From an uncultured Eubacteriales bacterium (GTDB lineage Bacteria; Bacillota_I; Bacilli_A; RF39; UBA660), in contig CAUTAF010000002.1 of assembly GCA_963536495.1 (NCBI GenBank), positions 74,032 to 138,031 of the forward strand: 64,000 nucleotides of DNA. The letters run 5' to 3'. Shown piece by piece: positions 1 to 64,000 of the stretch. The first letter of the stretch is position 1. The number at the start of each line of letters is the position of its first letter. A program made the position numbers and the translations under genes. The notes below the pieces were generated by a model. It had not been told where the DNA came from. It did not search any database and saw only the letters and a list, made by a program, of their open reading frames with translations.

Positions 1-1371
1 ACCATATTCCCAAGGCTTAGAAATGTTATATTTTTTATCGCTAAATTGTAAAATATTAGCAGGTGAAAAAACATTATATTGAAGTGATCTTATATATAAA
101 TTTGGATTATTTATATAATTTATACTACCATTTAATAAGTTTGCTTGCATTATAGATAAATTAGCATAATAAGCATTTTGTCTTTCAACTATTTTTTCTA
201 AAGTTTCAAAACTAGATATATAATCTCCAGTATAAGTAATCGGATATAGATGTGGTGATATCGTTGAGTTCTTTGATATTATAAAAGCTCTTGTAGATTC
301 TTTTCTAGCTTCATTTAAATATGTATAGTGATTAAGTCCCCACATATTATAAACATCACCTTCATAATCGTTCATTATAAAATCTATACCATTTTCTTTT
401 ATAGGTCTTATAAGAGATTTAATATATGTATCTATAAATTTAGCATCATTTCCTTCACAAGGAATTATGTTATTAGAATTAGGAGATAAAAACTTTCTAA
501 GTTCTACATAATTCAATTCTTTTTCATTAAAACCATTTTTGGGATTTACTTTTATACCCAAAAAAACTCCCATTTTATGAATGTTACTTGCTAAATCTTT
601 AGGTGATTCAAATCTTTCTTTATCAAACAAAAATACTGTATTATCAGCACTAAAATCACCAAGTATATAACTAGATAAATAAATATCTTTATTTTTAAAT
701 TCTTCTATTGTTTTAATAACATTTTCTGAATTTGTTTTTCTATTATCTAATAAAATATTTCCAAAAGCATATTTTGGTATTAAACTTGCTTTACCAGTTA
801 ATGCTAAATAATCTTGTAAAGCTAGTGAAAAATCATCGTTATAAACAAATAGATAAATATCAGTTTTATTATCTAAAAAAGAAAAATATCCGTTTTCCAT
901 TATAATAGGAGATAAACTTTCATCTATAACAGCATATTTACTTCTTGAAAATAAAGTTTCACCATTTAAATTATCATTTAAACTTCTAAAGTTTCCTTTT
1001 ATATTTTCATTATCTTTTTTATTCGGATACCAAACTTCATCTGTGTTATTAACTTTTGCATAAAAGTACATTGAAGGATTACTTTTCGGTCCAACTAAAG
1101 GTGCTTCTTTTTCATAAACTATATGAAAATATTTAGTTTTTATTTCAAGTGTTGTCGAACTATCAATTATATTAAATTCAGGTTTAGTAAATACTCTATT
1201 TCTAATAGATGCAGTTAAATTATCAGTAAAATTAGAATTTTCACTATATTCAAGTCTAATAAGTCTTTCAGTTAATACTGTAAATCTATATTTTTCTCCC
1301 TTAATTACTGAATCTATATTAGAAATATTTTTACTTTGATCTAAAATAAAACTGTTTTTAATCTTATCCAT
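1..1371 (-). CDS. Glycoside hydrolase, GH31-like. Only the 5' part is in the window; the N-terminus is at 1371 and the C-terminus lies beyond the window start.
   Basis: Minus-strand reading frame starts at ATG (MDKIKNSF...) and runs off the left edge with no stop. Motifs FTVLTERLIRLEY, IPKYAFG, FLFDKERFESPKDL and GIKVNP match the GH31 alpha-glucosidase/xylosidase layout. The catalytic-region motif is divergent (GIDFIMNDYEG instead of WxDMNE). Confidence 0.45.
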   Translation of the reverse strand, partial: MDKIKNSFILDQSKNISNIDSVIKGEKYRFTVLTERLIRLEYSENSNFTDNLTASIRNRVFTKPEFNIIDSSTTLEIKTKYFHIVYEKEAPLVGPKSNPSMYFYAKVNNTDEVWYPNKKDNENIKGNFRSLNDNLNGETLFSRSKYAVIDESLSPIIMENGYFSFLDNKTDIYLFVYNDDFSLALQDYLALTGKASLIPKYAFGNILLDNRKTNSENVIKTIEEFKNKDIYLSSYILGDFSADNTVFLFDKERFESPKDLASNIHKMGVFLGIKVNPKNGFNEKELNYVELRKFLSPNSNNIIPCEGNDAKFIDTYIKSLIRPIKENGIDFIMNDYEGDVYNMWGLNHYTYLNEARKESTRAFIISKNSTISPHLYPITYTGDYISSFETLEKIVERQNAYYANLSIMQANLLNGSINYINNPNLYIRSLQYNVFSPANILQFSDKKYNISKPWEYG

Positions 1372-1441
1372 AATCCCTCTATTCTCTTATAAGATTATAC
1401 CACAAGAATTATAGTTATGATATAATTGAATAGGTGATAAT

Positions 1442-2389
1442 ATGCAAGAAATAAAAGTTTTTACTAACACAAGACTATTAGCTTATCAATATGGAGTATT
1501 AAAAGCTTTAAAAAAATTAAAAATCGAACCTAAACATTTAATAAGTGATGAAGCGTCTTTTATTAATATTTTTTTATATACAAATTATAAATTATTAAAA
1601 AAATATTATGAAGGAATAGTACTTGATAAAAAGAAATTTTTAACTAAACATTTAAATTTTAAAGATTATATTTTTAATGATTATTATTTAGAAGTTGAAT
1701 TACAAGGTAATTTAATATATCAATCACAAATAACACCTAAAGATTTTAATAGATTTTTAAATTATAATTTTAAGAAAAAATATGGTCAAAAAGAAGAAGA
1801 TTATTTTTTAGCAGATTTAAATTTAGATGGTGAAAAACATATCTTAAGATTAGCAAAAGATATACAAAAGTATGATAAAGAATATTTAATTGATAAAGCT
1901 TACTACGAAACATTAAAGTATTTTAAAAAGATTGAAGGTAATACATATTATTTTCATAATAAAGAACTTGATAAATTTTACAATTCTATTAATAAAAAAT
2001 ACATTGATGATTTATTAAAATATATAAGATCTGATGATAGTTTAGAAATATTAGTAGATAAAATATCTTATATTTCTAATCTTCTAAAAGATGATAATAA
2101 GGATAATTTTTTAAATTTAATAGAAGATACTGCTAAAATATTTAAATTAAACAATTCTAAGTTATATACAATAAACAGTTTTAATGAAAATTTAAAAAAT
2201 GCTGTTTATAGATTAAGTCAAAAAAAGAATTTAACATACAATAGATTAAATGCAGTTAATTCTTTTACAGATGAAGAAATAATTACAATAATATGTAAAT
2301 CACTAAATATGAACATAGAAAAAATTATTAATATAATTAAAAAATATCCTGTTCATTTCTTATCAGCATTATATTTGGAGTTAATTTAA
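1442..2389 (+). CDS. hypothetical protein
   Basis: 315-aa ORF; its stop overlaps the start of the next gene (ATGA), so likely co-transcribed; no recognisable motif. Confidence 0.5.
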   Translation: MQEIKVFTNTRLLAYQYGVLKALKKLKIEPKHLISDEASFINIFLYTNYKLLKKYYEGIVLDKKKFLTKHLNFKDYIFNDYYLEVELQGNLIYQSQITPKDFNRFLNYNFKKKYGQKEEDYFLADLNLDGEKHILRLAKDIQKYDKEYLIDKAYYETLKYFKKIEGNTYYFHNKELDKFYNSINKKYIDDLLKYIRSDDSLEILVDKISYISNLLKDDNKDNFLNLIEDTAKIFKLNNSKLYTINSFNENLKNAVYRLSQKKNLTYNRLNAVNSFTDEEIITIICKSLNMNIEKIINIIKKYPVHFLSALYLELI

Positions 2390-3297
2390 TGAATAAAAGA
2401 TATAATAGTTTAGATGAATTTTATAAGAAAAAATTTGGTACTAAAATAGCTAAAATATCTCTTAATGCTAACTTTACTTGTCCAAATATCGATGGTAAAA
2501 AAGCTTTTGGTGGATGTACATTTTGTTTAGCTGGTTCTTCTATGTTTGGTGGAGATAAACAAAAAAGTTTATTAGAACAATTTGAAGAAGGTAAAAAAAG
2601 AGTTCAAACAAAATGGAAAGATGCTAAATATATAGCTTATTTTCAAGCTAATACAAATACATATGATACTGTCGATAATTTAAAGAAACGATTTGAAATA
2701 TTTTTAAACATGAAAGATGTAGTTGGAATAGATATTTCTACTAGAGCTGATGCTATTAATGAAGACGTCTTAGATTATTTGGAAGAGTTAAATAAAAAGA
2801 CTTTTTTAACTATCGAACTTGGTCTTCAAACAATTCATGAAAAAACTAGAAAAGAATTAAACAGATTTGAAGAAATAGAAGAAATAACTAAAATATGTAA
2901 AGAACTAAAAAAAAGAAATATAAACACTGTTGTTCATATTATTAATGGTTTTAGAAACGAAACAAAAGACGATATGTTAGAAACAATAAAATTTGTAAAT
3001 AAACTTGAAGTTGATGGTGTTAAAATCCATATGTTATTTATAGAAAAAGGAACAAAACTTAGTAAAGAATATTTAGAAAACCCTTTTCATATTTTAACTT
3101 TAAATGAATTTGTAGATATCGTATGCGACCAAATAGAACTTTTAAACAAAAATATTGTTCTTTATAGATTAACTGGAGATCCCAATAAAGAACTTACTAT
3201 AGAACCAACATGGACACATAAAAAATTTGTAGTACTTAATGAAATAGATAAAGAATTAAAAAGAAGAAATACATTTCAAGGAATTAAATCAAAATAA
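2389..3297 (+). CDS. radical SAM protein, TIGR01212/YhcC-like
   Basis: Cys motif CPNIDGKKAFGGCTFC (C-x11-C-x2-C) and overall layout typical of the TIGR01212 family. Confidence 0.6.
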   Translation: MNKRYNSLDEFYKKKFGTKIAKISLNANFTCPNIDGKKAFGGCTFCLAGSSMFGGDKQKSLLEQFEEGKKRVQTKWKDAKYIAYFQANTNTYDTVDNLKKRFEIFLNMKDVVGIDISTRADAINEDVLDYLEELNKKTFLTIELGLQTIHEKTRKELNRFEEIEEITKICKELKKRNINTVVHIINGFRNETKDDMLETIKFVNKLEVDGVKIHMLFIEKGTKLSKEYLENPFHILTLNEFVDIVCDQIELLNKNIVLYRLTGDPNKELTIEPTWTHKKFVVLNEIDKELKRRNTFQGIKSK

Positions 3298-3299
3298 AA

Positions 3300-3336
3300 A
3301 TATCTCTAAAAAAAATAGAGATATTTTTTATTTTAC
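3300..3336. terminator. bidirectional rho-independent terminator between convergent genes
   Basis: Hairpin ATATCTCTA-(A7)-TAGAGATAT flanked by an A-run and a T-run. Confidence 0.6.
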
Positions 3337-3777
3337 TTTCTTATATCCACTTGATAATAAATTCTTTTCAGTTGCTCTCAAATCAATGTATTTAGCATCT
3401 GCTCTATCAATTAATCCTCTTTTTGCTAATTCTTTAAAATTAGATTTTTTATAATTGACTTCTACTTTTAAGATTAATAATTTCTTATCAGTATATTCAA
3501 ATGAATATTTTACACCTTCAACATTATATGTAGCATCAAAGTTTTGTTTTAATGCTTTTCTTGCATCTTCTACACTAATTTCAGCTGCTTTTTTATCATT
3601 AGAATAATCTATTTTAGTATCAGCAGTATATTTAATTAACTTGTTACCTCTAGCAGTTAAAACTACGCTTGAATTAACTTTAGAATTACTTAAACTATAT
3701 TTATATTGTTTTGGTCCTAAACAAGCAGTTAATGAAAATGCAAATAATAAAATTAATCCTAAATATATCTTTTTCAT
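3328..3777 (-). CDS. lipoprotein, unknown function
   Basis: Signal peptide with lipobox LTAC (MKKIYLGLILLFAFSLTAC). Confidence 0.55.
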   Translation of the reverse strand: MKKIYLGLILLFAFSLTACLGPKQYKYSLSNSKVNSSVVLTARGNKLIKYTADTKIDYSNDKKAAEISVEDARKALKQNFDATYNVEGVKYSFEYTDKKLLILKVEVNYKKSNFKELAKRGLIDRADAKYIDLRATEKNLLSSGYKKVK

Positions 3778-3844
3778 ATTTCCTCCTATTTTTATTATAA
3801 CAATTTATTAAAGAATATGTAAATAAAAAGAACATATATTCTTT

Positions 3845-5794
3845 TTATCTAAGTTTAAGTTCAAATATAATATTTCTAAGTTGCATAGCTCTTTCAAAAT
3901 CTAATTCTTTTGCTGCTTTCTTCATTTCTTTTTCAAGTTCTTCTATATTTAAATTTTCTTCAGTAAGAGATTTTTTCTTATTTTTACTACTATTATTTAC
4001 ACTAACATTAGTAATAACTTCTTTTATAGATTTTTCTATTGTTTTAGGTACTATACCATGAACTTTATTATATTCTTCTTGTATAGTTCTTCTTCTTTTA
4101 GTTTCATTAATAGCATATTCCATAGAATTAGTTATCTTATCTGCATACATTATACATTTACCATTTGCATTTCTTGCACAACGACCAATAATTTGAATAA
4201 GACTTCTATTACTTCTTAAGAAACCTTCTTTATCAGCATCAAGTATTGCAATTAAACTAACTTCAGGAATATCTATACCTTCTCTTAATAAATTAATACC
4301 TACTATACAGTCATATTTACCACTTCTTAAATCATGTATTATTTGTAATCTTTCTAATGTTTTAACTTCAGAATGTAGATATGCTACTTTGATATCTAAA
4401 GACCTTAAATATTCAGTTAATTCTTCAGACATCTTTATAGTTAAAGTTGTAATTAAAACTTTTTCGTTTTTTACTATTCTATCTCTTATTTCATTTACAA
4501 GATCAAATATTTGATTTTCAGTCTTTCTAACCTCTATTATAGGATCTAAAAGTCCAGTTGGTCTAATAATTTGTTCTATAACTTTATTATCAACTAGTTC
4601 TAATTCATAATCCCCAGGTGTTGCAGATACATAAATAGCTTGTTTAATTTTACTAGTAAATTCTTCAAATCTTAAAGGTCTATTATCTAGTGCTGAAGGT
4701 AATCTAAAACCATATTCTACTAGTATTTCTTTTCTAGCTCTATCTCCGTTATACATTCCTCTAACTTGTGGAAGTGTAACGTGCGATTCATCTACTACTA
4801 ATAAAAAATCATCTCCAAAGAAATCAAGTAATGTAGTTGGAGCAACTCCTGGTTCTCTTCCATCAAAGTATCTAGAATAATTTTCTATACCACTACACAT
4901 TCCTGTTTCTTTTAACATTTCTAAATCATAATTAGTTCTTTCTCTTAATCTTTGCTCTTCTAAAAACTTATTTTTATTTTTAAAATTTTCTAAACTAATT
5001 GCTAAATCTTTCTTTATTTCTTTTTCTGCTTTTAAAATTTTTTCATGACTTGTTACAAAGTGACTTGCAGGAAATATAGAAACATTTTTTTTGTCACCTT
5101 TTATAACTCCTGTTACTACATCAATTTCTGATATTCTATCTATTTCATCTCCAAAAAACTCTACTCTAATAGCAGTTTGAAATTCACTAGCAGGAATAAT
5201 ATCAACAGTATCTCCTCTAACTCTAAAAGTAGCTCTTTTAAAATCAAAATCATTTCTTTCAAAAAGCATATCTACAAGTTTTTTTAACATATCATCTCTT
5301 GATATTTTCATACCTTGACTTAAAGTTAACATATGATTTTTATATTCTTCAACTTCACCTATTCCATATATACAAGATACACTAGCTACGACAATAACAT
5401 CATCATAACTTAACAAAGATGATGTAGCAGAATGTCTTAACTCATCTATTTCTTCATTAATCGATGAATCTTTTTCTATATAAGTATCAGTAGATGCAAC
5501 ATATGCTTCTGGTTGATAATAATCATAATAACTTACAAAATATTCAACATGATTATTTGGAAAAAGTTCTTTTAACTCACTATATAATTGACCTGCTAAA
5601 GTTTTATTGTGTGCAAGAACTAATGTCTTTTTTCCTGTTTCTTTAATAACATTAGCAATAGTAAAAGTTTTACCTGTACCTGTTGCTCCAAGTAAAACTT
5701 GATTTTTTTTATTATTTTTAACACCTTCTACTAATTTTCTTATAGCTTCAGGTTGATCTCCAGATGGAGAATATTTTGATACTAAATTAAACAT
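3845..5794 (-). CDS. uvrB: excinuclease ABC subunit B
   Basis: Walker A GATGTGKT, UvrB helicase motifs, C-terminal UVR domain ([24 protein letters not shown]). Confidence 0.95.
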
Positions 5795-5801
5795 ATATCA
5801 C

Positions 5802-7529
5802 CTAATCTTTTTCTATTTCAGTTTCATATAAATGTTTATATGAACTACAATTTTTTATTAAATATTCATGACTTCCACTGTCTATTATTTTACCATCTTC
5901 TAAATAAAATATTTTATTTGCTTTTCTTATTGTAGATAACCTATGAGCTATTATCAAAATAGTATATTCACCTTCCATATTTTCAATAGCTTTTTGTATT
6001 TCGTATTGAGTTTCATTATCAAGAGCACTAGTAGCTTCATCAAATAAAATTATCTCTGTTTTTTGAATTAAAGCTCTTGCTATTGCAAGTCTTTGTTTTT
6101 GACCACCAGATAAATTAACTCCACCTTCTCCGATAATAGTATCGTATTTATTTTCTAAACTATCGATAAACTTATCTAAACAAGCAAGTCTACATGCTTC
6201 TTTCATCTCTTTATCAGTTAAATCACTTTTAACTAATTTCAAATTTTCTTTAATACTCATATTAAAAATATAAGGATTTTGACCAATAATAGTAATATTA
6301 CCTCTTATTGTATCTTTATCTAATTCATTGATATCATAATCATCTATTAAAATTTGACCAGAGTTTACATCATACATTTTAACTAACAGATTAAAGATTG
6401 TAGTTTTTCCACTACCACTTTTACCTACAAAAGCTACAGTAGTATTTTTATCAATTTTAAAACTTAAATCTTTTAAAACTTTATTTTTACCATAAGAAAA
6501 TTTAACGTTTCTAAACTCAAAATCTCCATTTATTTTATCTAGATGAATATTTCCAAATTTTTCTTTTTTATATTCACCTTCTTCTAATATTTCTTTAAGT
6601 CTTACTCTAGATACATCAAACTCTTTTAAATAACTTATTAGATCTCCTAATAAATAATAGAAACTATGAGAATTTCTTACATAATTATATAGAACAACTG
6701 CACTTGCTATTGCAACATTTTTTTCTTTTATTATAAAAATTAAAAGAAAGATAAATAAAAGATTAAAAACATTATCCACTGACCAACTTAAAAATCTAAA
6801 ATCATAACCTACATTTCTTAACTTAATATATTTATTAGAATAATCATCTACATCTTTATCAAATTTAGATAAATAATCTTTTTCACTATTAAGCATTTTT
6901 ATATCTCTAGATCCTCTTACAAGTTCAGAAATAGTAGTATATAATCTATCATTTGTTTTTCTAACTATTTTATCTAATTTTTCCTTTTTATTTGATCTTA
7001 TTTGTTCTATAACAAATAAAATTATCGTCATTATAACAACTAATATACCTACCATATAATTAATTATAAATATAGCTAAAATATTACCAACATTAACAAA
7101 TAAATCTCCTAATAAATCTAAAATAACATAAAATATATCTGATATTTTATAAGTATCAGAAGTTATTCGTTGTAAAAATTTACCACTTCCAGCTTTATCT
7201 AAACCTTCATTTGTAATTTTAAGCATATTTTGTGCTACATCTTTTGTAATAGCATTTGATAATCGTTGATATATATAAGTCATTCTTTTTCTTGTATAAT
7301 AAAATGTCTGATTTTCTATAAGAGTTATTACAAATAATACCACTCCAAAATATATTAATTCATTAAATTTTCCATTAGTTAATTTTATAATTAATTGAGC
7401 TGATACTATAGGGGTAATTATTCTTAGAATTATATTAAAAGTGTTTACAATAAAAACAAGGAATATTTTAGATTTTATTCCAGAAGCATAACTCAAAACA
7501 AATTTTAAAGTCTCAATAAATTTTTTCAT
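5802..7529 (-). CDS. ABC exporter, fused permease and ATP-binding protein
   Basis: N-terminal 6-TM domain; C-terminal NBD with GKSGSGKTT, LSGGQKQR and ILFDEATSALD. Confidence 0.85.
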   Translation of the reverse strand: MKKFIETLKFVLSYASGIKSKIFLVFIVNTFNIILRIITPIVSAQLIIKLTNGKFNELIYFGVVLFVITLIENQTFYYTRKRMTYIYQRLSNAITKDVAQNMLKITNEGLDKAGSGKFLQRITSDTYKISDIFYVILDLLGDLFVNVGNILAIFIINYMVGILVVIMTIILFVIEQIRSNKKEKLDKIVRKTNDRLYTTISELVRGSRDIKMLNSEKDYLSKFDKDVDDYSNKYIKLRNVGYDFRFLSWSVDNVFNLLFIFLLIFIIKEKNVAIASAVVLYNYVRNSHSFYYLLGDLISYLKEFDVSRVRLKEILEEGEYKKEKFGNIHLDKINGDFEFRNVKFSYGKNKVLKDLSFKIDKNTTVAFVGKSGSGKTTIFNLLVKMYDVNSGQILIDDYDINELDKDTIRGNITIIGQNPYIFNMSIKENLKLVKSDLTDKEMKEACRLACLDKFIDSLENKYDTIIGEGGVNLSGGQKQRLAIARALIQKTEIILFDEATSALDNETQYEIQKAIENMEGEYTILIIAHRLSTIRKANKIFYLEDGKIIDSGSHEYLIKNCSSYKHLYETEIEKD

Positions 7530-7537
7530 AAAAATTC

Positions 7538-8728
7538 CTATTCATAAAGTACATTAACATCTACAAAACCTTGGACTCCAGAAATTAAACCATTTTCTGT
7601 AAGTTGCCACATTTTATAATCTTTAGAGTAATTAGTTTTACTAGTATAATGAGCAAGCCATATAGGATAAGAAATATTCCAAATATTTTCTAAATAATAT
7701 TTAGAAGAATAATTTAATACTTCATAACCATCTTTTTTTATTTCTTCTAAAAAAACTGCAGCATTTTTATTAATATCATAAATACTTAATTTTGCTTTTT
7801 CTACATTTTTCCAATCTTCAAAGTCGTATGCTACAGGCATATCTATTTTATAATTTTTTATATATTTTTTTATAAATTCAGCTTGTTTTTTAGCATCTTT
7901 AACATCTTTTGCATAAGAATAAAAATACACTCCTGCTTTAATACCATATTTATTTGCTAATTTAATATTTTGTTCATAATACTTATCTAATACTAACTCT
8001 TTACCAAAACCAGTTTGATAACCAAGTCTTATCATAACAAATTCAACATTTGCTGCTTTTAATTTTTCGAAATCTACATTTGCTTGCCACTTAGATATAT
8101 CTATACCTATTTTTGTTTTTTTATTTTTATGTTCATTATAGATATCTTCATATTTAATACCAACTCTTTTAGCAGGTTTTGATATTTCTTTATTATCTTT
8201 TGGTTTTTCTATAACTTCAACAGTAAATTCTTTTTTAGTTTCATTTTTAGAACTATCTGTTGCTTTTAAAATTAGTTTATATTTACCAATTTTTTCTATA
8301 TCAATATCTTGTTCTATTTCTTTTTTAACTTCTCTATCATAATTATCCAAGACAAGAAAATTTTTAGTATAATCTTTTTTTACACCTTTATATGTTTTAA
8401 AATAATTAGCACCAAAAACAAGTGGTTTAATATTATCTATGATATTTATTTTTATTCTTGCTTGTCGTTTTTTATTATTTTTATTAAGATAAACAAAAGA
8501 TATTTCTTTTTCTCCTATTTCTTCAAAAAACAACTCTCTATCATCAAGTATCTTTTCTTTCACATTTAAAATTTTAGATAATTTCTCTTTTTTATGAACA
8601 TCTAAAACAAAATTTTTATCTTTAACTATAGAATTATCAAAAAGCAGCATATTATCTATCATTACATATGCTGCTAAAGCAATTATTAAAGCAAAAACTA
8701 TACTTATAGTTATAACTATTTTCTTCAT
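7538..8728 (-). CDS. membrane-anchored GH25 family muramidase (lysozyme)
   Basis: N-terminal TM helix; C-terminal GH25 signature (GIDISKWQ..., VYFYSYA, DFEDW). Confidence 0.7.
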   Translation of the reverse strand: MKKIVITISIVFALIIALAAYVMIDNMLLFDNSIVKDKNFVLDVHKKEKLSKILNVKEKILDDRELFFEEIGEKEISFVYLNKNNKKRQARIKINIIDNIKPLVFGANYFKTYKGVKKDYTKNFLVLDNYDREVKKEIEQDIDIEKIGKYKLILKATDSSKNETKKEFTVEVIEKPKDNKEISKPAKRVGIKYEDIYNEHKNKKTKIGIDISKWQANVDFEKLKAANVEFVMIRLGYQTGFGKELVLDKYYEQNIKLANKYGIKAGVYFYSYAKDVKDAKKQAEFIKKYIKNYKIDMPVAYDFEDWKNVEKAKLSIYDINKNAAVFLEEIKKDGYEVLNYSSKYYLENIWNISYPIWLAHYTSKTNYSKDYKMWQLTENGLISGVQGFVDVNVLYE

Positions 8729-8781
8729 ACTATCATTATATAATATTAATAAATATAATTACATACTATGTATAAATTTAT

Positions 8782-9726
8782 CTAATTATTGACATTTGTC
8801 ATAGAATCTCTTCTATGTTTTAAAACTTTTACAAATTCTTTAATTGATTCTTTTTTATTTTCATGTGTTGTTTCTTTTTCTTCTTCTATATATTTATTAA
8901 TATCAAGAACAACAATAGAATCACATATTTTATACAAATAAAAACCATATAATTGAGAATAATCATTTGTTTCTCTACCATTTACCAAAGCTTTTATATA
9001 TTCATCTTTTTCTTTTAAAGTTACATAGATCGGAGGAATACCTGCTTCTATAAACAATTTATTAGTTAAAGCTCTTATAGTTCGACCATTTCCATCAAAA
9101 AAAGGATGGACAAGTAACATATCAGCACTTAATTTTACTGCATCGTAAATAAATGATGTTATTTCTTCATCAGAATTATTTTCTTTTAATTTTTTTGCTC
9201 TTTCTTCCAAAGATGCTATATCTTTATTTAAATATAATGCTTCTTTATATATATTTTCCCAAGCAACTAAATTAGTAGGGTCTCCCTTTAAATATGCAGG
9301 TGATCTTCTAAATTCACCACCACATTCAGAATATTTTTCAAATTCAAATAACTTCTTATGAAATTCTTTTAATGTGTAAAAATTTAAACTATCTATTTCT
9401 TCACTAACTAAAAAATGATATAGATTTTTCATCCCTTGTTTTTGAGCATCATTATGATCCATATCCTCAAATTTAAGTTCATTTTTAACATAGTTTTTTA
9501 TAAATTCTTTATCATTTAAATTATATGTCTTTTTCATATCAAAATAATCAGTAACTAATTTTTCAGGAAGAGATAAATCAAAACTATATAAAATACCATT
9601 TTCTTGTCTATATTTATATGCTAAAAAACGTTCAATTATCTCATTATAAGCTTCTTTATCTATCATATTCAACACCTCTTTCTTTATTAAGTTATGTATT
9701 ATATCAAATTTTTTGTTTTTTAGCAA
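8782..9726 (-). CDS. Fic/DOC family protein, putative AMPylase
   Basis: Canonical Fic motif HPFFDGNGRTIR. Confidence 0.75.
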   Translation of the reverse strand: MLKNKKFDIIHNLIKKEVLNMIDKEAYNEIIERFLAYKYRQENGILYSFDLSLPEKLVTDYFDMKKTYNLNDKEFIKNYVKNELKFEDMDHNDAQKQGMKNLYHFLVSEEIDSLNFYTLKEFHKKLFEFEKYSECGGEFRRSPAYLKGDPTNLVAWENIYKEALYLNKDIASLEERAKKLKENNSDEEITSFIYDAVKLSADMLLVHPFFDGNGRTIRALTNKLFIEAGIPPIYVTLKEKDEYIKALVNGRETNDYSQLYGFYLYKICDSIVVLDINKYIEEEKETTHENKKESIKEFVKVLKHRRDSMTNVNN

Positions 9727-9816
9727 AAAGCTTAAATTTTATATTATTAAACTATTAAATTAGTTAATGAAGGTAAATAAAAAAGATTTATAAAATAAAA
9801 ATTTAGTTTTAATAAA

Positions 9817-10233
9817 TTAATTATCATATAACCATTTTGCAATTATTTGATATTTAGGTGTATATCTAGTTTCTTCTAATATATATTTTTTTAACCAAGA
9901 ATTTTTTTGATATAAGAAAAATACTGTAGATAATACTACTACATAATATAAAGAAAATTTAATAATTGTTTTTGTTATTTTTATTTCTTTATATTTTTTT
10001 ATTAATATATATATTAAAAATATGAATAATAAAAGACTTATAATTCCACTTAATATACCTATTTTTTTACTTATTAATATATTACTATTTAAAGATACTA
10101 TAAAAATAAAGAAAAATATCGGTAATAAAACAGATCCTACATAAGTAATACTATATAAGATTTTATTATAAAATTTGTTAAGTTCTATTTTTTCTTGTTC
10201 ATATATATCTAATATTTCAATTTTATTATTCAT
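9817..10233 (-). CDS. small membrane protein
   Basis: Multiple hydrophobic helices; overlaps the upstream ORF by 8 nt. Confidence 0.4.
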   Translation of the reverse strand: MNNKIEILDIYEQEKIELNKFYNKILYSITYVGSVLLPIFFFIFIVSLNSNILISKKIGILSGIISLLLFIFLIYILIKKYKEIKITKTIIKFSLYYVVVLSTVFFLYQKNSWLKKYILEETRYTPKYQIIAKWLYDN

Positions 10234-10528
10234 CTCTTCCTCTTTTAATACAATTATTATTTTTGATATCGTTTATCTTTAAATTATCACATTCTTCTTT
10301 ATATATTTCTTTTAATACTTCTATATTTTCACTTAATAATTCACTTAAGTTATTATCAACAAAAAACTTTTCATCATTTAATAAATCACTATTATTATTC
10401 ACTATATATTCAGCAATATTTAAATAAGAATAATTTTTATCATAATTATCTATTTTTTCTAAAATAAAACTTAATACTATTAAAAATAAACCTAAAACAA
10501 CAATTAAAAACTTCTTTTTATTTTTCAT
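10226..10528 (-). CDS. small secreted or membrane protein
   Basis: N-terminal signal/TM segment. Confidence 0.4.
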   Translation of the reverse strand: MKNKKKFLIVVLGLFLIVLSFILEKIDNYDKNYSYLNIAEYIVNNNSDLLNDEKFFVDNNLSELLSENIEVLKEIYKEECDNLKINDIKNNNCIKRGRDE

Positions 10529-10552
10529 ACTATCACTAAAATTATTATATAA

Positions 10553-10592
10553 AAAAAGAGTTACTTTTATAATTAATAACTCTTTTTTTTAT
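10553..10592. terminator. rho-independent terminator hairpin
   Basis: AAAGAGTTA...TAACTCTTT followed by a T-run and preceded by an A-run. Confidence 0.5.
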
Positions 10593-10606
10593 ATTGATAT
10601 GTAAAA

Positions 10607-11791
10607 TTATCTACCTCTAAACCATTCATATTTTCTATTTGGTAAGGATATATAATTATATGCTCCTCTATATCCATTAGCTGCTAAGTCTCTAATATAC
10701 TTATCTTTTGCCCACCAATTACGACATACATTGTCAAAATAATATCTACATGGAACTATTTCTAAGTGTAAATGAGGTCCAGTTGCCCATCCGGTAGAAC
10801 CCATATAACCAATTAAATCATCACTTGTTATATCATTTCCAACTCTAATTTTAGGTCCATATGAATCCATATGTATATAAACAGAAGTATAGTATTTACC
10901 ATCTTTATAGTGTGTCATAATAACAGTTTTTCCACCATAACCATCAGTATATACTGCTACTACTTTACCATTAGCTACAGCATATATAGGTTCTCTTTTA
11001 TTACTACTACTGATATCTACACCTTGATGGAAATATCCATATGTTGCTAAATCACCTTGATAACCAGTAACATAACCTTGTCTCATAGGTCTTCTAAATA
11101 TACCAGCATCATAATCTTTAGCACAATCAACTCCAATAACGTGATTTGATTTACAACCTTTTTTCTTATAATAATTAACTATTTCATCATATTGTTCTAC
11201 TTGTTTTTTTATACTAACTCCACCTTCAACTAAATGAGCTTTATCAGTTCCAAGTTTTACTAATTGATTATCCAATTCATTCTTTTTATCTGCAAGTTTA
11301 CTTTGAATAGAAATAATATCTTTTTGTCTTTGTTCTTGTTTTTTTATAGTATCTGTTAATGTTTTCGTAGTGTTTTTAGTATATTCTAAAAATTGATCTA
11401 CAACAGAATATCTATAGATAAATGTAGAAATATCTTTTGAATCAAATATATAATCTATATAAAAATTACCACTTTGAGACATTTGATAATACTCAATTAA
11501 CTTCTTAGTCTTTTTCTTTAAATTATCTATTTCTACCTTGTTATCTTCCATCTCTTTGATAATTACTTCTTTTTCTTTTAGCAAGGAATTAACTTCATCA
11601 TTAATAGTTTTTATTCTATTATTAGCAGATGCTATTGCATTATTTGTAGAATTTATTTTAGCATTATTACTATTTAATTCAGCTTTATATTGATTAAGTT
11701 TCGCCTCATATTCTCCAAGTGTTATTGCATTAATATTATTAGAAATAAATACTATAAATAAAAGTATTGATACTTTAAATAACTTTTTCAT
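10607..11791 (-). CDS. M23 family peptidoglycan endopeptidase with N-terminal coiled coil (FtsEX-associated type)
   Basis: Signal peptide, long coiled-coil region, C-terminal M23 motifs HQGVD...HLHLE; sits immediately downstream of ftsX. Confidence 0.8.
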   Translation of the reverse strand: MKKLFKVSILLFIVFISNNINAITLGEYEAKLNQYKAELNSNNAKINSTNNAIASANNRIKTINDEVNSLLKEKEVIIKEMEDNKVEIDNLKKKTKKLIEYYQMSQSGNFYIDYIFDSKDISTFIYRYSVVDQFLEYTKNTTKTLTDTIKKQEQRQKDIISIQSKLADKKNELDNQLVKLGTDKAHLVEGGVSIKKQVEQYDEIVNYYKKKGCKSNHVIGVDCAKDYDAGIFRRPMRQGYVTGYQGDLATYGYFHQGVDISSSNKREPIYAVANGKVVAVYTDGYGGKTVIMTHYKDGKYYTSVYIHMDSYGPKIRVGNDITSDDLIGYMGSTGWATGPHLHLEIVPCRYYFDNVCRNWWAKDKYIRDLAANGYRGAYNYISLPNRKYEWFRGR

Positions 11792-12681
11792 AATTTTAAA
11801 TATTTCCTTACTGCTCCACTACTACCAAGCATACCAACTATTACTCCAATTATAACTAAAATTAAAGATACAATATATACTAAACTACTTGGTGACATTA
11901 ATTTAATTATATTAGAATATATATTTCCTTGAAATCTATTATAAACATAAGAATATAAGTATATTGTAAGTAATATAGGTATTATACTTCCAATAAATCC
12001 AAGAACCATACCTTCTACAACAAACGGAAATTTAATAGCAAAATTACTTGCTCCAACAACTCTCATTATTTCAATTTCTCTTTTTCTTGAATAAATTGTT
12101 AATTTAATAGTATTTATAATTAAGAAAATAGTAACTACTATCAATATTATTACAGTAGTATACATAAGCTTATTAACAACTTCAAAAGTTGTTAACATTT
12201 TTTCAATGGTTGTTTTACCATAATTAACACTACTTATTCCTTTAATTACTTCTATTTTACTAACTGTATCATTTATTTGTTTTAAATCACTTACCTTTAT
12301 TTTAAAACTATCTTTAAGAGGTAAATCATCGTCATTCCAATCTTTTAACCATTCTTTAAATTGAGATGAAGAAGCAGATAATTCTTTTTTAGCGTCTACT
12401 TTTGATACGAATTCTACTTTTGCTATATTTTTTAATTCATTTAATTCTTTTTGAATAGCATTTTTATCTGATTTTTTTTCTAAAAAAGCTATAATAGTAA
12501 CATCTTTTTTAATATTTGTAGAAAAATTATTTACGTTAGCACTAAGTATAATAGCAACCGATACTATAAAAAGAGTAATACTTACACAAACTATAGATGC
12601 TATTGATAAAGAAAAATTTCTTACAACACTTTTAAAAGCATCTCTTATTCCTCTTTGTAACATTCTAAAGATCTGCATCAT
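11788..12681 (-). CDS. ftsX: cell division ABC transporter permease
   Basis: 4-TM topology with large extracellular loop; 4-nt overlap with the M23 gene and 17-nt overlap with ftsE. Confidence 0.85.
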   Translation of the reverse strand: MMQIFRMLQRGIRDAFKSVVRNFSLSIASIVCVSITLFIVSVAIILSANVNNFSTNIKKDVTIIAFLEKKSDKNAIQKELNELKNIAKVEFVSKVDAKKELSASSSQFKEWLKDWNDDDLPLKDSFKIKVSDLKQINDTVSKIEVIKGISSVNYGKTTIEKMLTTFEVVNKLMYTTVIILIVVTIFLIINTIKLTIYSRKREIEIMRVVGASNFAIKFPFVVEGMVLGFIGSIIPILLTIYLYSYVYNRFQGNIYSNIIKLMSPSSLVYIVSLILVIIGVIVGMLGSSGAVRKYLKL

Positions 12682-13363
12682 TATATACTCCTTTCTCAGA
12701 GTCTTTTACTAATTTACCATTCTTAATTACTAAAACTCTTTTTTTCATATTATTTACTATTGCTTTATCATGTGTTGCCATAATAATAGTAGTACCTAAA
12801 GTCTTATTAATATTATTTAAAATATCCATTATTTCCATACTTTTTTCTGGGTCAAGATTTCCTGTAGGTTCATCACAAATAAGTAATTTAGGATTATTAA
12901 CTATCGCTCTTGCTATTGCAACCCTTTGTTGTTCTCCTCCAGATAATTGAGTAGGAAAAGATCTTGTTTTATTTTTAAGTCCTACTACTTCTAAAGCTTT
13001 TAATACTTTAGGTTGAATTTTTTTCTTTTCAGTACCTACTACTTCTAAAGCAAATGCTACATTTTCATATACCGTAAGTTTTTCTAAAAGTCTATAATCT
13101 TGAAATATAACTCCTAGTTTTCTTCTTATTTTATATACTTTATTATTTTTTAATTTAGCAACATTTAAACCACTTAATATTATTTCTCCATTAAATGGTT
13201 TAACTTCTCTATATAACATTTTTATAAATGTAGATTTACCACTTCCTGTTTTACCAATAACAAAAACAAAATCGCCCTTTTTTATTGAAACCGAAAAATC
13301 CTTAATAGCATAAACTCCATTAGGGTACTTAACATTAACATCTTTTATATTTATTAATTCCAT
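12665..13363 (-). CDS. ftsE: cell division ABC transporter ATP-binding protein
   Basis: GKTGSGKST, LSGGEQQR, LICDEPTGNLD. Confidence 0.9.
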   Translation of the reverse strand: MELINIKDVNVKYPNGVYAIKDFSVSIKKGDFVFVIGKTGSGKSTFIKMLYREVKPFNGEIILSGLNVAKLKNNKVYKIRRKLGVIFQDYRLLEKLTVYENVAFALEVVGTEKKKIQPKVLKALEVVGLKNKTRSFPTQLSGGEQQRVAIARAIVNNPKLLICDEPTGNLDPEKSMEIMDILNNINKTLGTTIIMATHDKAIVNNMKKRVLVIKNGKLVKDSEKGVYNDADL

Positions 13364-13439
13364 ATATTCCTCTTTTTCAATTTTAACACTATTAGATTAT
13401 TAGTTTAATAATATTAATTTATTTTTTATTTAAATTTGT

Positions 13440-14267
13440 CTACACTCCACCTTTAACATGATAAGAATCTGTTACTATCATAAAGGCTTCTTTATCTATT
13501 TCTTTAATTGTATCTTTTACATAATTATATTTAATAGTTGGTACTACACTCATAATAAGTTGATCATCTTTTCTACTATATGCACCTTTTACTTGAATTA
13601 ATGTTGCACCATAACCCTCTTTTTTCAAGAAATCTTCAACCTTTTTATCTTCGTTAGTTATAACATAAAATGCTTTATTACTAGATATTCCTAAAAAGAC
13701 TCTATCATATACATATCTACCTACAAATATAACTATTAAAGCATATATTAAATTCATAACATTTTTATTAACAAAAACTCCAGTTACTACTATAACAGTA
13801 TTAATCATATTGCTTATTTTCGCCATTGGTATATATGTCTTTTCATGTATTACTTCAGAAAGTAGTGTTATACCTCCTGAGTTAAATCCATTTTTAGAAT
13901 CAAGTCCTGTAGTAAATCCATTTATTAAACCTGCAATTAAAGCAATCATCAAAGGTTCAGTTATACCAATTTCAAAAGCAGTAGGTATATTTGAAGTTAT
14001 TTTTATAAAAAATGGAAGTAAAATACCAGCAAGTATAGAACTAGCTATCTTCTCTTTAGGTAAAAAGAAATTAGCTATAAATACTATTACAAGAGATACC
14101 AATAAAATTGTGATCGACGGATCTATATAAATTAAATTTTTAACTAAAATACCTATACCACTACTTCCACCTGCTACTATTTTTAAAGGTTCATAAAACA
14201 TATTAAAAACAACTGCACTTAAAAAAGTAGTAAAAACAAACACTATCCATTTAAAAGCTTTTTTCAT
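13440..14267 (-). CDS. YitT family membrane protein (DUF161/DUF2179)
   Basis: Polytopic N-terminal region plus C-terminal DUF2179-like segment ending in DSYHVKGG. Confidence 0.5.
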   Translation of the reverse strand: MKKAFKWIVFVFTTFLSAVVFNMFYEPLKIVAGGSSGIGILVKNLIYIDPSITILLVSLVIVFIANFFLPKEKIASSILAGILLPFFIKITSNIPTAFEIGITEPLMIALIAGLINGFTTGLDSKNGFNSGGITLLSEVIHEKTYIPMAKISNMINTVIVVTGVFVNKNVMNLIYALIVIFVGRYVYDRVFLGISSNKAFYVITNEDKKVEDFLKKEGYGATLIQVKGAYSRKDDQLIMSVVPTIKYNYVKDTIKEIDKEAFMIVTDSYHVKGGV

Positions 14268-15064
14268 CTATAACCTCCATAAGTTTCATATGCATCACTT
14301 ACTGATATAACGATATTTTTATCTATTTTTTCTAACCCTTTAGTAAGCATATAAAACTTTTCATTTTCTATTAAACAAAGTAAACATTTTTCTTCATTAC
14401 TTGTATATATCTCTGTAAGACCTAAAGATAAATTATTTATTAAATATTTTTTAACTTCTCTATCTTTTTTAGTTATTATATAGAAAAGTTTAGAATCACT
14501 AACACCAATTAACATATAATCAACTATTCTTTCTGTTATATAAAGTATTAATAAATTATAAACAAATAAATTAACTCCAAATACAAATAAACCTAAAAAT
14601 ACTATAAAACCATCTGTTAAAACATTAGCTGTTGCTAAAGACAAATTAGTATTTCGATAAATAATTAAAGCTATAATATCACTTCCGCCCTTAGAAAAAC
14701 CAGTTTTATATATAAGACCACTTCCTATACCATTTAATGCTATTGCACATACTGTAGATAATGGTAATGTTAATTCCAAATTTATTTTTATAAAAGAAGT
14801 TAAATAAATAAATATAGGTATTAACATAGTTCCAATTAACATATTATAAAAATCTTCTTGACTTAAAAATATAACAGCTATAATAATAAGAATAATTGTT
14901 GCAATCATAATAAATAAATTTATATCTATTCCTAAAAATTTATTAAAAACAATAGCAAGACCAGATACATCACCTATTACAAAATTATTTTCCAGCATAA
15001 AAAAGTTGTAACCAATAGCACAACATAATGAACCTAATATTAAATTAAATACTTTCTTTTTCAT
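14264..15064 (-). CDS. YitT family membrane protein, a paralog of the preceding gene
   Basis: Same architecture; C-terminal DAYETYGGY. Confidence 0.5.
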   Translation of the reverse strand: MKKKVFNLILGSLCCAIGYNFFMLENNFVIGDVSGLAIVFNKFLGIDINLFIMIATIILIIIAVIFLSQEDFYNMLIGTMLIPIFIYLTSFIKINLELTLPLSTVCAIALNGIGSGLIYKTGFSKGGSDIIALIIYRNTNLSLATANVLTDGFIVFLGLFVFGVNLFVYNLLILYITERIVDYMLIGVSDSKLFYIITKKDREVKKYLINNLSLGLTEIYTSNEEKCLLCLIENEKFYMLTKGLEKIDKNIVISVSDAYETYGGYR

Positions 15065-16170
15065 TTTTCCCCTTTTTTAAATATTCTTCTATAAAATGTT
15101 CTATTTTACCATTCATAACTTTTTCAACATCTGTTTCTTCATAATTAGTTCTATGATCTTTAACAAGTTGATATGGTGCCATAATATAACTTCTTATTTG
15201 TGATCCAAATTCTATATTTTTTTGTTCTTTATAATTAGAATTTTTTTCTTGTTCTTGTTTTTCTTGTTCTAATAAATACAATTTATTTTTTAATAGTTTT
15301 AATGCTGTTTCTTTATTTTGAATTTGACTTCTTTCAGTTTGACATGTAACAACTATATTAGTAGGTATATGGGTAATTCTTACTGCAGAATCAGTTGTAT
15401 TTACTCCTTGTCCACCTTTTCCACTTGATCTATAAACATCTATTCTTAAATCACTGGGATTTATTTCTATATTTATATCCTTATTAATAAGTGGTGTTAC
15501 AAGTACAGATGCAAAAGATGTATGTCTTCTAGCATTAGAATCAAATGGTGATATTCTAACTAATCGATGTACTCCTATTTCAGATTTTAAAAATCCATAA
15601 GCATATTCACCTTTTACTGAAAATGTTATAGATTTTAAACCTGCTTCATCCCCATCTAAATAATCAAGTATTTCTACTTTAAAGTCACTATTATCAAAAT
15701 ATCTTTGATACATTCTACTAAGCATTAAAACCCAATCACAAGCTTCCGTTCCACCTGCTCCCGAATGTATTTCAAATATTGCATCTTCTTTATCGTAATC
15801 TTCATTTAAAAGAGTTATTATCTTTAATTCTTCTACCCTTAAAATATCTTTTTCTATTTCTTTTTTCAAATTAACTACTTCTTCTTCACTACTTATTTCA
15901 ATAAGTTCTTTAAAACTATTTATATTATTTTCTATTAAAGATATTTCTTCTTTAGTCTTTTTTAAACTACTTAAATTAGACATAATATTTTTAGCATTAT
16001 TTGAATAATTCCAAAAATTTTCTTTATTAACTTCTTCTTCTAAGTCTTTTATTTTTTTATCTAAACTACCAAAGTCAAAGACAATCCTTTATATCATTTA
16101 AATCTTTTAATGATTTTTCTATATCTTTTTTTAGATTGTTAATTATATCTAAACTTTTATATTCCTCCAT
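15045..16170 (-). CDS. prfB: peptide chain release factor 2, requires a programmed +1 frameshift
   Basis: Frame-0 ORF MEEYKSLDIINNLKKDIEKSLKDLNDIKDCL ends at the in-frame UGA inside the minus-strand motif AAAGGATTGT CTT TGA C (TGA is the complement of plus 16075-16077). The +1 frame continues DFGSLDKK... into the annotated 312-aa ORF with GGQ and SPF motifs. Confidence 0.9.
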
Positions 16171-16257
16171 ATACACCTCTTTTACCTTATATAATAATAA
16201 CATAAATTTGCTTTAAATAAAATTAAGACTCTTATATAATTAATATAGGAGGTAATA

Positions 16258-16719
16258 ATGAAAATATATAAAAGAGGTATTTTATCTTTGTTATATAGTT
16301 TAGTTCTTGCTCTTATAGGAATACTATTTATTAATTATATTGTATATTGGTTAATAACTGAAAAAGCACCTGATTATATTTGGATATTTTATATAGTCCT
16401 TACTTTAAGTAGTTTATTTATGTTATATTCTTCTATATTTAAAGAAAACATAAGACTAGAAATAGAAAATAAATATTTAAAATATTATGAGAACAATAAA
16501 CTAACAGAAGAAATAGATTTATCTAAAGTATTTTATGGTTATAAAATAGTTGATAACTCTGTTATTGATTTATATTTTTACGAAAAAGATGAAGATACTA
16601 AAAAGATTTTAGATTGTGCACCTTTAGGTGTTAATAAATTTTATAAATTAATTGAAGATATAAAAAAAGAAACTAAAAATAAAGATTTTATAGAAGAAGC
16701 AAAAATTATAAAAAAATAA
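16258..16719 (+). CDS. hypothetical membrane protein
   Basis: Two N-terminal TM helices. Confidence 0.4.
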   Translation: MKIYKRGILSLLYSLVLALIGILFINYIVYWLITEKAPDYIWIFYIVLTLSSLFMLYSSIFKENIRLEIENKYLKYYENNKLTEEIDLSKVFYGYKIVDNSVIDLYFYEKDEDTKKILDCAPLGVNKFYKLIEDIKKETKNKDFIEEAKIIKK

Positions 16720-16731
16720 AGGAGATAAAAA

Positions 16732-17166
16732 ATGAACATTTTTATTATAGTTGGTATTATTGCAATAATGATTGCAGTAACTATTTTAAACATAATATAT
16801 TTAAAAAAAGGGAAAGAAGAAGATAAAAAATTTATGGAAGAAAATCCCGATATTTCAACAATAGAAGTATATTCTTCTAGCCATATAGTTAGTAGTAATA
16901 CAACTATTTATACAGTTGATGAAAAAATTCCACACTATTCAAAATCAAGTTTTAAAGGATTTGTTTTTATAGAAGAAGGTGAACATATACTTTCAGTAGG
17001 TGCAAGTTTTACAAGACCAGGAATTATGTATAAATCAGTAACTACAGATATTGGTCCAACTGATATAAAAGTTAAAATAGAAAAAAAGAAAAAATATATT
17101 TTAAAATATAACAAAAAAGAAGGTTTTTTTCTTGAAGAAATTGAAAAAAAACCTCTAAATAAGTAG
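16732..17166 (+). CDS. hypothetical membrane-anchored protein
   Basis: N-terminal TM helix; RBS GGAG upstream. Confidence 0.4.
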   Translation: MNIFIIVGIIAIMIAVTILNIIYLKKGKEEDKKFMEENPDISTIEVYSSSHIVSSNTTIYTVDEKIPHYSKSSFKGFVFIEEGEHILSVGASFTRPGIMYKSVTTDIGPTDIKVKIEKKKKYILKYNKKEGFFLEEIEKKPLNK

Positions 17167-17183
17167 ACATCATAAAAAATAGT

Positions 17184-17215
17184 AAATACACCTCATTTCG
17201 GAAGTGTATTTTTTA
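17184..17215 (+). terminator. rho-independent terminator
   Basis: AAATACAC-loop-GTGTATTT followed by TTTTT. Confidence 0.55.
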
Positions 17216-17480
17216 TGTCAGAAAAGAATAAACAATTATGTTTATCCACTATTATTAATATATATAATAGATATGTTATAACTTAGAAAATATCTAAATT
17301 TAATAATAATTAATTAGTAATTGATACATTAAACCATACAATAGCAAAAGAAATAGATGTAGATGATTAATCATTCATAGTAATCAAGACTTTAAATATA
17401 TATATTTACAAGAATATATTCAAGTTATATAAGAATAGATATTATTTTACAATACCATTAAATTAAAGTTAAAAATTAAG

Positions 17481-17510
17481 AAAAAGAGAAAAATAAATTT
17501 TCTCTTTTTT
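17481..17510 (-). terminator. rho-independent terminator ending the long minus-strand operon (downstream of the ABC-F gene)
   Basis: AAGAGAAAA-ATAAATT-TTTCTCTT with flanking A-run and T-run. Confidence 0.55.
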
Positions 17511-17560
17511 ATATAGTATTTTTTTATGATATCTACCGATTGTGATTCACATCATTTTCC

Positions 17561-19234
17561 CTAATACTTTTTTGTTTTTTTATATAACTTTTTTTCTTCT
17601 TTTTCAGCAGTTTTAGCTATTGTTTCTTTATATGAATCGTAATTACCAATATATTCTTTTATTTTACCATCTTCAAATACTATTACTTTATTTGCATATT
17701 TATTTATAAAAAATCTATCATGGCTTACAAAAATTAACGTTCCCCCAAAATCATCTAGTGCTTCTTCAAAAACTTCTTTAGTTGGAATATCTATATGATT
17801 AGTTGGTTCATCAAATATTAATGTATTAACTTCTTGTTGTAATAATTCAGCTAATTTAAGTCTCATTCTTTCCCCACCAGATAAATTTTTTAATTTTTTA
17901 TTAATAGTATCACCTTTAAACTTAAATCTTGATAGAATACTACGACTCTTTTCTTCTGGTAATCCTACTGATCTTGAAAAATATTCATATAAAGTTTTAT
18001 TTTCGTCTTCAAATTCAATAACTTGAGGTATATACCCTATTTTAACACTAGGTCCAATATAAATACTTCCACTACTTTCTAAACTTTGATTTCCCATAAT
18101 AGTCTTAACAAACGTTGATTTACCAGAACCATTTTCTCCAATTATAGCAACTTTATCTCCAGAGATAATTTCTAAATTAACATCATCTAATATAATATCT
18201 TTTTCTGGCGTAAAAACCGATAATTTATCTGCTACAATAATTCTGTTTGAAGATTTTCTTTTTTCATTAAAGGACATATTTATTTTCTTTTGTTCTAAAG
18301 GTTTTTTAATTGCTTCCAAACGCATTTTTTGTGCTCTTTCCCATAGATTCTTTCCTTGTCTTGTTAAAGAAGAACTATTTTTTGCCATTCCGGCTTGCAT
18401 AAATTGTTTTGCTTTTAGTTCTAATTGTTTAATACTTTCTTGTTCATCACCATATTGTGCTAATCTTTTTTGATACATTTCCTCACTAAGTTTTAAATAT
18501 CCCGAATAATTTGTAGCATATACTCTTCCAATCCCATCATCATCAATAGTTAAAACTTTATTAACCATTTTATCTAAAAAATATCTATCATGAGAAACTA
18601 TAACAGATGCACCCTTGAATGATTTTATATATTCTTCTAACCATTCAATTCTATTAATATCAAGATGGTTAGTTGGTTCGTCTAATATTAATAAGTCAGG
18701 TTTTAATAAAAGTATTTTTGCTAATTGAACAATAGTTTTTTCTCCTCCAGATAAATTTTTATATAACTCTTTTTTTATATTTTTATCAAGTTTCAAACCA
18801 TTTGTTACTGTACTAATTCTACTTTCAATTTCATATCCACCTAATAAGTTAAATTTTTCAATTAATGCACAATATTTTTCTAATTCTTTTTCGTTATAAT
18901 CTTCACTAATCTTTTTTTCATAAATTTTAATTTGTCTTTCAAGTTCATTTATTTCACTAAAAGCATCTTTTAAAACTTCATACACTGTTTTATCATTATC
19001 TATATTTACTATGCCTTGATCTAAATAACCAACTTTAGCTCCTTTTTTAATATTAATAGAACCAGTATCAGTTGATTCAAGACCCATAATTAATTTTAGT
19101 ATTGTAGATTTTCCACAACCATTAGGTCCAATTATTGCTATTGATTCTCCTTCGTTAAGAGAAAAAGAAACATCTTCAAATAAATGATTATATCCAAAGT
19201 TTTTTGATATTTTATTCACATCTAATAATAACAA
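17561..19234 (-). CDS. ABC-F family ATPase (tandem NBDs, no TMD), EttA/ARE-like
   Basis: Two Walker A motifs (GPNGCGKST, GENGSGKST), two signature motifs (LSGGEKT, LSGGERMR), inter-domain linker, size about 557 aa. Confidence 0.85.
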   Translation of the reverse strand: MLLLDVNKISKNFGYNHLFEDVSFSLNEGESIAIIGPNGCGKSTILKLIMGLESTDTGSINIKKGAKVGYLDQGIVNIDNDKTVYEVLKDAFSEINELERQIKIYEKKISEDYNEKELEKYCALIEKFNLLGGYEIESRISTVTNGLKLDKNIKKELYKNLSGGEKTIVQLAKILLLKPDLLILDEPTNHLDINRIEWLEEYIKSFKGASVIVSHDRYFLDKMVNKVLTIDDDGIGRVYATNYSGYLKLSEEMYQKRLAQYGDEQESIKQLELKAKQFMQAGMAKNSSSLTRQGKNLWERAQKMRLEAIKKPLEQKKINMSFNEKRKSSNRIIVADKLSVFTPEKDIILDDVNLEIISGDKVAIIGENGSGKSTFVKTIMGNQSLESSGSIYIGPSVKIGYIPQVIEFEDENKTLYEYFSRSVGLPEEKSRSILSRFKFKGDTINKKLKNLSGGERMRLKLAELLQQEVNTLIFDEPTNHIDIPTKEVFEEALDDFGGTLIFVSHDRFFINKYANKVIVFEDGKIKEYIGNYDSYKETIAKTAEKEEKKLYKKTKKY

Positions 19235-19301
19235 AATATAACACCTTCTTTCTAATTGTCATTTATTCTAACATTTTATAAGTTAAAATAAAACAATTTT
19301 T

Positions 19302-20102
19302 TTATAAAAACAATTCCGTTAATAAAATATAATACTCTATAACTTCATAATTTGGTTTAATTTCTAATCTTTCAAACAACATTTTTTCTGCTTCTGGTGT
19401 TTCATAATTTCTTCTCAATGATTTAACTAGTATTGCTATATCATACCAATAATCAGATACTCCTGCATCTCCCATATCAATAAATCCAGTTATTTTATCA
19501 TTTTCAAAAAAAATATTAGGTAAACTTAAATCTCCATGAGAAAAACATAGTTTTTCTGTTTTTGGTTTATGATTAATTAAATATTCATACGCTTTTTGGG
19601 GAGTACCAAATTTTTTGGTATTTTTTTCTTCCATTGTTGTTATTAAATTATTTTCTATATTATATTTAGCAATTGCTAATTTTATATCTAAAGTATTATA
19701 TATTAAGCATGTACTAATATCTAAGCTTTGTAAGATTTTAAGTGCTTTTGCTGCTAAATTAACAACATATTTCATATCATCAAAAATATCATCATCACAA
19801 ATCATTTTTCCTTTTAATTTTTCTGTTAGCATTATAGATTTATTTTTATCATATGAAAAATAAATTACCTTCGGAACTAAACCAGTATCCTTCAAATAAT
19901 TATAAATATAATATTCTTTATCCAAGTTATTTTCTTTAGATTCTTTAATAAAAAACACTTCATTATTTTTATTTGTTATTTCACTTACTTTATTACCAGA
20001 ACAACCTATTTCAATATCTTTTACAATAGATTTTTCTAATATTTTTTTTATAAATTTATCCATTATTTTTTTCTCCTCATTATTAACTCTTTTGCTGAAC
20101 AA
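19302..20102 (-). CDS. aminoglycoside/antibiotic phosphotransferase-like kinase (APH family)
   Basis: FSHGDLSLPNIFFENDKITGFIDMGDAGVSDYWYDIAIL closely follows the APH(3') catalytic-loop and DFG-like region. Confidence 0.65.
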   Translation of the reverse strand: MFSKRVNNEEKKIMDKFIKKILEKSIVKDIEIGCSGNKVSEITNKNNEVFFIKESKENNLDKEYYIYNYLKDTGLVPKVIYFSYDKNKSIMLTEKLKGKMICDDDIFDDMKYVVNLAAKALKILQSLDISTCLIYNTLDIKLAIAKYNIENNLITTMEEKNTKKFGTPQKAYEYLINHKPKTEKLCFSHGDLSLPNIFFENDKITGFIDMGDAGVSDYWYDIAILVKSLRRNYETPEAEKMLFERLEIKPNYEVIEYYILLTELFL

Positions 20103-20917
20103 GACTCACTACATATATTATTATCAATACCATGTCCAATTACAATACCTTGATTTTCTTCTTCATAATGAAAATCAGATCCAACACTTTCTAAAAGATT
20201 TAACTTTTTTGCTATTTCTTTATAAAATATAAAATCATCTTTAGTAAATGAAGAATGACAACTTTCAATTCCAATCAATCCTATTTTTTTTAAACTATCA
20301 ATAAGTTTAAAGATATTTTGTTTATCTATTTTTATTTTATTTGGATGAGCTATTATAGCAATACCTCCACTATCTATAATAAGTTTAATCGCTTTTTTAA
20401 TATCAATTTCATAACCAGGATATTCTGAATTATATTCTTGTATTTCTTTCGCTATATCTTGTGCTCTACTAAAACTATAATTATTTTTTATCAACAATCT
20501 TCTTATTTGCTCATCTATAAGCATATAATTATTTAAGTCTACTTGTTCTTTTATATAAGATGGAACATCTATTTTTTTGCAAGATATTTTATCTAAAGTT
20601 TCTATATGTCCCTTTTTTAGAACTTCTTTCATTCTAGATAATTCTTCGTTAAGTTCTTTATTATTTGAATCATAATCATACCCCAACAAATGAATACAAA
20701 TATTTTGATTCAAAAAATTATATTTTGTAGACAATTCTATTCCTTTTACGATTACAATATTGCTTTCAGATAAAATTTCATTAGATGGTATAATTATATC
20801 ATGATCAGTTATACTTAAAAAATCAACATTATTTTCTTTAGCTTTTTTTATTAAATTTTCAACTGATTCTGCACCATCGCTATATGTTGAGTGTACATGC
20901 ATATCTATATATTTCAT
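20063..20917 (-). CDS. PHP-domain phosphoesterase
   Basis: MHVHSTYSDG...ITDHD metal-binding motifs; overlaps the kinase gene by 40 nt. Confidence 0.65.
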   Translation of the reverse strand: MKYIDMHVHSTYSDGAESVENLIKKAKENNVDFLSITDHDIIIPSNEILSESNIVIVKGIELSTKYNFLNQNICIHLLGYDYDSNNKELNEELSRMKEVLKKGHIETLDKISCKKIDVPSYIKEQVDLNNYMLIDEQIRRLLIKNNYSFSRAQDIAKEIQEYNSEYPGYEIDIKKAIKLIIDSGGIAIIAHPNKIKIDKQNIFKLIDSLKKIGLIGIESCHSSFTKDDFIFYKEIAKKLNLLESVGSDFHYEEENQGIVIGHGIDNNICSESCSAKELIMRRKK

Positions 20918-20918
20918 A

Positions 20919-22388
20919 TTAAAGCTCCATTAATTCAATTATAACATTCATTAATATTTTCATTTTTTCAATTAATTCTAAATAATATGAAGAAAATGTT
21001 ATTCTTCCAACAATTTTTTCTGAATCTAATACTCCACAAGCAGTACCTGGAATAAATTTAATTTTACTATGTTTAAAAAGTTCAATTAAAAGATCATTAT
21101 CACTTTTAATTATATTTTCATTTATTTTCTTACTCTTTAATTTAGAAAAATCAATTAAAGCAAAGAAACCAGAAATTGGAATTATACCATTATAAAATGA
21201 TAAGATATTATTCCCTTTTTTATAATATTTTATTTCATCAATAGTTAAATTATTTTCAATGATTTTTCTATCTTTATTTGGTATAGTCAAAGCGCCAAGA
21301 ATAAAATATTTAAGTATTGATAAATTTAATTCATATTGTTTGTTAATATCAACTAAATATTTTTTTCTATAATTAGCTTTCATATAATTATCAGTAAAAA
21401 CAGAAGCTAATGCTATTTGGCTAAGCATAGAAACAGAATCTTGATCTAAAAATATATTATCTCTAATATCTTGAATAAAATATTTATTAGCTACAATAAA
21501 TCCAGCTCTTAATGATGCTAAAGAATAAGATTTAGATATACCAAAAAATGAAATAACATTATCTTTATACTCATCAAATGAATTTAAAGAAAAAGAACTA
21601 TATTCACTATCATAAACAGAATCTCTATAAATTAAATCTTCTATTATTAAAACCTTTTGTTTATAACATAATTTAGCTAATTCATGCAAATATTTTTTAT
21701 CTTTATAACTATAAGAAATACCTAAAGGATTATTTGGATTTTGAAAATATATAGCTGCTACCTTAGGAATATACTCATCTTTTTTATGAATTAAAAATAG
21801 TTTTTTATTAATATCAATTATTTGTTTTTCGAGGTTTTCTAAATTAATTTTCCAATTTAAATTTTGATCAAATTTAACCAATTCAATATTAGAGCCTAAT
21901 TTAAGCGGCTCATACAAAAATAAATTATATGTAGGCACTGGTATTAAAATAACATCATTTTTTCTTAAAACTGTTTTTAATATTAAAGAATATGCTTGGG
22001 TGGTAGATGAAGTTATAATTATTTCTTCTTCATTTCTAGATTTTATTCCAATTGAATTTAAATATCCAATTAAATTTTTTTTCACTTTAGAATCTCCTAT
22101 AGTATTTGGATATTGATTGGTATTATTTTCTTTTAAATAATAATCAATATCCTTTTTAACAAATTCATATTGTTTCCATTTTAATGGATTACCTCCACCA
22201 AAACTGATTACTTTTTCATCTTTTAGATATTTATAAATATCATATCTATATACATTAGAAGATTTTATTATTTTTTTTAAGTCTTCACTTAAATAATCAA
22301 AATTAATATTAATATTAGGACAATAATTTTCTTTTAACAAATATGATTTTCTTTTTAATAAATCATTCAACACAAAATCATTTTTCAT
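20919..22388 (-). CDS. PLP-dependent aminotransferase, class I/II fold, with N-terminal extension
   Basis: SKSYSLASLRAGF (PLP Lys, Arg), NPNNPLG. Confidence 0.65.
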   Translation of the reverse strand: MKNDFVLNDLLKRKSYLLKENYCPNININFDYLSEDLKKIIKSSNVYRYDIYKYLKDEKVISFGGGNPLKWKQYEFVKKDIDYYLKENNTNQYPNTIGDSKVKKNLIGYLNSIGIKSRNEEEIIITSSTTQAYSLILKTVLRKNDVILIPVPTYNLFLYEPLKLGSNIELVKFDQNLNWKINLENLEKQIIDINKKLFLIHKKDEYIPKVAAIYFQNPNNPLGISYSYKDKKYLHELAKLCYKQKVLIIEDLIYRDSVYDSEYSSFSLNSFDEYKDNVISFFGISKSYSLASLRAGFIVANKYFIQDIRDNIFLDQDSVSMLSQIALASVFTDNYMKANYRKKYLVDINKQYELNLSILKYFILGALTIPNKDRKIIENNLTIDEIKYYKKGNNILSFYNGIIPISGFFALIDFSKLKSKKINENIIKSDNDLLIELFKHSKIKFIPGTACGVLDSEKIVGRITFSSYYLELIEKMKILMNVIIELMEL

Positions 22389-23256
22389 AATATACCTCGT
22401 TTATATAATTAATTATTTTTTTATAATCTTTTATTTTTTTATCCATTCTAAAATATAATGTTTTATATCTTAACTTTTCTATATTAGAAAAAGAAGCATT
22501 TTTACAAAAAATTTCAAAAGGTAATTTTTCTATTGTAGTTTGTAAAATATCACTGTTATTCTCTTCCATATATTTATATAGTTTATCCTCTAATACAGAA
22601 AAACTTTCTTTATCAATATCAATTACAAATACTACTCTATGATAAGAAAAATTATCACAATCAATTAATCTGCCAGGAATCATTAAATTATCTTTTATAT
22701 ATTTATATTTTTTCTTTTTTTTTAAATAATTGAATCTATAAAAAAATATTTTTAAAAATAATCTTATTTTATCTATTGAGTTTATTTTAATTTTTGTTTT
22801 TAAATCTTTTTTAGAATATAAATAAGAATATTTTCCAAATGAAATTGGTTTTCTATTATTAAAAGAATAAATTATATAATCATATATTCCATAGTTATTT
22901 TTAATACCACTTTGACAAGAATCCAATATTTTAATAATCTTAGTTTTACTTTTGCTATAATAAATTTTATTATCAATAACAATATTTCCATATTGTTCAA
23001 CAAAAACTATTATTTTTGTTTTAAAAGAAATTTTTTTATTTATTTCTTTTTTATCTATCAAAAAATTATCATCTATATCAACAAATATTGGAATCAATCC
23101 GTTGCTTATAATAGTTTCAATTACACTTTCACATAACGTAACTGGAACTATTACTTCACTCCCTTTTTCAAAATTTAAATTTTTAAAAATTATATCAAAT
23201 GAATTAGTTCCACTTAATGCTATATTTTTAATAAAATTTTTCATTTTTATCTCCAT
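22378..23256 (-). CDS. divergent DegT/DnrJ/EryC1-like protein
   Basis: SGTNSFDII...GSEVIVP...PIFVDID and DSCQSG...SFNNRKPISFG resemble the DegT layout but are degenerate. The likely start is an internal Met (MKNFIKN) rather than the longest-ORF start at 23337. Confidence 0.4.
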   Translation of the reverse strand: MEIKMKNFIKNIALSGTNSFDIIFKNLNFEKGSEVIVPVTLCESVIETIISNGLIPIFVDIDDNFLIDKKEINKKISFKTKIIVFVEQYGNIVIDNKIYYSKSKTKIIKILDSCQSGIKNNYGIYDYIIYSFNNRKPISFGKYSYLYSKKDLKTKIKINSIDKIRLFLKIFFYRFNYLKKKKKYKYIKDNLMIPGRLIDCDNFSYHRVVFVIDIDKESFSVLEDKLYKYMEENNSDILQTTIEKLPFEIFCKNASFSNIEKLRYKTLYFRMDKKIKDYKKIINYINEVYYEK

Positions 23257-24190
23257 AATCATATAATTCTTCATATAAACTATGTTTTTTATTTTTTTCA
23301 TAATAAAAATTAAAATATAATTCTTGGTAAGAACCAAATGATAAATTCCAATTTTCTATTTCTTGAAAAACAGACCCTTCAAAATCTAAATATTTAGATA
23401 TATTATTTTTTTTCAAATATTTAATTAACTCAAAATATAATTTAGGAATAGGCGATGCATAATTTTTATTATAATAACTATACATTATATAACAATTAAT
23501 TTTATCCCAAACTACACAAATTCCACCAATTACTTTATTTTTATAAACAGCTATAAAACATTCACCTTTTTTATTTTCAATTGCTTTTTCAATATATTTC
23601 TTAACAAATTTTTCACTTGTTTTAGGACCATAATTATATTCCCATTTTAATGATTCTTGAAAATCATATAATGATATATCACCACTTTTAATATTAATTT
23701 CTGATATGCTTTTTATATCTCTTTTTCTATCTCTACAAAAAGAAGAAAATATACTATCAAGAGAATCAGATAAATTTATTTTATATGTATATCTGACTTC
23801 TGGAACAAAACCATTTTTTACACATGAAATTATATCTTTAATATACGGATCAAAAGAAAAAGAAATCGAATTATAATATTTTTTTAAATATTTTAGCATT
23901 TTATTTAGAACTTCCCTAGTATATAATAATTTTTTACGATTAGACGAAAAATTAAAAAGCAATACTGGTCCACCATATGGAATATACATAGTAGATTGTT
24001 CTAATGATTTATTTTTTTCAAACAGAGGAAAAAAAGCAACAAGCTTTTTATTATCATACACACATAATAATCTTTTAACTTTTTTTAATTTCAAAAAGAA
24101 TTCATAAGCAAAAGCTGTACCATTTAATGAATTGTCTACTAAAAAATCAATGTTATTTATATCACTTAGTTTATTAATCTTTACTTCCAT
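23228..24190 (-). CDS. FemAB/Acetyltransf_6-like (GNAT-fold) acyl- or aminoacyl-transferase
   Basis: C-terminal GNAT-like core (CFIAVYKNKVIGGICVV...YLDFEGS); paralogous to the next gene. Confidence 0.4.
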   Translation of the reverse strand: MEVKINKLSDINNIDFLVDNSLNGTAFAYEFFLKLKKVKRLLCVYDNKKLVAFFPLFEKNKSLEQSTMYIPYGGPVLLFNFSSNRKKLLYTREVLNKMLKYLKKYYNSISFSFDPYIKDIISCVKNGFVPEVRYTYKINLSDSLDSIFSSFCRDRKRDIKSISEINIKSGDISLYDFQESLKWEYNYGPKTSEKFVKKYIEKAIENKKGECFIAVYKNKVIGGICVVWDKINCYIMYSYYNKNYASPIPKLYFELIKYLKKNNISKYLDFEGSVFQEIENWNLSFGSYQELYFNFYYEKNKKHSLYEELYDYGDKNEKFY

Positions 24191-24986
24191 TTTTTATTAT
24201 TTCAAAATATACTCTTTTTATGCTATTTGTTTTTAGCAAATCATATATTTGATTATTCCTTCCAAATAAATCTATATTTAAAGTTTCTTCATCAGAAATT
24301 TTTTCTATTTGATGAAGTAACGCTATTATTCCTGCATTATTTTTTCTTCCTATATCAGTAGCTCCCCATTTTGATGCATAATAAATATTATCATATTTAT
24401 ATAACAATGAATAAGCTATTGGACTATTTTCAATATAAACTACTGTAATATAAGAAAATTTTTTTAAAGATAATAAAGAAATATGTTCGTAATACATATT
24501 AAGCATATCTGTTTTTTCTTTTCTCTTCCAACTATTTTGATCTATATATAAAATATCTTTCCAAAGTTCTAAAACATTATCTTCACTATCAACAATATTA
24601 AGTCTTTCAGATAATTTTTTACATTTTTTTATTAATCTTTTACAATTTTTACTTCTAGAAGATATATAATCTTTATAGTTTCCTTTTGTTATTTTTATAA
24701 ATGGTGCTTCCCATTCACAATTAATTTTAAGATTATATTTTGAATTTAAATAACTAAATACTTTTGAATTTTTATTAATATTTCTAAATTTTATAGCATA
24801 ATTTTTATTTATTTTATTTATTAAAAAAACATCATTTTCATTTAAATGAAAATCAAAATATTGAAAGCAATTTTTACCATCATAATATCTAATTATATCT
24901 ATATTATCAGATGAAGAAATATTTCTAACTGGAAAACGATAATATAAAGAAAGTCTATAGTTTTTATCGCTAGTAAAATTATACAT
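24174..24986 (-). CDS. FemAB/Acetyltransf_6-like transferase
   Basis: ITVVYIENSPIAYSLLYKYDNIYYASKWGAT...IDLFGRN pattern. Confidence 0.4.
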   Translation of the reverse strand: MYNFTSDKNYRLSLYYRFPVRNISSSDNIDIIRYYDGKNCFQYFDFHLNENDVFLINKINKNYAIKFRNINKNSKVFSYLNSKYNLKINCEWEAPFIKITKGNYKDYISSRSKNCKRLIKKCKKLSERLNIVDSEDNVLELWKDILYIDQNSWKRKEKTDMLNMYYEHISLLSLKKFSYITVVYIENSPIAYSLLYKYDNIYYASKWGATDIGRKNNAGIIALLHQIEKISDEETLNIDLFGRNNQIYDLLKTNSIKRVYFEIIKNGSKD

Positions 24987-26145
24987 TTTTATAATTCTCC
25001 AAATTTTGTTTTATATACTTTAAATCATTTTTACTTAGTTTAGAATTCAAATTTAACCAAGCAGTTCTTTGTAATAAATTTAAACTTTTATTACAATTAA
25101 CAACTTTATAATTATTATATGGATAATTATTTTTATATGGAGATAGTGAATTTATAAAAGTATTATAAGACGGTAAATAATTAGATATTTTTTTATGAAA
25201 TTCAATATTATTTTTATTCATATAAGAGATAAAATTATCGCATTCTTCTTCGTTATCAAAAGTTAATGATAAACTCAAATACACTGCTTGAATATCTTTT
25301 ATTTCTTTTCTAATATTATATCCAGTTAATTTGTTAGTTAAAACATTATAAATATATTTTTGTCTTTTAACTATTTTTTGATACTTATCTAATTGACCAT
25401 CTAAAATAGCACTTTCTAAATCTGTTATTTTTAAATTTTCACCATAAGAAATATATTTTTTATTCCACACTGGCATTTGATTGAATTCTCTTTCTCCACC
25501 ATTATCTGCAAAACGTTTTGCTACATTCATATTTTTTTTTGTAGTAAAACCTCCTCCTTCTCCGCAAGTAATTATTTTAGAAGACTGAAAACTAAATGCA
25601 CTACTATCACCAAAAGTTCCAGTATATTTATTCTTATATTTTGTTCCAAAAGATTGAGCTACATCTTCTATCAATATTAAATTATATTTTTTACAAAGCA
25701 TCATTATTTTTTCCATATCACATGGAAAACCTTGAAAATGCACAACTACTATAGCTTTTGTTTTTTTAGTTATCTTTTTTTCTATATCATTAACATCAAT
25801 ATTAAACGTATTATCTATTTCAGCAAAAACAGGAATTGCACCAACGTTTAAACATGCTGTAGCAGTAGCTATAAAAGATAAACATGGGACAATTATTTCA
25901 TCACCGTACCCAATATTATTAGAAATTAAAGCTAATTTTAACGCTGAAGTTCCATTGTTAACTAATAAGAAGTCTTGAGAAAACATTAAACTTAATCTTT
26001 TTTCAACTTTATCTGTTTTATACTGCATATTTACACCATCATACCTAAATAGACTTTTGCTATTTAACATAGATAATACCAAAATTTTTTCTTTAAAACC
26101 TATATAGTTCAAACCATAAAAAGCATCTGTACATATTTTTCTCAT
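24979..26145 (-). CDS. DegT/DnrJ/EryC1/StrS family PLP-dependent sugar aminotransferase or dehydratase
   Basis: GTSALKLAL, GDEIIVP, IPVFAEID, FSFQSSKIITCGEGG (PLP lysine). Confidence 0.8.
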   Translation of the reverse strand: MRKICTDAFYGLNYIGFKEKILVLSMLNSKSLFRYDGVNMQYKTDKVEKRLSLMFSQDFLLVNNGTSALKLALISNNIGYGDEIIVPCLSFIATATACLNVGAIPVFAEIDNTFNIDVNDIEKKITKKTKAIVVVHFQGFPCDMEKIMMLCKKYNLILIEDVAQSFGTKYKNKYTGTFGDSSAFSFQSSKIITCGEGGGFTTKKNMNVAKRFADNGGEREFNQMPVWNKKYISYGENLKITDLESAILDGQLDKYQKIVKRQKYIYNVLTNKLTGYNIRKEIKDIQAVYLSLSLTFDNEEECDNFISYMNKNNIEFHKKISNYLPSYNTFINSLSPYKNNYPYNNYKVVNCNKSLNLLQRTAWLNLNSKLSKNDLKYIKQNLENYKNV

Positions 26146-26148
26146 TTG

Positions 26149-27252
26149 TTAGTTCCTTTCAAAATCTTTAATTATTTCATTTATTCCATTCTTATTTATA
26201 TTTTTATAGAATTTTTTTCTTAAATCAAAATTATCTTCTTTATATTCAAAAAATTTTTTTATTTCTTTATTAAAATTTTTATAATCATATTTTTTCAAAT
26301 TCTCTAAAACTAATTTTATTCCCAAGCTTTCTTCTAAATAATATTTTATTTTTTTACATTTATTATTTTCTTGAAAGAAAAAATCTAAATTAAATTTTTT
26401 AAATTCTAATCTTTGCAAATATTGACTGTAATTAATAGGTAATAAAAATAACACCTTTATATTAGTTGATATTATTTCATTAAAATTACCTAGACCAGGA
26501 GACATAATTGCATAACTAGATTTTTTAATTATTTTTCTATATAAATTATTATCAAAACTATCTATAACAATATTATTATCAAATTTGATATTTTGTTTTA
26601 AGTAATTAATTATAAAATTTCCACCTGCAATATATACTTTTTCAAAATTTTTAATATAAGAATTTTTAAGAATAAAATTAACAGTTTTTAGATAAAAATT
26701 ATTGATAAAAGAGGAATCATACATATATGATTCTGCTCCACCTAAAGATATTAATAAATTATTTTTTTTACTATTATCTATAAATTTTTCTATTTTTCTT
26801 AATGATCCAACTTTTATTATATTAGACATATTTTTTGCTATTCTATTAATATTTTTATCACAAGATATTACATTAGAAATATAATATCTTTTTAAATTTA
26901 TCAACTCTTTTTCTATAAAGTCCCACATCCAAAAAATATTATCAATTAAATATAAATTAGATAAATGATATTTATTTATTAAAAAAATCAAAATATCAGT
27001 TGTTTCAATAGAAATAATTTTATCTGCTGTAAGAAAATACTTCTTATATTTTTCAAATTTTTTTATGTCATAATCATATGCTATTAATTTATCAAAAACA
27101 TTTTCTTTATTCGCTTTTTCTATGCACAATTTTGGACCAATAAAAATAAATTCATATTTATTTTTGTTCATTTTTGTTACTAAATGTATCGCTGTATTAA
27201 TAGGTCCATATCCAAATGCATCTGCTAATATTAAGATTTTATTTTTTTTCAT
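26149..27252 (-). CDS. putative GT-B fold glycosyltransferase or hydrolase (GT28/PseG-like)
   Basis: N-terminal ILILADAFGYGPINTAIHL pattern reminiscent of MurG/PseG; weak. Confidence 0.3.
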   Translation of the reverse strand: MKKNKILILADAFGYGPINTAIHLVTKMNKNKYEFIFIGPKLCIEKANKENVFDKLIAYDYDIKKFEKYKKYFLTADKIISIETTDILIFLINKYHLSNLYLIDNIFWMWDFIEKELINLKRYYISNVISCDKNINRIAKNMSNIIKVGSLRKIEKFIDNSKKNNLLISLGGAESYMYDSSFINNFYLKTVNFILKNSYIKNFEKVYIAGGNFIINYLKQNIKFDNNIVIDSFDNNLYRKIIKKSSYAIMSPGLGNFNEIISTNIKVLFLLPINYSQYLQRLEFKKFNLDFFFQENNKCKKIKYYLEESLGIKLVLENLKKYDYKNFNKEIKKFFEYKEDNFDLRKKFYKNINKNGINEIIKDFERN

Positions 27253-28246
27253 ATATTTTTTTGTTCATGTAAACGTTAGCATTATCACATTTGCTTTTGC
27301 ATTTACTACATTCTATCTCAAGTTCTTTTAATAACATACTATATTTTTTATTGCCAATAATTTGATTTAAAGGATTATCTATAAGATTACCAATAGCATA
27401 ATAATCTTCGTCTCTATGAACTGAACAATCACATGGATAAACATTTCCACTTACACAATCAATAAACAATGTATATTTTAATATCTTACAAGGTATTTTT
27501 TCTTTTCTGTAATCATCTCCATTATCAGAATATAAATTTTCTTCAAAATAATTAATATCGTCATATAGTAATTCAATATTATATTTTTTTATATTTTGTT
27601 TATATTTTTTTATATTTTTATTGTAATATTCAATTTGTTTTTTAGAAAAATAATATTCTGGACATTCTTTAATTATTATTGGATTTAAATAATCATACTC
27701 TACTGTTTTTTTCATTTCAATAAATTTTCCAAAATCATCAATGTTTTCAAAATTCAATACATGATTAATAACTATTTTAACATTTGGCAATTCATTTTTA
27801 ATTAAATTAATAGCTTTAGTTGCTATATCAAATATCCCTTTCACCCCTCTAATAGAATCATGAATTTCTGATTTAAAACTATCTATAGAAAAGAAAATAG
27901 CTTTAATATTATATTTTTTTAATTTTTTAATGTTAGATTTCGTTAAAAAAAAACCATTTGTAATAAAAACTATATTTAAACCTAATAAAGTTGCATATTC
28001 AAAATATTCATATATTTTTTTATTCGCTAAAGGCTCTCCTCCTCCAGTAAAATGAATATATTTACCACCATTGTTTTTAACATCCTTTAAAATTTCCTTT
28101 ACATCTAACTTTGATTCTTTCTCTTTTTTTTCATGTATATCACAAAATTTACATTTAGCATTACAAATATTAGAAATAGAAAGAAAATAATAGAGTGGAT
28201 TTTGACTGGTATTTTCTAATAAATCATTAAATAATTTATAATACAT
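27239..28246 (-). CDS. radical SAM enzyme with C-terminal SPASM/twitch-like cysteine cluster
   Basis: CNAKCKFC (Cx3Cx2C) and GGGEPL at the N-terminus; C-terminal CKILKY..CVSGNVYPCDC...CSKCKSKC. Confidence 0.75.
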   Translation of the reverse strand: MYYKLFNDLLENTSQNPLYYFLSISNICNAKCKFCDIHEKKEKESKLDVKEILKDVKNNGGKYIHFTGGGEPLANKKIYEYFEYATLLGLNIVFITNGFFLTKSNIKKLKKYNIKAIFFSIDSFKSEIHDSIRGVKGIFDIATKAINLIKNELPNVKIVINHVLNFENIDDFGKFIEMKKTVEYDYLNPIIIKECPEYYFSKKQIEYYNKNIKKYKQNIKKYNIELLYDDINYFEENLYSDNGDDYRKEKIPCKILKYTLFIDCVSGNVYPCDCSVHRDEDYYAIGNLIDNPLNQIIGNKKYSMLLKELEIECSKCKSKCDNANVYMNKKIYEKK

Positions 28247-28691
28247 TTAATACCTCCTTAATTTTATTCATTATAAGATTGATAGTATTATCTGATATTA
28301 AATCTTCATAATATACAAATTCACATTCAGTTAACTCTTTTAATCCCATTATCATAGGACTATACTCTAAGTTTTTATCTAAAAAAACTATCATCTTCTT
28401 TTTTTGATTACTTGCCCATCCAATTTCAACATGAACTCCTCCACTAATTGGGTTACCTGGTATTGCTAAAAATAAATCACATTCACTTATAGCTTTAGTA
28501 TCAGCTATAATACTTTCAGAAGGGCTAATATATTTTTCTCCCCACTCTTCCCTTTCTTGACTACAAAAATAATCTAAATTATTTTCTTTAAAAAAATTAA
28601 TTATTTTTTCAAAAAACCAACGATTTTCTAAAATAATATCTGAATCTTCTTCACAAAATTGTGAAAATGGAGATGCAAAAAATATTTTCAT
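28236..28691 (-). CDS. nucleoside 2-deoxyribosyltransferase superfamily protein (NDT/BlsM/MilB-like)
   Basis: IFFASPFS...DLFLAIPGNPISGGVHVEIGWA follows the NDT-family layout. Confidence 0.55.
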   Translation of the reverse strand: MKIFFASPFSQFCEEDSDIILENRWFFEKIINFFKENNLDYFCSQEREEWGEKYISPSESIIADTKAISECDLFLAIPGNPISGGVHVEIGWASNQKKKMIVFLDKNLEYSPMIMGLKELTECEFVYYEDLISDNTINLIMNKIKEVLNVL

Positions 28692-28692
28692 A

Positions 28693-30009
28693 TTATTTAT
28701 TTCCTTTCATTTCATCAAATTCTTTTTTGATATATTTATTTGTTCTATATATTTTTTCTTCTCTTATTTTTTTTATTTTTTCTACTCCAAAATATTCTTC
28801 CATTTGAATAATCATATTATGAACATCAGCTATTTCTTCAATAACATTTGGTAAAAGTTTATTATTATAGTCTTCTCTTTTATATTTACAAAGCGCTTGT
28901 ATTAATTCTCCCATTTCTTCTATAAGAACATTACTTTGACAATCAAATCCCCAAAAATCAATATAGAATTTTAAAAGAGCATTTGTTTCATTATCAGTTA
29001 AAGTTAAATCTTTTTTAATTAGTTCATAAATTCTAGTAGCTTCATCAAATTCTATTTGACCAACTTTATTATTATTAAATTTTTTTACATACTCTTTATA
29101 TCTACGTACTATTTCTTTTTTAGCATGTTTTTCGGCTATAGAAATATTTAAAATTCCACTTTCTATTTCGTTAATAAAAAATTCAATAATAGATTTTTTA
29201 TCTTGATCACAATCTGGAACTAATGTTTTTAACAATAAAAATGTTTCTTTGTCTCTTTCATCAATACATCTAAGCTCAGCATATTTTTGTAAATATTCAT
29301 AATCTATACAATCATTACCTCTAACATCACACATTGCCATAGACGCAGATAAGTTTATAGGATTATTAATTGAAAGTGTCGGTACTAAAAATGTTTCAAT
29401 TTTTCTATAAGAAGAAATTTTTTTATTTTTATTTTCATAAGCTATTTGCGATATACATGTAGCAAATTTTCCCGAGTTAGCTCCTGGACCAACTACAAAT
29501 ACTAATTTTTCTTTACACGGTATATATTCGTTTTTAAATATTCCATCTTTTGAAAAAACTTCTTTTATATTATAAGGATAGTTTGAATCTTCAAACTGTT
29601 TATATACATTATAACCTAAGTTTTTTAGCTTTTTTATATAATTATCTATTTTAGAATTTTTTCTATATCTCGTAATTGAAATATTAAATTTTATATTATC
29701 TTTAACAAAAACATTTATTAATCTTAACACTTCATCCATATATGACTTACAATTATCTTTTCTTTTTTTATTTTTTATAATTGATATTGAATTAATACAT
29801 ATTATCATCTCAAAATCAACATTTAAACTTTTTATTATTTCATATTTATTATCCGGATTATAACCTACAAAAACTCTAGCTGCATGTTGATCATCAATTA
29901 TTTTTCCACCAACTTCAATATATATTCTTTCTTTAATATCGTTTATAATTTCTAATATTTTTTCTTTTTCTTTTAAAAAATATTTTTTATTATCAAAATT
30001 TTTTTTCAT
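28693..30009 (-). CDS. two-domain protein: N-terminal P-loop-like region plus C-terminal MazG-like NTP pyrophosphohydrolase domain
   Basis: VVGPGANSGKF (GxxxxGK); C-terminal EEMGELIQAL...EEIADVHNMI, an EExxE pair typical of MazG; first gene of the operon with AAGGAA RBS. Confidence 0.5.
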   Translation of the reverse strand: MKKNFDNKKYFLKEKEKILEIINDIKERIYIEVGGKIIDDQHAARVFVGYNPDNKYEIIKSLNVDFEMIICINSISIIKNKKRKDNCKSYMDEVLRLINVFVKDNIKFNISITRYRKNSKIDNYIKKLKNLGYNVYKQFEDSNYPYNIKEVFSKDGIFKNEYIPCKEKLVFVVGPGANSGKFATCISQIAYENKNKKISSYRKIETFLVPTLSINNPINLSASMAMCDVRGNDCIDYEYLQKYAELRCIDERDKETFLLLKTLVPDCDQDKKSIIEFFINEIESGILNISIAEKHAKKEIVRRYKEYVKKFNNNKVGQIEFDEATRIYELIKKDLTLTDNETNALLKFYIDFWGFDCQSNVLIEEMGELIQALCKYKREDYNNKLLPNVIEEIADVHNMIIQMEEYFGVEKIKKIREEKIYRTNKYIKKEFDEMKGNK

Positions 30010-30035
30010 AATCCATAAGTTTCCTTCTTTGTTTC

Positions 30036-30080
30036 ATAATATACCATTTTTATATATAAAAATCACTATTTTTTATATAT
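30036..30080 (-). promoter_or_regulatory. putative sigma-A promoter of the cluster operon (extended -10 TGgTATATT)
   Basis: Minus-strand TGGTATATT about 30 nt upstream of the start codon (complement of plus 30038-30046); the -35 element is weak. Confidence 0.3.
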
Positions 30081-30199
30081 AATTTATTTTTTTAATAAAA
30101 AAAGCAATATTTTTATATAAAAATATATATTTTTTCATTTTTCTAAAAAAGATAAATTCAATTTAGAATATCATCTCAAGGTAGTGAGGCATTATTTTT

Positions 30200-30331
30200 A
30201 TGATAAAAGATTTTGATATAGAGTTGAAAAACAAAATTGTTTTTGAATATTTTAATAACAAAGATTGGATTAGGTTGTTAGCTAAAAAATATAGTATTTC
30301 ATATAATACAATTCAAAATTGAATTGATAAA
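30200..30331 (+). pseudogene. IS3-family transposase OrfA N-terminal (HTH) fragment
   Basis: MIKDFDIELKNKIVFEYFNNKDWIRLLAKKYSISYNTIQN-TGA-IDKK matches the IS3 OrfA HTH (...ISxxTIxxW). The conserved Trp position is a TGA codon and the ORF ends after 4 more codons. Confidence 0.5.
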
Positions 30332-30413
30332 AAATAAAACAAAGTAATCAAATAAACTATATATAATACATGAGACAGAAAAAAAGAACGATCTTTATCT
30401 AGAAGAATTAGAA

Positions 30414-30446
30414 ACAAAAAAACTTCCAAATTGGAAGTTTTTTATT
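30414..30446. terminator. bidirectional terminator downstream of lysS
   Basis: AACTTCCAA-TT-TGGAAGTT with A-run and T-run flanks. Confidence 0.6.
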
Positions 30447-30450
30447 ATAT

Positions 30451-31920
30451 TTATTTTTCTGGTCTCATAAGTGGAAACATTACTACATCTTTTATATTAT
30501 CTGCGTTTGTCAAAAGTTGAACCATTCTATCTATTCCAAGTCCCCATCCAGATATTGGAGGCATACCATATTCCATAGCTGAAATATAATCATAATCCAT
30601 ATCCATAGCTTCTTCATCACCCTCATTTTTAAGTTTAAGTTGATTAAGAAGTTTTTCTTCTTGTTCTATTGGATCAACTAACTCAGAATAAGCATTAACA
30701 ACTTCTGCTCCATTTATTACTAATTGAAATCTATCAGCAATTTGCTTATTATCATCATTTGCTCTTGCAAGTGGAGATAAACTAATTGGATGTTCAGTTA
30801 AATATATTGGCCCAACAATATGAGGTCTTGCAACTTTCTTATATAGATAATCTATTAAATTACCATAACCTAGATTTTCTATTGGAGTATCACTATCTAA
30901 CTCAATATTATCTTCTTTTATTTTAGCTAATAATTTTTCTTTTGTATCATAAACATTTATATCAATATTTGAATATTTCATTACTAAATCTCTAAATGAA
31001 TAAGTTGGCCATTCTCCAGAAAAATCTATTTCTTTACCATCTATTGTTAAAGTTAAAGTACCAAATATTTTTTGTATTATATGTTGTAGAAGTTCTCTAA
31101 TAAACTTCATATTATCTTTATAATTAAAATATGCTTGATAAACTTCCATCATAGTAAAATCTTGTAAGTGAGTAGCATCCATTCCTTCATTTCTAAAGCA
31201 TCTTGCTATTTCATAAACTTTATTAATACCAGCTACTACTGCTCTTTTTAAATACATTTCTGGTGCTATTCTTAAATAAACATCAATATCAAGCGCATTG
31301 TGATGAGATAAAAATGGTCTTGCTGCAGCTCCAGAATTAGCTGTTGTTAATATAGGAGTTTCTATTTCATAATAACCATGACTATCTAAATAATTTCTTA
31401 CTTCTCTAATAAATAAGAAACGTGTTTTAAATCTATCTCTTGTTTCTTCATTAGTAATCAAATCTACATATCTTTGACGATATTTAAGTTCTTGATCACT
31501 TAAACCTAAAAATTTTTCTGGTAGTGGTTTTAAAGCTTTACCTAAAAATTTAAAGCTATTTGCCCTTAAAGTTTTTTCTCCTGTATGAGTTGTGAATATC
31601 TCTCCTTCTACACCTATAAAATCTCCAATATCTATAAATTTATTAAAAAAGTTATATTCTTCTTCACCTAATAAATCTTTTTTAAAAGATATTTGAAAAT
31701 CAGAATCAATATCTCTTAATTTTAAGAAACTAAGTTTACCCATATTTCTAACAAATACTATTCTACCAGCTACTTTAACACCAGTAGTACCATCTTCTAA
31801 AACAGAAGCTTCTTTTAAACTATGTGTTACTTCATATCTATCAGGATAAGCTTGTCTATTTTTTCTTATTTCATCTAATTTTTCTCTTCTAATAATTTCT
31901 TGTTCTGAAAATGTTCTCAT
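30451..31920 (-). CDS. lysS: lysine--tRNA ligase (class II)
   Basis: Class II aaRS motifs; anticodon-binding OB N-terminus; conserved GIGIDR. Confidence 0.95.
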   Translation of the reverse strand: MRTFSEQEIIRREKLDEIRKNRQAYPDRYEVTHSLKEASVLEDGTTGVKVAGRIVFVRNMGKLSFLKLRDIDSDFQISFKKDLLGEEEYNFFNKFIDIGDFIGVEGEIFTTHTGEKTLRANSFKFLGKALKPLPEKFLGLSDQELKYRQRYVDLITNEETRDRFKTRFLFIREVRNYLDSHGYYEIETPILTTANSGAAARPFLSHHNALDIDVYLRIAPEMYLKRAVVAGINKVYEIARCFRNEGMDATHLQDFTMMEVYQAYFNYKDNMKFIRELLQHIIQKIFGTLTLTIDGKEIDFSGEWPTYSFRDLVMKYSNIDINVYDTKEKLLAKIKEDNIELDSDTPIENLGYGNLIDYLYKKVARPHIVGPIYLTEHPISLSPLARANDDNKQIADRFQLVINGAEVVNAYSELVDPIEQEEKLLNQLKLKNEGDEEAMDMDYDYISAMEYGMPPISGWGLGIDRMVQLLTNADNIKDVVMFPLMRPEK

Positions 31921-32534
31921 TATACCTCCACTACACTTGTTTTTGCTATTATATCATGTATTGCTTGTTTCTTAATTAAAAATACTAAGAAATTAATTAT
32001 CATAAAAGTTAAAGTTACTGGTGTTATATATTTTATATATAAAGAAAATAAAGAATAATTAATTCCTGATATTAAATATAATACAAAAGATGTACAAATA
32101 AAGTTTCTTGCTAACTCTTCTCTTATTAATAAGTTAGATAAACTTTGATATTCCACTTTAATCTTAAAAATTTTTTTAAATAGTGTTTGACCATCGTTAA
32201 AAAATGGGAAAACTACAAAATATACTATAGTTAATAACAGTATAATAATTTTTTGTGATAAGAAATATAAACTGTATCTATGTTTATATTGAGCTTTTTT
32301 AGTTTCTTCACTTAAATTTTTAATTCTATTTTCTAATTCTAAAGCTTTCTTTGCATCACTAATTGATGTTTTACTAAAATATTCTCCTGTTAGTTCAACT
32401 ATTTCTTGACTATAATTTTTAAATTCTTCACTTACTTTTTTATCATTTGATTGAATTGGTCTTGTTAAAAATACTACTAAAACAATCAAAACTATAGTGT
32501 CAAAAATATATGCTCCAACTCTTTTTATACCCAT
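31920..32534 (-). CDS. RDD-family membrane protein
   Basis: N-terminal RVGAYIFDTIV pattern plus TM helices. Confidence 0.4.
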   Translation of the reverse strand: MGIKRVGAYIFDTIVLIVLVVFLTRPIQSNDKKVSEEFKNYSQEIVELTGEYFSKTSISDAKKALELENRIKNLSEETKKAQYKHRYSLYFLSQKIIILLLTIVYFVVFPFFNDGQTLFKKIFKIKVEYQSLSNLLIREELARNFICTSFVLYLISGINYSLFSLYIKYITPVTLTFMIINFLVFLIKKQAIHDIIAKTSVVEV

Positions 32535-32535
32535 A

Positions 32536-33504
32536 TTATAAAGTCTCCTTAAATGTTTTTAGTAAGTTTATTATATCACAAATATTGTTAATTTTATTTA
32601 TTTCAACTTTTATTTCTTTAGAATTTTTTATACCTTTTAAATAAAATCCTAGTATCGACCTCATTTCAAGTACAACTTGTCTTTCATCTTTTTCTTCTAA
32701 AGCATATTTTATATGTTTTAATGCTATATCAATTATTTCTTTTTCAGTCTTGTTATCTGGAATTTTATCATAAATTAAATAATCATTTATCTCTTTAAAG
32801 ATATATGGTTTACCTAATGATCCTCTTCCTATCATTAATCCATCAACTTTGGAATAATCTAATTTTTCTTTTGCATCTTTATAGTTTTCAATATCACCAT
32901 TTCCTATAACAGGAATATTTACTGTTTCTTTAACTTTTCTTATTAAATCCCAATCAGCTTTACCACTATATCCTTGACTTCTAGTTCTACCGTGTATAAA
33001 TATTGCTTTAGCACCATTTAATTCTACTATTTTTGCTATTTCAATACAGTTTATTGAGTTTAAATCCCAACCTGTTCTAATTTTTACAGTCAATGGTATA
33101 TCTATAGCACTACTAACTTCTTTTACTATTTCTCCAATTAACTCTGGATATTTCATAAGTGATGATCCAGCTTTTGATCTAATAGCAATTTTAGGAACTG
33201 GACATCCCATATTAATATTAAGCATATCTGGTTTGATCAGTTCGCATACTTTAACTGCTGCTTCTTTTAAACTCTTAGCTGAATCACCAAATAATTGAAT
33301 ACAAACAGGTCTTTCTTTTTCATCTATCTGTAACATTTTCATAGTTTTATTATTATCATAAAGAATAGCTTTATCACTTATCATTTCACTAACCACAAGA
33401 CCACAATCATATTCTTTACATAATTTTCTAAAAGCTAAATCTGTAAAACCAGCCATAGGTGCTAATACTAAATTGTTTTTTAATTCTACATTACCTATCT
33501 TCAT
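32536..33504 (-). CDS. dusB: tRNA-dihydrouridine synthase
   Basis: LAPMAGFTD and NMGCP motifs of the Dus TIM barrel. Confidence 0.9.
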
Positions 33505-33531
33505 TTTAAATTAAAAGTAAGTTATAACAAC

Positions 33532-35427
33532 TTACTCTCCTTTTTTATTTTTAATTACTTTTTTAGATTCTTCTTTTAATTCAGTGTTTTCTTCTGGTAA
33601 TTTACCAGTTTCTACTAAAGAATCTATTTCTTCTTTATTTAAAGTTTCTTTATCTAATAAAGTATTTGCTAAAAGTTTTAATAATTTATCATTTTCTTTT
33701 ATTATCTTTTTAGCTTTTTCATAACATTCTTGAAGTATTTTTTGAACTTCTTGATCTATTTCTAACGCTACATGATCAGAATAATTTTTAACTCTTGCTT
33801 CTTCTCCTAAATAATAACCACTAGATCTATGCTCATATTGAACTGGTCCAAGTTTACTCATTCCATATTCAGTAACTATAGATCTTGCTATTTTAGTAGC
33901 TTTTTCAAAATCATTATGTGCTCCTGTTGTTACATCTTCAAAATATATCTCTTCTGATGCACGTCCACCAAATAAACCTACAATTCTTTCTAAAAGTTCA
34001 TTTTTAGTTGCTAAATATTTTTCTTCCTTAGGTAACATTAGTGTATATCCACCAGCATCTCCTCTTGGAATAATAGTGATTTTATGAACTTGTTCTGCAT
34101 CTTTAAGTTTAATACCTATTACAGCATGACCAGCTTCATGATATGCAACAACTTTCTTTTCGTGATCTGTATATTTTTTAGAATTTTTAGATGGTCCACC
34201 AATCACTCTATCAGTAGCTTCATCTATTTCTAACATTGTTATTTGATCTTTATTTCTTCTAACAGCTAAAAGCGCTCCTTCATTTAAAACATTTTCTAAA
34301 TCAGCTCCACTAAAGCCTGGAGTTCTAGCTGCTATATTTTTTAAATCTACTTCTTTTGCTAAAACTTTATTTTTAGCATGTACTTTTAAAATATCTAATC
34401 TTTCATCTTTATTAGGTAAATCAACTGTTACTTGTCTATCAAATCTTCCTGCTCTAAGTAAAGCTGGATCTAATACATCAGCTCTATTTGTTGCACCTAT
34501 TACAATAACACCTTCATTATCTTCAAATCCATCCATTTCACTAAGTAATTGGTTTAAAGTTTGTTCTCTTTCATCGTGTCCTCCACCATTTCCAGATCCT
34601 CTTCTTCTACCAATAGTATCTATTTCATCGATGAATATTAAACATGGTGCTGCTTTTTTAGCTTCTTTAAATAAATCTCTTACTCTACTAGCTCCAACTC
34701 CAACATATAATTCTAAGAAGTCAGATCCACTCATATAGAAAAATGGCACTCCAGCTTCTCCTGCTACAGCTTTAGCAAGTAAAGTTTTACCAGTTCCTGG
34801 TGGACCTACTAATAAAAATCCTTTAGGAATTCTTGCTCCCATAATTTTAAATTTTTTAGGATTTCTTAAGAAGTCTATCATTTCTTCTACTTCTTCTTTT
34901 TCTTCTTTTAATCCTGCTACATCTTTAAACTTAAATTTTGGTTTTGTACTAAGTTTTGCTGTACTTTTACCAAAATCTAAACCTTTAGCTCCAGATTGCA
35001 ACTGACTAGTAAGAAACCAACCTGCTACTCCTAAAATCAATATTAATGGGGCAAAATTTAAGAACACTGCAAGTAATTCATTATTACTTGTATCAGGTTT
35101 TACAGTTAAATTATATTGCAATTCTTTTTTATCATTTTTAACTGATAATTCTTTTAATGTATTATCAGATAACGGTGTTTTTACAATAAATTTATCGTAG
35201 TTTTTAGCATTCTTTAATTTACCAGTTATTACATATAATGAATTTTTTTGATTCGGAGTTACTTCTATTTCTTCTACCTTATTTTCATTTATATTCTTTA
35301 ATAATTCTGAATAAGTCATATCTTTATGATTATATCTAGTAAACATATATACTATAAATACTACTACAGCTATAGATATAAGACTAATATATGGTATTAA
35401 TGATTTATTAAATTTTTTATTTTTCAT
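33532..35427 (-). CDS. ftsH: ATP-dependent zinc metalloprotease FtsH
   Basis: GPPGTGKT, DEID, HEAGHA. Confidence 0.95.
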   Translation of the reverse strand: MKNKKFNKSLIPYISLISIAVVVFIVYMFTRYNHKDMTYSELLKNINENKVEEIEVTPNQKNSLYVITGKLKNAKNYDKFIVKTPLSDNTLKELSVKNDKKELQYNLTVKPDTSNNELLAVFLNFAPLILILGVAGWFLTSQLQSGAKGLDFGKSTAKLSTKPKFKFKDVAGLKEEKEEVEEMIDFLRNPKKFKIMGARIPKGFLLVGPPGTGKTLLAKAVAGEAGVPFFYMSGSDFLELYVGVGASRVRDLFKEAKKAAPCLIFIDEIDTIGRRRGSGNGGGHDEREQTLNQLLSEMDGFEDNEGVIVIGATNRADVLDPALLRAGRFDRQVTVDLPNKDERLDILKVHAKNKVLAKEVDLKNIAARTPGFSGADLENVLNEGALLAVRRNKDQITMLEIDEATDRVIGGPSKNSKKYTDHEKKVVAYHEAGHAVIGIKLKDAEQVHKITIIPRGDAGGYTLMLPKEEKYLATKNELLERIVGLFGGRASEEIYFEDVTTGAHNDFEKATKIARSIVTEYGMSKLGPVQYEHRSSGYYLGEEARVKNYSDHVALEIDQEVQKILQECYEKAKKIIKENDKLLKLLANTLLDKETLNKEEIDSLVETGKLPEENTELKEESKKVIKNKKGE

Positions 35428-36752
35428 ATTTCCTCCTTCAATTCACATGTGATTATTATATCATATTTATCCGTCTTTTTCTTGAGTAAATTTGATTTTT
35501 TAATCCCCGGAATAAAGATCGTTTTATTATTACTATCTGTAATAATTGGATAATATTTTCTTATATCTTCTTTTACTTTACTATCCCTAAAAATATCTTT
35601 TACTTTCTTTGTTCCTAAATTATTTAAAGATATAACATCATCTTCTTCAATAGTTCTTATTATAAGTGGTAATTTAACATCTTTCTTATTTAATCTCATA
35701 ACAAAATTATTATCTACATTACCATCTTTATCTAAATAAATTTTAAACATATTAAATACTTTATTCTTATCTAATATTTCTTTATTTTTTTTATAATTAG
35801 TTTCATGGAAAAAATACAATTCTTTATATTCTCTTACTATAACTTTATTAAAAGGCATATCTAAAGTTTTTTTACCAGAATAATCTTCAGTTATAGAAAG
35901 TATTGAATTAAGATGTCTTTTATTAAGTTCTACTATATCAGAAAAGTATTCTGCTTCTAAAAATCTTTCTAAAATTTTTTTCTTGATAATTATATCTTCT
36001 TTATTAAATTTTTCTAAATTTATTTTATTGTTATTTACAATATTTTCATAAACTTCATCAACTTTTTTATCAATATAACTATTCATTTCATCTAACAATA
36101 AAGAATATTCTAAAAAACTAGTATTTATATTAGGATTTTCTTTTCTTAAAAGTGGTATTATTTTAAGTCTATATCTATTTCTTGTAAATAAACTTATTTT
36201 ATTAGTTTTATCTATAAAATATTTTTGTTTCTTTTCTTTTAAATATTTTAATATTTCTTTCTTATCTGCAAGAAGTAAAGGTCTTACTAAACTATAATTA
36301 TTTCTCTTATCTTCTATTTTAAAACCTTTATATCCATTTATTGTGCTACCTCTTACTAATTTCATTAAAACTGTTTCAATAAGATCATCTGAATGATGAG
36401 CAGTAAATAAATATTTTGAATTATATTTATCAATCATTTTTTCAAAAAATTCATATCTTGCTTCTCTTGCTTTTGCTTCTAAATTTTTTAAATCTCTTGG
36501 GAAATAATCATATATTTCAAATATTAAAGAATTACGTTCACAAAAATCTCTTATATATCTTTCTTCTTTTTCACTTTCTTTTCTTAAATGATGGTTTACA
36601 TGTGCTACTACTATATTAAAGTGATACATATCTTTTAAACTTTTTAAAACTAGTAAAAGAGCCATTGAATCAGGCCCTGTAGATACTGCACATATAACAT
36701 TATCATTTTCTTTAATTTTAAGTTTTTCTATATATTTTATAACTTCTTTCAC
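35424..36752 (-). CDS. tilS: tRNA(Ile)-lysidine synthetase
   Basis: PP-loop AVSTGPDS; gene order divIC-tilS-ftsH. Confidence 0.9.
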   Translation of the reverse strand: MKEVIKYIEKLKIKENDNVICAVSTGPDSMALLLVLKSLKDMYHFNIVVAHVNHHLRKESEKEERYIRDFCERNSLIFEIYDYFPRDLKNLEAKAREARYEFFEKMIDKYNSKYLFTAHHSDDLIETVLMKLVRGSTINGYKGFKIEDKRNNYSLVRPLLLADKKEILKYLKEKKQKYFIDKTNKISLFTRNRYRLKIIPLLRKENPNINTSFLEYSLLLDEMNSYIDKKVDEVYENIVNNNKINLEKFNKEDIIIKKKILERFLEAEYFSDIVELNKRHLNSILSITEDYSGKKTLDMPFNKVIVREYKELYFFHETNYKKNKEILDKNKVFNMFKIYLDKDGNVDNNFVMRLNKKDVKLPLIIRTIEEDDVISLNNLGTKKVKDIFRDSKVKEDIRKYYPIITDSNNKTIFIPGIKKSNLLKKKTDKYDIIITCELKEEI

Positions 36753-37045
36753 GCTTCACCTTTAGGAATCCGAATAATGTATTCACCTTCCTTCGAGTAC
36801 AAAAATTTTTCTCTAAGATATCTTGCTACATATTCTGGATTTTTTAATTTTTCAACATCAGAATTAAGTTTTTCTTCTTGTTGTTTTAATTTTATTATTT
36901 CTCTTTCTGTTGCTTGTTTTTCTTTTTTAACTTTATTTATTTTTTGCCATGAATTATAAATATTTAAAAAAATAAAAAAAGATAGTACGAAAAAAAACAA
37001 AGCTTCTAAAAATGATTTAAAACTACTTTTCATCTTTTTTTTCAT
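36749..37045 (-). CDS. divIC: septum formation initiator (DivIC/FtsB family)
   Basis: TM helix plus coiled coil; conserved position upstream of tilS. Confidence 0.6.
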   Translation of the reverse strand: MKKKMKSSFKSFLEALFFFVLSFFIFLNIYNSWQKINKVKKEKQATEREIIKLKQQEEKLNSDVEKLKNPEYVARYLREKFLYSKEGEYIIRIPKGEA

Positions 37046-37126
37046 ACTATCACCTATCTATCATAATTATACAAAATAATTAGACTAGATAAATATTTAT
37101 ATTACTATTTATTTTTTATTTGACAA

Positions 37127-37348
37127 TTAATCTCTTGCAAATGGTAATAGTGCTATTGCTCTAGCTTTCTTTATTTCTCTTGCAATAATTCTTTGATCTT
37201 TAGCACATGCACCTGTAGCTCTTCTTGGTAATATTTTACCTCTTTCGTTAATAAGTTTTGATAAAGTTTCTACATCTTTGTAGTTTACTTCCTTACCACT
37301 ACATATTATACATACTTTTTTTCTTCTATTATTACGATAATCTGCCAT
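37127..37348 (-). CDS. rpsR: 30S ribosomal protein S18
   Basis: Sequence identity pattern. Confidence 0.95.
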
Positions 37349-37363
37349 TATTCATTCCTTTCC

Positions 37364-37816
37364 TTAAAAAGGTAACTCTTCATCGCTAATTTCATCTACT
37401 TTGATGTCTTTTCCAAAATCTGAGTATATATCAGTTGTATCATCTATATTAAAATCTGATGGTTTTACTGAACTAACTCCAGAATCTGTCATATTAGAAT
37501 CTACTTTAGATAAAAATTGAACATTTGTAGCTACAACTCTATATGTTGTTCTAGCATTACCATCTTTATCGTTAAATCTATCCATTCTAATACTTCCATC
37601 TATAGCAACTTGACTTCCCTTTTTTAAATATTTGTTTACATTTTCTGCTGGTTTATTCCAAACCTCAATATTGATAAAATCTGCTTCTTGAGTTCCATCT
37701 TCTCTTCTAAAGTTTCTATCAACAGCTATAGAAAAATTTGCTACTGCTGTTTGATTACTTGTATATCTAAGTTCTGGATCTCTTGTTAATCTACCAATTA
37801 AAAATACTTTGTTCAT
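37364..37816 (-). CDS. ssb: single-stranded DNA-binding protein
   Basis: OB fold; C-terminal DEELPF. Confidence 0.95.
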   Translation of the reverse strand: MNKVFLIGRLTRDPELRYTSNQTAVANFSIAVDRNFRREDGTQEADFINIEVWNKPAENVNKYLKKGSQVAIDGSIRMDRFNDKDGNARTTYRVVATNVQFLSKVDSNMTDSGVSSVKPSDFNIDDTTDIYSDFGKDIKVDEISDEELPF

Positions 37817-37828
37817 ATTTTTCTCCTA

Positions 37829-38119
37829 TTATTTTTCATCTTTAACTATTAAATGACGAATAATATTTTCACTTATTGTTGCTACTCTATCGAATTCTTT
37901 AATATCATTAACATTTTCAGTTTTGAAAGTTAATAAGAAATAGTATCCTGTTTTAAATTTCTTAACTTCATATGCTAATTCTCTTTGACCCATTTCTTTT
38001 AATTCTACATTTTGTGCTTTTGTTGATAAAACTAATGCTTTATAATCTTCAGCAACTTTTTTGATTTCAGCTACTTCAAGATTAGGTCTAACGATAAACA
38101 TTATTTCATAATTACGCAT
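37829..38119 (-). CDS. rpsF: 30S ribosomal protein S6
   Basis: MRNYEIMFIVRP... Confidence 0.95.
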   Translation of the reverse strand: MRNYEIMFIVRPNLEVAEIKKVAEDYKALVLSTKAQNVELKEMGQRELAYEVKKFKTGYYFLLTFKTENVNDIKEFDRVATISENIIRHLIVKDEK

Positions 38120-38225
38120 ATTTTTACACCTCCTTCTGGTCTTTACTGGCTATTTCTAGCAAGGAGCTTTTCACTCTTTTTGTATTATAACAAATAATAT
38201 ATATTTTTGCTACTAAAAATTAAAA
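38120..38225 (-). promoter_or_regulatory. rpsF promoter (extended -10 TGtTATAAT) and structured leader with an anti-SD element
   Basis: On the minus strand TTTGTTATAATAC, then a leader in which GCTCCTTG can pair with the SD CAGAAGGAGGTG. Confidence 0.35.
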
Positions 38226-38249
38226 AAAGAAATATCATTAAGGATATCT

Positions 38250-38424
38250 CTAGTCTATAGTAATTTCTGATTCTAAATTAGGATTAATATCTTCTTTTAA
38301 ATCAGTTTTTAGTATTTCTTCAGTTTTATTATTCTCAGATTTCTTTTCTTCCTTAGGTTTTTTTACTTGATTACAAGAAACTAGTAAAAAAGCTAATATT
38401 AATATTAGAAATATTTTTTTCATA
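38250..38424 (-). CDS. small lipoprotein (58 aa), absent from the ORF track
   Basis: MKKIFLILILAFLLVSCNQ... with lipobox LVSC; the ORF ends at TAG. Confidence 0.35.
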
Positions 38425-38427
38425 CCG

Positions 38428-39075
38428 TTACTCCTTATTAAACATCTTATATATTTTATATAACATATTTAATTTTATATCAGCATTTTTAGAATTTATT
38501 TTTTTTAAACTGTATTTGGCTACACTATTTAAATCTTTTCTATTTTTTAACAAAAGTGAGTGAAAACCAATATTTAACTTTTCTTTTTTTATTGTTTTAT
38601 TTACATATCTTGTTAATTCTTTTAAATATGATTCTAAACCTAAATAATCAGCATTTAAAATATTTTTATTATAAAAATCAACAGAAAGAGTATTTAATAT
38701 ATTACCTTTTTGATTTTTTATCATATCTCTTAAAAACAGTTTACTAAATAAATATAAAGAATTTAATTGATATTCATAACTAGTATTTTTACTATCACTA
38801 TCAAAAAACTTATCATTATTATAAAAATTCAAATTATTTATTATAAAGTCAGGATTTTCTTTTCTTATGAAAATATATATTTCTTTTATTTTAGATTCTA
38901 AGGAAATATCACTTGCAATTATTTGCATATTTACTTTTCCTTTATATTTATTTTGTGTATTTATTAAATTTTCTTTATCGCTATCTATTAAAATTAAATT
39001 ATTTTCTTTATTAGATAATAATTTTACATATTCCATTCCAATTTTTGAACATGCTCCTATAATAACTACTTTCAT
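38428..39075 (-). CDS. NAD(P)-binding Rossmann-fold protein (SDR-like)
   Basis: N-terminal VVIIGACSKIG. Confidence 0.4.
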   Translation of the reverse strand: MKVVIIGACSKIGMEYVKLLSNKENNLILIDSDKENLINTQNKYKGKVNMQIIASDISLESKIKEIYIFIRKENPDFIINNLNFYNNDKFFDSDSKNTSYEYQLNSLYLFSKLFLRDMIKNQKGNILNTLSVDFYNKNILNADYLGLESYLKELTRYVNKTIKKEKLNIGFHSLLLKNRKDLNSVAKYSLKKINSKNADIKLNMLYKIYKMFNKE

Positions 39076-39083
39076 ATACCCAC

Positions 39084-39590
39084 CTAATTTTTAATATCTT
39101 CTTTTACTAAATCTTTTTTTATTTTTAATATTTTATATTCTACCCTTTTTTGATTAATTTCTAAAAGTTCTGATATTTCTCTTGAATTAAAATCATTAAT
39201 ATATAATTCAAATATTTGAGAATCATCTAAACTTAAATTAAATTTATATTCTTTTAATTTATCTTTTAAATTCATAAAAACAATATCATTTTCTATATAA
39301 CTTGGACTTTCAAACTCTTCTTCTGTTTCTTCTTTTATTTCTAAAATATTATTATTAAGATTTTTCCTAAACCAATTGTTCATCTTAGCTCTAATACAAA
39401 TATATGCAAAAGTCGTAAAACTAGCTTTTAAGTTACTATCATATTTATCTATTGCTTCACTAAGTCCAATCATTCCTTCTTGATAAAAATCTTCATAATC
39501 ATTTTTATAAAACGGATATTGTTTTATATATTTATTCGCTAAATTTATTACTATATGTTTATATTCCAATAATTTTTCTTCTTTATTCAT
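39084..39590 (-). CDS. sigH: RNA polymerase sigma factor, SigH-like
   Basis: Sigma-70 region 2 (FYQEGMIGLSEAIDKYD) and region 4 HTH; conserved neighbourhood rlmB-mrnC-cysS-gltX. Confidence 0.7.
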   Translation of the reverse strand: MNKEEKLLEYKHIVINLANKYIKQYPFYKNDYEDFYQEGMIGLSEAIDKYDSNLKASFTTFAYICIRAKMNNWFRKNLNNNILEIKEETEEEFESPSYIENDIVFMNLKDKLKEYKFNLSLDDSQIFELYINDFNSREISELLEINQKRVEYKILKIKKDLVKEDIKN

Positions 39591-40284
39591 TTTTACCTTC
39601 TCTTACAATTTCATAAATCATAAGAGCTGCTGCAACTGATGCATTTAAACTATTAGTAGTTCCATACATAGGAATCTTAACATTGAAATCTAAATGTTTA
39701 ATTGTGGATTCGCTTATTCCTTTTCCTTCATTACCTATTACTACAGCAATTTTACCAGAATAATCAATGTTTTTAAAATCTTCTTTAGCATCAAGTGTAG
39801 TTCCTACTATCCAAAAACCTAACTCTTTTAATTTTAAAATTGTACTATTAATATTAGTTACTTGAGAGATTTTTACATTTTCTATTGCTCCTGCACTTGT
39901 TTTTACAACAGTATAATTAACATCAGTTGCTCTATCTTTTGGAATAATTATTCCAGTTAAATTAGCAGCTTCTACAGTTCTAACTATTGCACCTAAATTA
40001 TGAGGATCTTCTAAATGATCTAAAATAATAATTTTAGCATTTTCTACATTTAAATCTTCAATAGGAGAATACTTAAAATCTTCAATATCTAAAATTATAC
40101 CTTGATGAGGCATTTTAAAAAAATCATCCTTAGTATTTTTATCAAAGTAATTTATTTTAATATTCTTCTTTTCTAATAAAGAAAGTATATTTTCTTCTTT
40201 AAATCCTTCTTGTAAATAACATTTTTTAACTTTTTTATCCTTTAACAATATTTCTTTTGCTACATTTCTTCCACATACTAACAT
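39583..40284 (-). CDS. rlmB: 23S rRNA (guanosine-2'-O)-methyltransferase, SpoU/TrmH family
   Basis: SpoU motifs (VVIGNEGKGIS, LNASVAAAL). Confidence 0.8.
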   Translation of the reverse strand: MLVCGRNVAKEILLKDKKVKKCYLQEGFKEENILSLLEKKNIKINYFDKNTKDDFFKMPHQGIILDIEDFKYSPIEDLNVENAKIIILDHLEDPHNLGAIVRTVEAANLTGIIIPKDRATDVNYTVVKTSAGAIENVKISQVTNINSTILKLKELGFWIVGTTLDAKEDFKNIDYSGKIAVVIGNEGKGISESTIKHLDFNVKIPMYGTTNSLNASVAAALMIYEIVREGKNE

Positions 40285-40322
40285 ATAAATTTACTCCGTT
40301 TATATTATAACAAAAAAATCAG

Positions 40323-40736
40323 TTAAATACTGATTTTTATGTCATATATATAATTTAAGATATAATTTAATCTGTTTTTATCTTTAAAATATAAATATCC
40401 AATCAAACTTTCTAAAGCTGTTGCATGTTTATAAGTTACTACATCACAACTTTTAGGTTTATGATTAGATTTAGAATTTCTTGCTCTTTTTACAATATCT
40501 ATTTCTTCTTCTGTTAACATTTCATTATCAATTATCTCTTTTAAAAAATAAGCTTGAGATTTAGCATTAACATATTTTAAAGTTTCTTTTGCTAAATCTT
40601 TTATTTTACAAAGACCTTTATTGACATTTTGTTCTCTAATAAAACTTTCAAATATACTATCCCCTATATATGCAAGAACTAACGGATTAACTTCTAATAA
40701 ATTTTTATTATTTAATAAGGTACCATTTTCCATCAA
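40323..40736 (-). CDS. mrnC: mini-ribonuclease III
   Basis: LAYIGDSIFE RNase III signature; size; position next to cysS. Confidence 0.8.
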   Translation of the reverse strand: MMENGTLLNNKNLLEVNPLVLAYIGDSIFESFIREQNVNKGLCKIKDLAKETLKYVNAKSQAYFLKEIIDNEMLTEEEIDIVKRARNSKSNHKPKSCDVVTYKHATALESLIGYLYFKDKNRLNYILNYIYDIKISI

Positions 40737-41166
40737 TAAAACCTACTAATATCTTTTTATTATCAGTTGATTTTTCATTATTTACTATAGCAGTTTGAGA
40801 AACTTCAACTTCATAAGCTTTTTTAATATCTATTTTACATTCGTGTTTATAAGTATTTTTATATTCTTCTAATTCTTTTTTAGATAATAATCTTGCTGAT
40901 TTTATAGAATATTCATATTTTATATTATAATTTTTAATTGGAGCAAGTTGACTTTCTAACTCTATCTTAAATGCTTCATTTTTAGATAAACAGTTATGAT
41001 AAGCATTTGCTGCTTTCTCTACATTTTTTTCATTTATTGCTTCATATAATTTTTTTATTGGTGTCTTATAAGTGTTTCTATTAAAAATTATAACAACTGT
41101 AAGTGATAACGCTGCTACAACTAAAGAAACTAGTAATATATTAATCATTTTATCCATTCTTTGCAT
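40708..41166 (-). CDS. membrane-anchored hypothetical protein
   Basis: N-terminal TM helix. Confidence 0.4.
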   Translation of the reverse strand: MQRMDKMINILLVSLVVAALSLTVVIIFNRNTYKTPIKKLYEAINEKNVEKAANAYHNCLSKNEAFKIELESQLAPIKNYNIKYEYSIKSARLLSKKELEEYKNTYKHECKIDIKKAYEVEVSQTAIVNNEKSTDNKKILVGFIDGKWYLIK

Positions 41167-41168
41167 AT

Positions 41169-42560
41169 TTACCTCACTATTTCATACAAAGTTTTTTCTT
41201 TTGTATCTTTTAGAATTATATTTTTTTCTTTTAATTCTTCTCTTATTTGATCTGCTAAAACATAGTTTTTATTCTTTTTAGCTTGATCACGTTCTTTTAT
41301 TTTTTCTTCAATATATTTAATTAAATCTTCATCTATTTCTTCTTCTTTAAATAAATCTAAACTTAATACTTTATCGAATTCTTTCAATAAATATATTTTA
41401 CTAGAATTAGATATATTGCTTTTTAAAACATCATACATTGTTTTTAACATAAGAGAAGTATTTAAATCATTATTTATGGCATCTTTAAATTGATTTAAAT
41501 ATTCTTTTATTATTTCTTCATTTAATTTTTTATCTTCTTTTAAATTTTTAACTTTATTTCTAATTTTATTTAATAAATTACCATTTTTCTTTATTTCTTC
41601 TAAATCTAAAACTAGTTGTGATCTATAATGACTTTGTAAACAAGTTAAACGATATGCAAGTGGATCTATATTATCTTCTTTTAATGTATCAACAGTTATT
41701 ACATTACCTAAAGATTTACTCATTTTTGCATTTTTCAAATTTAAATGTTCTCCATGCATAAAATATCTACACCATTTATGTCCTAAATAAGCTTCTGATT
41801 GAGCTATTTCGTTAGTGTGATGTGGAAATATATTGTCTACCCCTCCACAGTGAATATCTAAATATTCTCCTAAGTTTTTAATAGCTAAACCACTACATTC
41901 AATGTGCCACCCAGGATATCCATATCCCCAAGGTGAATCCCATTTCATTTCTTGATTTTTAAATTTAGAATCAGTAAACCAAAGTGCAAAATCTTCTTGA
42001 TTCTTTTTATTAGAATCATAATCTACTGTTTCTCTAACACCTACTTGTTGATTATTCCTATTTCCTGGTAATTCATAATAATCTTTAAACTTTTTAACAT
42101 CAAAATAAACATTATTGTTTGAAACATATCCATAACCATTTTCAATAATTTTTTCAATCATTTTAATAGTAAAAGGAATATTTTCACTAGCTTTTTCAAA
42201 TATTTTAGGAATCTTTATATTCAAACTTTCACAATCTTCTACAAACTTTTTTGTATAAAAATCTGCTATTTCCGATACTTTTTTATGTTCTTTTAAAGCA
42301 GCCTTTTGCATTTTATCTTCACCAGTATCAGAATCATTTTCTAAATGTCCTATATCGGTAATATTCATTACTCTTCTTACATCATATCCTAAAAACTTTA
42401 ATGATTTTTCTAATATATCTTCAAAAATATAAGTTCTTAAATTACCAATATGTGCATAACTATATACTGTTGGTCCACAAGTATATAAATTAACGACATT
42501 TTCTTTATGCGGAATAAATTCTTCTTGTTTTTTTGTAAGAGTATTATAAATTTTCATCAT
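41169..42560 (-). CDS. cysS: cysteine--tRNA ligase
   Basis: HIGNLRTY (HIGH), KMSKSLGN, zinc ligands. Confidence 0.95.
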   Translation of the reverse strand: MMKIYNTLTKKQEEFIPHKENVVNLYTCGPTVYSYAHIGNLRTYIFEDILEKSLKFLGYDVRRVMNITDIGHLENDSDTGEDKMQKAALKEHKKVSEIADFYTKKFVEDCESLNIKIPKIFEKASENIPFTIKMIEKIIENGYGYVSNNNVYFDVKKFKDYYELPGNRNNQQVGVRETVDYDSNKKNQEDFALWFTDSKFKNQEMKWDSPWGYGYPGWHIECSGLAIKNLGEYLDIHCGGVDNIFPHHTNEIAQSEAYLGHKWCRYFMHGEHLNLKNAKMSKSLGNVITVDTLKEDNIDPLAYRLTCLQSHYRSQLVLDLEEIKKNGNLLNKIRNKVKNLKEDKKLNEEIIKEYLNQFKDAINNDLNTSLMLKTMYDVLKSNISNSSKIYLLKEFDKVLSLDLFKEEEIDEDLIKYIEEKIKERDQAKKNKNYVLADQIREELKEKNIILKDTKEKTLYEIVR

Positions 42561-44007
42561 TTAACCTTTTTAATACCTTTTCTTTTCCAAGTAAATATAT
42601 AGTTGCAGATAATTCAGGACCATGCATCAAACCACTACTTGCTATTCTTATAGGCATAAATAAACTTTTTCCTTTATTACCTGTTTCTTCTTTTACTTTA
42701 TTAATAATATTAACTATATTTTCTTCAGTAAAATCTTCTAATTCTTCTATATGTTTTTTAAAAGATTTAACTGTTTTGATAGATTGTTCTTCTTTTAATA
42801 TTTCTTTTGCTTCTTCAGTTATTTCATGATTATCATTAAAGAATATTGAAATTTCATCTATTATTTCTTCAGCATATGATATATGTTGTTGATAAATTTC
42901 AAGTAATCTATTTATCCATGCTTCATCTTTACCGTCCAAAGAATATTTGTTAGTTATAAAAGGTATAATCCATTCTTTAAATTTATCAAATGGCATTTTC
43001 TTAATATAATGAGAATTTATCCATCTTAATTTTTTAATATCGTATACTGCCGGAGATTTATTAATTCTAGTACTATCCCAGTCTTTAGTTAATTCTTCTA
43101 ATGTAAATATTTCTTTATTTTCTGGATGAGTCCAACCTAAAAGTGCTAAGTAATTTACTATAGCTTCTGGTAAATAACCAGCATTATATAAATCCATAAA
43201 ACTTGCATCACCATTTCTCTTAGATAACTTATGTCCATCTTCTCTTATAATGTGTGGTAAGTGTATATAAACTGGTGATTCCCAACCAAATGATTTATAA
43301 AGCAATAAATATTTAGGAGTTGAAGATAAGTATTCATTTCCTCTTACCACATGAGTAATATTCATCAAATGATCATCTATTACATTAGCAAAATTATATG
43401 TTGGAAATCCATCACTCTTAATTAAAATTTGATCTTCTAAAAGTTTATTTTCAACAGATATTTTTCCATATACTAAATCTTCATATGAAGTTATACCTTC
43501 TTTTGGCATCTTTTGTCTAATAACATATGGCTCATTATTAGCTACTCTTTTTTTAGCTTCTTCTAAAGATATATTTTTACATTTACCATCATACATAAAT
43601 GTAACTTTCATAAGTTCTGCTTCTTCTCTTAATTCTTGTAATCTTTCTTCATTACAAAAACAGTAATAAGCTTCACCTTTTTCTACTAATTCTTCAGCAT
43701 ATTTTAAATAAATATCTTTTCTTTCACTTTGGATATATGGTCCACAATCTTTAGGATTATTAGGTCCTTCATCTATATTTAAATTACATAATTCTAATGT
43801 TTTATAAATAAACTCTACTGCACCTTCTTTTTGTCTTGTTTGATCAGTATCTTCTATTCTAAGTATAAAATCTCCATTTTCATGTTTTGCTACTAAATAT
43901 TCAAATAATGCACTTCTTAAATTTCCTATATGCATAAAACCTGTTGGACTTGGTGCAAATCTTGTTCTAATTTTTTTATTGTTATCTATCATTTTTCCTC
44001 CAATCAA
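42544..44007 (-). CDS. gltX: glutamate--tRNA ligase
   Basis: HIGNLRSALF, KLSKR. Confidence 0.95.
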   Translation of the reverse strand: MIGGKMIDNNKKIRTRFAPSPTGFMHIGNLRSALFEYLVAKHENGDFILRIEDTDQTRQKEGAVEFIYKTLELCNLNIDEGPNNPKDCGPYIQSERKDIYLKYAEELVEKGEAYYCFCNEERLQELREEAELMKVTFMYDGKCKNISLEEAKKRVANNEPYVIRQKMPKEGITSYEDLVYGKISVENKLLEDQILIKSDGFPTYNFANVIDDHLMNITHVVRGNEYLSSTPKYLLLYKSFGWESPVYIHLPHIIREDGHKLSKRNGDASFMDLYNAGYLPEAIVNYLALLGWTHPENKEIFTLEELTKDWDSTRINKSPAVYDIKKLRWINSHYIKKMPFDKFKEWIIPFITNKYSLDGKDEAWINRLLEIYQQHISYAEEIIDEISIFFNDNHEITEEAKEILKEEQSIKTVKSFKKHIEELEDFTEENIVNIINKVKEETGNKGKSLFMPIRIASSGLMHGPELSATIYLLGKEKVLKRLNDENL

Positions 44008-44642
44008 TTATAGTTATTAGGATTTAATAATTTCCAATTATTATCAACTTTTACTATAACTAAACTTTTTTTATTTTCAAAATTATCTTCTTTTCCTTTT
44101 AATTTATAATTAATTAAAACTTTATAAGCTTTTGTTATTTTTTTATCAAAAAGATGTTGCTTATCAAGCAATTTTAATTCTTCTTTTTTAAGTTCTTCTC
44201 CAGTATCTATTACAATACAACTAATATTGTTTTTACCACTATCTTTAAGTTCATTTAAATAAAAACCATTATCTACATCAACATATTTTTCTATTTTTTT
44301 AAAATCTAAAGATTTTAAATACTCACAATATTTTTTTGCCACCCTAACTCTTATATTATTCGCATTAAGAATTCCAGTTAATAAAACTATAGATATCGCT
44401 ATAAAAATACAAATATTAGTAATGAAATAATAATCAATTTTTTTCTTTTTAACACTTTCGATGTTTATTTCTTTTTCTTCTATTTTTTCTTCAAAACCTT
44501 TATCTTTAACAACTATAGTTTCGTTAACAGAATCATTATTTTGAACAAAATTCTTCATATCACTAAACTCTACTACCTCTTCATTCTTTGTAATGTCTTC
44601 GATACTTTCGTTAGTAGGTGTTATAAGTATATCATCTTCCAT
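44004..44642 (-). CDS. hypothetical membrane-anchored protein
   Basis: Single TM helix; 4-nt overlap with gltX. Confidence 0.4.
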   Translation of the reverse strand: MEDDILITPTNESIEDITKNEEVVEFSDMKNFVQNNDSVNETIVVKDKGFEEKIEEKEINIESVKKKKIDYYFITNICIFIAISIVLLTGILNANNIRVRVAKKYCEYLKSLDFKKIEKYVDVDNGFYLNELKDSGKNNISCIVIDTGEELKKEELKLLDKQHLFDKKITKAYKVLINYKLKGKEDNFENKKSLVIVKVDNNWKLLNPNNYN

Positions 44643-44781
44643 ATTAACCTCTATGTATTTATTATATCACCTTAAATTTATTTTATATATTTTTAGAGAC
44701 AATTTTATAAAATATATAAAAGTTAGTATATATTTTTTTGTTATTTTGTCAATAAAAGAAAAAATACTATTTTAAGTATTT

Positions 44782-45642
44782 TTATCTTATTTTATTTTTA
44801 TTTTCTTCTTTATTTTTTTCATAACTAAAATTTTCTCTATTTAATAAATATTTCTTTTCTAGTAAATCTTTTATATTTTTATTTTTTTCTGCTTCTAATT
44901 TTTTACTTATTTCTTCTTTAGGTAATTTTCTTATCTTTTTACTCTCTAAAAGATTAGATTTTATAACAATTTTTCTATAACCATTATCACTATATATTTC
45001 TTGATAACCATTATATATTTCTTCACCCATATTATTTAATTCTATACAGTTAAAAACATCAAAATAAACTCTATTTGCTAATGTTACAGAATCGGCAGAA
45101 CTTATAAATAAAGGTTCATCAAAACTATAAAAATCTATTTCATCTTCTATTTTTTTCAATCTCTTCGAACTAAGAACTATCTTATTTTTTTCTAAACCTT
45201 CTTTCGTAAAATTTCTTGTTTTACTGTAAGAATGAATCTCACAAAGATTATCTTCTTTAGCTACATCTTTTAATTCTTCTTTTATAGTATAATCTGCACT
45301 TTCTTTATCTATCGATATTAAAGCTTTATCTCTTACTAAATGTGTTATATTTTCTTTTTTAGATAGCTTAGCAGCAAATATAGAAATATTCTTATAATTA
45401 TCTTCTTCCTCTATTCTAAGAAGAAATTCTAAATCTTTATTTCTAATTATTAAACTATTACTAAATAAATCTACTGTTTCTATTTTAAAATTTTCTTTTA
45501 TTAAACTTAAAATATTCTTTATTTCTTCATATATATAATCTTTATTTAAATCTTTATTAACATCTTTTCCTATATTTAATTTTTCTAAATAATCATCTAT
45601 ATTTCTAGATAATTCTTGATAACTCATTTTGTTATTTATCAT
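44782..45642 (-). CDS. hypothetical protein
   Basis: ORF only. Confidence 0.4.
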   Translation of the reverse strand: MINNKMSYQELSRNIDDYLEKLNIGKDVNKDLNKDYIYEEIKNILSLIKENFKIETVDLFSNSLIIRNKDLEFLLRIEEEDNYKNISIFAAKLSKKENITHLVRDKALISIDKESADYTIKEELKDVAKEDNLCEIHSYSKTRNFTKEGLEKNKIVLSSKRLKKIEDEIDFYSFDEPLFISSADSVTLANRVYFDVFNCIELNNMGEEIYNGYQEIYSDNGYRKIVIKSNLLESKKIRKLPKEEISKKLEAEKNKNIKDLLEKKYLLNRENFSYEKNKEENKNKIR

Positions 45643-46318
45643 TATTTTTACCTCTTACTACTTTAGCATTATTAAAAATACTATTTAAATATTTATCTGG
45701 ATAATACTTATCTAATAAAACATCCACAATATTATTAGCTTTTTTATTATTTCTTCTTTCATTTTGTCTATAACAAGCAAGTATAGATATAGTGCAATCT
45801 ATTATTAAAACATAAGTTATAATTCTGGTTATCCATTTATGATTAGATATGTTTTTAATAAATTTATCAACAAGTGGAATGATAAATAAAGCAAATATAA
45901 TCCCAAAAAATCCCCAAAATATCATATGAAACAAACTCGTTCTTCCATTAAAATTAAAACTTAGATAAGAATAATCCCAGGATATTGTCCCAAATATTTT
46001 TTCTTGTAAAAAAGAAAATAAATATTCTATTATTCCTCCCCCTAAAAATCCATAAAGAAAACCTTTAAATATCGATAAAATTTTATTATTTTTATAAAAA
46101 TTACTAAAAGAATATAAAATATATAAGATTAAAAAACCTATTCCATATATAGGAATTAAAGGTTCATAAATAAGACCTTGTCTAATTACTATTTCACCTT
46201 TAAAAACAGTTAATAAGTTTTCATGAAGAAAACCTATAAAACTACCAATTATAAATATCCAAAAATATTCAGTATAAGTTTTTCTAATTTTATTTTCCAT
46301 TATAAACCCAATAAACAC
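45632..46318 (-). CDS. polytopic membrane protein
   Basis: 5-6 predicted TM helices. Confidence 0.4.
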   Translation of the reverse strand: MFIGFIMENKIRKTYTEYFWIFIIGSFIGFLHENLLTVFKGEIVIRQGLIYEPLIPIYGIGFLILYILYSFSNFYKNNKILSIFKGFLYGFLGGGIIEYLFSFLQEKIFGTISWDYSYLSFNFNGRTSLFHMIFWGFFGIIFALFIIPLVDKFIKNISNHKWITRIITYVLIIDCTISILACYRQNERRNNKKANNIVDVLLDKYYPDKYLNSIFNNAKVVRGKNNDK

Positions 46319-46330
46319 CTTTATTATATA

Positions 46331-47848
46331 CTAAAATAAAGGAGATAGAAATCTTAGTATCTTATTTATTATTTTATTAATTCTTTTTTCGTTTTTCTTT
46401 ATGGCTTTTTTTGACAATTTAGAACATTTTTTAGATGTTTTTATAAAATCTTTCTTTAAATCTTTAATTATTTCACTTTTGTAAAAAACTGAATTTGATT
46501 CAAATGTTAAAAATAAACTTCTATAATCTAAATTTACAGTTCCAATACAAGCTATTTCATCATCAACAAGAACTGCTTTAGCATGTAAAAATCCAGGAGT
46601 ATAAGTTAATATATCTACCTTTTCTTTTGCTAAATCACTAGCATAACTTAAAGTCATATTATATGCCATTTTTTTATCAGGTATCTTAGGTATATATATT
46701 TTTACATCTACTCCTCTTTTAACAGCGGATATCAAAGCTTTACTTAATTTTTCATTAACCATTAAATACGGTGTGTAAAACCATGCATATTTTTTACTGT
46801 TATCTAGTAATTTAACATATAAATTATTAGATATTTCTTCTTTATAATTTGGTGAATCATAATACGAAAGTATATAACCATCTTTTTTGTTACTTACATA
46901 ATTTTTTTTAAAAATTTCATCTCCAAGTTTATTTTTAGAATATGCATTCCAAAATTCCATAAACATATAAGTATAGTTTTCTACTGCTTTTCCTCTAAGT
47001 TGAAATCCAATATCTTTCCAATGACCAAATCTTACTTTTTCATTTATATATTCATCTGCTATATTTATACCGCCACTAAATACAATCTTATTATCAATTA
47101 TCATCATTTTTCTATGATCTCTATTATTTAATGATGATGTTATAAATCTAACAGGATTAAAAACATTACATTTAATTCCTTTTTGATTTAATATAAAAAT
47201 ATTTTTAAAAGAATAAGTCGTCATGCTACCAAAATCATCATATAAAATTCTAACATCAACATTTTCTTTCACTTTTTTTTCTAATATTTTCATAATAGAA
47301 TTCAAAAATTTTCCTTTTGATAAAATAAAATATTCTAAGAAAATAAACTTTTCTGCTTTTTCTAATTCTTTAATCATATCTAAATACATATCTTCTCCAA
47401 GAGAATAATATTTAGCATATTCATTATAATTTATATTTGTATTAGTGTTTTTTGCTACATAATTAAATATCTCATATATCTTTTTATCATCATTTTTAAG
47501 TTCTTCATTAACACTTTTATTAGGTAAAAGAGTGAATTTTACATTCTCTTTACCTTTTTTTATCTTTTTCATTATAGGTTTAGAAGTCTTCTTATTAGCA
47601 GAAGTAAAATACAACCAAGATCCAAATATCGGTATGAAAAACAAAATAAAAATCCAAATTGGTTTGTAAGACGTTTCTTCTTTTTTATCATAAAGCAAGC
47701 GAAATATTACCGCTAAAGAAATAATACTAAAAAAAACTAAAACAAAAAAGAGCACTTCATAAAACCAATTAATTATTAATATATAAAATAATAATTGGAT
47801 TGTTATATATGGTGATATTATAAATAATCTATCTAGTATTCTTTTCAT
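46331..47848 (-). CDS. cls: cardiolipin synthase
   Basis: Two N-terminal TM helices; two PLD HKD motifs (HRKMMIIDNK, HAKAVLVDDE). Confidence 0.9.
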   Translation of the reverse strand: MKRILDRLFIISPYITIQLLFYILIINWFYEVLFFVLVFFSIISLAVIFRLLYDKKEETSYKPIWIFILFFIPIFGSWLYFTSANKKTSKPIMKKIKKGKENVKFTLLPNKSVNEELKNDDKKIYEIFNYVAKNTNTNINYNEYAKYYSLGEDMYLDMIKELEKAEKFIFLEYFILSKGKFLNSIMKILEKKVKENVDVRILYDDFGSMTTYSFKNIFILNQKGIKCNVFNPVRFITSSLNNRDHRKMMIIDNKIVFSGGINIADEYINEKVRFGHWKDIGFQLRGKAVENYTYMFMEFWNAYSKNKLGDEIFKKNYVSNKKDGYILSYYDSPNYKEEISNNLYVKLLDNSKKYAWFYTPYLMVNEKLSKALISAVKRGVDVKIYIPKIPDKKMAYNMTLSYASDLAKEKVDILTYTPGFLHAKAVLVDDEIACIGTVNLDYRSLFLTFESNSVFYKSEIIKDLKKDFIKTSKKCSKLSKKAIKKNEKRINKIINKILRFLSPLF

Positions 47849-47889
47849 TCAAATTCCTTTATATAAATAAACAATTTTGTTCAAAAGTT

Positions 47890-49044
47890 TTAAATATTTA
47901 ATTTTTTGATATATTCATATCCTAATAAAATTTTATTAGAAATGCTAGTGTTTTCATTATATATTTCTTTTAATTTATCCATAACTTTTACTTCTTGATC
48001 ATATAAGCTATAAAAACTATCATAAGCTTTATAATTTATCTTAAAAATATCTTTAAATATTTTTGAGTTAAGTATAGGATCAACAACCATTTCACTATAT
48101 TTCCATATTAAATTAGGAGTTTCAAATTCTTCTTTTTTATAATTAGGAAACATTTCTTTCCATTTTTCAAACCAAAAAAAGTGTAATATTTCATGAGATG
48201 TAGTTTCTATTAATTTTTCTTCATCAACTATACCTATAGAAAAACTGTATGTATCTAAATATCTAGGAAATATAGGTATAATACCCACATTTGCAATAAT
48301 TTTAGATACTTTAAGATTAGAAATATCAAAATATTCAGATAAGCTTTTTAAGTATATATCATTATATTTATTCCATATATTAGTATATTCTGTTATTTTT
48401 TGATTTAGCAAATCAAAGTTATCATAATATCTCTTATTAACAATATCTTCAATTTGTTTATTTATATCTAAATCCTTTTTTATTTCTTTTAACTCTGGAA
48501 AAAGACCAGTAACATATTTATATGTGTTTATTGTCTTATCCTTTTCATTATATGCATATTTTACTAAATCTATATTTTCTTCTAAAGTCATAACTTTAAA
48601 TTCAACTATTAAAGATTTTTTATATTTCATATAATATCTACTTTCAGTTTCATCTACTATAATAAAGTTTAATCTTTTATATAAAGAAACAGCTTTTTTA
48701 TTTTCTTTATAAACCCATAAATAAACAATATTGTTAATATCTAATATATTTTTTATAATCTCTGTTCCTATACCTAAACTTCTATAAGATTCTTCTAAAT
48801 ATATTTCATCAAGTAATACTCCATCATCTTGTTTTTTTATCAAAAGACATCCAATAGCTTTATTATTAAATAGTATTATCTTATATTCTTTTAATTCTTT
48901 AGGAATAGAAGTATCAATATAATTGTTTATTTTAATTTTTTCTTCTTCTGTTAAATTATTAGCATAAGTATAAATAATATTACTTTTAGCTTGTTTTAAA
49001 TAATTTATATAATCTATACTAGCATCTACTAAACTATATTTCAT
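47890..49044 (-). CDS. GNAT acetyltransferase domain fused to a C-terminal domain carrying an HExxH motif
   Basis: N-terminal GNAT core (KAIGCLLI...YRSLGIGTEI...AVSLYKRLNF); C-terminal TSHEILHFFW. Confidence 0.45.
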   Translation of the reverse strand: MKYSLVDASIDYINYLKQAKSNIIYTYANNLTEEEKIKINNYIDTSIPKELKEYKIILFNNKAIGCLLIKKQDDGVLLDEIYLEESYRSLGIGTEIIKNILDINNIVYLWVYKENKKAVSLYKRLNFIIVDETESRYYMKYKKSLIVEFKVMTLEENIDLVKYAYNEKDKTINTYKYVTGLFPELKEIKKDLDINKQIEDIVNKRYYDNFDLLNQKITEYTNIWNKYNDIYLKSLSEYFDISNLKVSKIIANVGIIPIFPRYLDTYSFSIGIVDEEKLIETTSHEILHFFWFEKWKEMFPNYKKEEFETPNLIWKYSEMVVDPILNSKIFKDIFKINYKAYDSFYSLYDQEVKVMDKLKEIYNENTSISNKILLGYEYIKKLNI

Positions 49045-49405
49045 AGCAAATCCTTTCTTATATATTTTTATTTAATTTTGAAAATATATTTAAATTATAT
49101 CATATAAAAAGAAGTGTTTTTATTTAATCAAAAGAAAACCAGCTATTAAACTAATCCCATTTGGAATTAAAATAATAAGCTGGTCGCATTTCTTATTGTC
49201 GAATTTAACATTTGAATCAAAAATATTTACTCTAAAAGTTAATTGTAAATAATTATAAATTGTAATATATAAATTCTAAACTTAAAAATTTAAATAAATT
49301 ATAAATTATTTAGAGCAAATATATAAACAAATGACAACAAGAATGCTTTGGCTAAAAATATTTATTTTTATTTAATCCACAAAATAACTTAGTAGAACCA
49401 ATAAA

Positions 49406-49906
49406 TTATATAGTAAATTCTGTAGAATTCAACTTAGAAATTTCAAAATCTGTCTTTTGAATTTCACTATCTATTTCTGCAATTTTTTTTCTTAATTTCT
49501 TTCTATCAAAATTTAATGTCTTAGATTCAAAATATGAATTATTTACTTCTGTAACTCTTTTTTTACTATTTTTTAATGTTAATAAATTTTCATATGTTGT
49601 CTTAAGTTTTCTTAAATTAGTATTATCAACTATCGCTTCTTGTATAGTTCTACCATCACTTAATTTAAATTCATTATTTTTTTCATATAAAATAGCTTTC
49701 AATTTTGATAACTCTTTAGAAGTTTTTTCTATATCTTCAAGATTTAAATCAAACTCTTCTTTATTATCTTCAATCAAATTAACTCTACCATCAAGTTCTT
49801 CGATAGATATATTTAAAGCATAATCTTCTATACTATAAACTTTTGAATTTAAATTTTTTTCTGTTTCTGAAATTAAATTCATAAGTGCTGATATATTTGT
49901 TTTCAT
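49406..49906 (-). CDS. hypothetical coiled-coil protein
   Basis: ORF only. Confidence 0.35.
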   Translation of the reverse strand: MKTNISALMNLISETEKNLNSKVYSIEDYALNISIEELDGRVNLIEDNKEEFDLNLEDIEKTSKELSKLKAILYEKNNEFKLSDGRTIQEAIVDNTNLRKLKTTYENLLTLKNSKKRVTEVNNSYFESKTLNFDRKKLRKKIAEIDSEIQKTDFEISKLNSTEFTI

Positions 49907-49975
49907 TTTATTATTCTCCTTTTATCATTTACATTTTACTATATATCAAAAGAAAAGAATATTACAAATAATATT

Positions 49976-50623
49976 CTAGTTTAATTTTTTAACTAATTTT
50001 TTACTATATCCATAAACAGGACTTGAAAACTCTTTTTTAAATATATCTTTTTCATATTCTAAATAATCTTTACCAAATTTATTGATAGTATATATTTTAA
50101 ATCTTTCTGGATTATAATTTTCCATATCAAAATATTCTTCTTTTTTATATACTTGAAAAAATAACTCTGTTAAATCTAAATCTACTAATGTATCTATTCC
50201 TCTTTCTAATGATTTTTCTGCTACTTTTTTAACACAATCATTAGCGTGATATCCACCTATTACTAATTTATCGACATCTTTTAATTTTTCTATTATTTTA
50301 TCTTCATCTGGATATTTAGGAATAAAATTTTTCTTTTCATTTCCTCTTTCATCATATGCATTAATATCCAAAAATAAAGTATCAGTATATATTATTTTAT
50401 CTTCTTCTTTTTTATCTATTCCATATATTTTTTTATCAGGAAACATTACAAAAATAACTTGATAATCTTTTTGTCTATATCTTCTATCAATTGTTTCATT
50501 AAGTATCGGCATAGGTTTTAAAATATGCCACGTATCATATAAACTCTCATCAGATAGTAAATATGTACTAGCAAATTCTTTTATAGGATATAAATACAAA
50601 AACACTTTTTTCATAATCATCAA
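49976..50623 (-). CDS. isochorismatase-like cysteine hydrolase family protein
   Basis: KLVIGGYHANDCV resembles the catalytic Cys region of the isochorismatase family. Confidence 0.4.
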   Translation of the reverse strand: MMIMKKVFLYLYPIKEFASTYLLSDESLYDTWHILKPMPILNETIDRRYRQKDYQVIFVMFPDKKIYGIDKKEEDKIIYTDTLFLDINAYDERGNEKKNFIPKYPDEDKIIEKLKDVDKLVIGGYHANDCVKKVAEKSLERGIDTLVDLDLTELFFQVYKKEEYFDMENYNPERFKIYTINKFGKDYLEYEKDIFKKEFSSPVYGYSKKLVKKLN

Positions 50624-50703
50624 GTCTCCATATTTTCTACTTTTAAAAGTATTTTATTATCTAATTTCATTATAGCATATATCTTATTTAAACATACTAT
50701 ATT

Positions 50704-52002
50704 TTAATATCTCTTTTTCTTAACTATCTCTAATTCTCTAGGATCATATTTCATATTAGAATAAAAATCATCTTCTTTTGTTAGTGATAATTTTAATAAA
50801 TCTTTATCTGTTATTTTTACATCAAATGTTTTTATATTTTCATCTTTTTTATCTGTGTTCCAAAAATTAAATATATTATCTTTATACTCGTATCTTCCAT
50901 GCATAATAGATGTTCTTATTTCATAAATAAATTCTTTATTTGTTAAATTGTTTTTTAATTTGTTGTCTATTTTTAACAAATCATAATTATAATTATCTTT
51001 ATCATAACTATCATAATTATATATAAAATTTATATAAAATTTTGATAATATTATTAAAGAATTATATAAGTCGAATTCTTCTTTTGAAAAATTATTAAAT
51101 ATAGATTCTATATCTAAAATATCAACTTTATTTTCAAATATATCAATAAACTTGATATATGGATTATCTTTTTTAACATATAAATTTTTAGCTAAATAAC
51201 TTATATATTTTGGATTAATATTGTTATTTTTATCGTATGCTATATTTAGTTGATTCAAATCATATATTAACAAATTTCTTTGTGAACCATATACATATCT
51301 ATCATCAAAACTTGGTAAATTAAAAGTTTGATATTCACTTATACTATCATATTTACCAGAATTAACTAAAGTAAATCTTCCGTGAGCTATAATATTTCTA
51401 ATTTGAGTAAAGAAAAACTCTGTTATATTAGATTGTTTTATATCACCACTATTAATTTTAATTTTTCTAATTTCATTATTAAATTTATTAATACACTTTA
51501 TAACTGTACATCCTTTTCTTAACGATGTTATTACTCCATTATTTATAGATAAAATATTATTATCATATAAAAAATCCCAATCGTTAATATTAAAATAACT
51601 TGTATTTGTTTTTATGTCATAAATAGATAGTGTATCTTCAGGAATAACAAAAGATTCTCCTATATTCATATTTTTTTCTTTTAAATTAGAAAACGTATGA
51701 CCTAATAAAAGTGAAATTTTATTATCTTCTTTTATTTCAAAATGGTTCATATAATTATATAAATCTTCGTTTTTTATATATTTTTCTAAATCATCCTTAT
51801 TAGAAGTAATAGAAATTAAAGAAAATATCAAAAGAAGTAATTGGGGATCACTTATTTCAAATATATCAGAAAGATTTTCATTAACATCACTATATGCGTT
51901 TAATATTTTATTTACATCATATATAAATTTTTCTCTAGAATGTTCTCTTTCGTATAAAAGCATATCTTTAAATTTTGAACTTATTTGATCAAATTCTTGC
52001 AT
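50704..52002 (-). CDS. hypothetical protein with two Rx4H (HEPN-type) motifs
   Basis: FFTQIRNIIAHGRF and IYEIRTSIMHGRYEY lie about 170 aa apart. Confidence 0.45.
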   Translation of the reverse strand: MQEFDQISSKFKDMLLYEREHSREKFIYDVNKILNAYSDVNENLSDIFEISDPQLLLLIFSLISITSNKDDLEKYIKNEDLYNYMNHFEIKEDNKISLLLGHTFSNLKEKNMNIGESFVIPEDTLSIYDIKTNTSYFNINDWDFLYDNNILSINNGVITSLRKGCTVIKCINKFNNEIRKIKINSGDIKQSNITEFFFTQIRNIIAHGRFTLVNSGKYDSISEYQTFNLPSFDDRYVYGSQRNLLIYDLNQLNIAYDKNNNINPKYISYLAKNLYVKKDNPYIKFIDIFENKVDILDIESIFNNFSKEEFDLYNSLIILSKFYINFIYNYDSYDKDNYNYDLLKIDNKLKNNLTNKEFIYEIRTSIMHGRYEYKDNIFNFWNTDKKDENIKTFDVKITDKDLLKLSLTKEDDFYSNMKYDPRELEIVKKKRY

Positions 52003-52042
52003 TATTTACTTCCTTTTTATATATATTATATTACAAATTACA

Positions 52043-52081
52043 AAACAAATAGCATATTATGTTTATATGTGCTATTTGTTT
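52043..52081 (-). terminator. terminator hairpin downstream of the GNAT gene
   Basis: Perfect 12-bp inverted repeat AAACAAATAGCA / TGCTATTTGTTT with a 15-nt loop. Confidence 0.5.
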
Positions 52082-52166
52082 AAATATTATTAATTTTTTA
52101 TTCAACAAAATGTGTGTGTTTTATTTGACATTTTTATTCGATATATAAAATTTTTTAAATTTCATA

Positions 52167-52655
52167 TTAATCTTCTATCTTCTTTATCATTGTTTCCATT
52201 CTTGTATGGTAGTTTATCTTGTTATAAAATTTCTTACCTATTTCATTGTAAGCAAATACATCAACTATTACATATTCACATCTGACTGACTTAAAATATT
52301 CTTCCATTTTATTTATAAGTTCTTGTCCTATTCCTTTACTTCTAATTTTATTTGTAACAATTAATTCTGTAATTTTTCCTCTTTTAGGACATTTATAATC
52401 TAGATAATCATATTCATCATAAGAAAATATACGTCCCATGATTAAGCCAATTATCTTATTATTTTTTACTGCCAAATAACATTTACCATTATTTTTATTA
52501 ATTTCTTCTAAATCTATAATTGCCCTTTTCTCTCGATATTCAGGATGAACTTGATCGAGATGATCTTTATCTATTGATACAATATATTCTTCAAGTTCAA
52601 CTAATAAGTCCTTAACATCATCTAGATATTTGTCTTCATATTCTATTACTTGCAT
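52167..52655 (-). CDS. GNAT family N-acetyltransferase
   Basis: RSKGIGQELI...YVIVDVFAYNEIGKKFY. Confidence 0.7.
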   Translation of the reverse strand: MQVIEYEDKYLDDVKDLLVELEEYIVSIDKDHLDQVHPEYREKRAIIDLEEINKNNGKCYLAVKNNKIIGLIMGRIFSYDEYDYLDYKCPKRGKITELIVTNKIRSKGIGQELINKMEEYFKSVRCEYVIVDVFAYNEIGKKFYNKINYHTRMETMIKKIED

Positions 52656-53514
52656 TTTTAATCACCTCAAATACTTCAAATTCAACTTTTGTGTTTTCGT
52701 TAAAATTAGGATCTATTTTTTTAAAAAAATTCATATGATTTTCTTTCCATTCACTTAATGATTTGTTCTCTCCCTCTAATTTTGCTAAATCCCATGTAAT
52801 ATTTTTAAATTCAGTAATAACAACATTAATTGTTTTTATAAGGCATACAGTGTTATCTTTTAAATCTGTCAATATTGATATATCTCCAACTTTTGAAATA
52901 TTATCCAATTCATATAAAGATGTAGTAGCTGTCTTTTTACCTTCTAATACAAGATTAACTAATCTATCTACATCAATTCCAAACGTCCATCTATCGAGTC
53001 TATTTAATAGAACTATCATTTTTTCTTTATTTCCTAATGTGTCGGTTTCTATATATTCATCAACTATTTCAAATCCACATTTTTCATAGAATTTAATAGC
53101 CCTTTTGTTCCTTTTAAAAGGTCTTAAAACAATACAGTCACACAAATAATTCTCATAAATATAATTATTAATATAATCAACGACTTTTGTATCAATTCCT
53201 CTCAATAAGTATTCTGACTCGCCAATAAATATATCATATTCATATATACTATCATATTTTATTAATTCTTTACTTTTCTTATCATCATATTTATATATTT
53301 GAACAAATCCTATTTTATTATCATTGTAATTTATAAAAAATAGATGTGGTTGATTTACTAACAATTTATTCTTATATTTATTTTCTATCTCTTCAAATGA
53401 AAACTTTTTTTGTTCAAAGCACTCATAAATAAATTCTTGACTACACCATTTATACATTAATTCATAATTATCTTTTTTATCAGTGAATTTAATTAAATCT
53501 ATTTCGCTCATCAT
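52636..53514 (-). CDS. GNAT-like domain fused to a C-terminal ASCH domain
   Basis: N-terminal acetyltransferase-like core; C-terminal LEGKKTATTSLYEL...EVFEVIK typical of ASCH/YqfB. Confidence 0.5.
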   Translation of the reverse strand: MMSEIDLIKFTDKKDNYELMYKWCSQEFIYECFEQKKFSFEEIENKYKNKLLVNQPHLFFINYNDNKIGFVQIYKYDDKKSKELIKYDSIYEYDIFIGESEYLLRGIDTKVVDYINNYIYENYLCDCIVLRPFKRNKRAIKFYEKCGFEIVDEYIETDTLGNKEKMIVLLNRLDRWTFGIDVDRLVNLVLEGKKTATTSLYELDNISKVGDISILTDLKDNTVCLIKTINVVITEFKNITWDLAKLEGENKSLSEWKENHMNFFKKIDPNFNENTKVEFEVFEVIKNASNRI

Positions 53515-53635
53515 ATCACCAACTTTTACACATAATTATACCATGAAACCATAATAAATTTTTACTTATATAGACAAATATCTAAATCAAAATTACTCCA
53601 AAGTAGCTCCAGCCTTTATTTTGGGCTATTTTTTG

Positions 53636-53681
53636 TCAAAAAGAAAAACTCGTATTTTCTCTTATGAGATCTTACGAGTTA
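53636..53681 (-). terminator. terminator after secA
   Basis: AACTCGTA...TACGAGTT hairpin plus U-run on the minus transcript. Confidence 0.5.
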
Positions 53682-56168
53682 TTTTCCACAACATTGTTTA
53701 TATTTCTTACCACTTCCACATGGACACAAGTCATTTCTACCTACTTTTTCTATCTTTTTAGGTTTATTTTTTAATTTAACTTTTCCATCATTAGTCATTT
53801 TTGACTTAGATATTTCTTGTCTTTCTTGATTTTGAGATATTTCAGATTTAACTAAGAATAAAGTTATTTCTTGATCTATATTTTGTAACATCTTATTAAA
53901 TAAATCAAAACCTTCTACTGTATAAGCTCTAAGTGGATCTTGTTGACCATATCCTCTTAAATATATAGCTTCTCTAAAATGTTCCATAGCATTTATATGT
54001 TCTGTCCAGTATTTATCTACTACACTTAAAGTAATAACTTTTTCAAATTCTTCTACTACTTCAATTGGTAACTCTTTTATTTTTTCTTGATATTCATTTA
54101 ATATTTTTTCTTTAACAAAATATATTATAGCATCAGCATCCATTGAAGATATTTCATCAAATTTAATATCTTCTCTAAGTAATGTATTAAAATATTCTAC
54201 TATTTCTTGTAAATCTTCTTTTGTTAATTTTTCACTATCTATTAGTTTTGATTTAACAACATCAGTAACATGGTTTTCTACTGCTACTAAGATACTATCG
54301 TGAATAGATTCGCTATCTAATATTTCATTTCTCTTAGCATACATTATTTCTCTTTGATTATTCATAACATCATCATATTGTAATAAATTTTTACGAATAT
54401 CAAAGTTATTTCCTTCAACTCTTTTTTGTGCTGAAGAAAGCCCTTTAGTAAATCTCTTACTAGTTATTGCTTCTGTTTCTTCAAAACCTAATCTAATAAG
54501 CATATTCTTTAGACCATCAGTTCCAAATCTAACCATTAAATCATCTTCCATAGAAACATAGAATTGACTAAATCCAGGATCTCCTTGTCTTCCACTTCTT
54601 CCTCTTAACTGATTATCAATTCTTCTTGATTCATGTCTTTCAGTTCCTAAAACACATAAACCTCCAAGAGCTTTAGTTTCATCAGTAAGTTTAATGTCAG
54701 TTCCACGACCTGCCATATTAGTTGCAACTGTAACTGCTCCTTTTTGACCTGCTTTAGCTATAATTTCTGCTTCTCTAGCGTTGTTTTTAGCATTTAAGAC
54801 TTCATGTTCGATGTTTTTAGCTGTCAACAATTGACTAATTAATTCATTAGTTTCAACAGCTATAGTACCGATAAGTATTGGTTGACCTAACTTATGTCTT
54901 TTTTCAACTTCATTAATTAAAGAAGTAAATTTACCTTTTTGTGTTGGATATAACAAATCTGGAGCATCTATTCTTGCTACTGGTTTATTAGTAGGAATAC
55001 AAATAACTCTCATATTATATATATCATTAAATTCTTCTTCTTCTGTTTTAGCAGTACCTGTCATACCAGATAATTTATTATACATTCTAAATAAGTTTTG
55101 GAATGTTATAGTAGCTAAAGTTTTAGTTTCTTGATTAATCTTAACATTTTCTTTTGCTTCTATAGCTTGATGAAGACCATCACTATATGCTCTTCCCTTC
55201 ATTAAACGTCCAGTAAATTGATCTACTATAACTATTTCACCATTATTAACTACATAATCTACATCTTTTCTCATAGAGAAATTAGCACGTAATGCTTGAT
55301 TAATATGGTGAATTAAATTAGCGTTAGATACTTCATAAAGATTAGCTAAATGGAATTCTTTTTCTCCTTTTTTAACTCCTTCTTCTGTAAGTGTAACTGT
55401 CTTATTTTGTTCTTCATATATATAATCTATATCTTTTTTTAATTTCTTAGCAAATCTATCTGCTGCTTCATACATAGAAACATTTTTTAAATCTCCTCCA
55501 GATATAATTAAAGGAGTTCTAGCTTCATCTATTAAAACTGAGTCAACTTCATCTACTATTGCAAAATTAAGTTTTCTTTGTACTCTATCTTCTTTATGAG
55601 TAACCATATTATCTCTTAAATAATCAAATCCAAGTTCATTATTTGTAGTATATAAAATATCACATTCGTATGCTTTTTTCTTTTCTTGAGGAGTTAAATC
55701 TCTTAAGTTTATACCAACGCTAAGACCTAAAAATTCATGTATTCTTCCCATCCACTTAGCATCACGATCTGCAAGATATTCATTAACAGTTACTATGTGT
55801 GTACCTTTACCATCTAGTGCATTTAAATAAGCTGGTAATACAGAAGTTAAAGTTTTACCTTCTCCTGTTTTCATTTCAGCTATATTACCTTTATGTATAG
55901 CAATAGCACCAAGTAATTGAACATAGAATGGTTTTTCATTATTTACTCTAAATGCTGCTTCTCTTGCCGTAGCATAAGCTTCAACTAAAATATCATCTAA
56001 TGTTTCACCATTTTCTAATCTATTTTTAAATTCATCAGTCTTTGCTTTTAATTCATAATCTGAAAGTTTAGAATATTCTTCTTCTAACTCTTCAATTTTA
56101 TCAGCTATTATAGAAAATTTTTTTAGTTCTCTATAATCTTGATCAAATAATCTTTTTAAAAAATTCAT
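53679..56168 (-). CDS. secA: preprotein translocase ATPase SecA
   Basis: DEAD-like motor motifs; C-terminal zinc-binding CPCGSGKKYKQCCG. Confidence 0.97.
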   Translation of the reverse strand: MNFLKRLFDQDYRELKKFSIIADKIEELEEEYSKLSDYELKAKTDEFKNRLENGETLDDILVEAYATAREAAFRVNNEKPFYVQLLGAIAIHKGNIAEMKTGEGKTLTSVLPAYLNALDGKGTHIVTVNEYLADRDAKWMGRIHEFLGLSVGINLRDLTPQEKKKAYECDILYTTNNELGFDYLRDNMVTHKEDRVQRKLNFAIVDEVDSVLIDEARTPLIISGGDLKNVSMYEAADRFAKKLKKDIDYIYEEQNKTVTLTEEGVKKGEKEFHLANLYEVSNANLIHHINQALRANFSMRKDVDYVVNNGEIVIVDQFTGRLMKGRAYSDGLHQAIEAKENVKINQETKTLATITFQNLFRMYNKLSGMTGTAKTEEEEFNDIYNMRVICIPTNKPVARIDAPDLLYPTQKGKFTSLINEVEKRHKLGQPILIGTIAVETNELISQLLTAKNIEHEVLNAKNNAREAEIIAKAGQKGAVTVATNMAGRGTDIKLTDETKALGGLCVLGTERHESRRIDNQLRGRSGRQGDPGFSQFYVSMEDDLMVRFGTDGLKNMLIRLGFEETEAITSKRFTKGLSSAQKRVEGNNFDIRKNLLQYDDVMNNQREIMYAKRNEILDSESIHDSILVAVENHVTDVVKSKLIDSEKLTKEDLQEIVEYFNTLLREDIKFDEISSMDADAIIYFVKEKILNEYQEKIKELPIEVVEEFEKVITLSVVDKYWTEHINAMEHFREAIYLRGYGQQDPLRAYTVEGFDLFNKMLQNIDQEITLFLVKSEISQNQERQEISKSKMTNDGKVKLKNKPKKIEKVGRNDLCPCGSGKKYKQCCGK

Positions 56169-56192
56169 AATATCACCTAAAGTAATTCTATC

Positions 56193-56222
56193 AAAAAAAG
56201 ACTTGTAATTACAAGTCTTTTA
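56193..56222 (-). terminator. terminator after hpf
   Basis: Palindrome AGACTTGTAATTACAAGTCT plus U-run. Confidence 0.55.
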
Positions 56223-56232
56223 ATGAACTATG

Positions 56233-56751
56233 TTACTTATCTTCCTCAATAAGTCCATAATTTCCATCTTTTCTTTTATATAATACTTTTATATCCATAG
56301 AATCAGAATCTTTAAATATAAAGAAATCGTGTCCCAATAATTCCATTTGTAACATTGCTTCTTCTTCATTCATAGGTATTAATTCTATATTTTTTCTCTT
56401 AACTATAGATTTTTCATTATCTTTTATTTCTTCTATTTCTTCATAGATAAATATTTCTTCTCTTCTTTTGGAAAGTTTAGTCTTATTTTTTCTAATTTGT
56501 CTTTCTATTTTATCTATTGCTAAATCTATACCAGCATATAAATCAGGATTTTTTTCTTCAGCTCTTATATATAAAGCCCCAGTATTTAAAGTAAATTCAG
56601 TAATATAAGCATTATTTTTATTACCAGAAAGTACTACATTTACTTCCATATCTTCTTTATTTATATATTTATTTAATTTAGAAGTTTTTTCTTCAACATA
56701 ACTCTTAATTGAATCTGTCACTTCAAAATCCTTTGCTCTTATATTTATTTT
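56233..56751 (-). CDS. hpf: ribosome hibernation promoting factor (long form)
   Basis: MKINIRAKDFEVTDSIKSYVEEK...; C-terminal dimerisation domain; likely start at the internal Met. Confidence 0.85.
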   Translation of the reverse strand, partial: KINIRAKDFEVTDSIKSYVEEKTSKLNKYINKEDMEVNVVLSGNKNNAYITEFTLNTGALYIRAEEKNPDLYAGIDLAIDKIERQIRKNKTKLSKRREEIFIYEEIEEIKDNEKSIVKRKNIELIPMNEEEAMLQMELLGHDFFIFKDSDSMDIKVLYKRKDGNYGLIEEDK

Positions 56752-56790
56752 CATACAAAACACCTCCTTATATGATTAATAAACTAATTA

Positions 56791-59700
56791 TTATTTACAA
56801 CTCCATTTAGGTTTTTGACAAACTGTAGTATTTCCAGCATTATCTATTCCTAAATAACAAGTCGATGCTGATTTTGCAACAGTACAATTTAAACAAAATC
56901 TATTGTTAGGATGTTTATCACAATATTTTTCTGTTTTTGTACCAAGATTAACTACTGGACGCATTCCACTTTCTTCATCGTAAAAATTACATTTTTTATT
57001 ATAACTTTCTCCATCTGAAGTATTACATGTATCTGGTTCTCTAAGACGAGGTGGTTCATCATCAATCTTAAATTCTAAACTACATCCCCCTTCATTACCT
57101 GCTGCATCCATCATCCATATTCTCATAGTTCTTGAAGAACCAAGTTGATGATTTTTATCTTTTTGTAATTTATTCATATAAGTTCTTGTTTTTGAAGTAA
57201 GTACAGAGTGTTGTCCTCCAGTTTTATTTTTGTTTTCCCAAATGTTATCGTGATTTTGCATAACAAACGTTGTATATCTTGGTTTTTCATTTCTTTCTGC
57301 ATCAGTAAAGGCTATTTTATTTACATTTGATAGATATTCCTTACTTAAAACAATAAATTTTGTTTTAGTTGTTATCCAATCATCATACCTAAAATTCCAA
57401 CTACTTTCATCATTTAAATAATCTCTATCATCTGGAGTTTCCCTAACTTCATCTCTTACCAAATCAAATGTACATACAGGTTTTGTTTTATCTATTAAGA
57501 TACCATATTTTTTAATCGTTGTTTTCCCTTGATGTGAAATACTTGTTCCTATACTCTTATCATCAAATGGACAAACTCCTAAATTACCAGCATAGTCATA
57601 TATAACTCCATATGGTTTAGTCCATGCACTAAAGTTAGCATCACTTAGATGATTATATGGATCTATTGCTGTTTCTTTTGTCATTTTAAATGTTTCACCA
57701 TCGTGGTCAAAATCTTGTTCTAACTTGATAAATTCATCAACGTTATAATCTTTTACTGCTGCTACATTATTTATATTACTATTATGTTTATTCCAATCAA
57801 CATTTGGATATAAAGCATTTGGTCCAACATCTATATAACTATTAGACAAATTATATGGTTCATTTCCTATTGGTCTTAAACATTTATAGTCATGTAATGA
57901 ATTAAGACTACTACCTCTTGCACTAACTCCAGTTGCTCTATCACAACTAGCTACATTAGAAAAACTTGAGAAGTATACATTAACATCACTACTATACCAC
58001 CATTTAACATTATTATTTTTTCCTTTTAATTTTATCTTACAAGCAGGAGTTTGTTTAACAATATTATTTACTGTAACTGATTGAGTAACTCTATTACCTG
58101 AATTATCTACCACCATTATATTTACAGTTCCGTTATTAAATACAGATCTATATTTTTCATAAGAAACTACCCTTTGACCAGCTTGTTCTGTTTCAATATC
58201 TTTAATACCACTTATATCATCTTTAGCATCTAAATATAATTGAACAGCATTTCTTGTAAATATTCTTTTACCTCTTACTGGATTTTCATTACTTCTCGTA
58301 TATACATAAACATTAGTTATATTAGAAATATCTCCTTGAATTTGTAAAGAATTTAAATCTCTTACTTCAGGAAATCTTAATAATACTCTTCTTCCACCCT
58401 TACTAATACTTCTTGTAAATGTTTCACCATTTACTGTAATTCTATATTCAGAAGAAGATGATAAATTGCTTAATTCTAAAGCTATAAGTTTAACATCAGT
58501 AAAGTCAGTAATATTATTTGTTCCCATAATACCCATTATCGGATCTTTATAAGTCCATTGTTCAGTTCCTCTAAGACCTTTTTTAATATTACATCCTTCA
58601 GATTGATTATCATAATCACTTTCGTATTGACCTGGGAAATATCCAACTAGTCTACAAGCTGATTTATCAACTATTAATTTTTGTTCACTATTATAAACTT
58701 TATATCCAAAGTATATATCTTCTGGTTTTAATTCAGGAGGTTTTCTATCTCTTGTAGTTTGATATGGATTTCTACAAACACTTCCATTACAGTGACTTCC
58801 GTTTTCTCTCCATCCTCTATCTCTATTTAATTCATTTCCCGCATTATCTTTAGCATACCCATATACTAAATTAATACCATCTTTTAATTCTATTTCATTT
58901 AATTGATTATATTTAGGATTATCAGGACTATCTCCAAGTCCCCAAGTAGATATACCACTTTCATTATCCTTTAAATAAGTTATTTCTACTTTATCATTTT
59001 TTAACCCTAAAGATAAATGTGGATTTCTAACATCCTGCATAACTTTAACTTCACAAGTTGTAGCTCTTCCTTTTCTATCATATACACTAACTTTATCAGT
59101 TAATTTATAATTTCCTGGTTTTGCTGTTATCTTTTTAGTATAAAGTTCTCTTCTACATCTTTCTCCACCAAGTTCATCAATACATCTTACAGATACTTCT
59201 ACATCTTTATTTGTCCATTTATCATTTTCCATTTCAACTTCACATTGAACCTTAGGACAAATTTTACCTTTTTCACACTTATTAGTACCTGGTTGATAGT
59301 TTTCATCTGTTTCGTCTTCGTCTTCTTCTTTTAATTTTAAAAGACTCTTACAGTCATCTTTGGATTTATTTTTTCTACATTCTAAATATTTATTTAAACC
59401 ATCATAAAGATTAGAACATCCGACTCCTACTTCATTACCACATATAATACAAGCTTTATATTCATAATTTTGATTACCAAGGTTTTTTATTTGAACAACA
59501 CTTATATCTTTATAACAATATCTTTCTTTTTCATCCGTTCCTTCTTTATAATAAGGATTTTTTAAATCATGTTCATATCCTTCTTCAATAAGTTGTTCTA
59601 AAGTTACTATTTCTCTAGAATTATCCTTTGGTACTGGACAATTTTTATCGTTTGCATCTTCACAATATTTATTTTCACTAAGATATGTACTAGTCATATT

Positions 59701-59898
59701 TTTACCAGCTGTTTTCATACCATTTTCATGACTTATAAGTACATTTTTTTTAGTTTTACTAATATATCCAGTTACTGATACTATTGCAATAGAACTAAGT
59801 ATTCCTATAATCACTATAACTGCAATAATTTCCACTAGTGTAAACGCTTTTTTATTCTTATGTTTACATTTTTTATTACATTCTATCTTTTTCTTCAT
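56791..59898 (-). CDS. large (1035 aa) Cys-rich surface protein with type IV prepilin-like N-terminus
   Basis: MKKKIECNKKCKHKNKK-AFTLVEIIAVIVIIGILSSIAIVSVTGYISKTKK: a class III signal/pilin N-terminal helix with Glu at +5. Confidence 0.6.
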   Translation of the reverse strand: MKKKIECNKKCKHKNKKAFTLVEIIAVIVIIGILSSIAIVSVTGYISKTKKNVLISHENGMKTAGKNMTSTYLSENKYCEDANDKNCPVPKDNSREIVTLEQLIEEGYEHDLKNPYYKEGTDEKERYCYKDISVVQIKNLGNQNYEYKACIICGNEVGVGCSNLYDGLNKYLECRKNKSKDDCKSLLKLKEEDEDETDENYQPGTNKCEKGKICPKVQCEVEMENDKWTNKDVEVSVRCIDELGGERCRRELYTKKITAKPGNYKLTDKVSVYDRKGRATTCEVKVMQDVRNPHLSLGLKNDKVEITYLKDNESGISTWGLGDSPDNPKYNQLNEIELKDGINLVYGYAKDNAGNELNRDRGWRENGSHCNGSVCRNPYQTTRDRKPPELKPEDIYFGYKVYNSEQKLIVDKSACRLVGYFPGQYESDYDNQSEGCNIKKGLRGTEQWTYKDPIMGIMGTNNITDFTDVKLIALELSNLSSSSEYRITVNGETFTRSISKGGRRVLLRFPEVRDLNSLQIQGDISNITNVYVYTRSNENPVRGKRIFTRNAVQLYLDAKDDISGIKDIETEQAGQRVVSYEKYRSVFNNGTVNIMVVDNSGNRVTQSVTVNNIVKQTPACKIKLKGKNNNVKWWYSSDVNVYFSSFSNVASCDRATGVSARGSSLNSLHDYKCLRPIGNEPYNLSNSYIDVGPNALYPNVDWNKHNSNINNVAAVKDYNVDEFIKLEQDFDHDGETFKMTKETAIDPYNHLSDANFSAWTKPYGVIYDYAGNLGVCPFDDKSIGTSISHQGKTTIKKYGILIDKTKPVCTFDLVRDEVRETPDDRDYLNDESSWNFRYDDWITTKTKFIVLSKEYLSNVNKIAFTDAERNEKPRYTTFVMQNHDNIWENKNKTGGQHSVLTSKTRTYMNKLQKDKNHQLGSSRTMRIWMMDAAGNEGGCSLEFKIDDEPPRLREPDTCNTSDGESYNKKCNFYDEESGMRPVVNLGTKTEKYCDKHPNNRFCLNCTVAKSASTCYLGIDNAGNTTVCQKPKWSCK

Positions 59899-59932
59899 AA
59901 TAAAGTAACTCCTATATTAATATAATATCATT

Positions 59933-59967
59933 TTAAAAAAAATAATGTGTTATTTTATATACACATT
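59933..59967 (-). terminator. terminator after the tagO/wecA gene
   Basis: AATGTGT-loop-ACACATT plus U-run on the minus transcript. Confidence 0.45.
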
Positions 59968-59994
59968 ATCACTTTCTATGTAAAAATACAATTC

Positions 59995-61044
59995 TTATTT
60001 TTTGTTTTCTAAGTTAATTTTATCACTTAAAATATTAGTATGAAAAACAAACCATAAAGTTAATAAAAATAATACAATATATACTATCGTTCCAAGCAAT
60101 CTTTCTTTAATAACATAAAAAATAGATGCTATAGAAAATAAAGTATTAATTAAATATATTATTAAAACCGTTTTTTTATGAGAAAATCTCATTTTAAGTA
60201 TTTGATGATGAAAATGATCTTTATCTGGATCAAATATTGGTTTGTGTTTTAATTTTCTTCTAAATATTGCAAATAAAGTATCAAATATTGGAATAGATAA
60301 AATTAAAAGTGGTACAAATAAAGAAGTAATCATAGCTGATTTAAAACCTACTACAGAAATAATTCCAATAATAAATCCTAAAAAGACAGACCCTGTATCA
60401 CCTAAAAAAGTCTTAGCAGGATTAAAGTTATATCTTAAAAACCCCAAAGATGATCCAAGCATAGATATAGCTAAGAAAAGTTCTAATGTTCCAAATCTTT
60501 CTTGAAATAAAGAGATAACTATTATAGTTAAAAAATATATAGAAGAAATACCAGTTGCTAATCCATCTAGTCCATCAATTAAATTTATAATATTCATACA
60601 AGAAACTATAAATAAAATAGTAAGAGGTATAGCAAAATATCCTAAATTAATAGTAAATCCCATAATACCAATATTAGAAATAAGTAAATTACCATATAAA
60701 ACAACAATAGATGCTGATATTATATGTAGTAAAAATTTTATTTTAGCTCTTACTGGCTTAACATCATCAAACAAACCTAAAATAATAATTATAAAAGATG
60801 CTACTACGATAGATAATAATTCTTTAGAAAAATTACCAAATAATAATATCGCTAATATAAAAGATATATATACTGCTAAACCTCCAATTCTTGGTATTGG
60901 TTTAGTATGCACTCTTCTTTCATCTTTTGGTATATCTATTGCATTTATATGATATGCCATTTTAATAACTTGTGGTGTTACAAGTAAAGAAGAAAACATA
61001 GGTACTAAAAATATTAAGAATAATCTTAAATAATACATTTCCAT
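59995..61044 (-). CDS. tagO: undecaprenyl-phosphate N-acetylhexosamine-1-phosphate transferase (GT4 MraY/WecA/TagO family)
   Basis: 10-11 TM topology; conserved DD and NxxNxxDGIDGL motifs (NLIDGLDGL). Confidence 0.8.
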   Translation of the reverse strand: MEMYYLRLFLIFLVPMFSSLLVTPQVIKMAYHINAIDIPKDERRVHTKPIPRIGGLAVYISFILAILLFGNFSKELLSIVVASFIIIILGLFDDVKPVRAKIKFLLHIISASIVVLYGNLLISNIGIMGFTINLGYFAIPLTILFIVSCMNIINLIDGLDGLATGISSIYFLTIIVISLFQERFGTLELFLAISMLGSSLGFLRYNFNPAKTFLGDTGSVFLGFIIGIISVVGFKSAMITSLFVPLLILSIPIFDTLFAIFRRKLKHKPIFDPDKDHFHHQILKMRFSHKKTVLIIYLINTLFSIASIFYVIKERLLGTIVYIVLFLLTLWFVFHTNILSDKINLENKK

Positions 61045-61053
61045 TTTGTTCTC

Positions 61054-61500
61054 CTATTTTAATTGATTTTCATAATTAGTTATTTTTTCTATTCTTTTTA
61101 TATGTCTTTCTTCATTAGAAAATTCTGTTGTAATAAATGTTTCTATTATTTCCACTAAATCACTTAAATTATTTGCAGCAGATAGTGCTAACATATTAGC
61201 ATCATTATGACTTCTAGCAAGTCTTGATTCTTCTTTATTTACAACTCTTGCACATCTTATACCTTTTACTTTATTACAAGCTATACTCATACCTATTCCA
61301 GTACCACATATTGCTATACCATAATCTAAATTATTATTTGCTACTTCTTCCGCTAAAGATATACCATATAAAGAATAATCACATGATCCAGGTGTAAAAC
61401 ACCCATTATCTTTTATATCAATATTTTTATTTTTTAAATCTTTTATTATTTCTTTTTTTATTTCAAAACCTCTATGATCTGAAGTTATTCCAATTATCAT
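61054..61500 (-). CDS. rpiB: ribose-5-phosphate isomerase B (RpiB/LacAB family)
   Basis: MIIGITSDHRGFE...CGTGIG. Confidence 0.85.
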   Translation of the reverse strand: MIIGITSDHRGFEIKKEIIKDLKNKNIDIKDNGCFTPGSCDYSLYGISLAEEVANNNLDYGIAICGTGIGMSIACNKVKGIRCARVVNKEESRLARSHNDANMLALSAANNLSDLVEIIETFITTEFSNEERHIKRIEKITNYENQLK

Positions 61501-61541
61501 CTCATTCCTCCTGTATTAATTTTAACAAAAAAAAAGATGAA

Positions 61542-61772
61542 TTACTCATCTTTTGTATCAAAACCGTATTTTTTGTTAAATTTATCTACTTTTCCAGCTT
61601 TTCTCTTTCTATTATCTATTCCTGTATAGAATGGATGACAATTTGAACATGTTTCAACACGAATTTCTTTTTCTGTTGATTTTACATCAAATACTGCTCC
61701 ACAAGAACATATAACTTTTGCATCTTTATATTCTGGATGAATTCCTTTTCTCATTTTATCTCCTTCCGCCAT
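61542..61772 (-). CDS. rpmE: 50S ribosomal protein L31
   Basis: MRKGIHPEY; CxxC...CxxC. Confidence 0.9.
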   Translation of the reverse strand: MAEGDKMRKGIHPEYKDAKVICSCGAVFDVKSTEKEIRVETCSNCHPFYTGIDNRKRKAGKVDKFNKKYGFDTKDE

Positions 61773-61845
61773 GATTTAAAAAAACCATAGAAATTAAATA
61801 CGATGTTATTTTAACAAGTAATTAAAAACTTTTCAAGTATTATTA

Positions 61846-63102
61846 CTATTCATCTAATATTTTTATATCTGCACCTATTTCAATAAGTTTGTTTTCTATT
61901 CCTTCATAACCTCTTAAAATATGTTCAGCATTTAGTATTCTAGTTTTACCTACAGCTGCAAGACCAGCAAGTAAAACTGCTGCTCCACCTCTTAAATCTG
62001 TAGCATGAACTTCTCTTCCTTTTAAATAAGTAGGTCCTGTTATATAAGCTTTATCTCCAACTACTGATATTTTAGCTCCCATCTTATTTAATTCTTCTAC
62101 ATGCATAAATCTATTTTCCCAAATAGTCTCTTCTATAGAAGAGACTCCATCTGCTTTTGTAAGAAGTGTAGATAAAGGTTGTTGAAGATCCGTAGGAAAA
62201 CCTGGATATATTAGAGTTTGAACATTTATAGGTTTTAAATTATTACTTTCATAAACAGTTATATAATCATCTCCTATATCTAATTTAATTTTCATTTCTT
62301 GTAATTTAGATACAAGAGAAGCTAAATGTTCTGGAATTATATTATATACTTTAAGTCTTTTAGTAGCTAAAGCTCCTAACATTAAATATGTACCAGCTTC
62401 TATTCTATCCGGAATAATTTCATCAAAACATCCCTCTAGTTCATCTACTCCTTCTATTTTAATAGTATGAGTACCTGCTCCTGTTATTTTACCACCCATA
62501 TTATTAATAAAAGTTGCAACATTTACTATTTCGGGTTCTTTTGCAGCGTTATGAATAATAGTTGTTCCTTTAGCAAGAGAAGATGCTAGCATAATATTAA
62601 TAGTTGCTCCTACACTTGCTATATCTAAATAAATATCTGCTCCCTTTAATTCTTCTGCTTCTATATAAAATATAGAATTATCATATCTTACAGTTGCTCC
62701 CATAGCTTCAAATGCTTTTAGATGTAAATCAATTGGTCTTTTACCAATATTACATCCTCCAGGAAAAGACATTTTTACTTTCTTAAACCTAGCTAAAAGC
62801 ACTCCCATAAAATAGTAAGATGCTCTTAATTTAGAAGAAAATTCATAAGATATTTCTTTATTTTGAACTTCACTAGCATCTATTGTCATAGTTTCGGTAT
62901 TTCTAGTTACCTTACAACCTAAATACTCTAAAATATTTACTAAATTATCAGTATCTGTAATATCTGGAACATTACATAATGTGCTAATATTTTTTGATGC
63001 TAATATAGTTGCTGGAATAAGTGCAACAGTTGCATTCTTAGCTCCACTTATTTTTATACTTCCCTCTAATTCTTTTCCACCATTTATTTCTATAACTTTC
63101 AT
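61846..63102 (-). CDS. murA: UDP-N-acetylglucosamine 1-carboxyvinyltransferase
   Basis: Full-length MurA; active-site Cys in FPGGCNIG. Confidence 0.95.
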   Translation of the reverse strand: MKVIEINGGKELEGSIKISGAKNATVALIPATILASKNISTLCNVPDITDTDNLVNILEYLGCKVTRNTETMTIDASEVQNKEISYEFSSKLRASYYFMGVLLARFKKVKMSFPGGCNIGKRPIDLHLKAFEAMGATVRYDNSIFYIEAEELKGADIYLDIASVGATINIMLASSLAKGTTIIHNAAKEPEIVNVATFINNMGGKITGAGTHTIKIEGVDELEGCFDEIIPDRIEAGTYLMLGALATKRLKVYNIIPEHLASLVSKLQEMKIKLDIGDDYITVYESNNLKPINVQTLIYPGFPTDLQQPLSTLLTKADGVSSIEETIWENRFMHVEELNKMGAKISVVGDKAYITGPTYLKGREVHATDLRGGAAVLLAGLAAVGKTRILNAEHILRGYEGIENKLIEIGADIKILDE

Positions 63103-63941
63103 TATGACTCCATTAATTTCAATTTATATTCTACTACATTTTTTAGATTTTCTTCACCGCTTGTTATTATTTTTCTTGGATCATAAACATCTTTTTTCTT
63201 TTCTATAAAATTTAATACTCCTTCATGCCATGCTTGTTGAAGTTCTGTATTAATATTTATTTTTGATATTCCTAATTTTATAGCTTCCTTTATTTTTTCA
63301 TCAGGTATACCACTTCCCCCATGTAAAACTAAAGGAATATTTAGATTCTTTTTTAATTTTTTTAAAAGTTCAAAATCTAGATTTGGTTCACCTTTATATA
63401 CTCCATGAACACTTCCAATAGCAGGTGCTAACATATCAATTCTTGTTTCTTTAACATACTTTATACAATCATCTAAAGATGCTACCAAGACACCATTTGT
63501 TATTCCATCTTCTGTTCCACCGATATGTCCAACTTCTCCTTCAACTGTAACATTTTTATTGTGAGCATAGTTAACTACTTCTTTGGTAATAGCTATATTT
63601 TCTTCTAAACTATATTTTGATGCATCTATCATAACTGATGAAAAACCTGCATCTATTGCTTTTTTACAACTTTCAAAACTTGATCCATGATCTAGATGTA
63701 AACATACATCTATAGATATATTTAAATCTTTTACTAAAGAATAAACTAAGTGAGCTACAACATTTACTCCACCCATATATTTTATAGCACCTTCACTAAC
63801 TCCAAGTATTACATCTTTATTTAATTCATTACATTTTTCTAATATAAACTTAGTCCATTCTAAATTATTAATATTAAAATGAGCTATACAAGTTTTATTA
63901 TCTCTTGCTTCTTTTAGCATTTTTTTTGCATTAACTATCAT
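63102..63941 (-). CDS. fba: class II fructose-bisphosphate aldolase
   Basis: HLDHG and HGGSG motifs. Confidence 0.9.
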   Translation of the reverse strand: MIVNAKKMLKEARDNKTCIAHFNINNLEWTKFILEKCNELNKDVILGVSEGAIKYMGGVNVVAHLVYSLVKDLNISIDVCLHLDHGSSFESCKKAIDAGFSSVMIDASKYSLEENIAITKEVVNYAHNKNVTVEGEVGHIGGTEDGITNGVLVASLDDCIKYVKETRIDMLAPAIGSVHGVYKGEPNLDFELLKKLKKNLNIPLVLHGGSGIPDEKIKEAIKLGISKININTELQQAWHEGVLNFIEKKKDVYDPRKIITSGEENLKNVVEYKLKLMES

Positions 63942-64000
63942 AGTAAATTCTCCCTTTTTATTTTAACATATTAAGAAATTTATTATAAGAAAATTACTAT

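Follow-up and report, generated by a model that had tools for sequence, protein, structure and literature searches.

The product of the gene at 56791..59898 of the 64,000-nucleotide stretch of DNA analysed here (the window) is on balance probably a giant modular type IV (pseudo)pilin, which would be processed by a prepilin peptidase, mounted in a filament, and equipped with a variable adhesive tip. The complete ORF encodes a prepilin-type modular protein of 1035 aa and, like all features given with coordinates below, lies on the (−) strand. It begins at the first possible ATG, with a Shine-Dalgarno sequence (AGGAG, 59909..59913) located 10 nt 5ʹ of this codon. On one side the gene is flanked by a Glycos_transf_4 (TagO/WecA-type) gene and on the other by long-form hpf, followed by secA, which agrees with the placement between hpf and tagO given in an earlier reading of this DNA (the original prediction). 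The centroid structure of the region behind the tagO-like gene contained a terminator-like hairpin with a 10-bp A/T-rich stem and a U-run (59933..59970), which suggests that the pilin gene is the start of a transcription unit of its own; the whole-region z-score of this hairpin was weak (−1.23), and a G+C-based scanner made no call. Consensus scans for promoters and terminators around the pilin gene were uninformative in such AT-rich DNA (the GC content of the genome is 22%).

Judged by its sequence, the protein begins with an authentic signal and assembly helix of the type IV pilin kind. Residues 1–18 (59845..59898), which lie within the N_methyl and TIGR02532 matches, form the class III signal peptide leader MKKKIECNKKCKHKNKKA, containing nine Lys and two Cys and ending in Ala at position −1 (Ala18); a basic, hydrophilic leader ending in Gly or Ala is the mark of class III signal peptide proteins (IPR012902). 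The leader was 83–100% identical across five orthologue groups, both Cys included. It is followed by the hydrophobic α1N segment FTLVEIIAVIVIIGILSSIAIVSVTGYI (residues 19–46, 59761..59844), supported by HMM matches and invariant columns, in which the ~20–25 hydrophobic residues typical of the region after the cleavage site are present together with Phe+1 and Glu+5, and the AF2 model placed a helix at residues 21–74. The Pfam profile PF07963 (N_methyl) scored 26.5 bits, its gathering cut-off being 21.2, and TIGR02532 scored 25 against 16.3, so the prepilin-type N-terminus originally proposed was borne out by matches above curated cut-offs. No second prepilin-type motif was found in the window by a six-frame scan. 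When the family profile was run against the PDB sequence set, the 20 matches were exclusively type IV pilins and pseudopilins (best E = 2e-13), and the matches to solved pilins extended through the α1N helix.

F19 (Phe+1), E23 (Glu+5), and G32 (Gly+14) did not vary in either alignment (20/20 and 23/23 sequences), and this invariance reached homologues at only 22% identity. The motif x-F-[TS]-L-x-E was present near the start of 138 of the 166 top family proteins, 136 of which had Gly or Ala at −1. Homologues without FTLxE had been named beforehand as evidence that would speak against a prepilin; upon checking, Phe+1 and Glu+5 proved invariant in the family. The Ala at −1 to which attention had been drawn is indeed there, but the accompanying view that Gly is near-invariant at this position was wrong, as the 136 relatives carried Gly in 107 cases and Ala in 29. 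Prepilin leaders are known to terminate in Gly or Ala (PMC10191384, PMC3244431). For annotation, an Ala at −1 is thus no anomaly.

The pilin module covers residues 19–190 (59329..59844). In the AF2 models it consists of an α1 helix of 54 residues (21–74), strands at 95–99, 134–141, and 144–150, and short helices, with a mean pLDDT of 75.8 for the domain model; C128 and C153 were invariant in the aligned homologues. A Foldseek comparison of the pilin head with solved structures in the PDB returned nothing significant. The module is joined to the rest of the protein by an acidic linker (EEDEDETDENYQPG..., residues 191–213, 59260..59328), over which pLDDT stayed below 50.

The ~850 residues after residue 190 are predicted to be mostly β-rich modules. 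Two of these occupy residues 214–360 (58819..59259), with DSSP strands at 218–351, the family motifs WTN...C.D...GC...C.V.V and YGYAKDNAGN, and conserved columns at W228, C239, C248, C282, and D351-G354-N355, the three Cys being kept family-wide. Then comes a larger all-β module, the family's 'GYQIYP' module (residues 393–540, 58279..58722; DSSP strands 395–534, pLDDT 70–85), which was retained in distant homologues with a query coverage of up to 63%, and an OmpL47-type β-barrel-like module with DNSGN at 598 (residues 541–615, 58054..58278). The NCBIfam profile NF047446 matched residues 549–609 of the latter with 30.2 bits (E 4.6e-7), under the 40-bit cut-off, and scored above the cut-off (55.2 bits) in the relative P0022. 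The C-terminal half (residues 616–1035, 56794..58053), fast-evolving by both orthologue identity and dN/dS, contains D-x-A-G-N modules at 768, 931, and 1019 and ends in a mosaic tip with a Cys-rich tail (residues 811–1035, 56794..57468). Foldseek with the whole AF2 model gave generic multi-Ig matches, including the SiiE adhesin and GhpA, at a TM of about 0.1. The C-terminus (...TVCQKPKWSCK) has neither LPXTG nor a hydrophobic stretch, the features of a sortase-anchored adhesin. Overall, the protein has the layout of a modular pilin, namely a pilin module followed by modules whose occurrence is not restricted to type IV filaments (Raynaud et al. 2021, PMC8179133).

The protein contains 34 Cys (3.3%, vs 1.05% in the other ORFs of the window), fewer than the roughly 40 given in the original prediction; 2 of them belong to the leader and 32 to the mature protein. 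The tail had been described as CxxC-rich; it is rich in Cys, with nine in the last ~100 aa, but holds a single CxxC (CLNC at 1002), and the only other one in the protein belongs to the pilin head (CIIC at 150). Cys were conserved in the orthologues, and their losses were paired, 652 and 673 sharing an identical pattern and 993 and 1002 a nearly identical one, which fits disulfide partners. A disulfide-braced β-module stalk is probable. A motif search of the window found no thioredoxin/DsbA-type gene near the pilin gene. The host is a probable gut anaerobe.

Constraint is strongest in the pilin module, and variability is greatest in the C-terminal ~225–420 residues, which are swapped between strains. 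Whole-gene dN/dS was 0.16–0.46 in three comparisons, while that of the pilin module alone was 0.05–0.12 and that of the flanking housekeeping genes was 0.02–0.17. Identity to orthologues was 89–96% in the pilin module vs 34–58% over residues 616–1035, where dN/dS reached 0.38–0.74 in the between-species comparison (L089). The mosaic tip is replaced in an allele of the same species (P0002). Comparing the window with L088, we found that residues 811–945 were 66.7% identical and residues 946–1035 were 42.5% identical, whereas the neighbouring tagO and rpiB were 100% and 99.3% identical, respectively; dS was 0.45–0.63 in residues 811–1035 vs 0.04–0.07 upstream, and dN/dS over the last 90 aa was 1.24.

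An exhaustive profile search recovered 1,647 cluster representatives at E<=1e-30, the best matches having a median length of 1044 aa and 3.1% Cys, and the closest named relatives were from MAGs of uncultured gut Bacilli. By sequence, the giant pilin is a typical member of a large, unstudied family of uncultured low-GC gut Bacilli. The term 'orphan' used for it originally holds insofar as no pilus genes are linked to it, but not with regard to homologues, of which there are many. Public assemblies contained 59 near-identical full-length copies (1035–1037 aa), and summed cluster sizes gave ~365 full-length orthologue sequences in five groups; the gene order around the pilin gene was kept in a second species. 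A homologue search with SecA returned about 120 variants at >=96% identity, showing that the organism is very commonly assembled from metagenomes, and a scan of GTDB representatives yielded no close orthologue of the giant pilin.

No PilB/ComGA-type ATPase, A24 peptidase, or comG gene was found in the window upon reading all ORFs and applying local HMMs, in agreement with the earlier statement that pilus machinery genes are absent from it. In near-identical contigs, a further ~10 kb on the left of the window and ~6 kb on its right were also free of pilus genes. The lack of a prepilin peptidase, assembly ATPase, platform protein, or other pilin in about 80 kb counts against a filament-mounted protein. 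Giant pilin genes were likewise unlinked to machinery in most relatives, the only linked case being that of the distant member P0022 (24% identity, E 4.6e-5), which belongs to an array of four giant pilins adjoining a GspE/PilB-type ATPase and two small pilin-like genes. For annotation, linkage to pilus genes is normally absent for such giant proteins. At a further locus (L008), a GspE/PilB-type ATPase adjoins small pilins. A homologue search with a relative's GspE/PilB ATPase returned only proteins of at least 91% identity from the Mycoplasma sp. CAG:877 lineage. Among the tandem arrays of the lineage, L026 has five pilin-type paralogues of ~685 aa, and L086 has four giants, each paired with a ~430-aa WG-repeat membrane protein. 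The C-terminal modules differ widely among family members and include Flg_new, TSP1, and BNR.

Among characterized proteins, the closest in plan are PilB (vWA module) and PilC (lectin module) from the type IVa pili of the monoderm Streptococcus sanguinis, which combine a class III signal peptide and a small pilin module with extra C-terminal module(s) and have an adhesin role and a proposed tip site (PMC8179133, PMC9934059). These two proteins are bimodular and encoded inside the pil locus, whereas the giant pilin is unlinked to any pilus gene and has at least six predicted serial β modules and a Cys-rich variable tail in its 1035 aa, without a recognisable vWA or lectin signature. The type IVb minor pilins CofB and TcpB, which sit at the tip and start or cap the filament, similarly have a pilin module, a linker, and β-repeat/β-sandwich domains that database signatures do not see (PMC8179133); however, they are proteobacterial, far smaller, and encoded in the pilus operon, and no sequence similarity to them was detected in the giant pilin beyond α1. 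Significant PDB sequence matches were confined to type IVa major pilins and the T2SS pseudopilin GspG (Geobacter PilA-N, S. sanguinis PilE1, PpdD, and GspG), which have a very similar α1N with an IIGILxxIAI core, but the similarity ends at ~residue 65–90, these proteins are 60–210 aa long, and the PpdD equivalog HMM scored 28.1 against a cut-off of 138. The PilY1/PilC tip adhesins of type IVa pili offer a functional analogy as large modular pilus-tip adhesins with a variable effector part (PMC8179133), although PilY1 is a non-pilin that lacks a class III signal peptide and attaches to minor pilins via a β-propeller, a domain that HMM searches did not detect in the giant pilin. OmpL47-type proteins (NF047446/NF047441) share the repeated D-x-A-G-N β modules, whose match to the domain model is weak in the giant pilin and above the cut-off in P0022; OmpL47 itself, from the outer-membrane surface of Leptospira, lacks a pilin N-terminus.

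More specific assignments were rejected. A Com pilus is contradicted by the scores for ComGC (16.2 bits vs 75) and ComGE (10.9 vs 49), and a type II secretion pseudopilin by those for GspG (22.6 vs 88.85) and GspH (17.5 vs 80), which covered α1 only. The idea of a competence-rich RF39 lineage, or 'Comantemales', was discarded as well, since the Comantemales are a different order (4C28d-15) according to the literature.

We propose the following path for the protein. It would be inserted by SRP/Sec with the leader kept in the cytoplasm, cleaved after Ala18 by a prepilin peptidase whose gene lies in another part of the genome, and held in the membrane via α1N. A type IV filament machine of the GspE/PilB type would then extract it and build it into a short filament. 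There it would most likely occupy the tip, since so bulky a cargo would not fit the filament body. The serial β modules, probably braced by disulfides, would form a stalk through the cell wall, and the hypervariable Cys-rich C-terminal module would be the ligand-binding adhesive end; we infer this adhesive role of the tip from the architecture and the variability. Modular pilins are an established class with a proposed location at the tip and known adhesin functions, and the largest one highlighted in the literature has 860 aa (PMC8179133). The size of the giant pilin (~115 kDa, 1035 aa) exceeds this and counts against filament mounting.

The same size can be read differently. A cargo larger than those modular pilins may never be polymerised into a filament, and the prepilin N-terminus, cleaved or not, could serve as an N-in/C-out anchor for a wall-spanning adhesin. 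The gene stands solitary among housekeeping genes, both in the window and in several relatives, and ~850 residues of serial β-rich modules without a C-terminal anchor motif could form a stalk reaching from the membrane through the Gram-positive wall. Nevertheless, a simple anchor needs neither an invariant Phe+1 and Glu+5 nor a leader ending in Gly or Ala, yet the family keeps them; the pilin module, including its soluble head, is constrained like housekeeping genes, which is more than expected of a bare membrane anchor; and one relative adjoins an assembly ATPase and small pilins. We regard pilin-type anchoring without polymerisation as a real but clearly lesser possibility. That the motif is a mere mimic, carried by a chance or degenerate ORF or by a Sec-type signal-anchor protein, is hardly credible. 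Long ORFs and Lys-rich N-termini are common in a genome of 22% GC, but the HMM scores above curated cut-offs, the full-length orthologues in five groups, the synteny in a second species, the purifying selection, and a motif common to thousands of homologues effectively refute this explanation, as do the invariant columns and the exhaustive profile search.

In archaea, the 'bindosome' involves pilin-type signals on non-pilin proteins. By analogy, the class III signal might be a general export and assembly signal in these bacteria, and the giants might be surface cargo organised by a dedicated ATPase together with partner proteins, not classical pilus subunits. The many pilin-type genes in the lineage, often in tandem paralogue arrays (L026, L086), and the wide variation of C-terminal modules would suit such a bacterial counterpart; however, the window gene has no adjoining WG-repeat partner gene or ATPase, and the same data fit tip-located modular pilins equally. 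We think this reading quite improbable. In a broader and rather speculative reading, uncultured gut Bacilli of very low GC would have co-opted the class III signal as a general mount for a large repertoire of giant, probably disulfide-braced adhesin stalks (700 to >2,000 aa) with strain-swapped tip cassettes. A GspE/PilB-type ATPase encoded elsewhere would display them either as single pilin-anchored fibrils spanning the wall or on filaments of very short length. If true, such surface display would differ from both classical pili and sortase anchoring.

A filament-mounted modular pilin remains the reading that we favor. The original prediction had offered either a very large minor pilin or tip adhesin or else a surface protein with a pseudopilin anchor, and this stands as the best-supported reading in view of the HMM and PDB matches, but the features singled out as remarkable turned out to be ordinary; as a member of a large modular-pilin family, the protein is no oddity. 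Modular pilins are the means by which simple type IV filaments gain new functions, and, to our knowledge, those studied so far are few and small. The giant family would extend the modular-pilin concept to ~115 kDa and beyond, and it raises the question of how such a large cargo is pulled out of the membrane, is mounted, and crosses the Gram-positive wall. A constrained assembly end combined with a mosaic, fast-evolving tip is what would be expected if diversifying pressure acted on a factor for colonisation or cell contact, which makes the protein a reasonable candidate adhesin for organisms without genetics.

The giant pilin proved to be encoded by a genuine minus-strand ORF at 56791..59898 of the window, which begins at its first possible ATG, with AGGAG located 10 nt 5ʹ of it, and specifies 1035 aa. 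Its N-terminus reads MKKKIECNKKCKHKNKKA up to the cleavage site and FTLVEIIAVIVIIGILSSIAIVSVTGYI beyond it. The protein scored 26.5 bits against the Pfam N_methyl model (gathering cut-off, 21.2) and 25 bits against TIGR02532 (cut-off, 16.3), and as both curated thresholds were exceeded, the prepilin-type N-terminus of the original prediction is authentic. A six-frame scan of the window detected no second prepilin-type motif. The Ala at position −1, previously singled out as an oddity, is ordinary, since the prepilin peptidase “cleaves at a glycine or alanine” (PilFind paper, PMC3244431), PMC10191384 likewise has leaders ending in Gly or Ala, and both residues were found at −1 among close relatives; of the best 166 family proteins, 107 have Gly at −1 and 29 have Ala. 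The leader (window 59845-59898) carries two Cys at residues 7 and 11 (ECNKKC), a pair kept in all five orthologue groups and missing from distant family members.

A word-indexed search retrieved 24 homologues of the giant pilin. The five full-length orthologue groups showed 64-97% identity, with summed cluster sizes of about 365 member sequences; the cluster of the giant pilin itself gathered 59 sequences, each 1035-1037 aa long, drawn from numerous assemblies, and the organism (genome of approximately 22% GC) is assembled very often in public data. The remaining homologues, of 675-1595 aa, shared 24-51% identity over the best local segment, or 24-31% where at least a third of the query was aligned; the N-terminal third to two-thirds was common to all of them, and PF07963 was present in most. 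When 1.84 billion cluster representatives were searched exhaustively with a profile, 1,647 proteins matched at E≤1e-30 and 11,643 did so at E≤1e-10; these counts include some non-pilin proteins, as some very long matches rest on repeated beta modules alone. The best 166 family proteins had a median length of 1044 aa and a median Cys content of 3.1%, and 138 of them carried x-F-[TS]-L-x-E close to the start. With length, Cys and motif statistics all matching, the giant pilin is, judged by its sequence, typical of a family with many members. The term “orphan” thus holds for the lack of pilus genes nearby and not for homologues, which are many. Named relatives came from gut MAGs labelled uncultured Bacilli, Tenericutes or Mycoplasmatota, Mycoplasma sp. 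CAG:956 and Clostridium sp. CAG:524; no close orthologue was detected in the GTDB species representatives scanned. Members are publicly labelled [quoted passage not shown] or “type II secretion system protein”, and our literature search found no published description of the family.

As originally predicted, the window contains no pilus machinery, as judged both by reading every ORF and by local HMMs of PilB-type ATPases and A24 peptidases; nor was any found in near-identical contigs extending about 10 kb to the left and 6 kb to the right. The genes of the giant pilin and of its homologues P0006, P0019 and P0024 are each solitary among housekeeping genes. In approximately 45 loci of uncultured Bacilli MAGs, pilin-type genes were frequent, often as tandem arrays, and almost none of them had an ATPase or peptidase close by; in classical Bacillaceae and Paenibacillus loci, both enzymes adjoin the pilin genes. 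Two gut Bacilli/Erysipelotrichia MAGs carried such arrays of paralogues: five tandem pilin-type genes of ~685 aa with no PilB-type ATPase nearby (L026:4669-15454), and four small tandem pilins of ~170 aa adjoining a PilB-type ATPase (L008:3937-6203). Prepilin-type proteins appear to be strongly expanded in this lineage.

A giant prepilin array was found in L086 (positions 1-17547; ENA ERZ15610155), from a Mycoplasma sp. CAG:877-like organism of 31% GC. Here P0022, a distant relative with 24% identity to the giant pilin, is one of four giant N_methyl proteins of 832-1053 aa, and after each complete giant comes a membrane protein of ~430 aa that carries WG_beta_rep repeats. This regular pairing suggests that the WG-repeat protein may be a dedicated partner or chaperone of the giant pilins. 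Adjoining the array are two small pilin-like genes and a divergently transcribed gene for a 675-aa ATPase, which matched the PilB and GspE models at 1e-133 to 1e-139, better than ComGA, and has a Pro/Gln-rich C-terminal extension of ~250 residues. As the two exceptions, L008 and L086 connect the family with the machinery of type IV filaments.

In the AF2 models (mean pLDDT of 64.8 for the full length and 75.8 for residues 1-215), a disordered leader precedes a 54-residue helix (21-74), a small head with strands at 95-99, 134-141 and 144-150 plus short helices, and a disordered acidic linker (191-213). Mostly beta modules follow at 214-292, 293-360, 393-540 and 541-615, then a poorly predicted stretch at about 645-755 and, up to the C-terminus, further beta-rich modules with some helices. 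The models thus show a predicted long, mostly beta-rich, Cys-containing extracellular region after the pilin module. Across the family, F19, E23, G32, C128 and C153 were invariant in both alignments (20 and 23 sequences); in the first, C248 was invariant, and W228, C239, C282 and the D351/G354/N355 motif were invariant or nearly so. A D-x-[AS]-G-N motif recurs at 351, 598, 768, 931 and 1019. Residues 549-609 weakly matched an OmpL47-type beta-barrel domain (30.2 bits, below the cut-off of 40), and the same model exceeded its cut-off in P0022. Foldseek with the whole model returned multi-Ig matches, namely alpha-2-macroglobulins, a GhpA grappling-hook fragment and the SiiE adhesin, with TM-scores so low that they mean a string of beta-sandwich domains and nothing further. 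In the family members P0007 (1204 aa) and P0009 (1595 aa), the C-terminus carries TSP_1, TSP1_spondin and TSP1_ADAMTS (above cut-offs) together with Flg_new, or BNR repeats; the thrombospondin type 1 repeats are eukaryote-like, and such endings would fit host- or glycan-directed adhesion.

The giant pilin contains 34 Cys rather than the roughly 40 first estimated, amounting to 3.3% of residues versus 1.05% in other window ORFs; the leader has two of them and the mature protein 32. Its tail is Cys-rich, with nine in the final ~100 residues, but not CxxC-rich as had been described, since the only two such motifs are CIIC at 150 and CLNC at 1002. Only five of the Cys are not conserved throughout the five orthologue groups. 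C652 and C673 showed identical loss patterns, and C993 and C1002 nearly identical ones, as expected of disulfide partners; the only Cys replaced in P0001 was C87.

Codon-level comparison with three orthologues gave whole-gene dN/dS values of 0.16-0.46, indicating purifying selection. The pilin module (residues 19-160) had values of 0.05-0.12, and the flanking tagO, rpiB, murA, hpf and secA 0.02-0.17. In the second-species locus L089, dN/dS climbed to 0.4-0.5 in mid-protein and 0.74 in the tail, and in L088 the tail reached 1.24. L088, which carries the P0002 allele, belongs to the same species as the window, given the identity of tagO (100%) and rpiB (99.3%). Pilin residues 1-615 were 97-100% identical between the two, whereas identity dropped to 66.7% in residues 811-945 and 42.5% in 946-1035 (window 56794-57468 compared with the gene at L088:3001-6153), with dS rising about 10-fold, from 0.04-0.07 upstream to 0.45-0.63 in both segments. 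This combination indicates that the last ~225 residues were swapped within the species by cassette-like recombination rather than altered by point mutation. The tagO-X-hpf-secA order is retained in L089, where murA is 93% and the giant pilin 69% identical. Together, these results depict a conserved assembly end and a hypervariable distal end: the class III signal peptide and pilin module are authentic and strongly constrained, and the C-terminal tip is mosaic and fast-evolving.

The gene lies between a Glycos_transf_4 (TagO/WecA-type) gene on one side and long-form HPF, then SecA, on the other. A weak A/T-rich terminator-like hairpin with a U-run (z = −1.23) is located 3ʹ of the upstream tagO-like gene; only 36 hairpin-free nt separate the giant pilin stop codon from hpf, so co-transcription with hpf-secA is possible. 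For hpf (window 56233-56763), the mechanical start GTG at 56763 falls within the Shine-Dalgarno AAGGAGGTG, and translation almost certainly begins at the ATG at 56754 instead, which makes the protein 173 aa long and matches the call in the compared contig L001. Elsewhere in the window, a minus-strand run at 20900-30000 resembles, from translations inspected by eye, a sugar or cell-envelope modification cluster, with putative aminotransferase and glycosyltransferase genes, a radical-SAM-like gene whose product is Cys-rich at the C-terminus, and two uncharacterised paralogues; many of its genes lack a clear family. Two genes in housekeeping surroundings may be toxin- or defence-related: the one at 8782-9726 encodes a Fic-domain protein, seen as PF02661 in contig L081, which is near-identical, and the one at 50704-52002 encodes 432 aa that match pEK499_p136 no more than faintly.

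The closest known proteins are modular pilins such as S. sanguinis PilB and PilC and CofB-type minor pilins, and the giant pilin has their signal peptide, alpha-1 and extra modules. It did not pass the ComGC or GspG models and lacks the LPXTG motif of sortase-anchored proteins. We infer that a prepilin peptidase encoded elsewhere would cleave after Ala18 and that alpha-1N would retain the mature protein, with stalk and tip exposed beyond the wall, whether carried by a type IV filament or forming a fibril that spans the wall from its pilin anchor; the tip may be adhesive. We moderately favour a filament-mounted modular pilin, which would most likely sit at the filament tip, as proposed for modular pilins (PMC8179133); the absence of linked machinery and an unprecedented cargo size call for caution. 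That the pilin helix merely anchors a wall-spanning fibril, with no filament, seems rather unlikely to us because Phe+1 and Glu+5 are invariant and the whole pilin module is under housekeeping-level constraint. A bindosome-like display system is less probable still. The original proposal of a pilin or pilin-anchored surface protein was broadly right, and the oddities it flagged are ordinary.

Raynaud et al. described more than 1,200 modular pilins in 264 architectures, the most extreme multi-domain case they cite having 860 residues (PMC8179133). The giant pilin goes beyond published modular pilins in its size, its Cys-rich multi-module stalk and its cassette-like tip. The finding draws its main weight from how large the family is and from a testable question, namely how pilin-type machinery in a monoderm displays cargo of such size.
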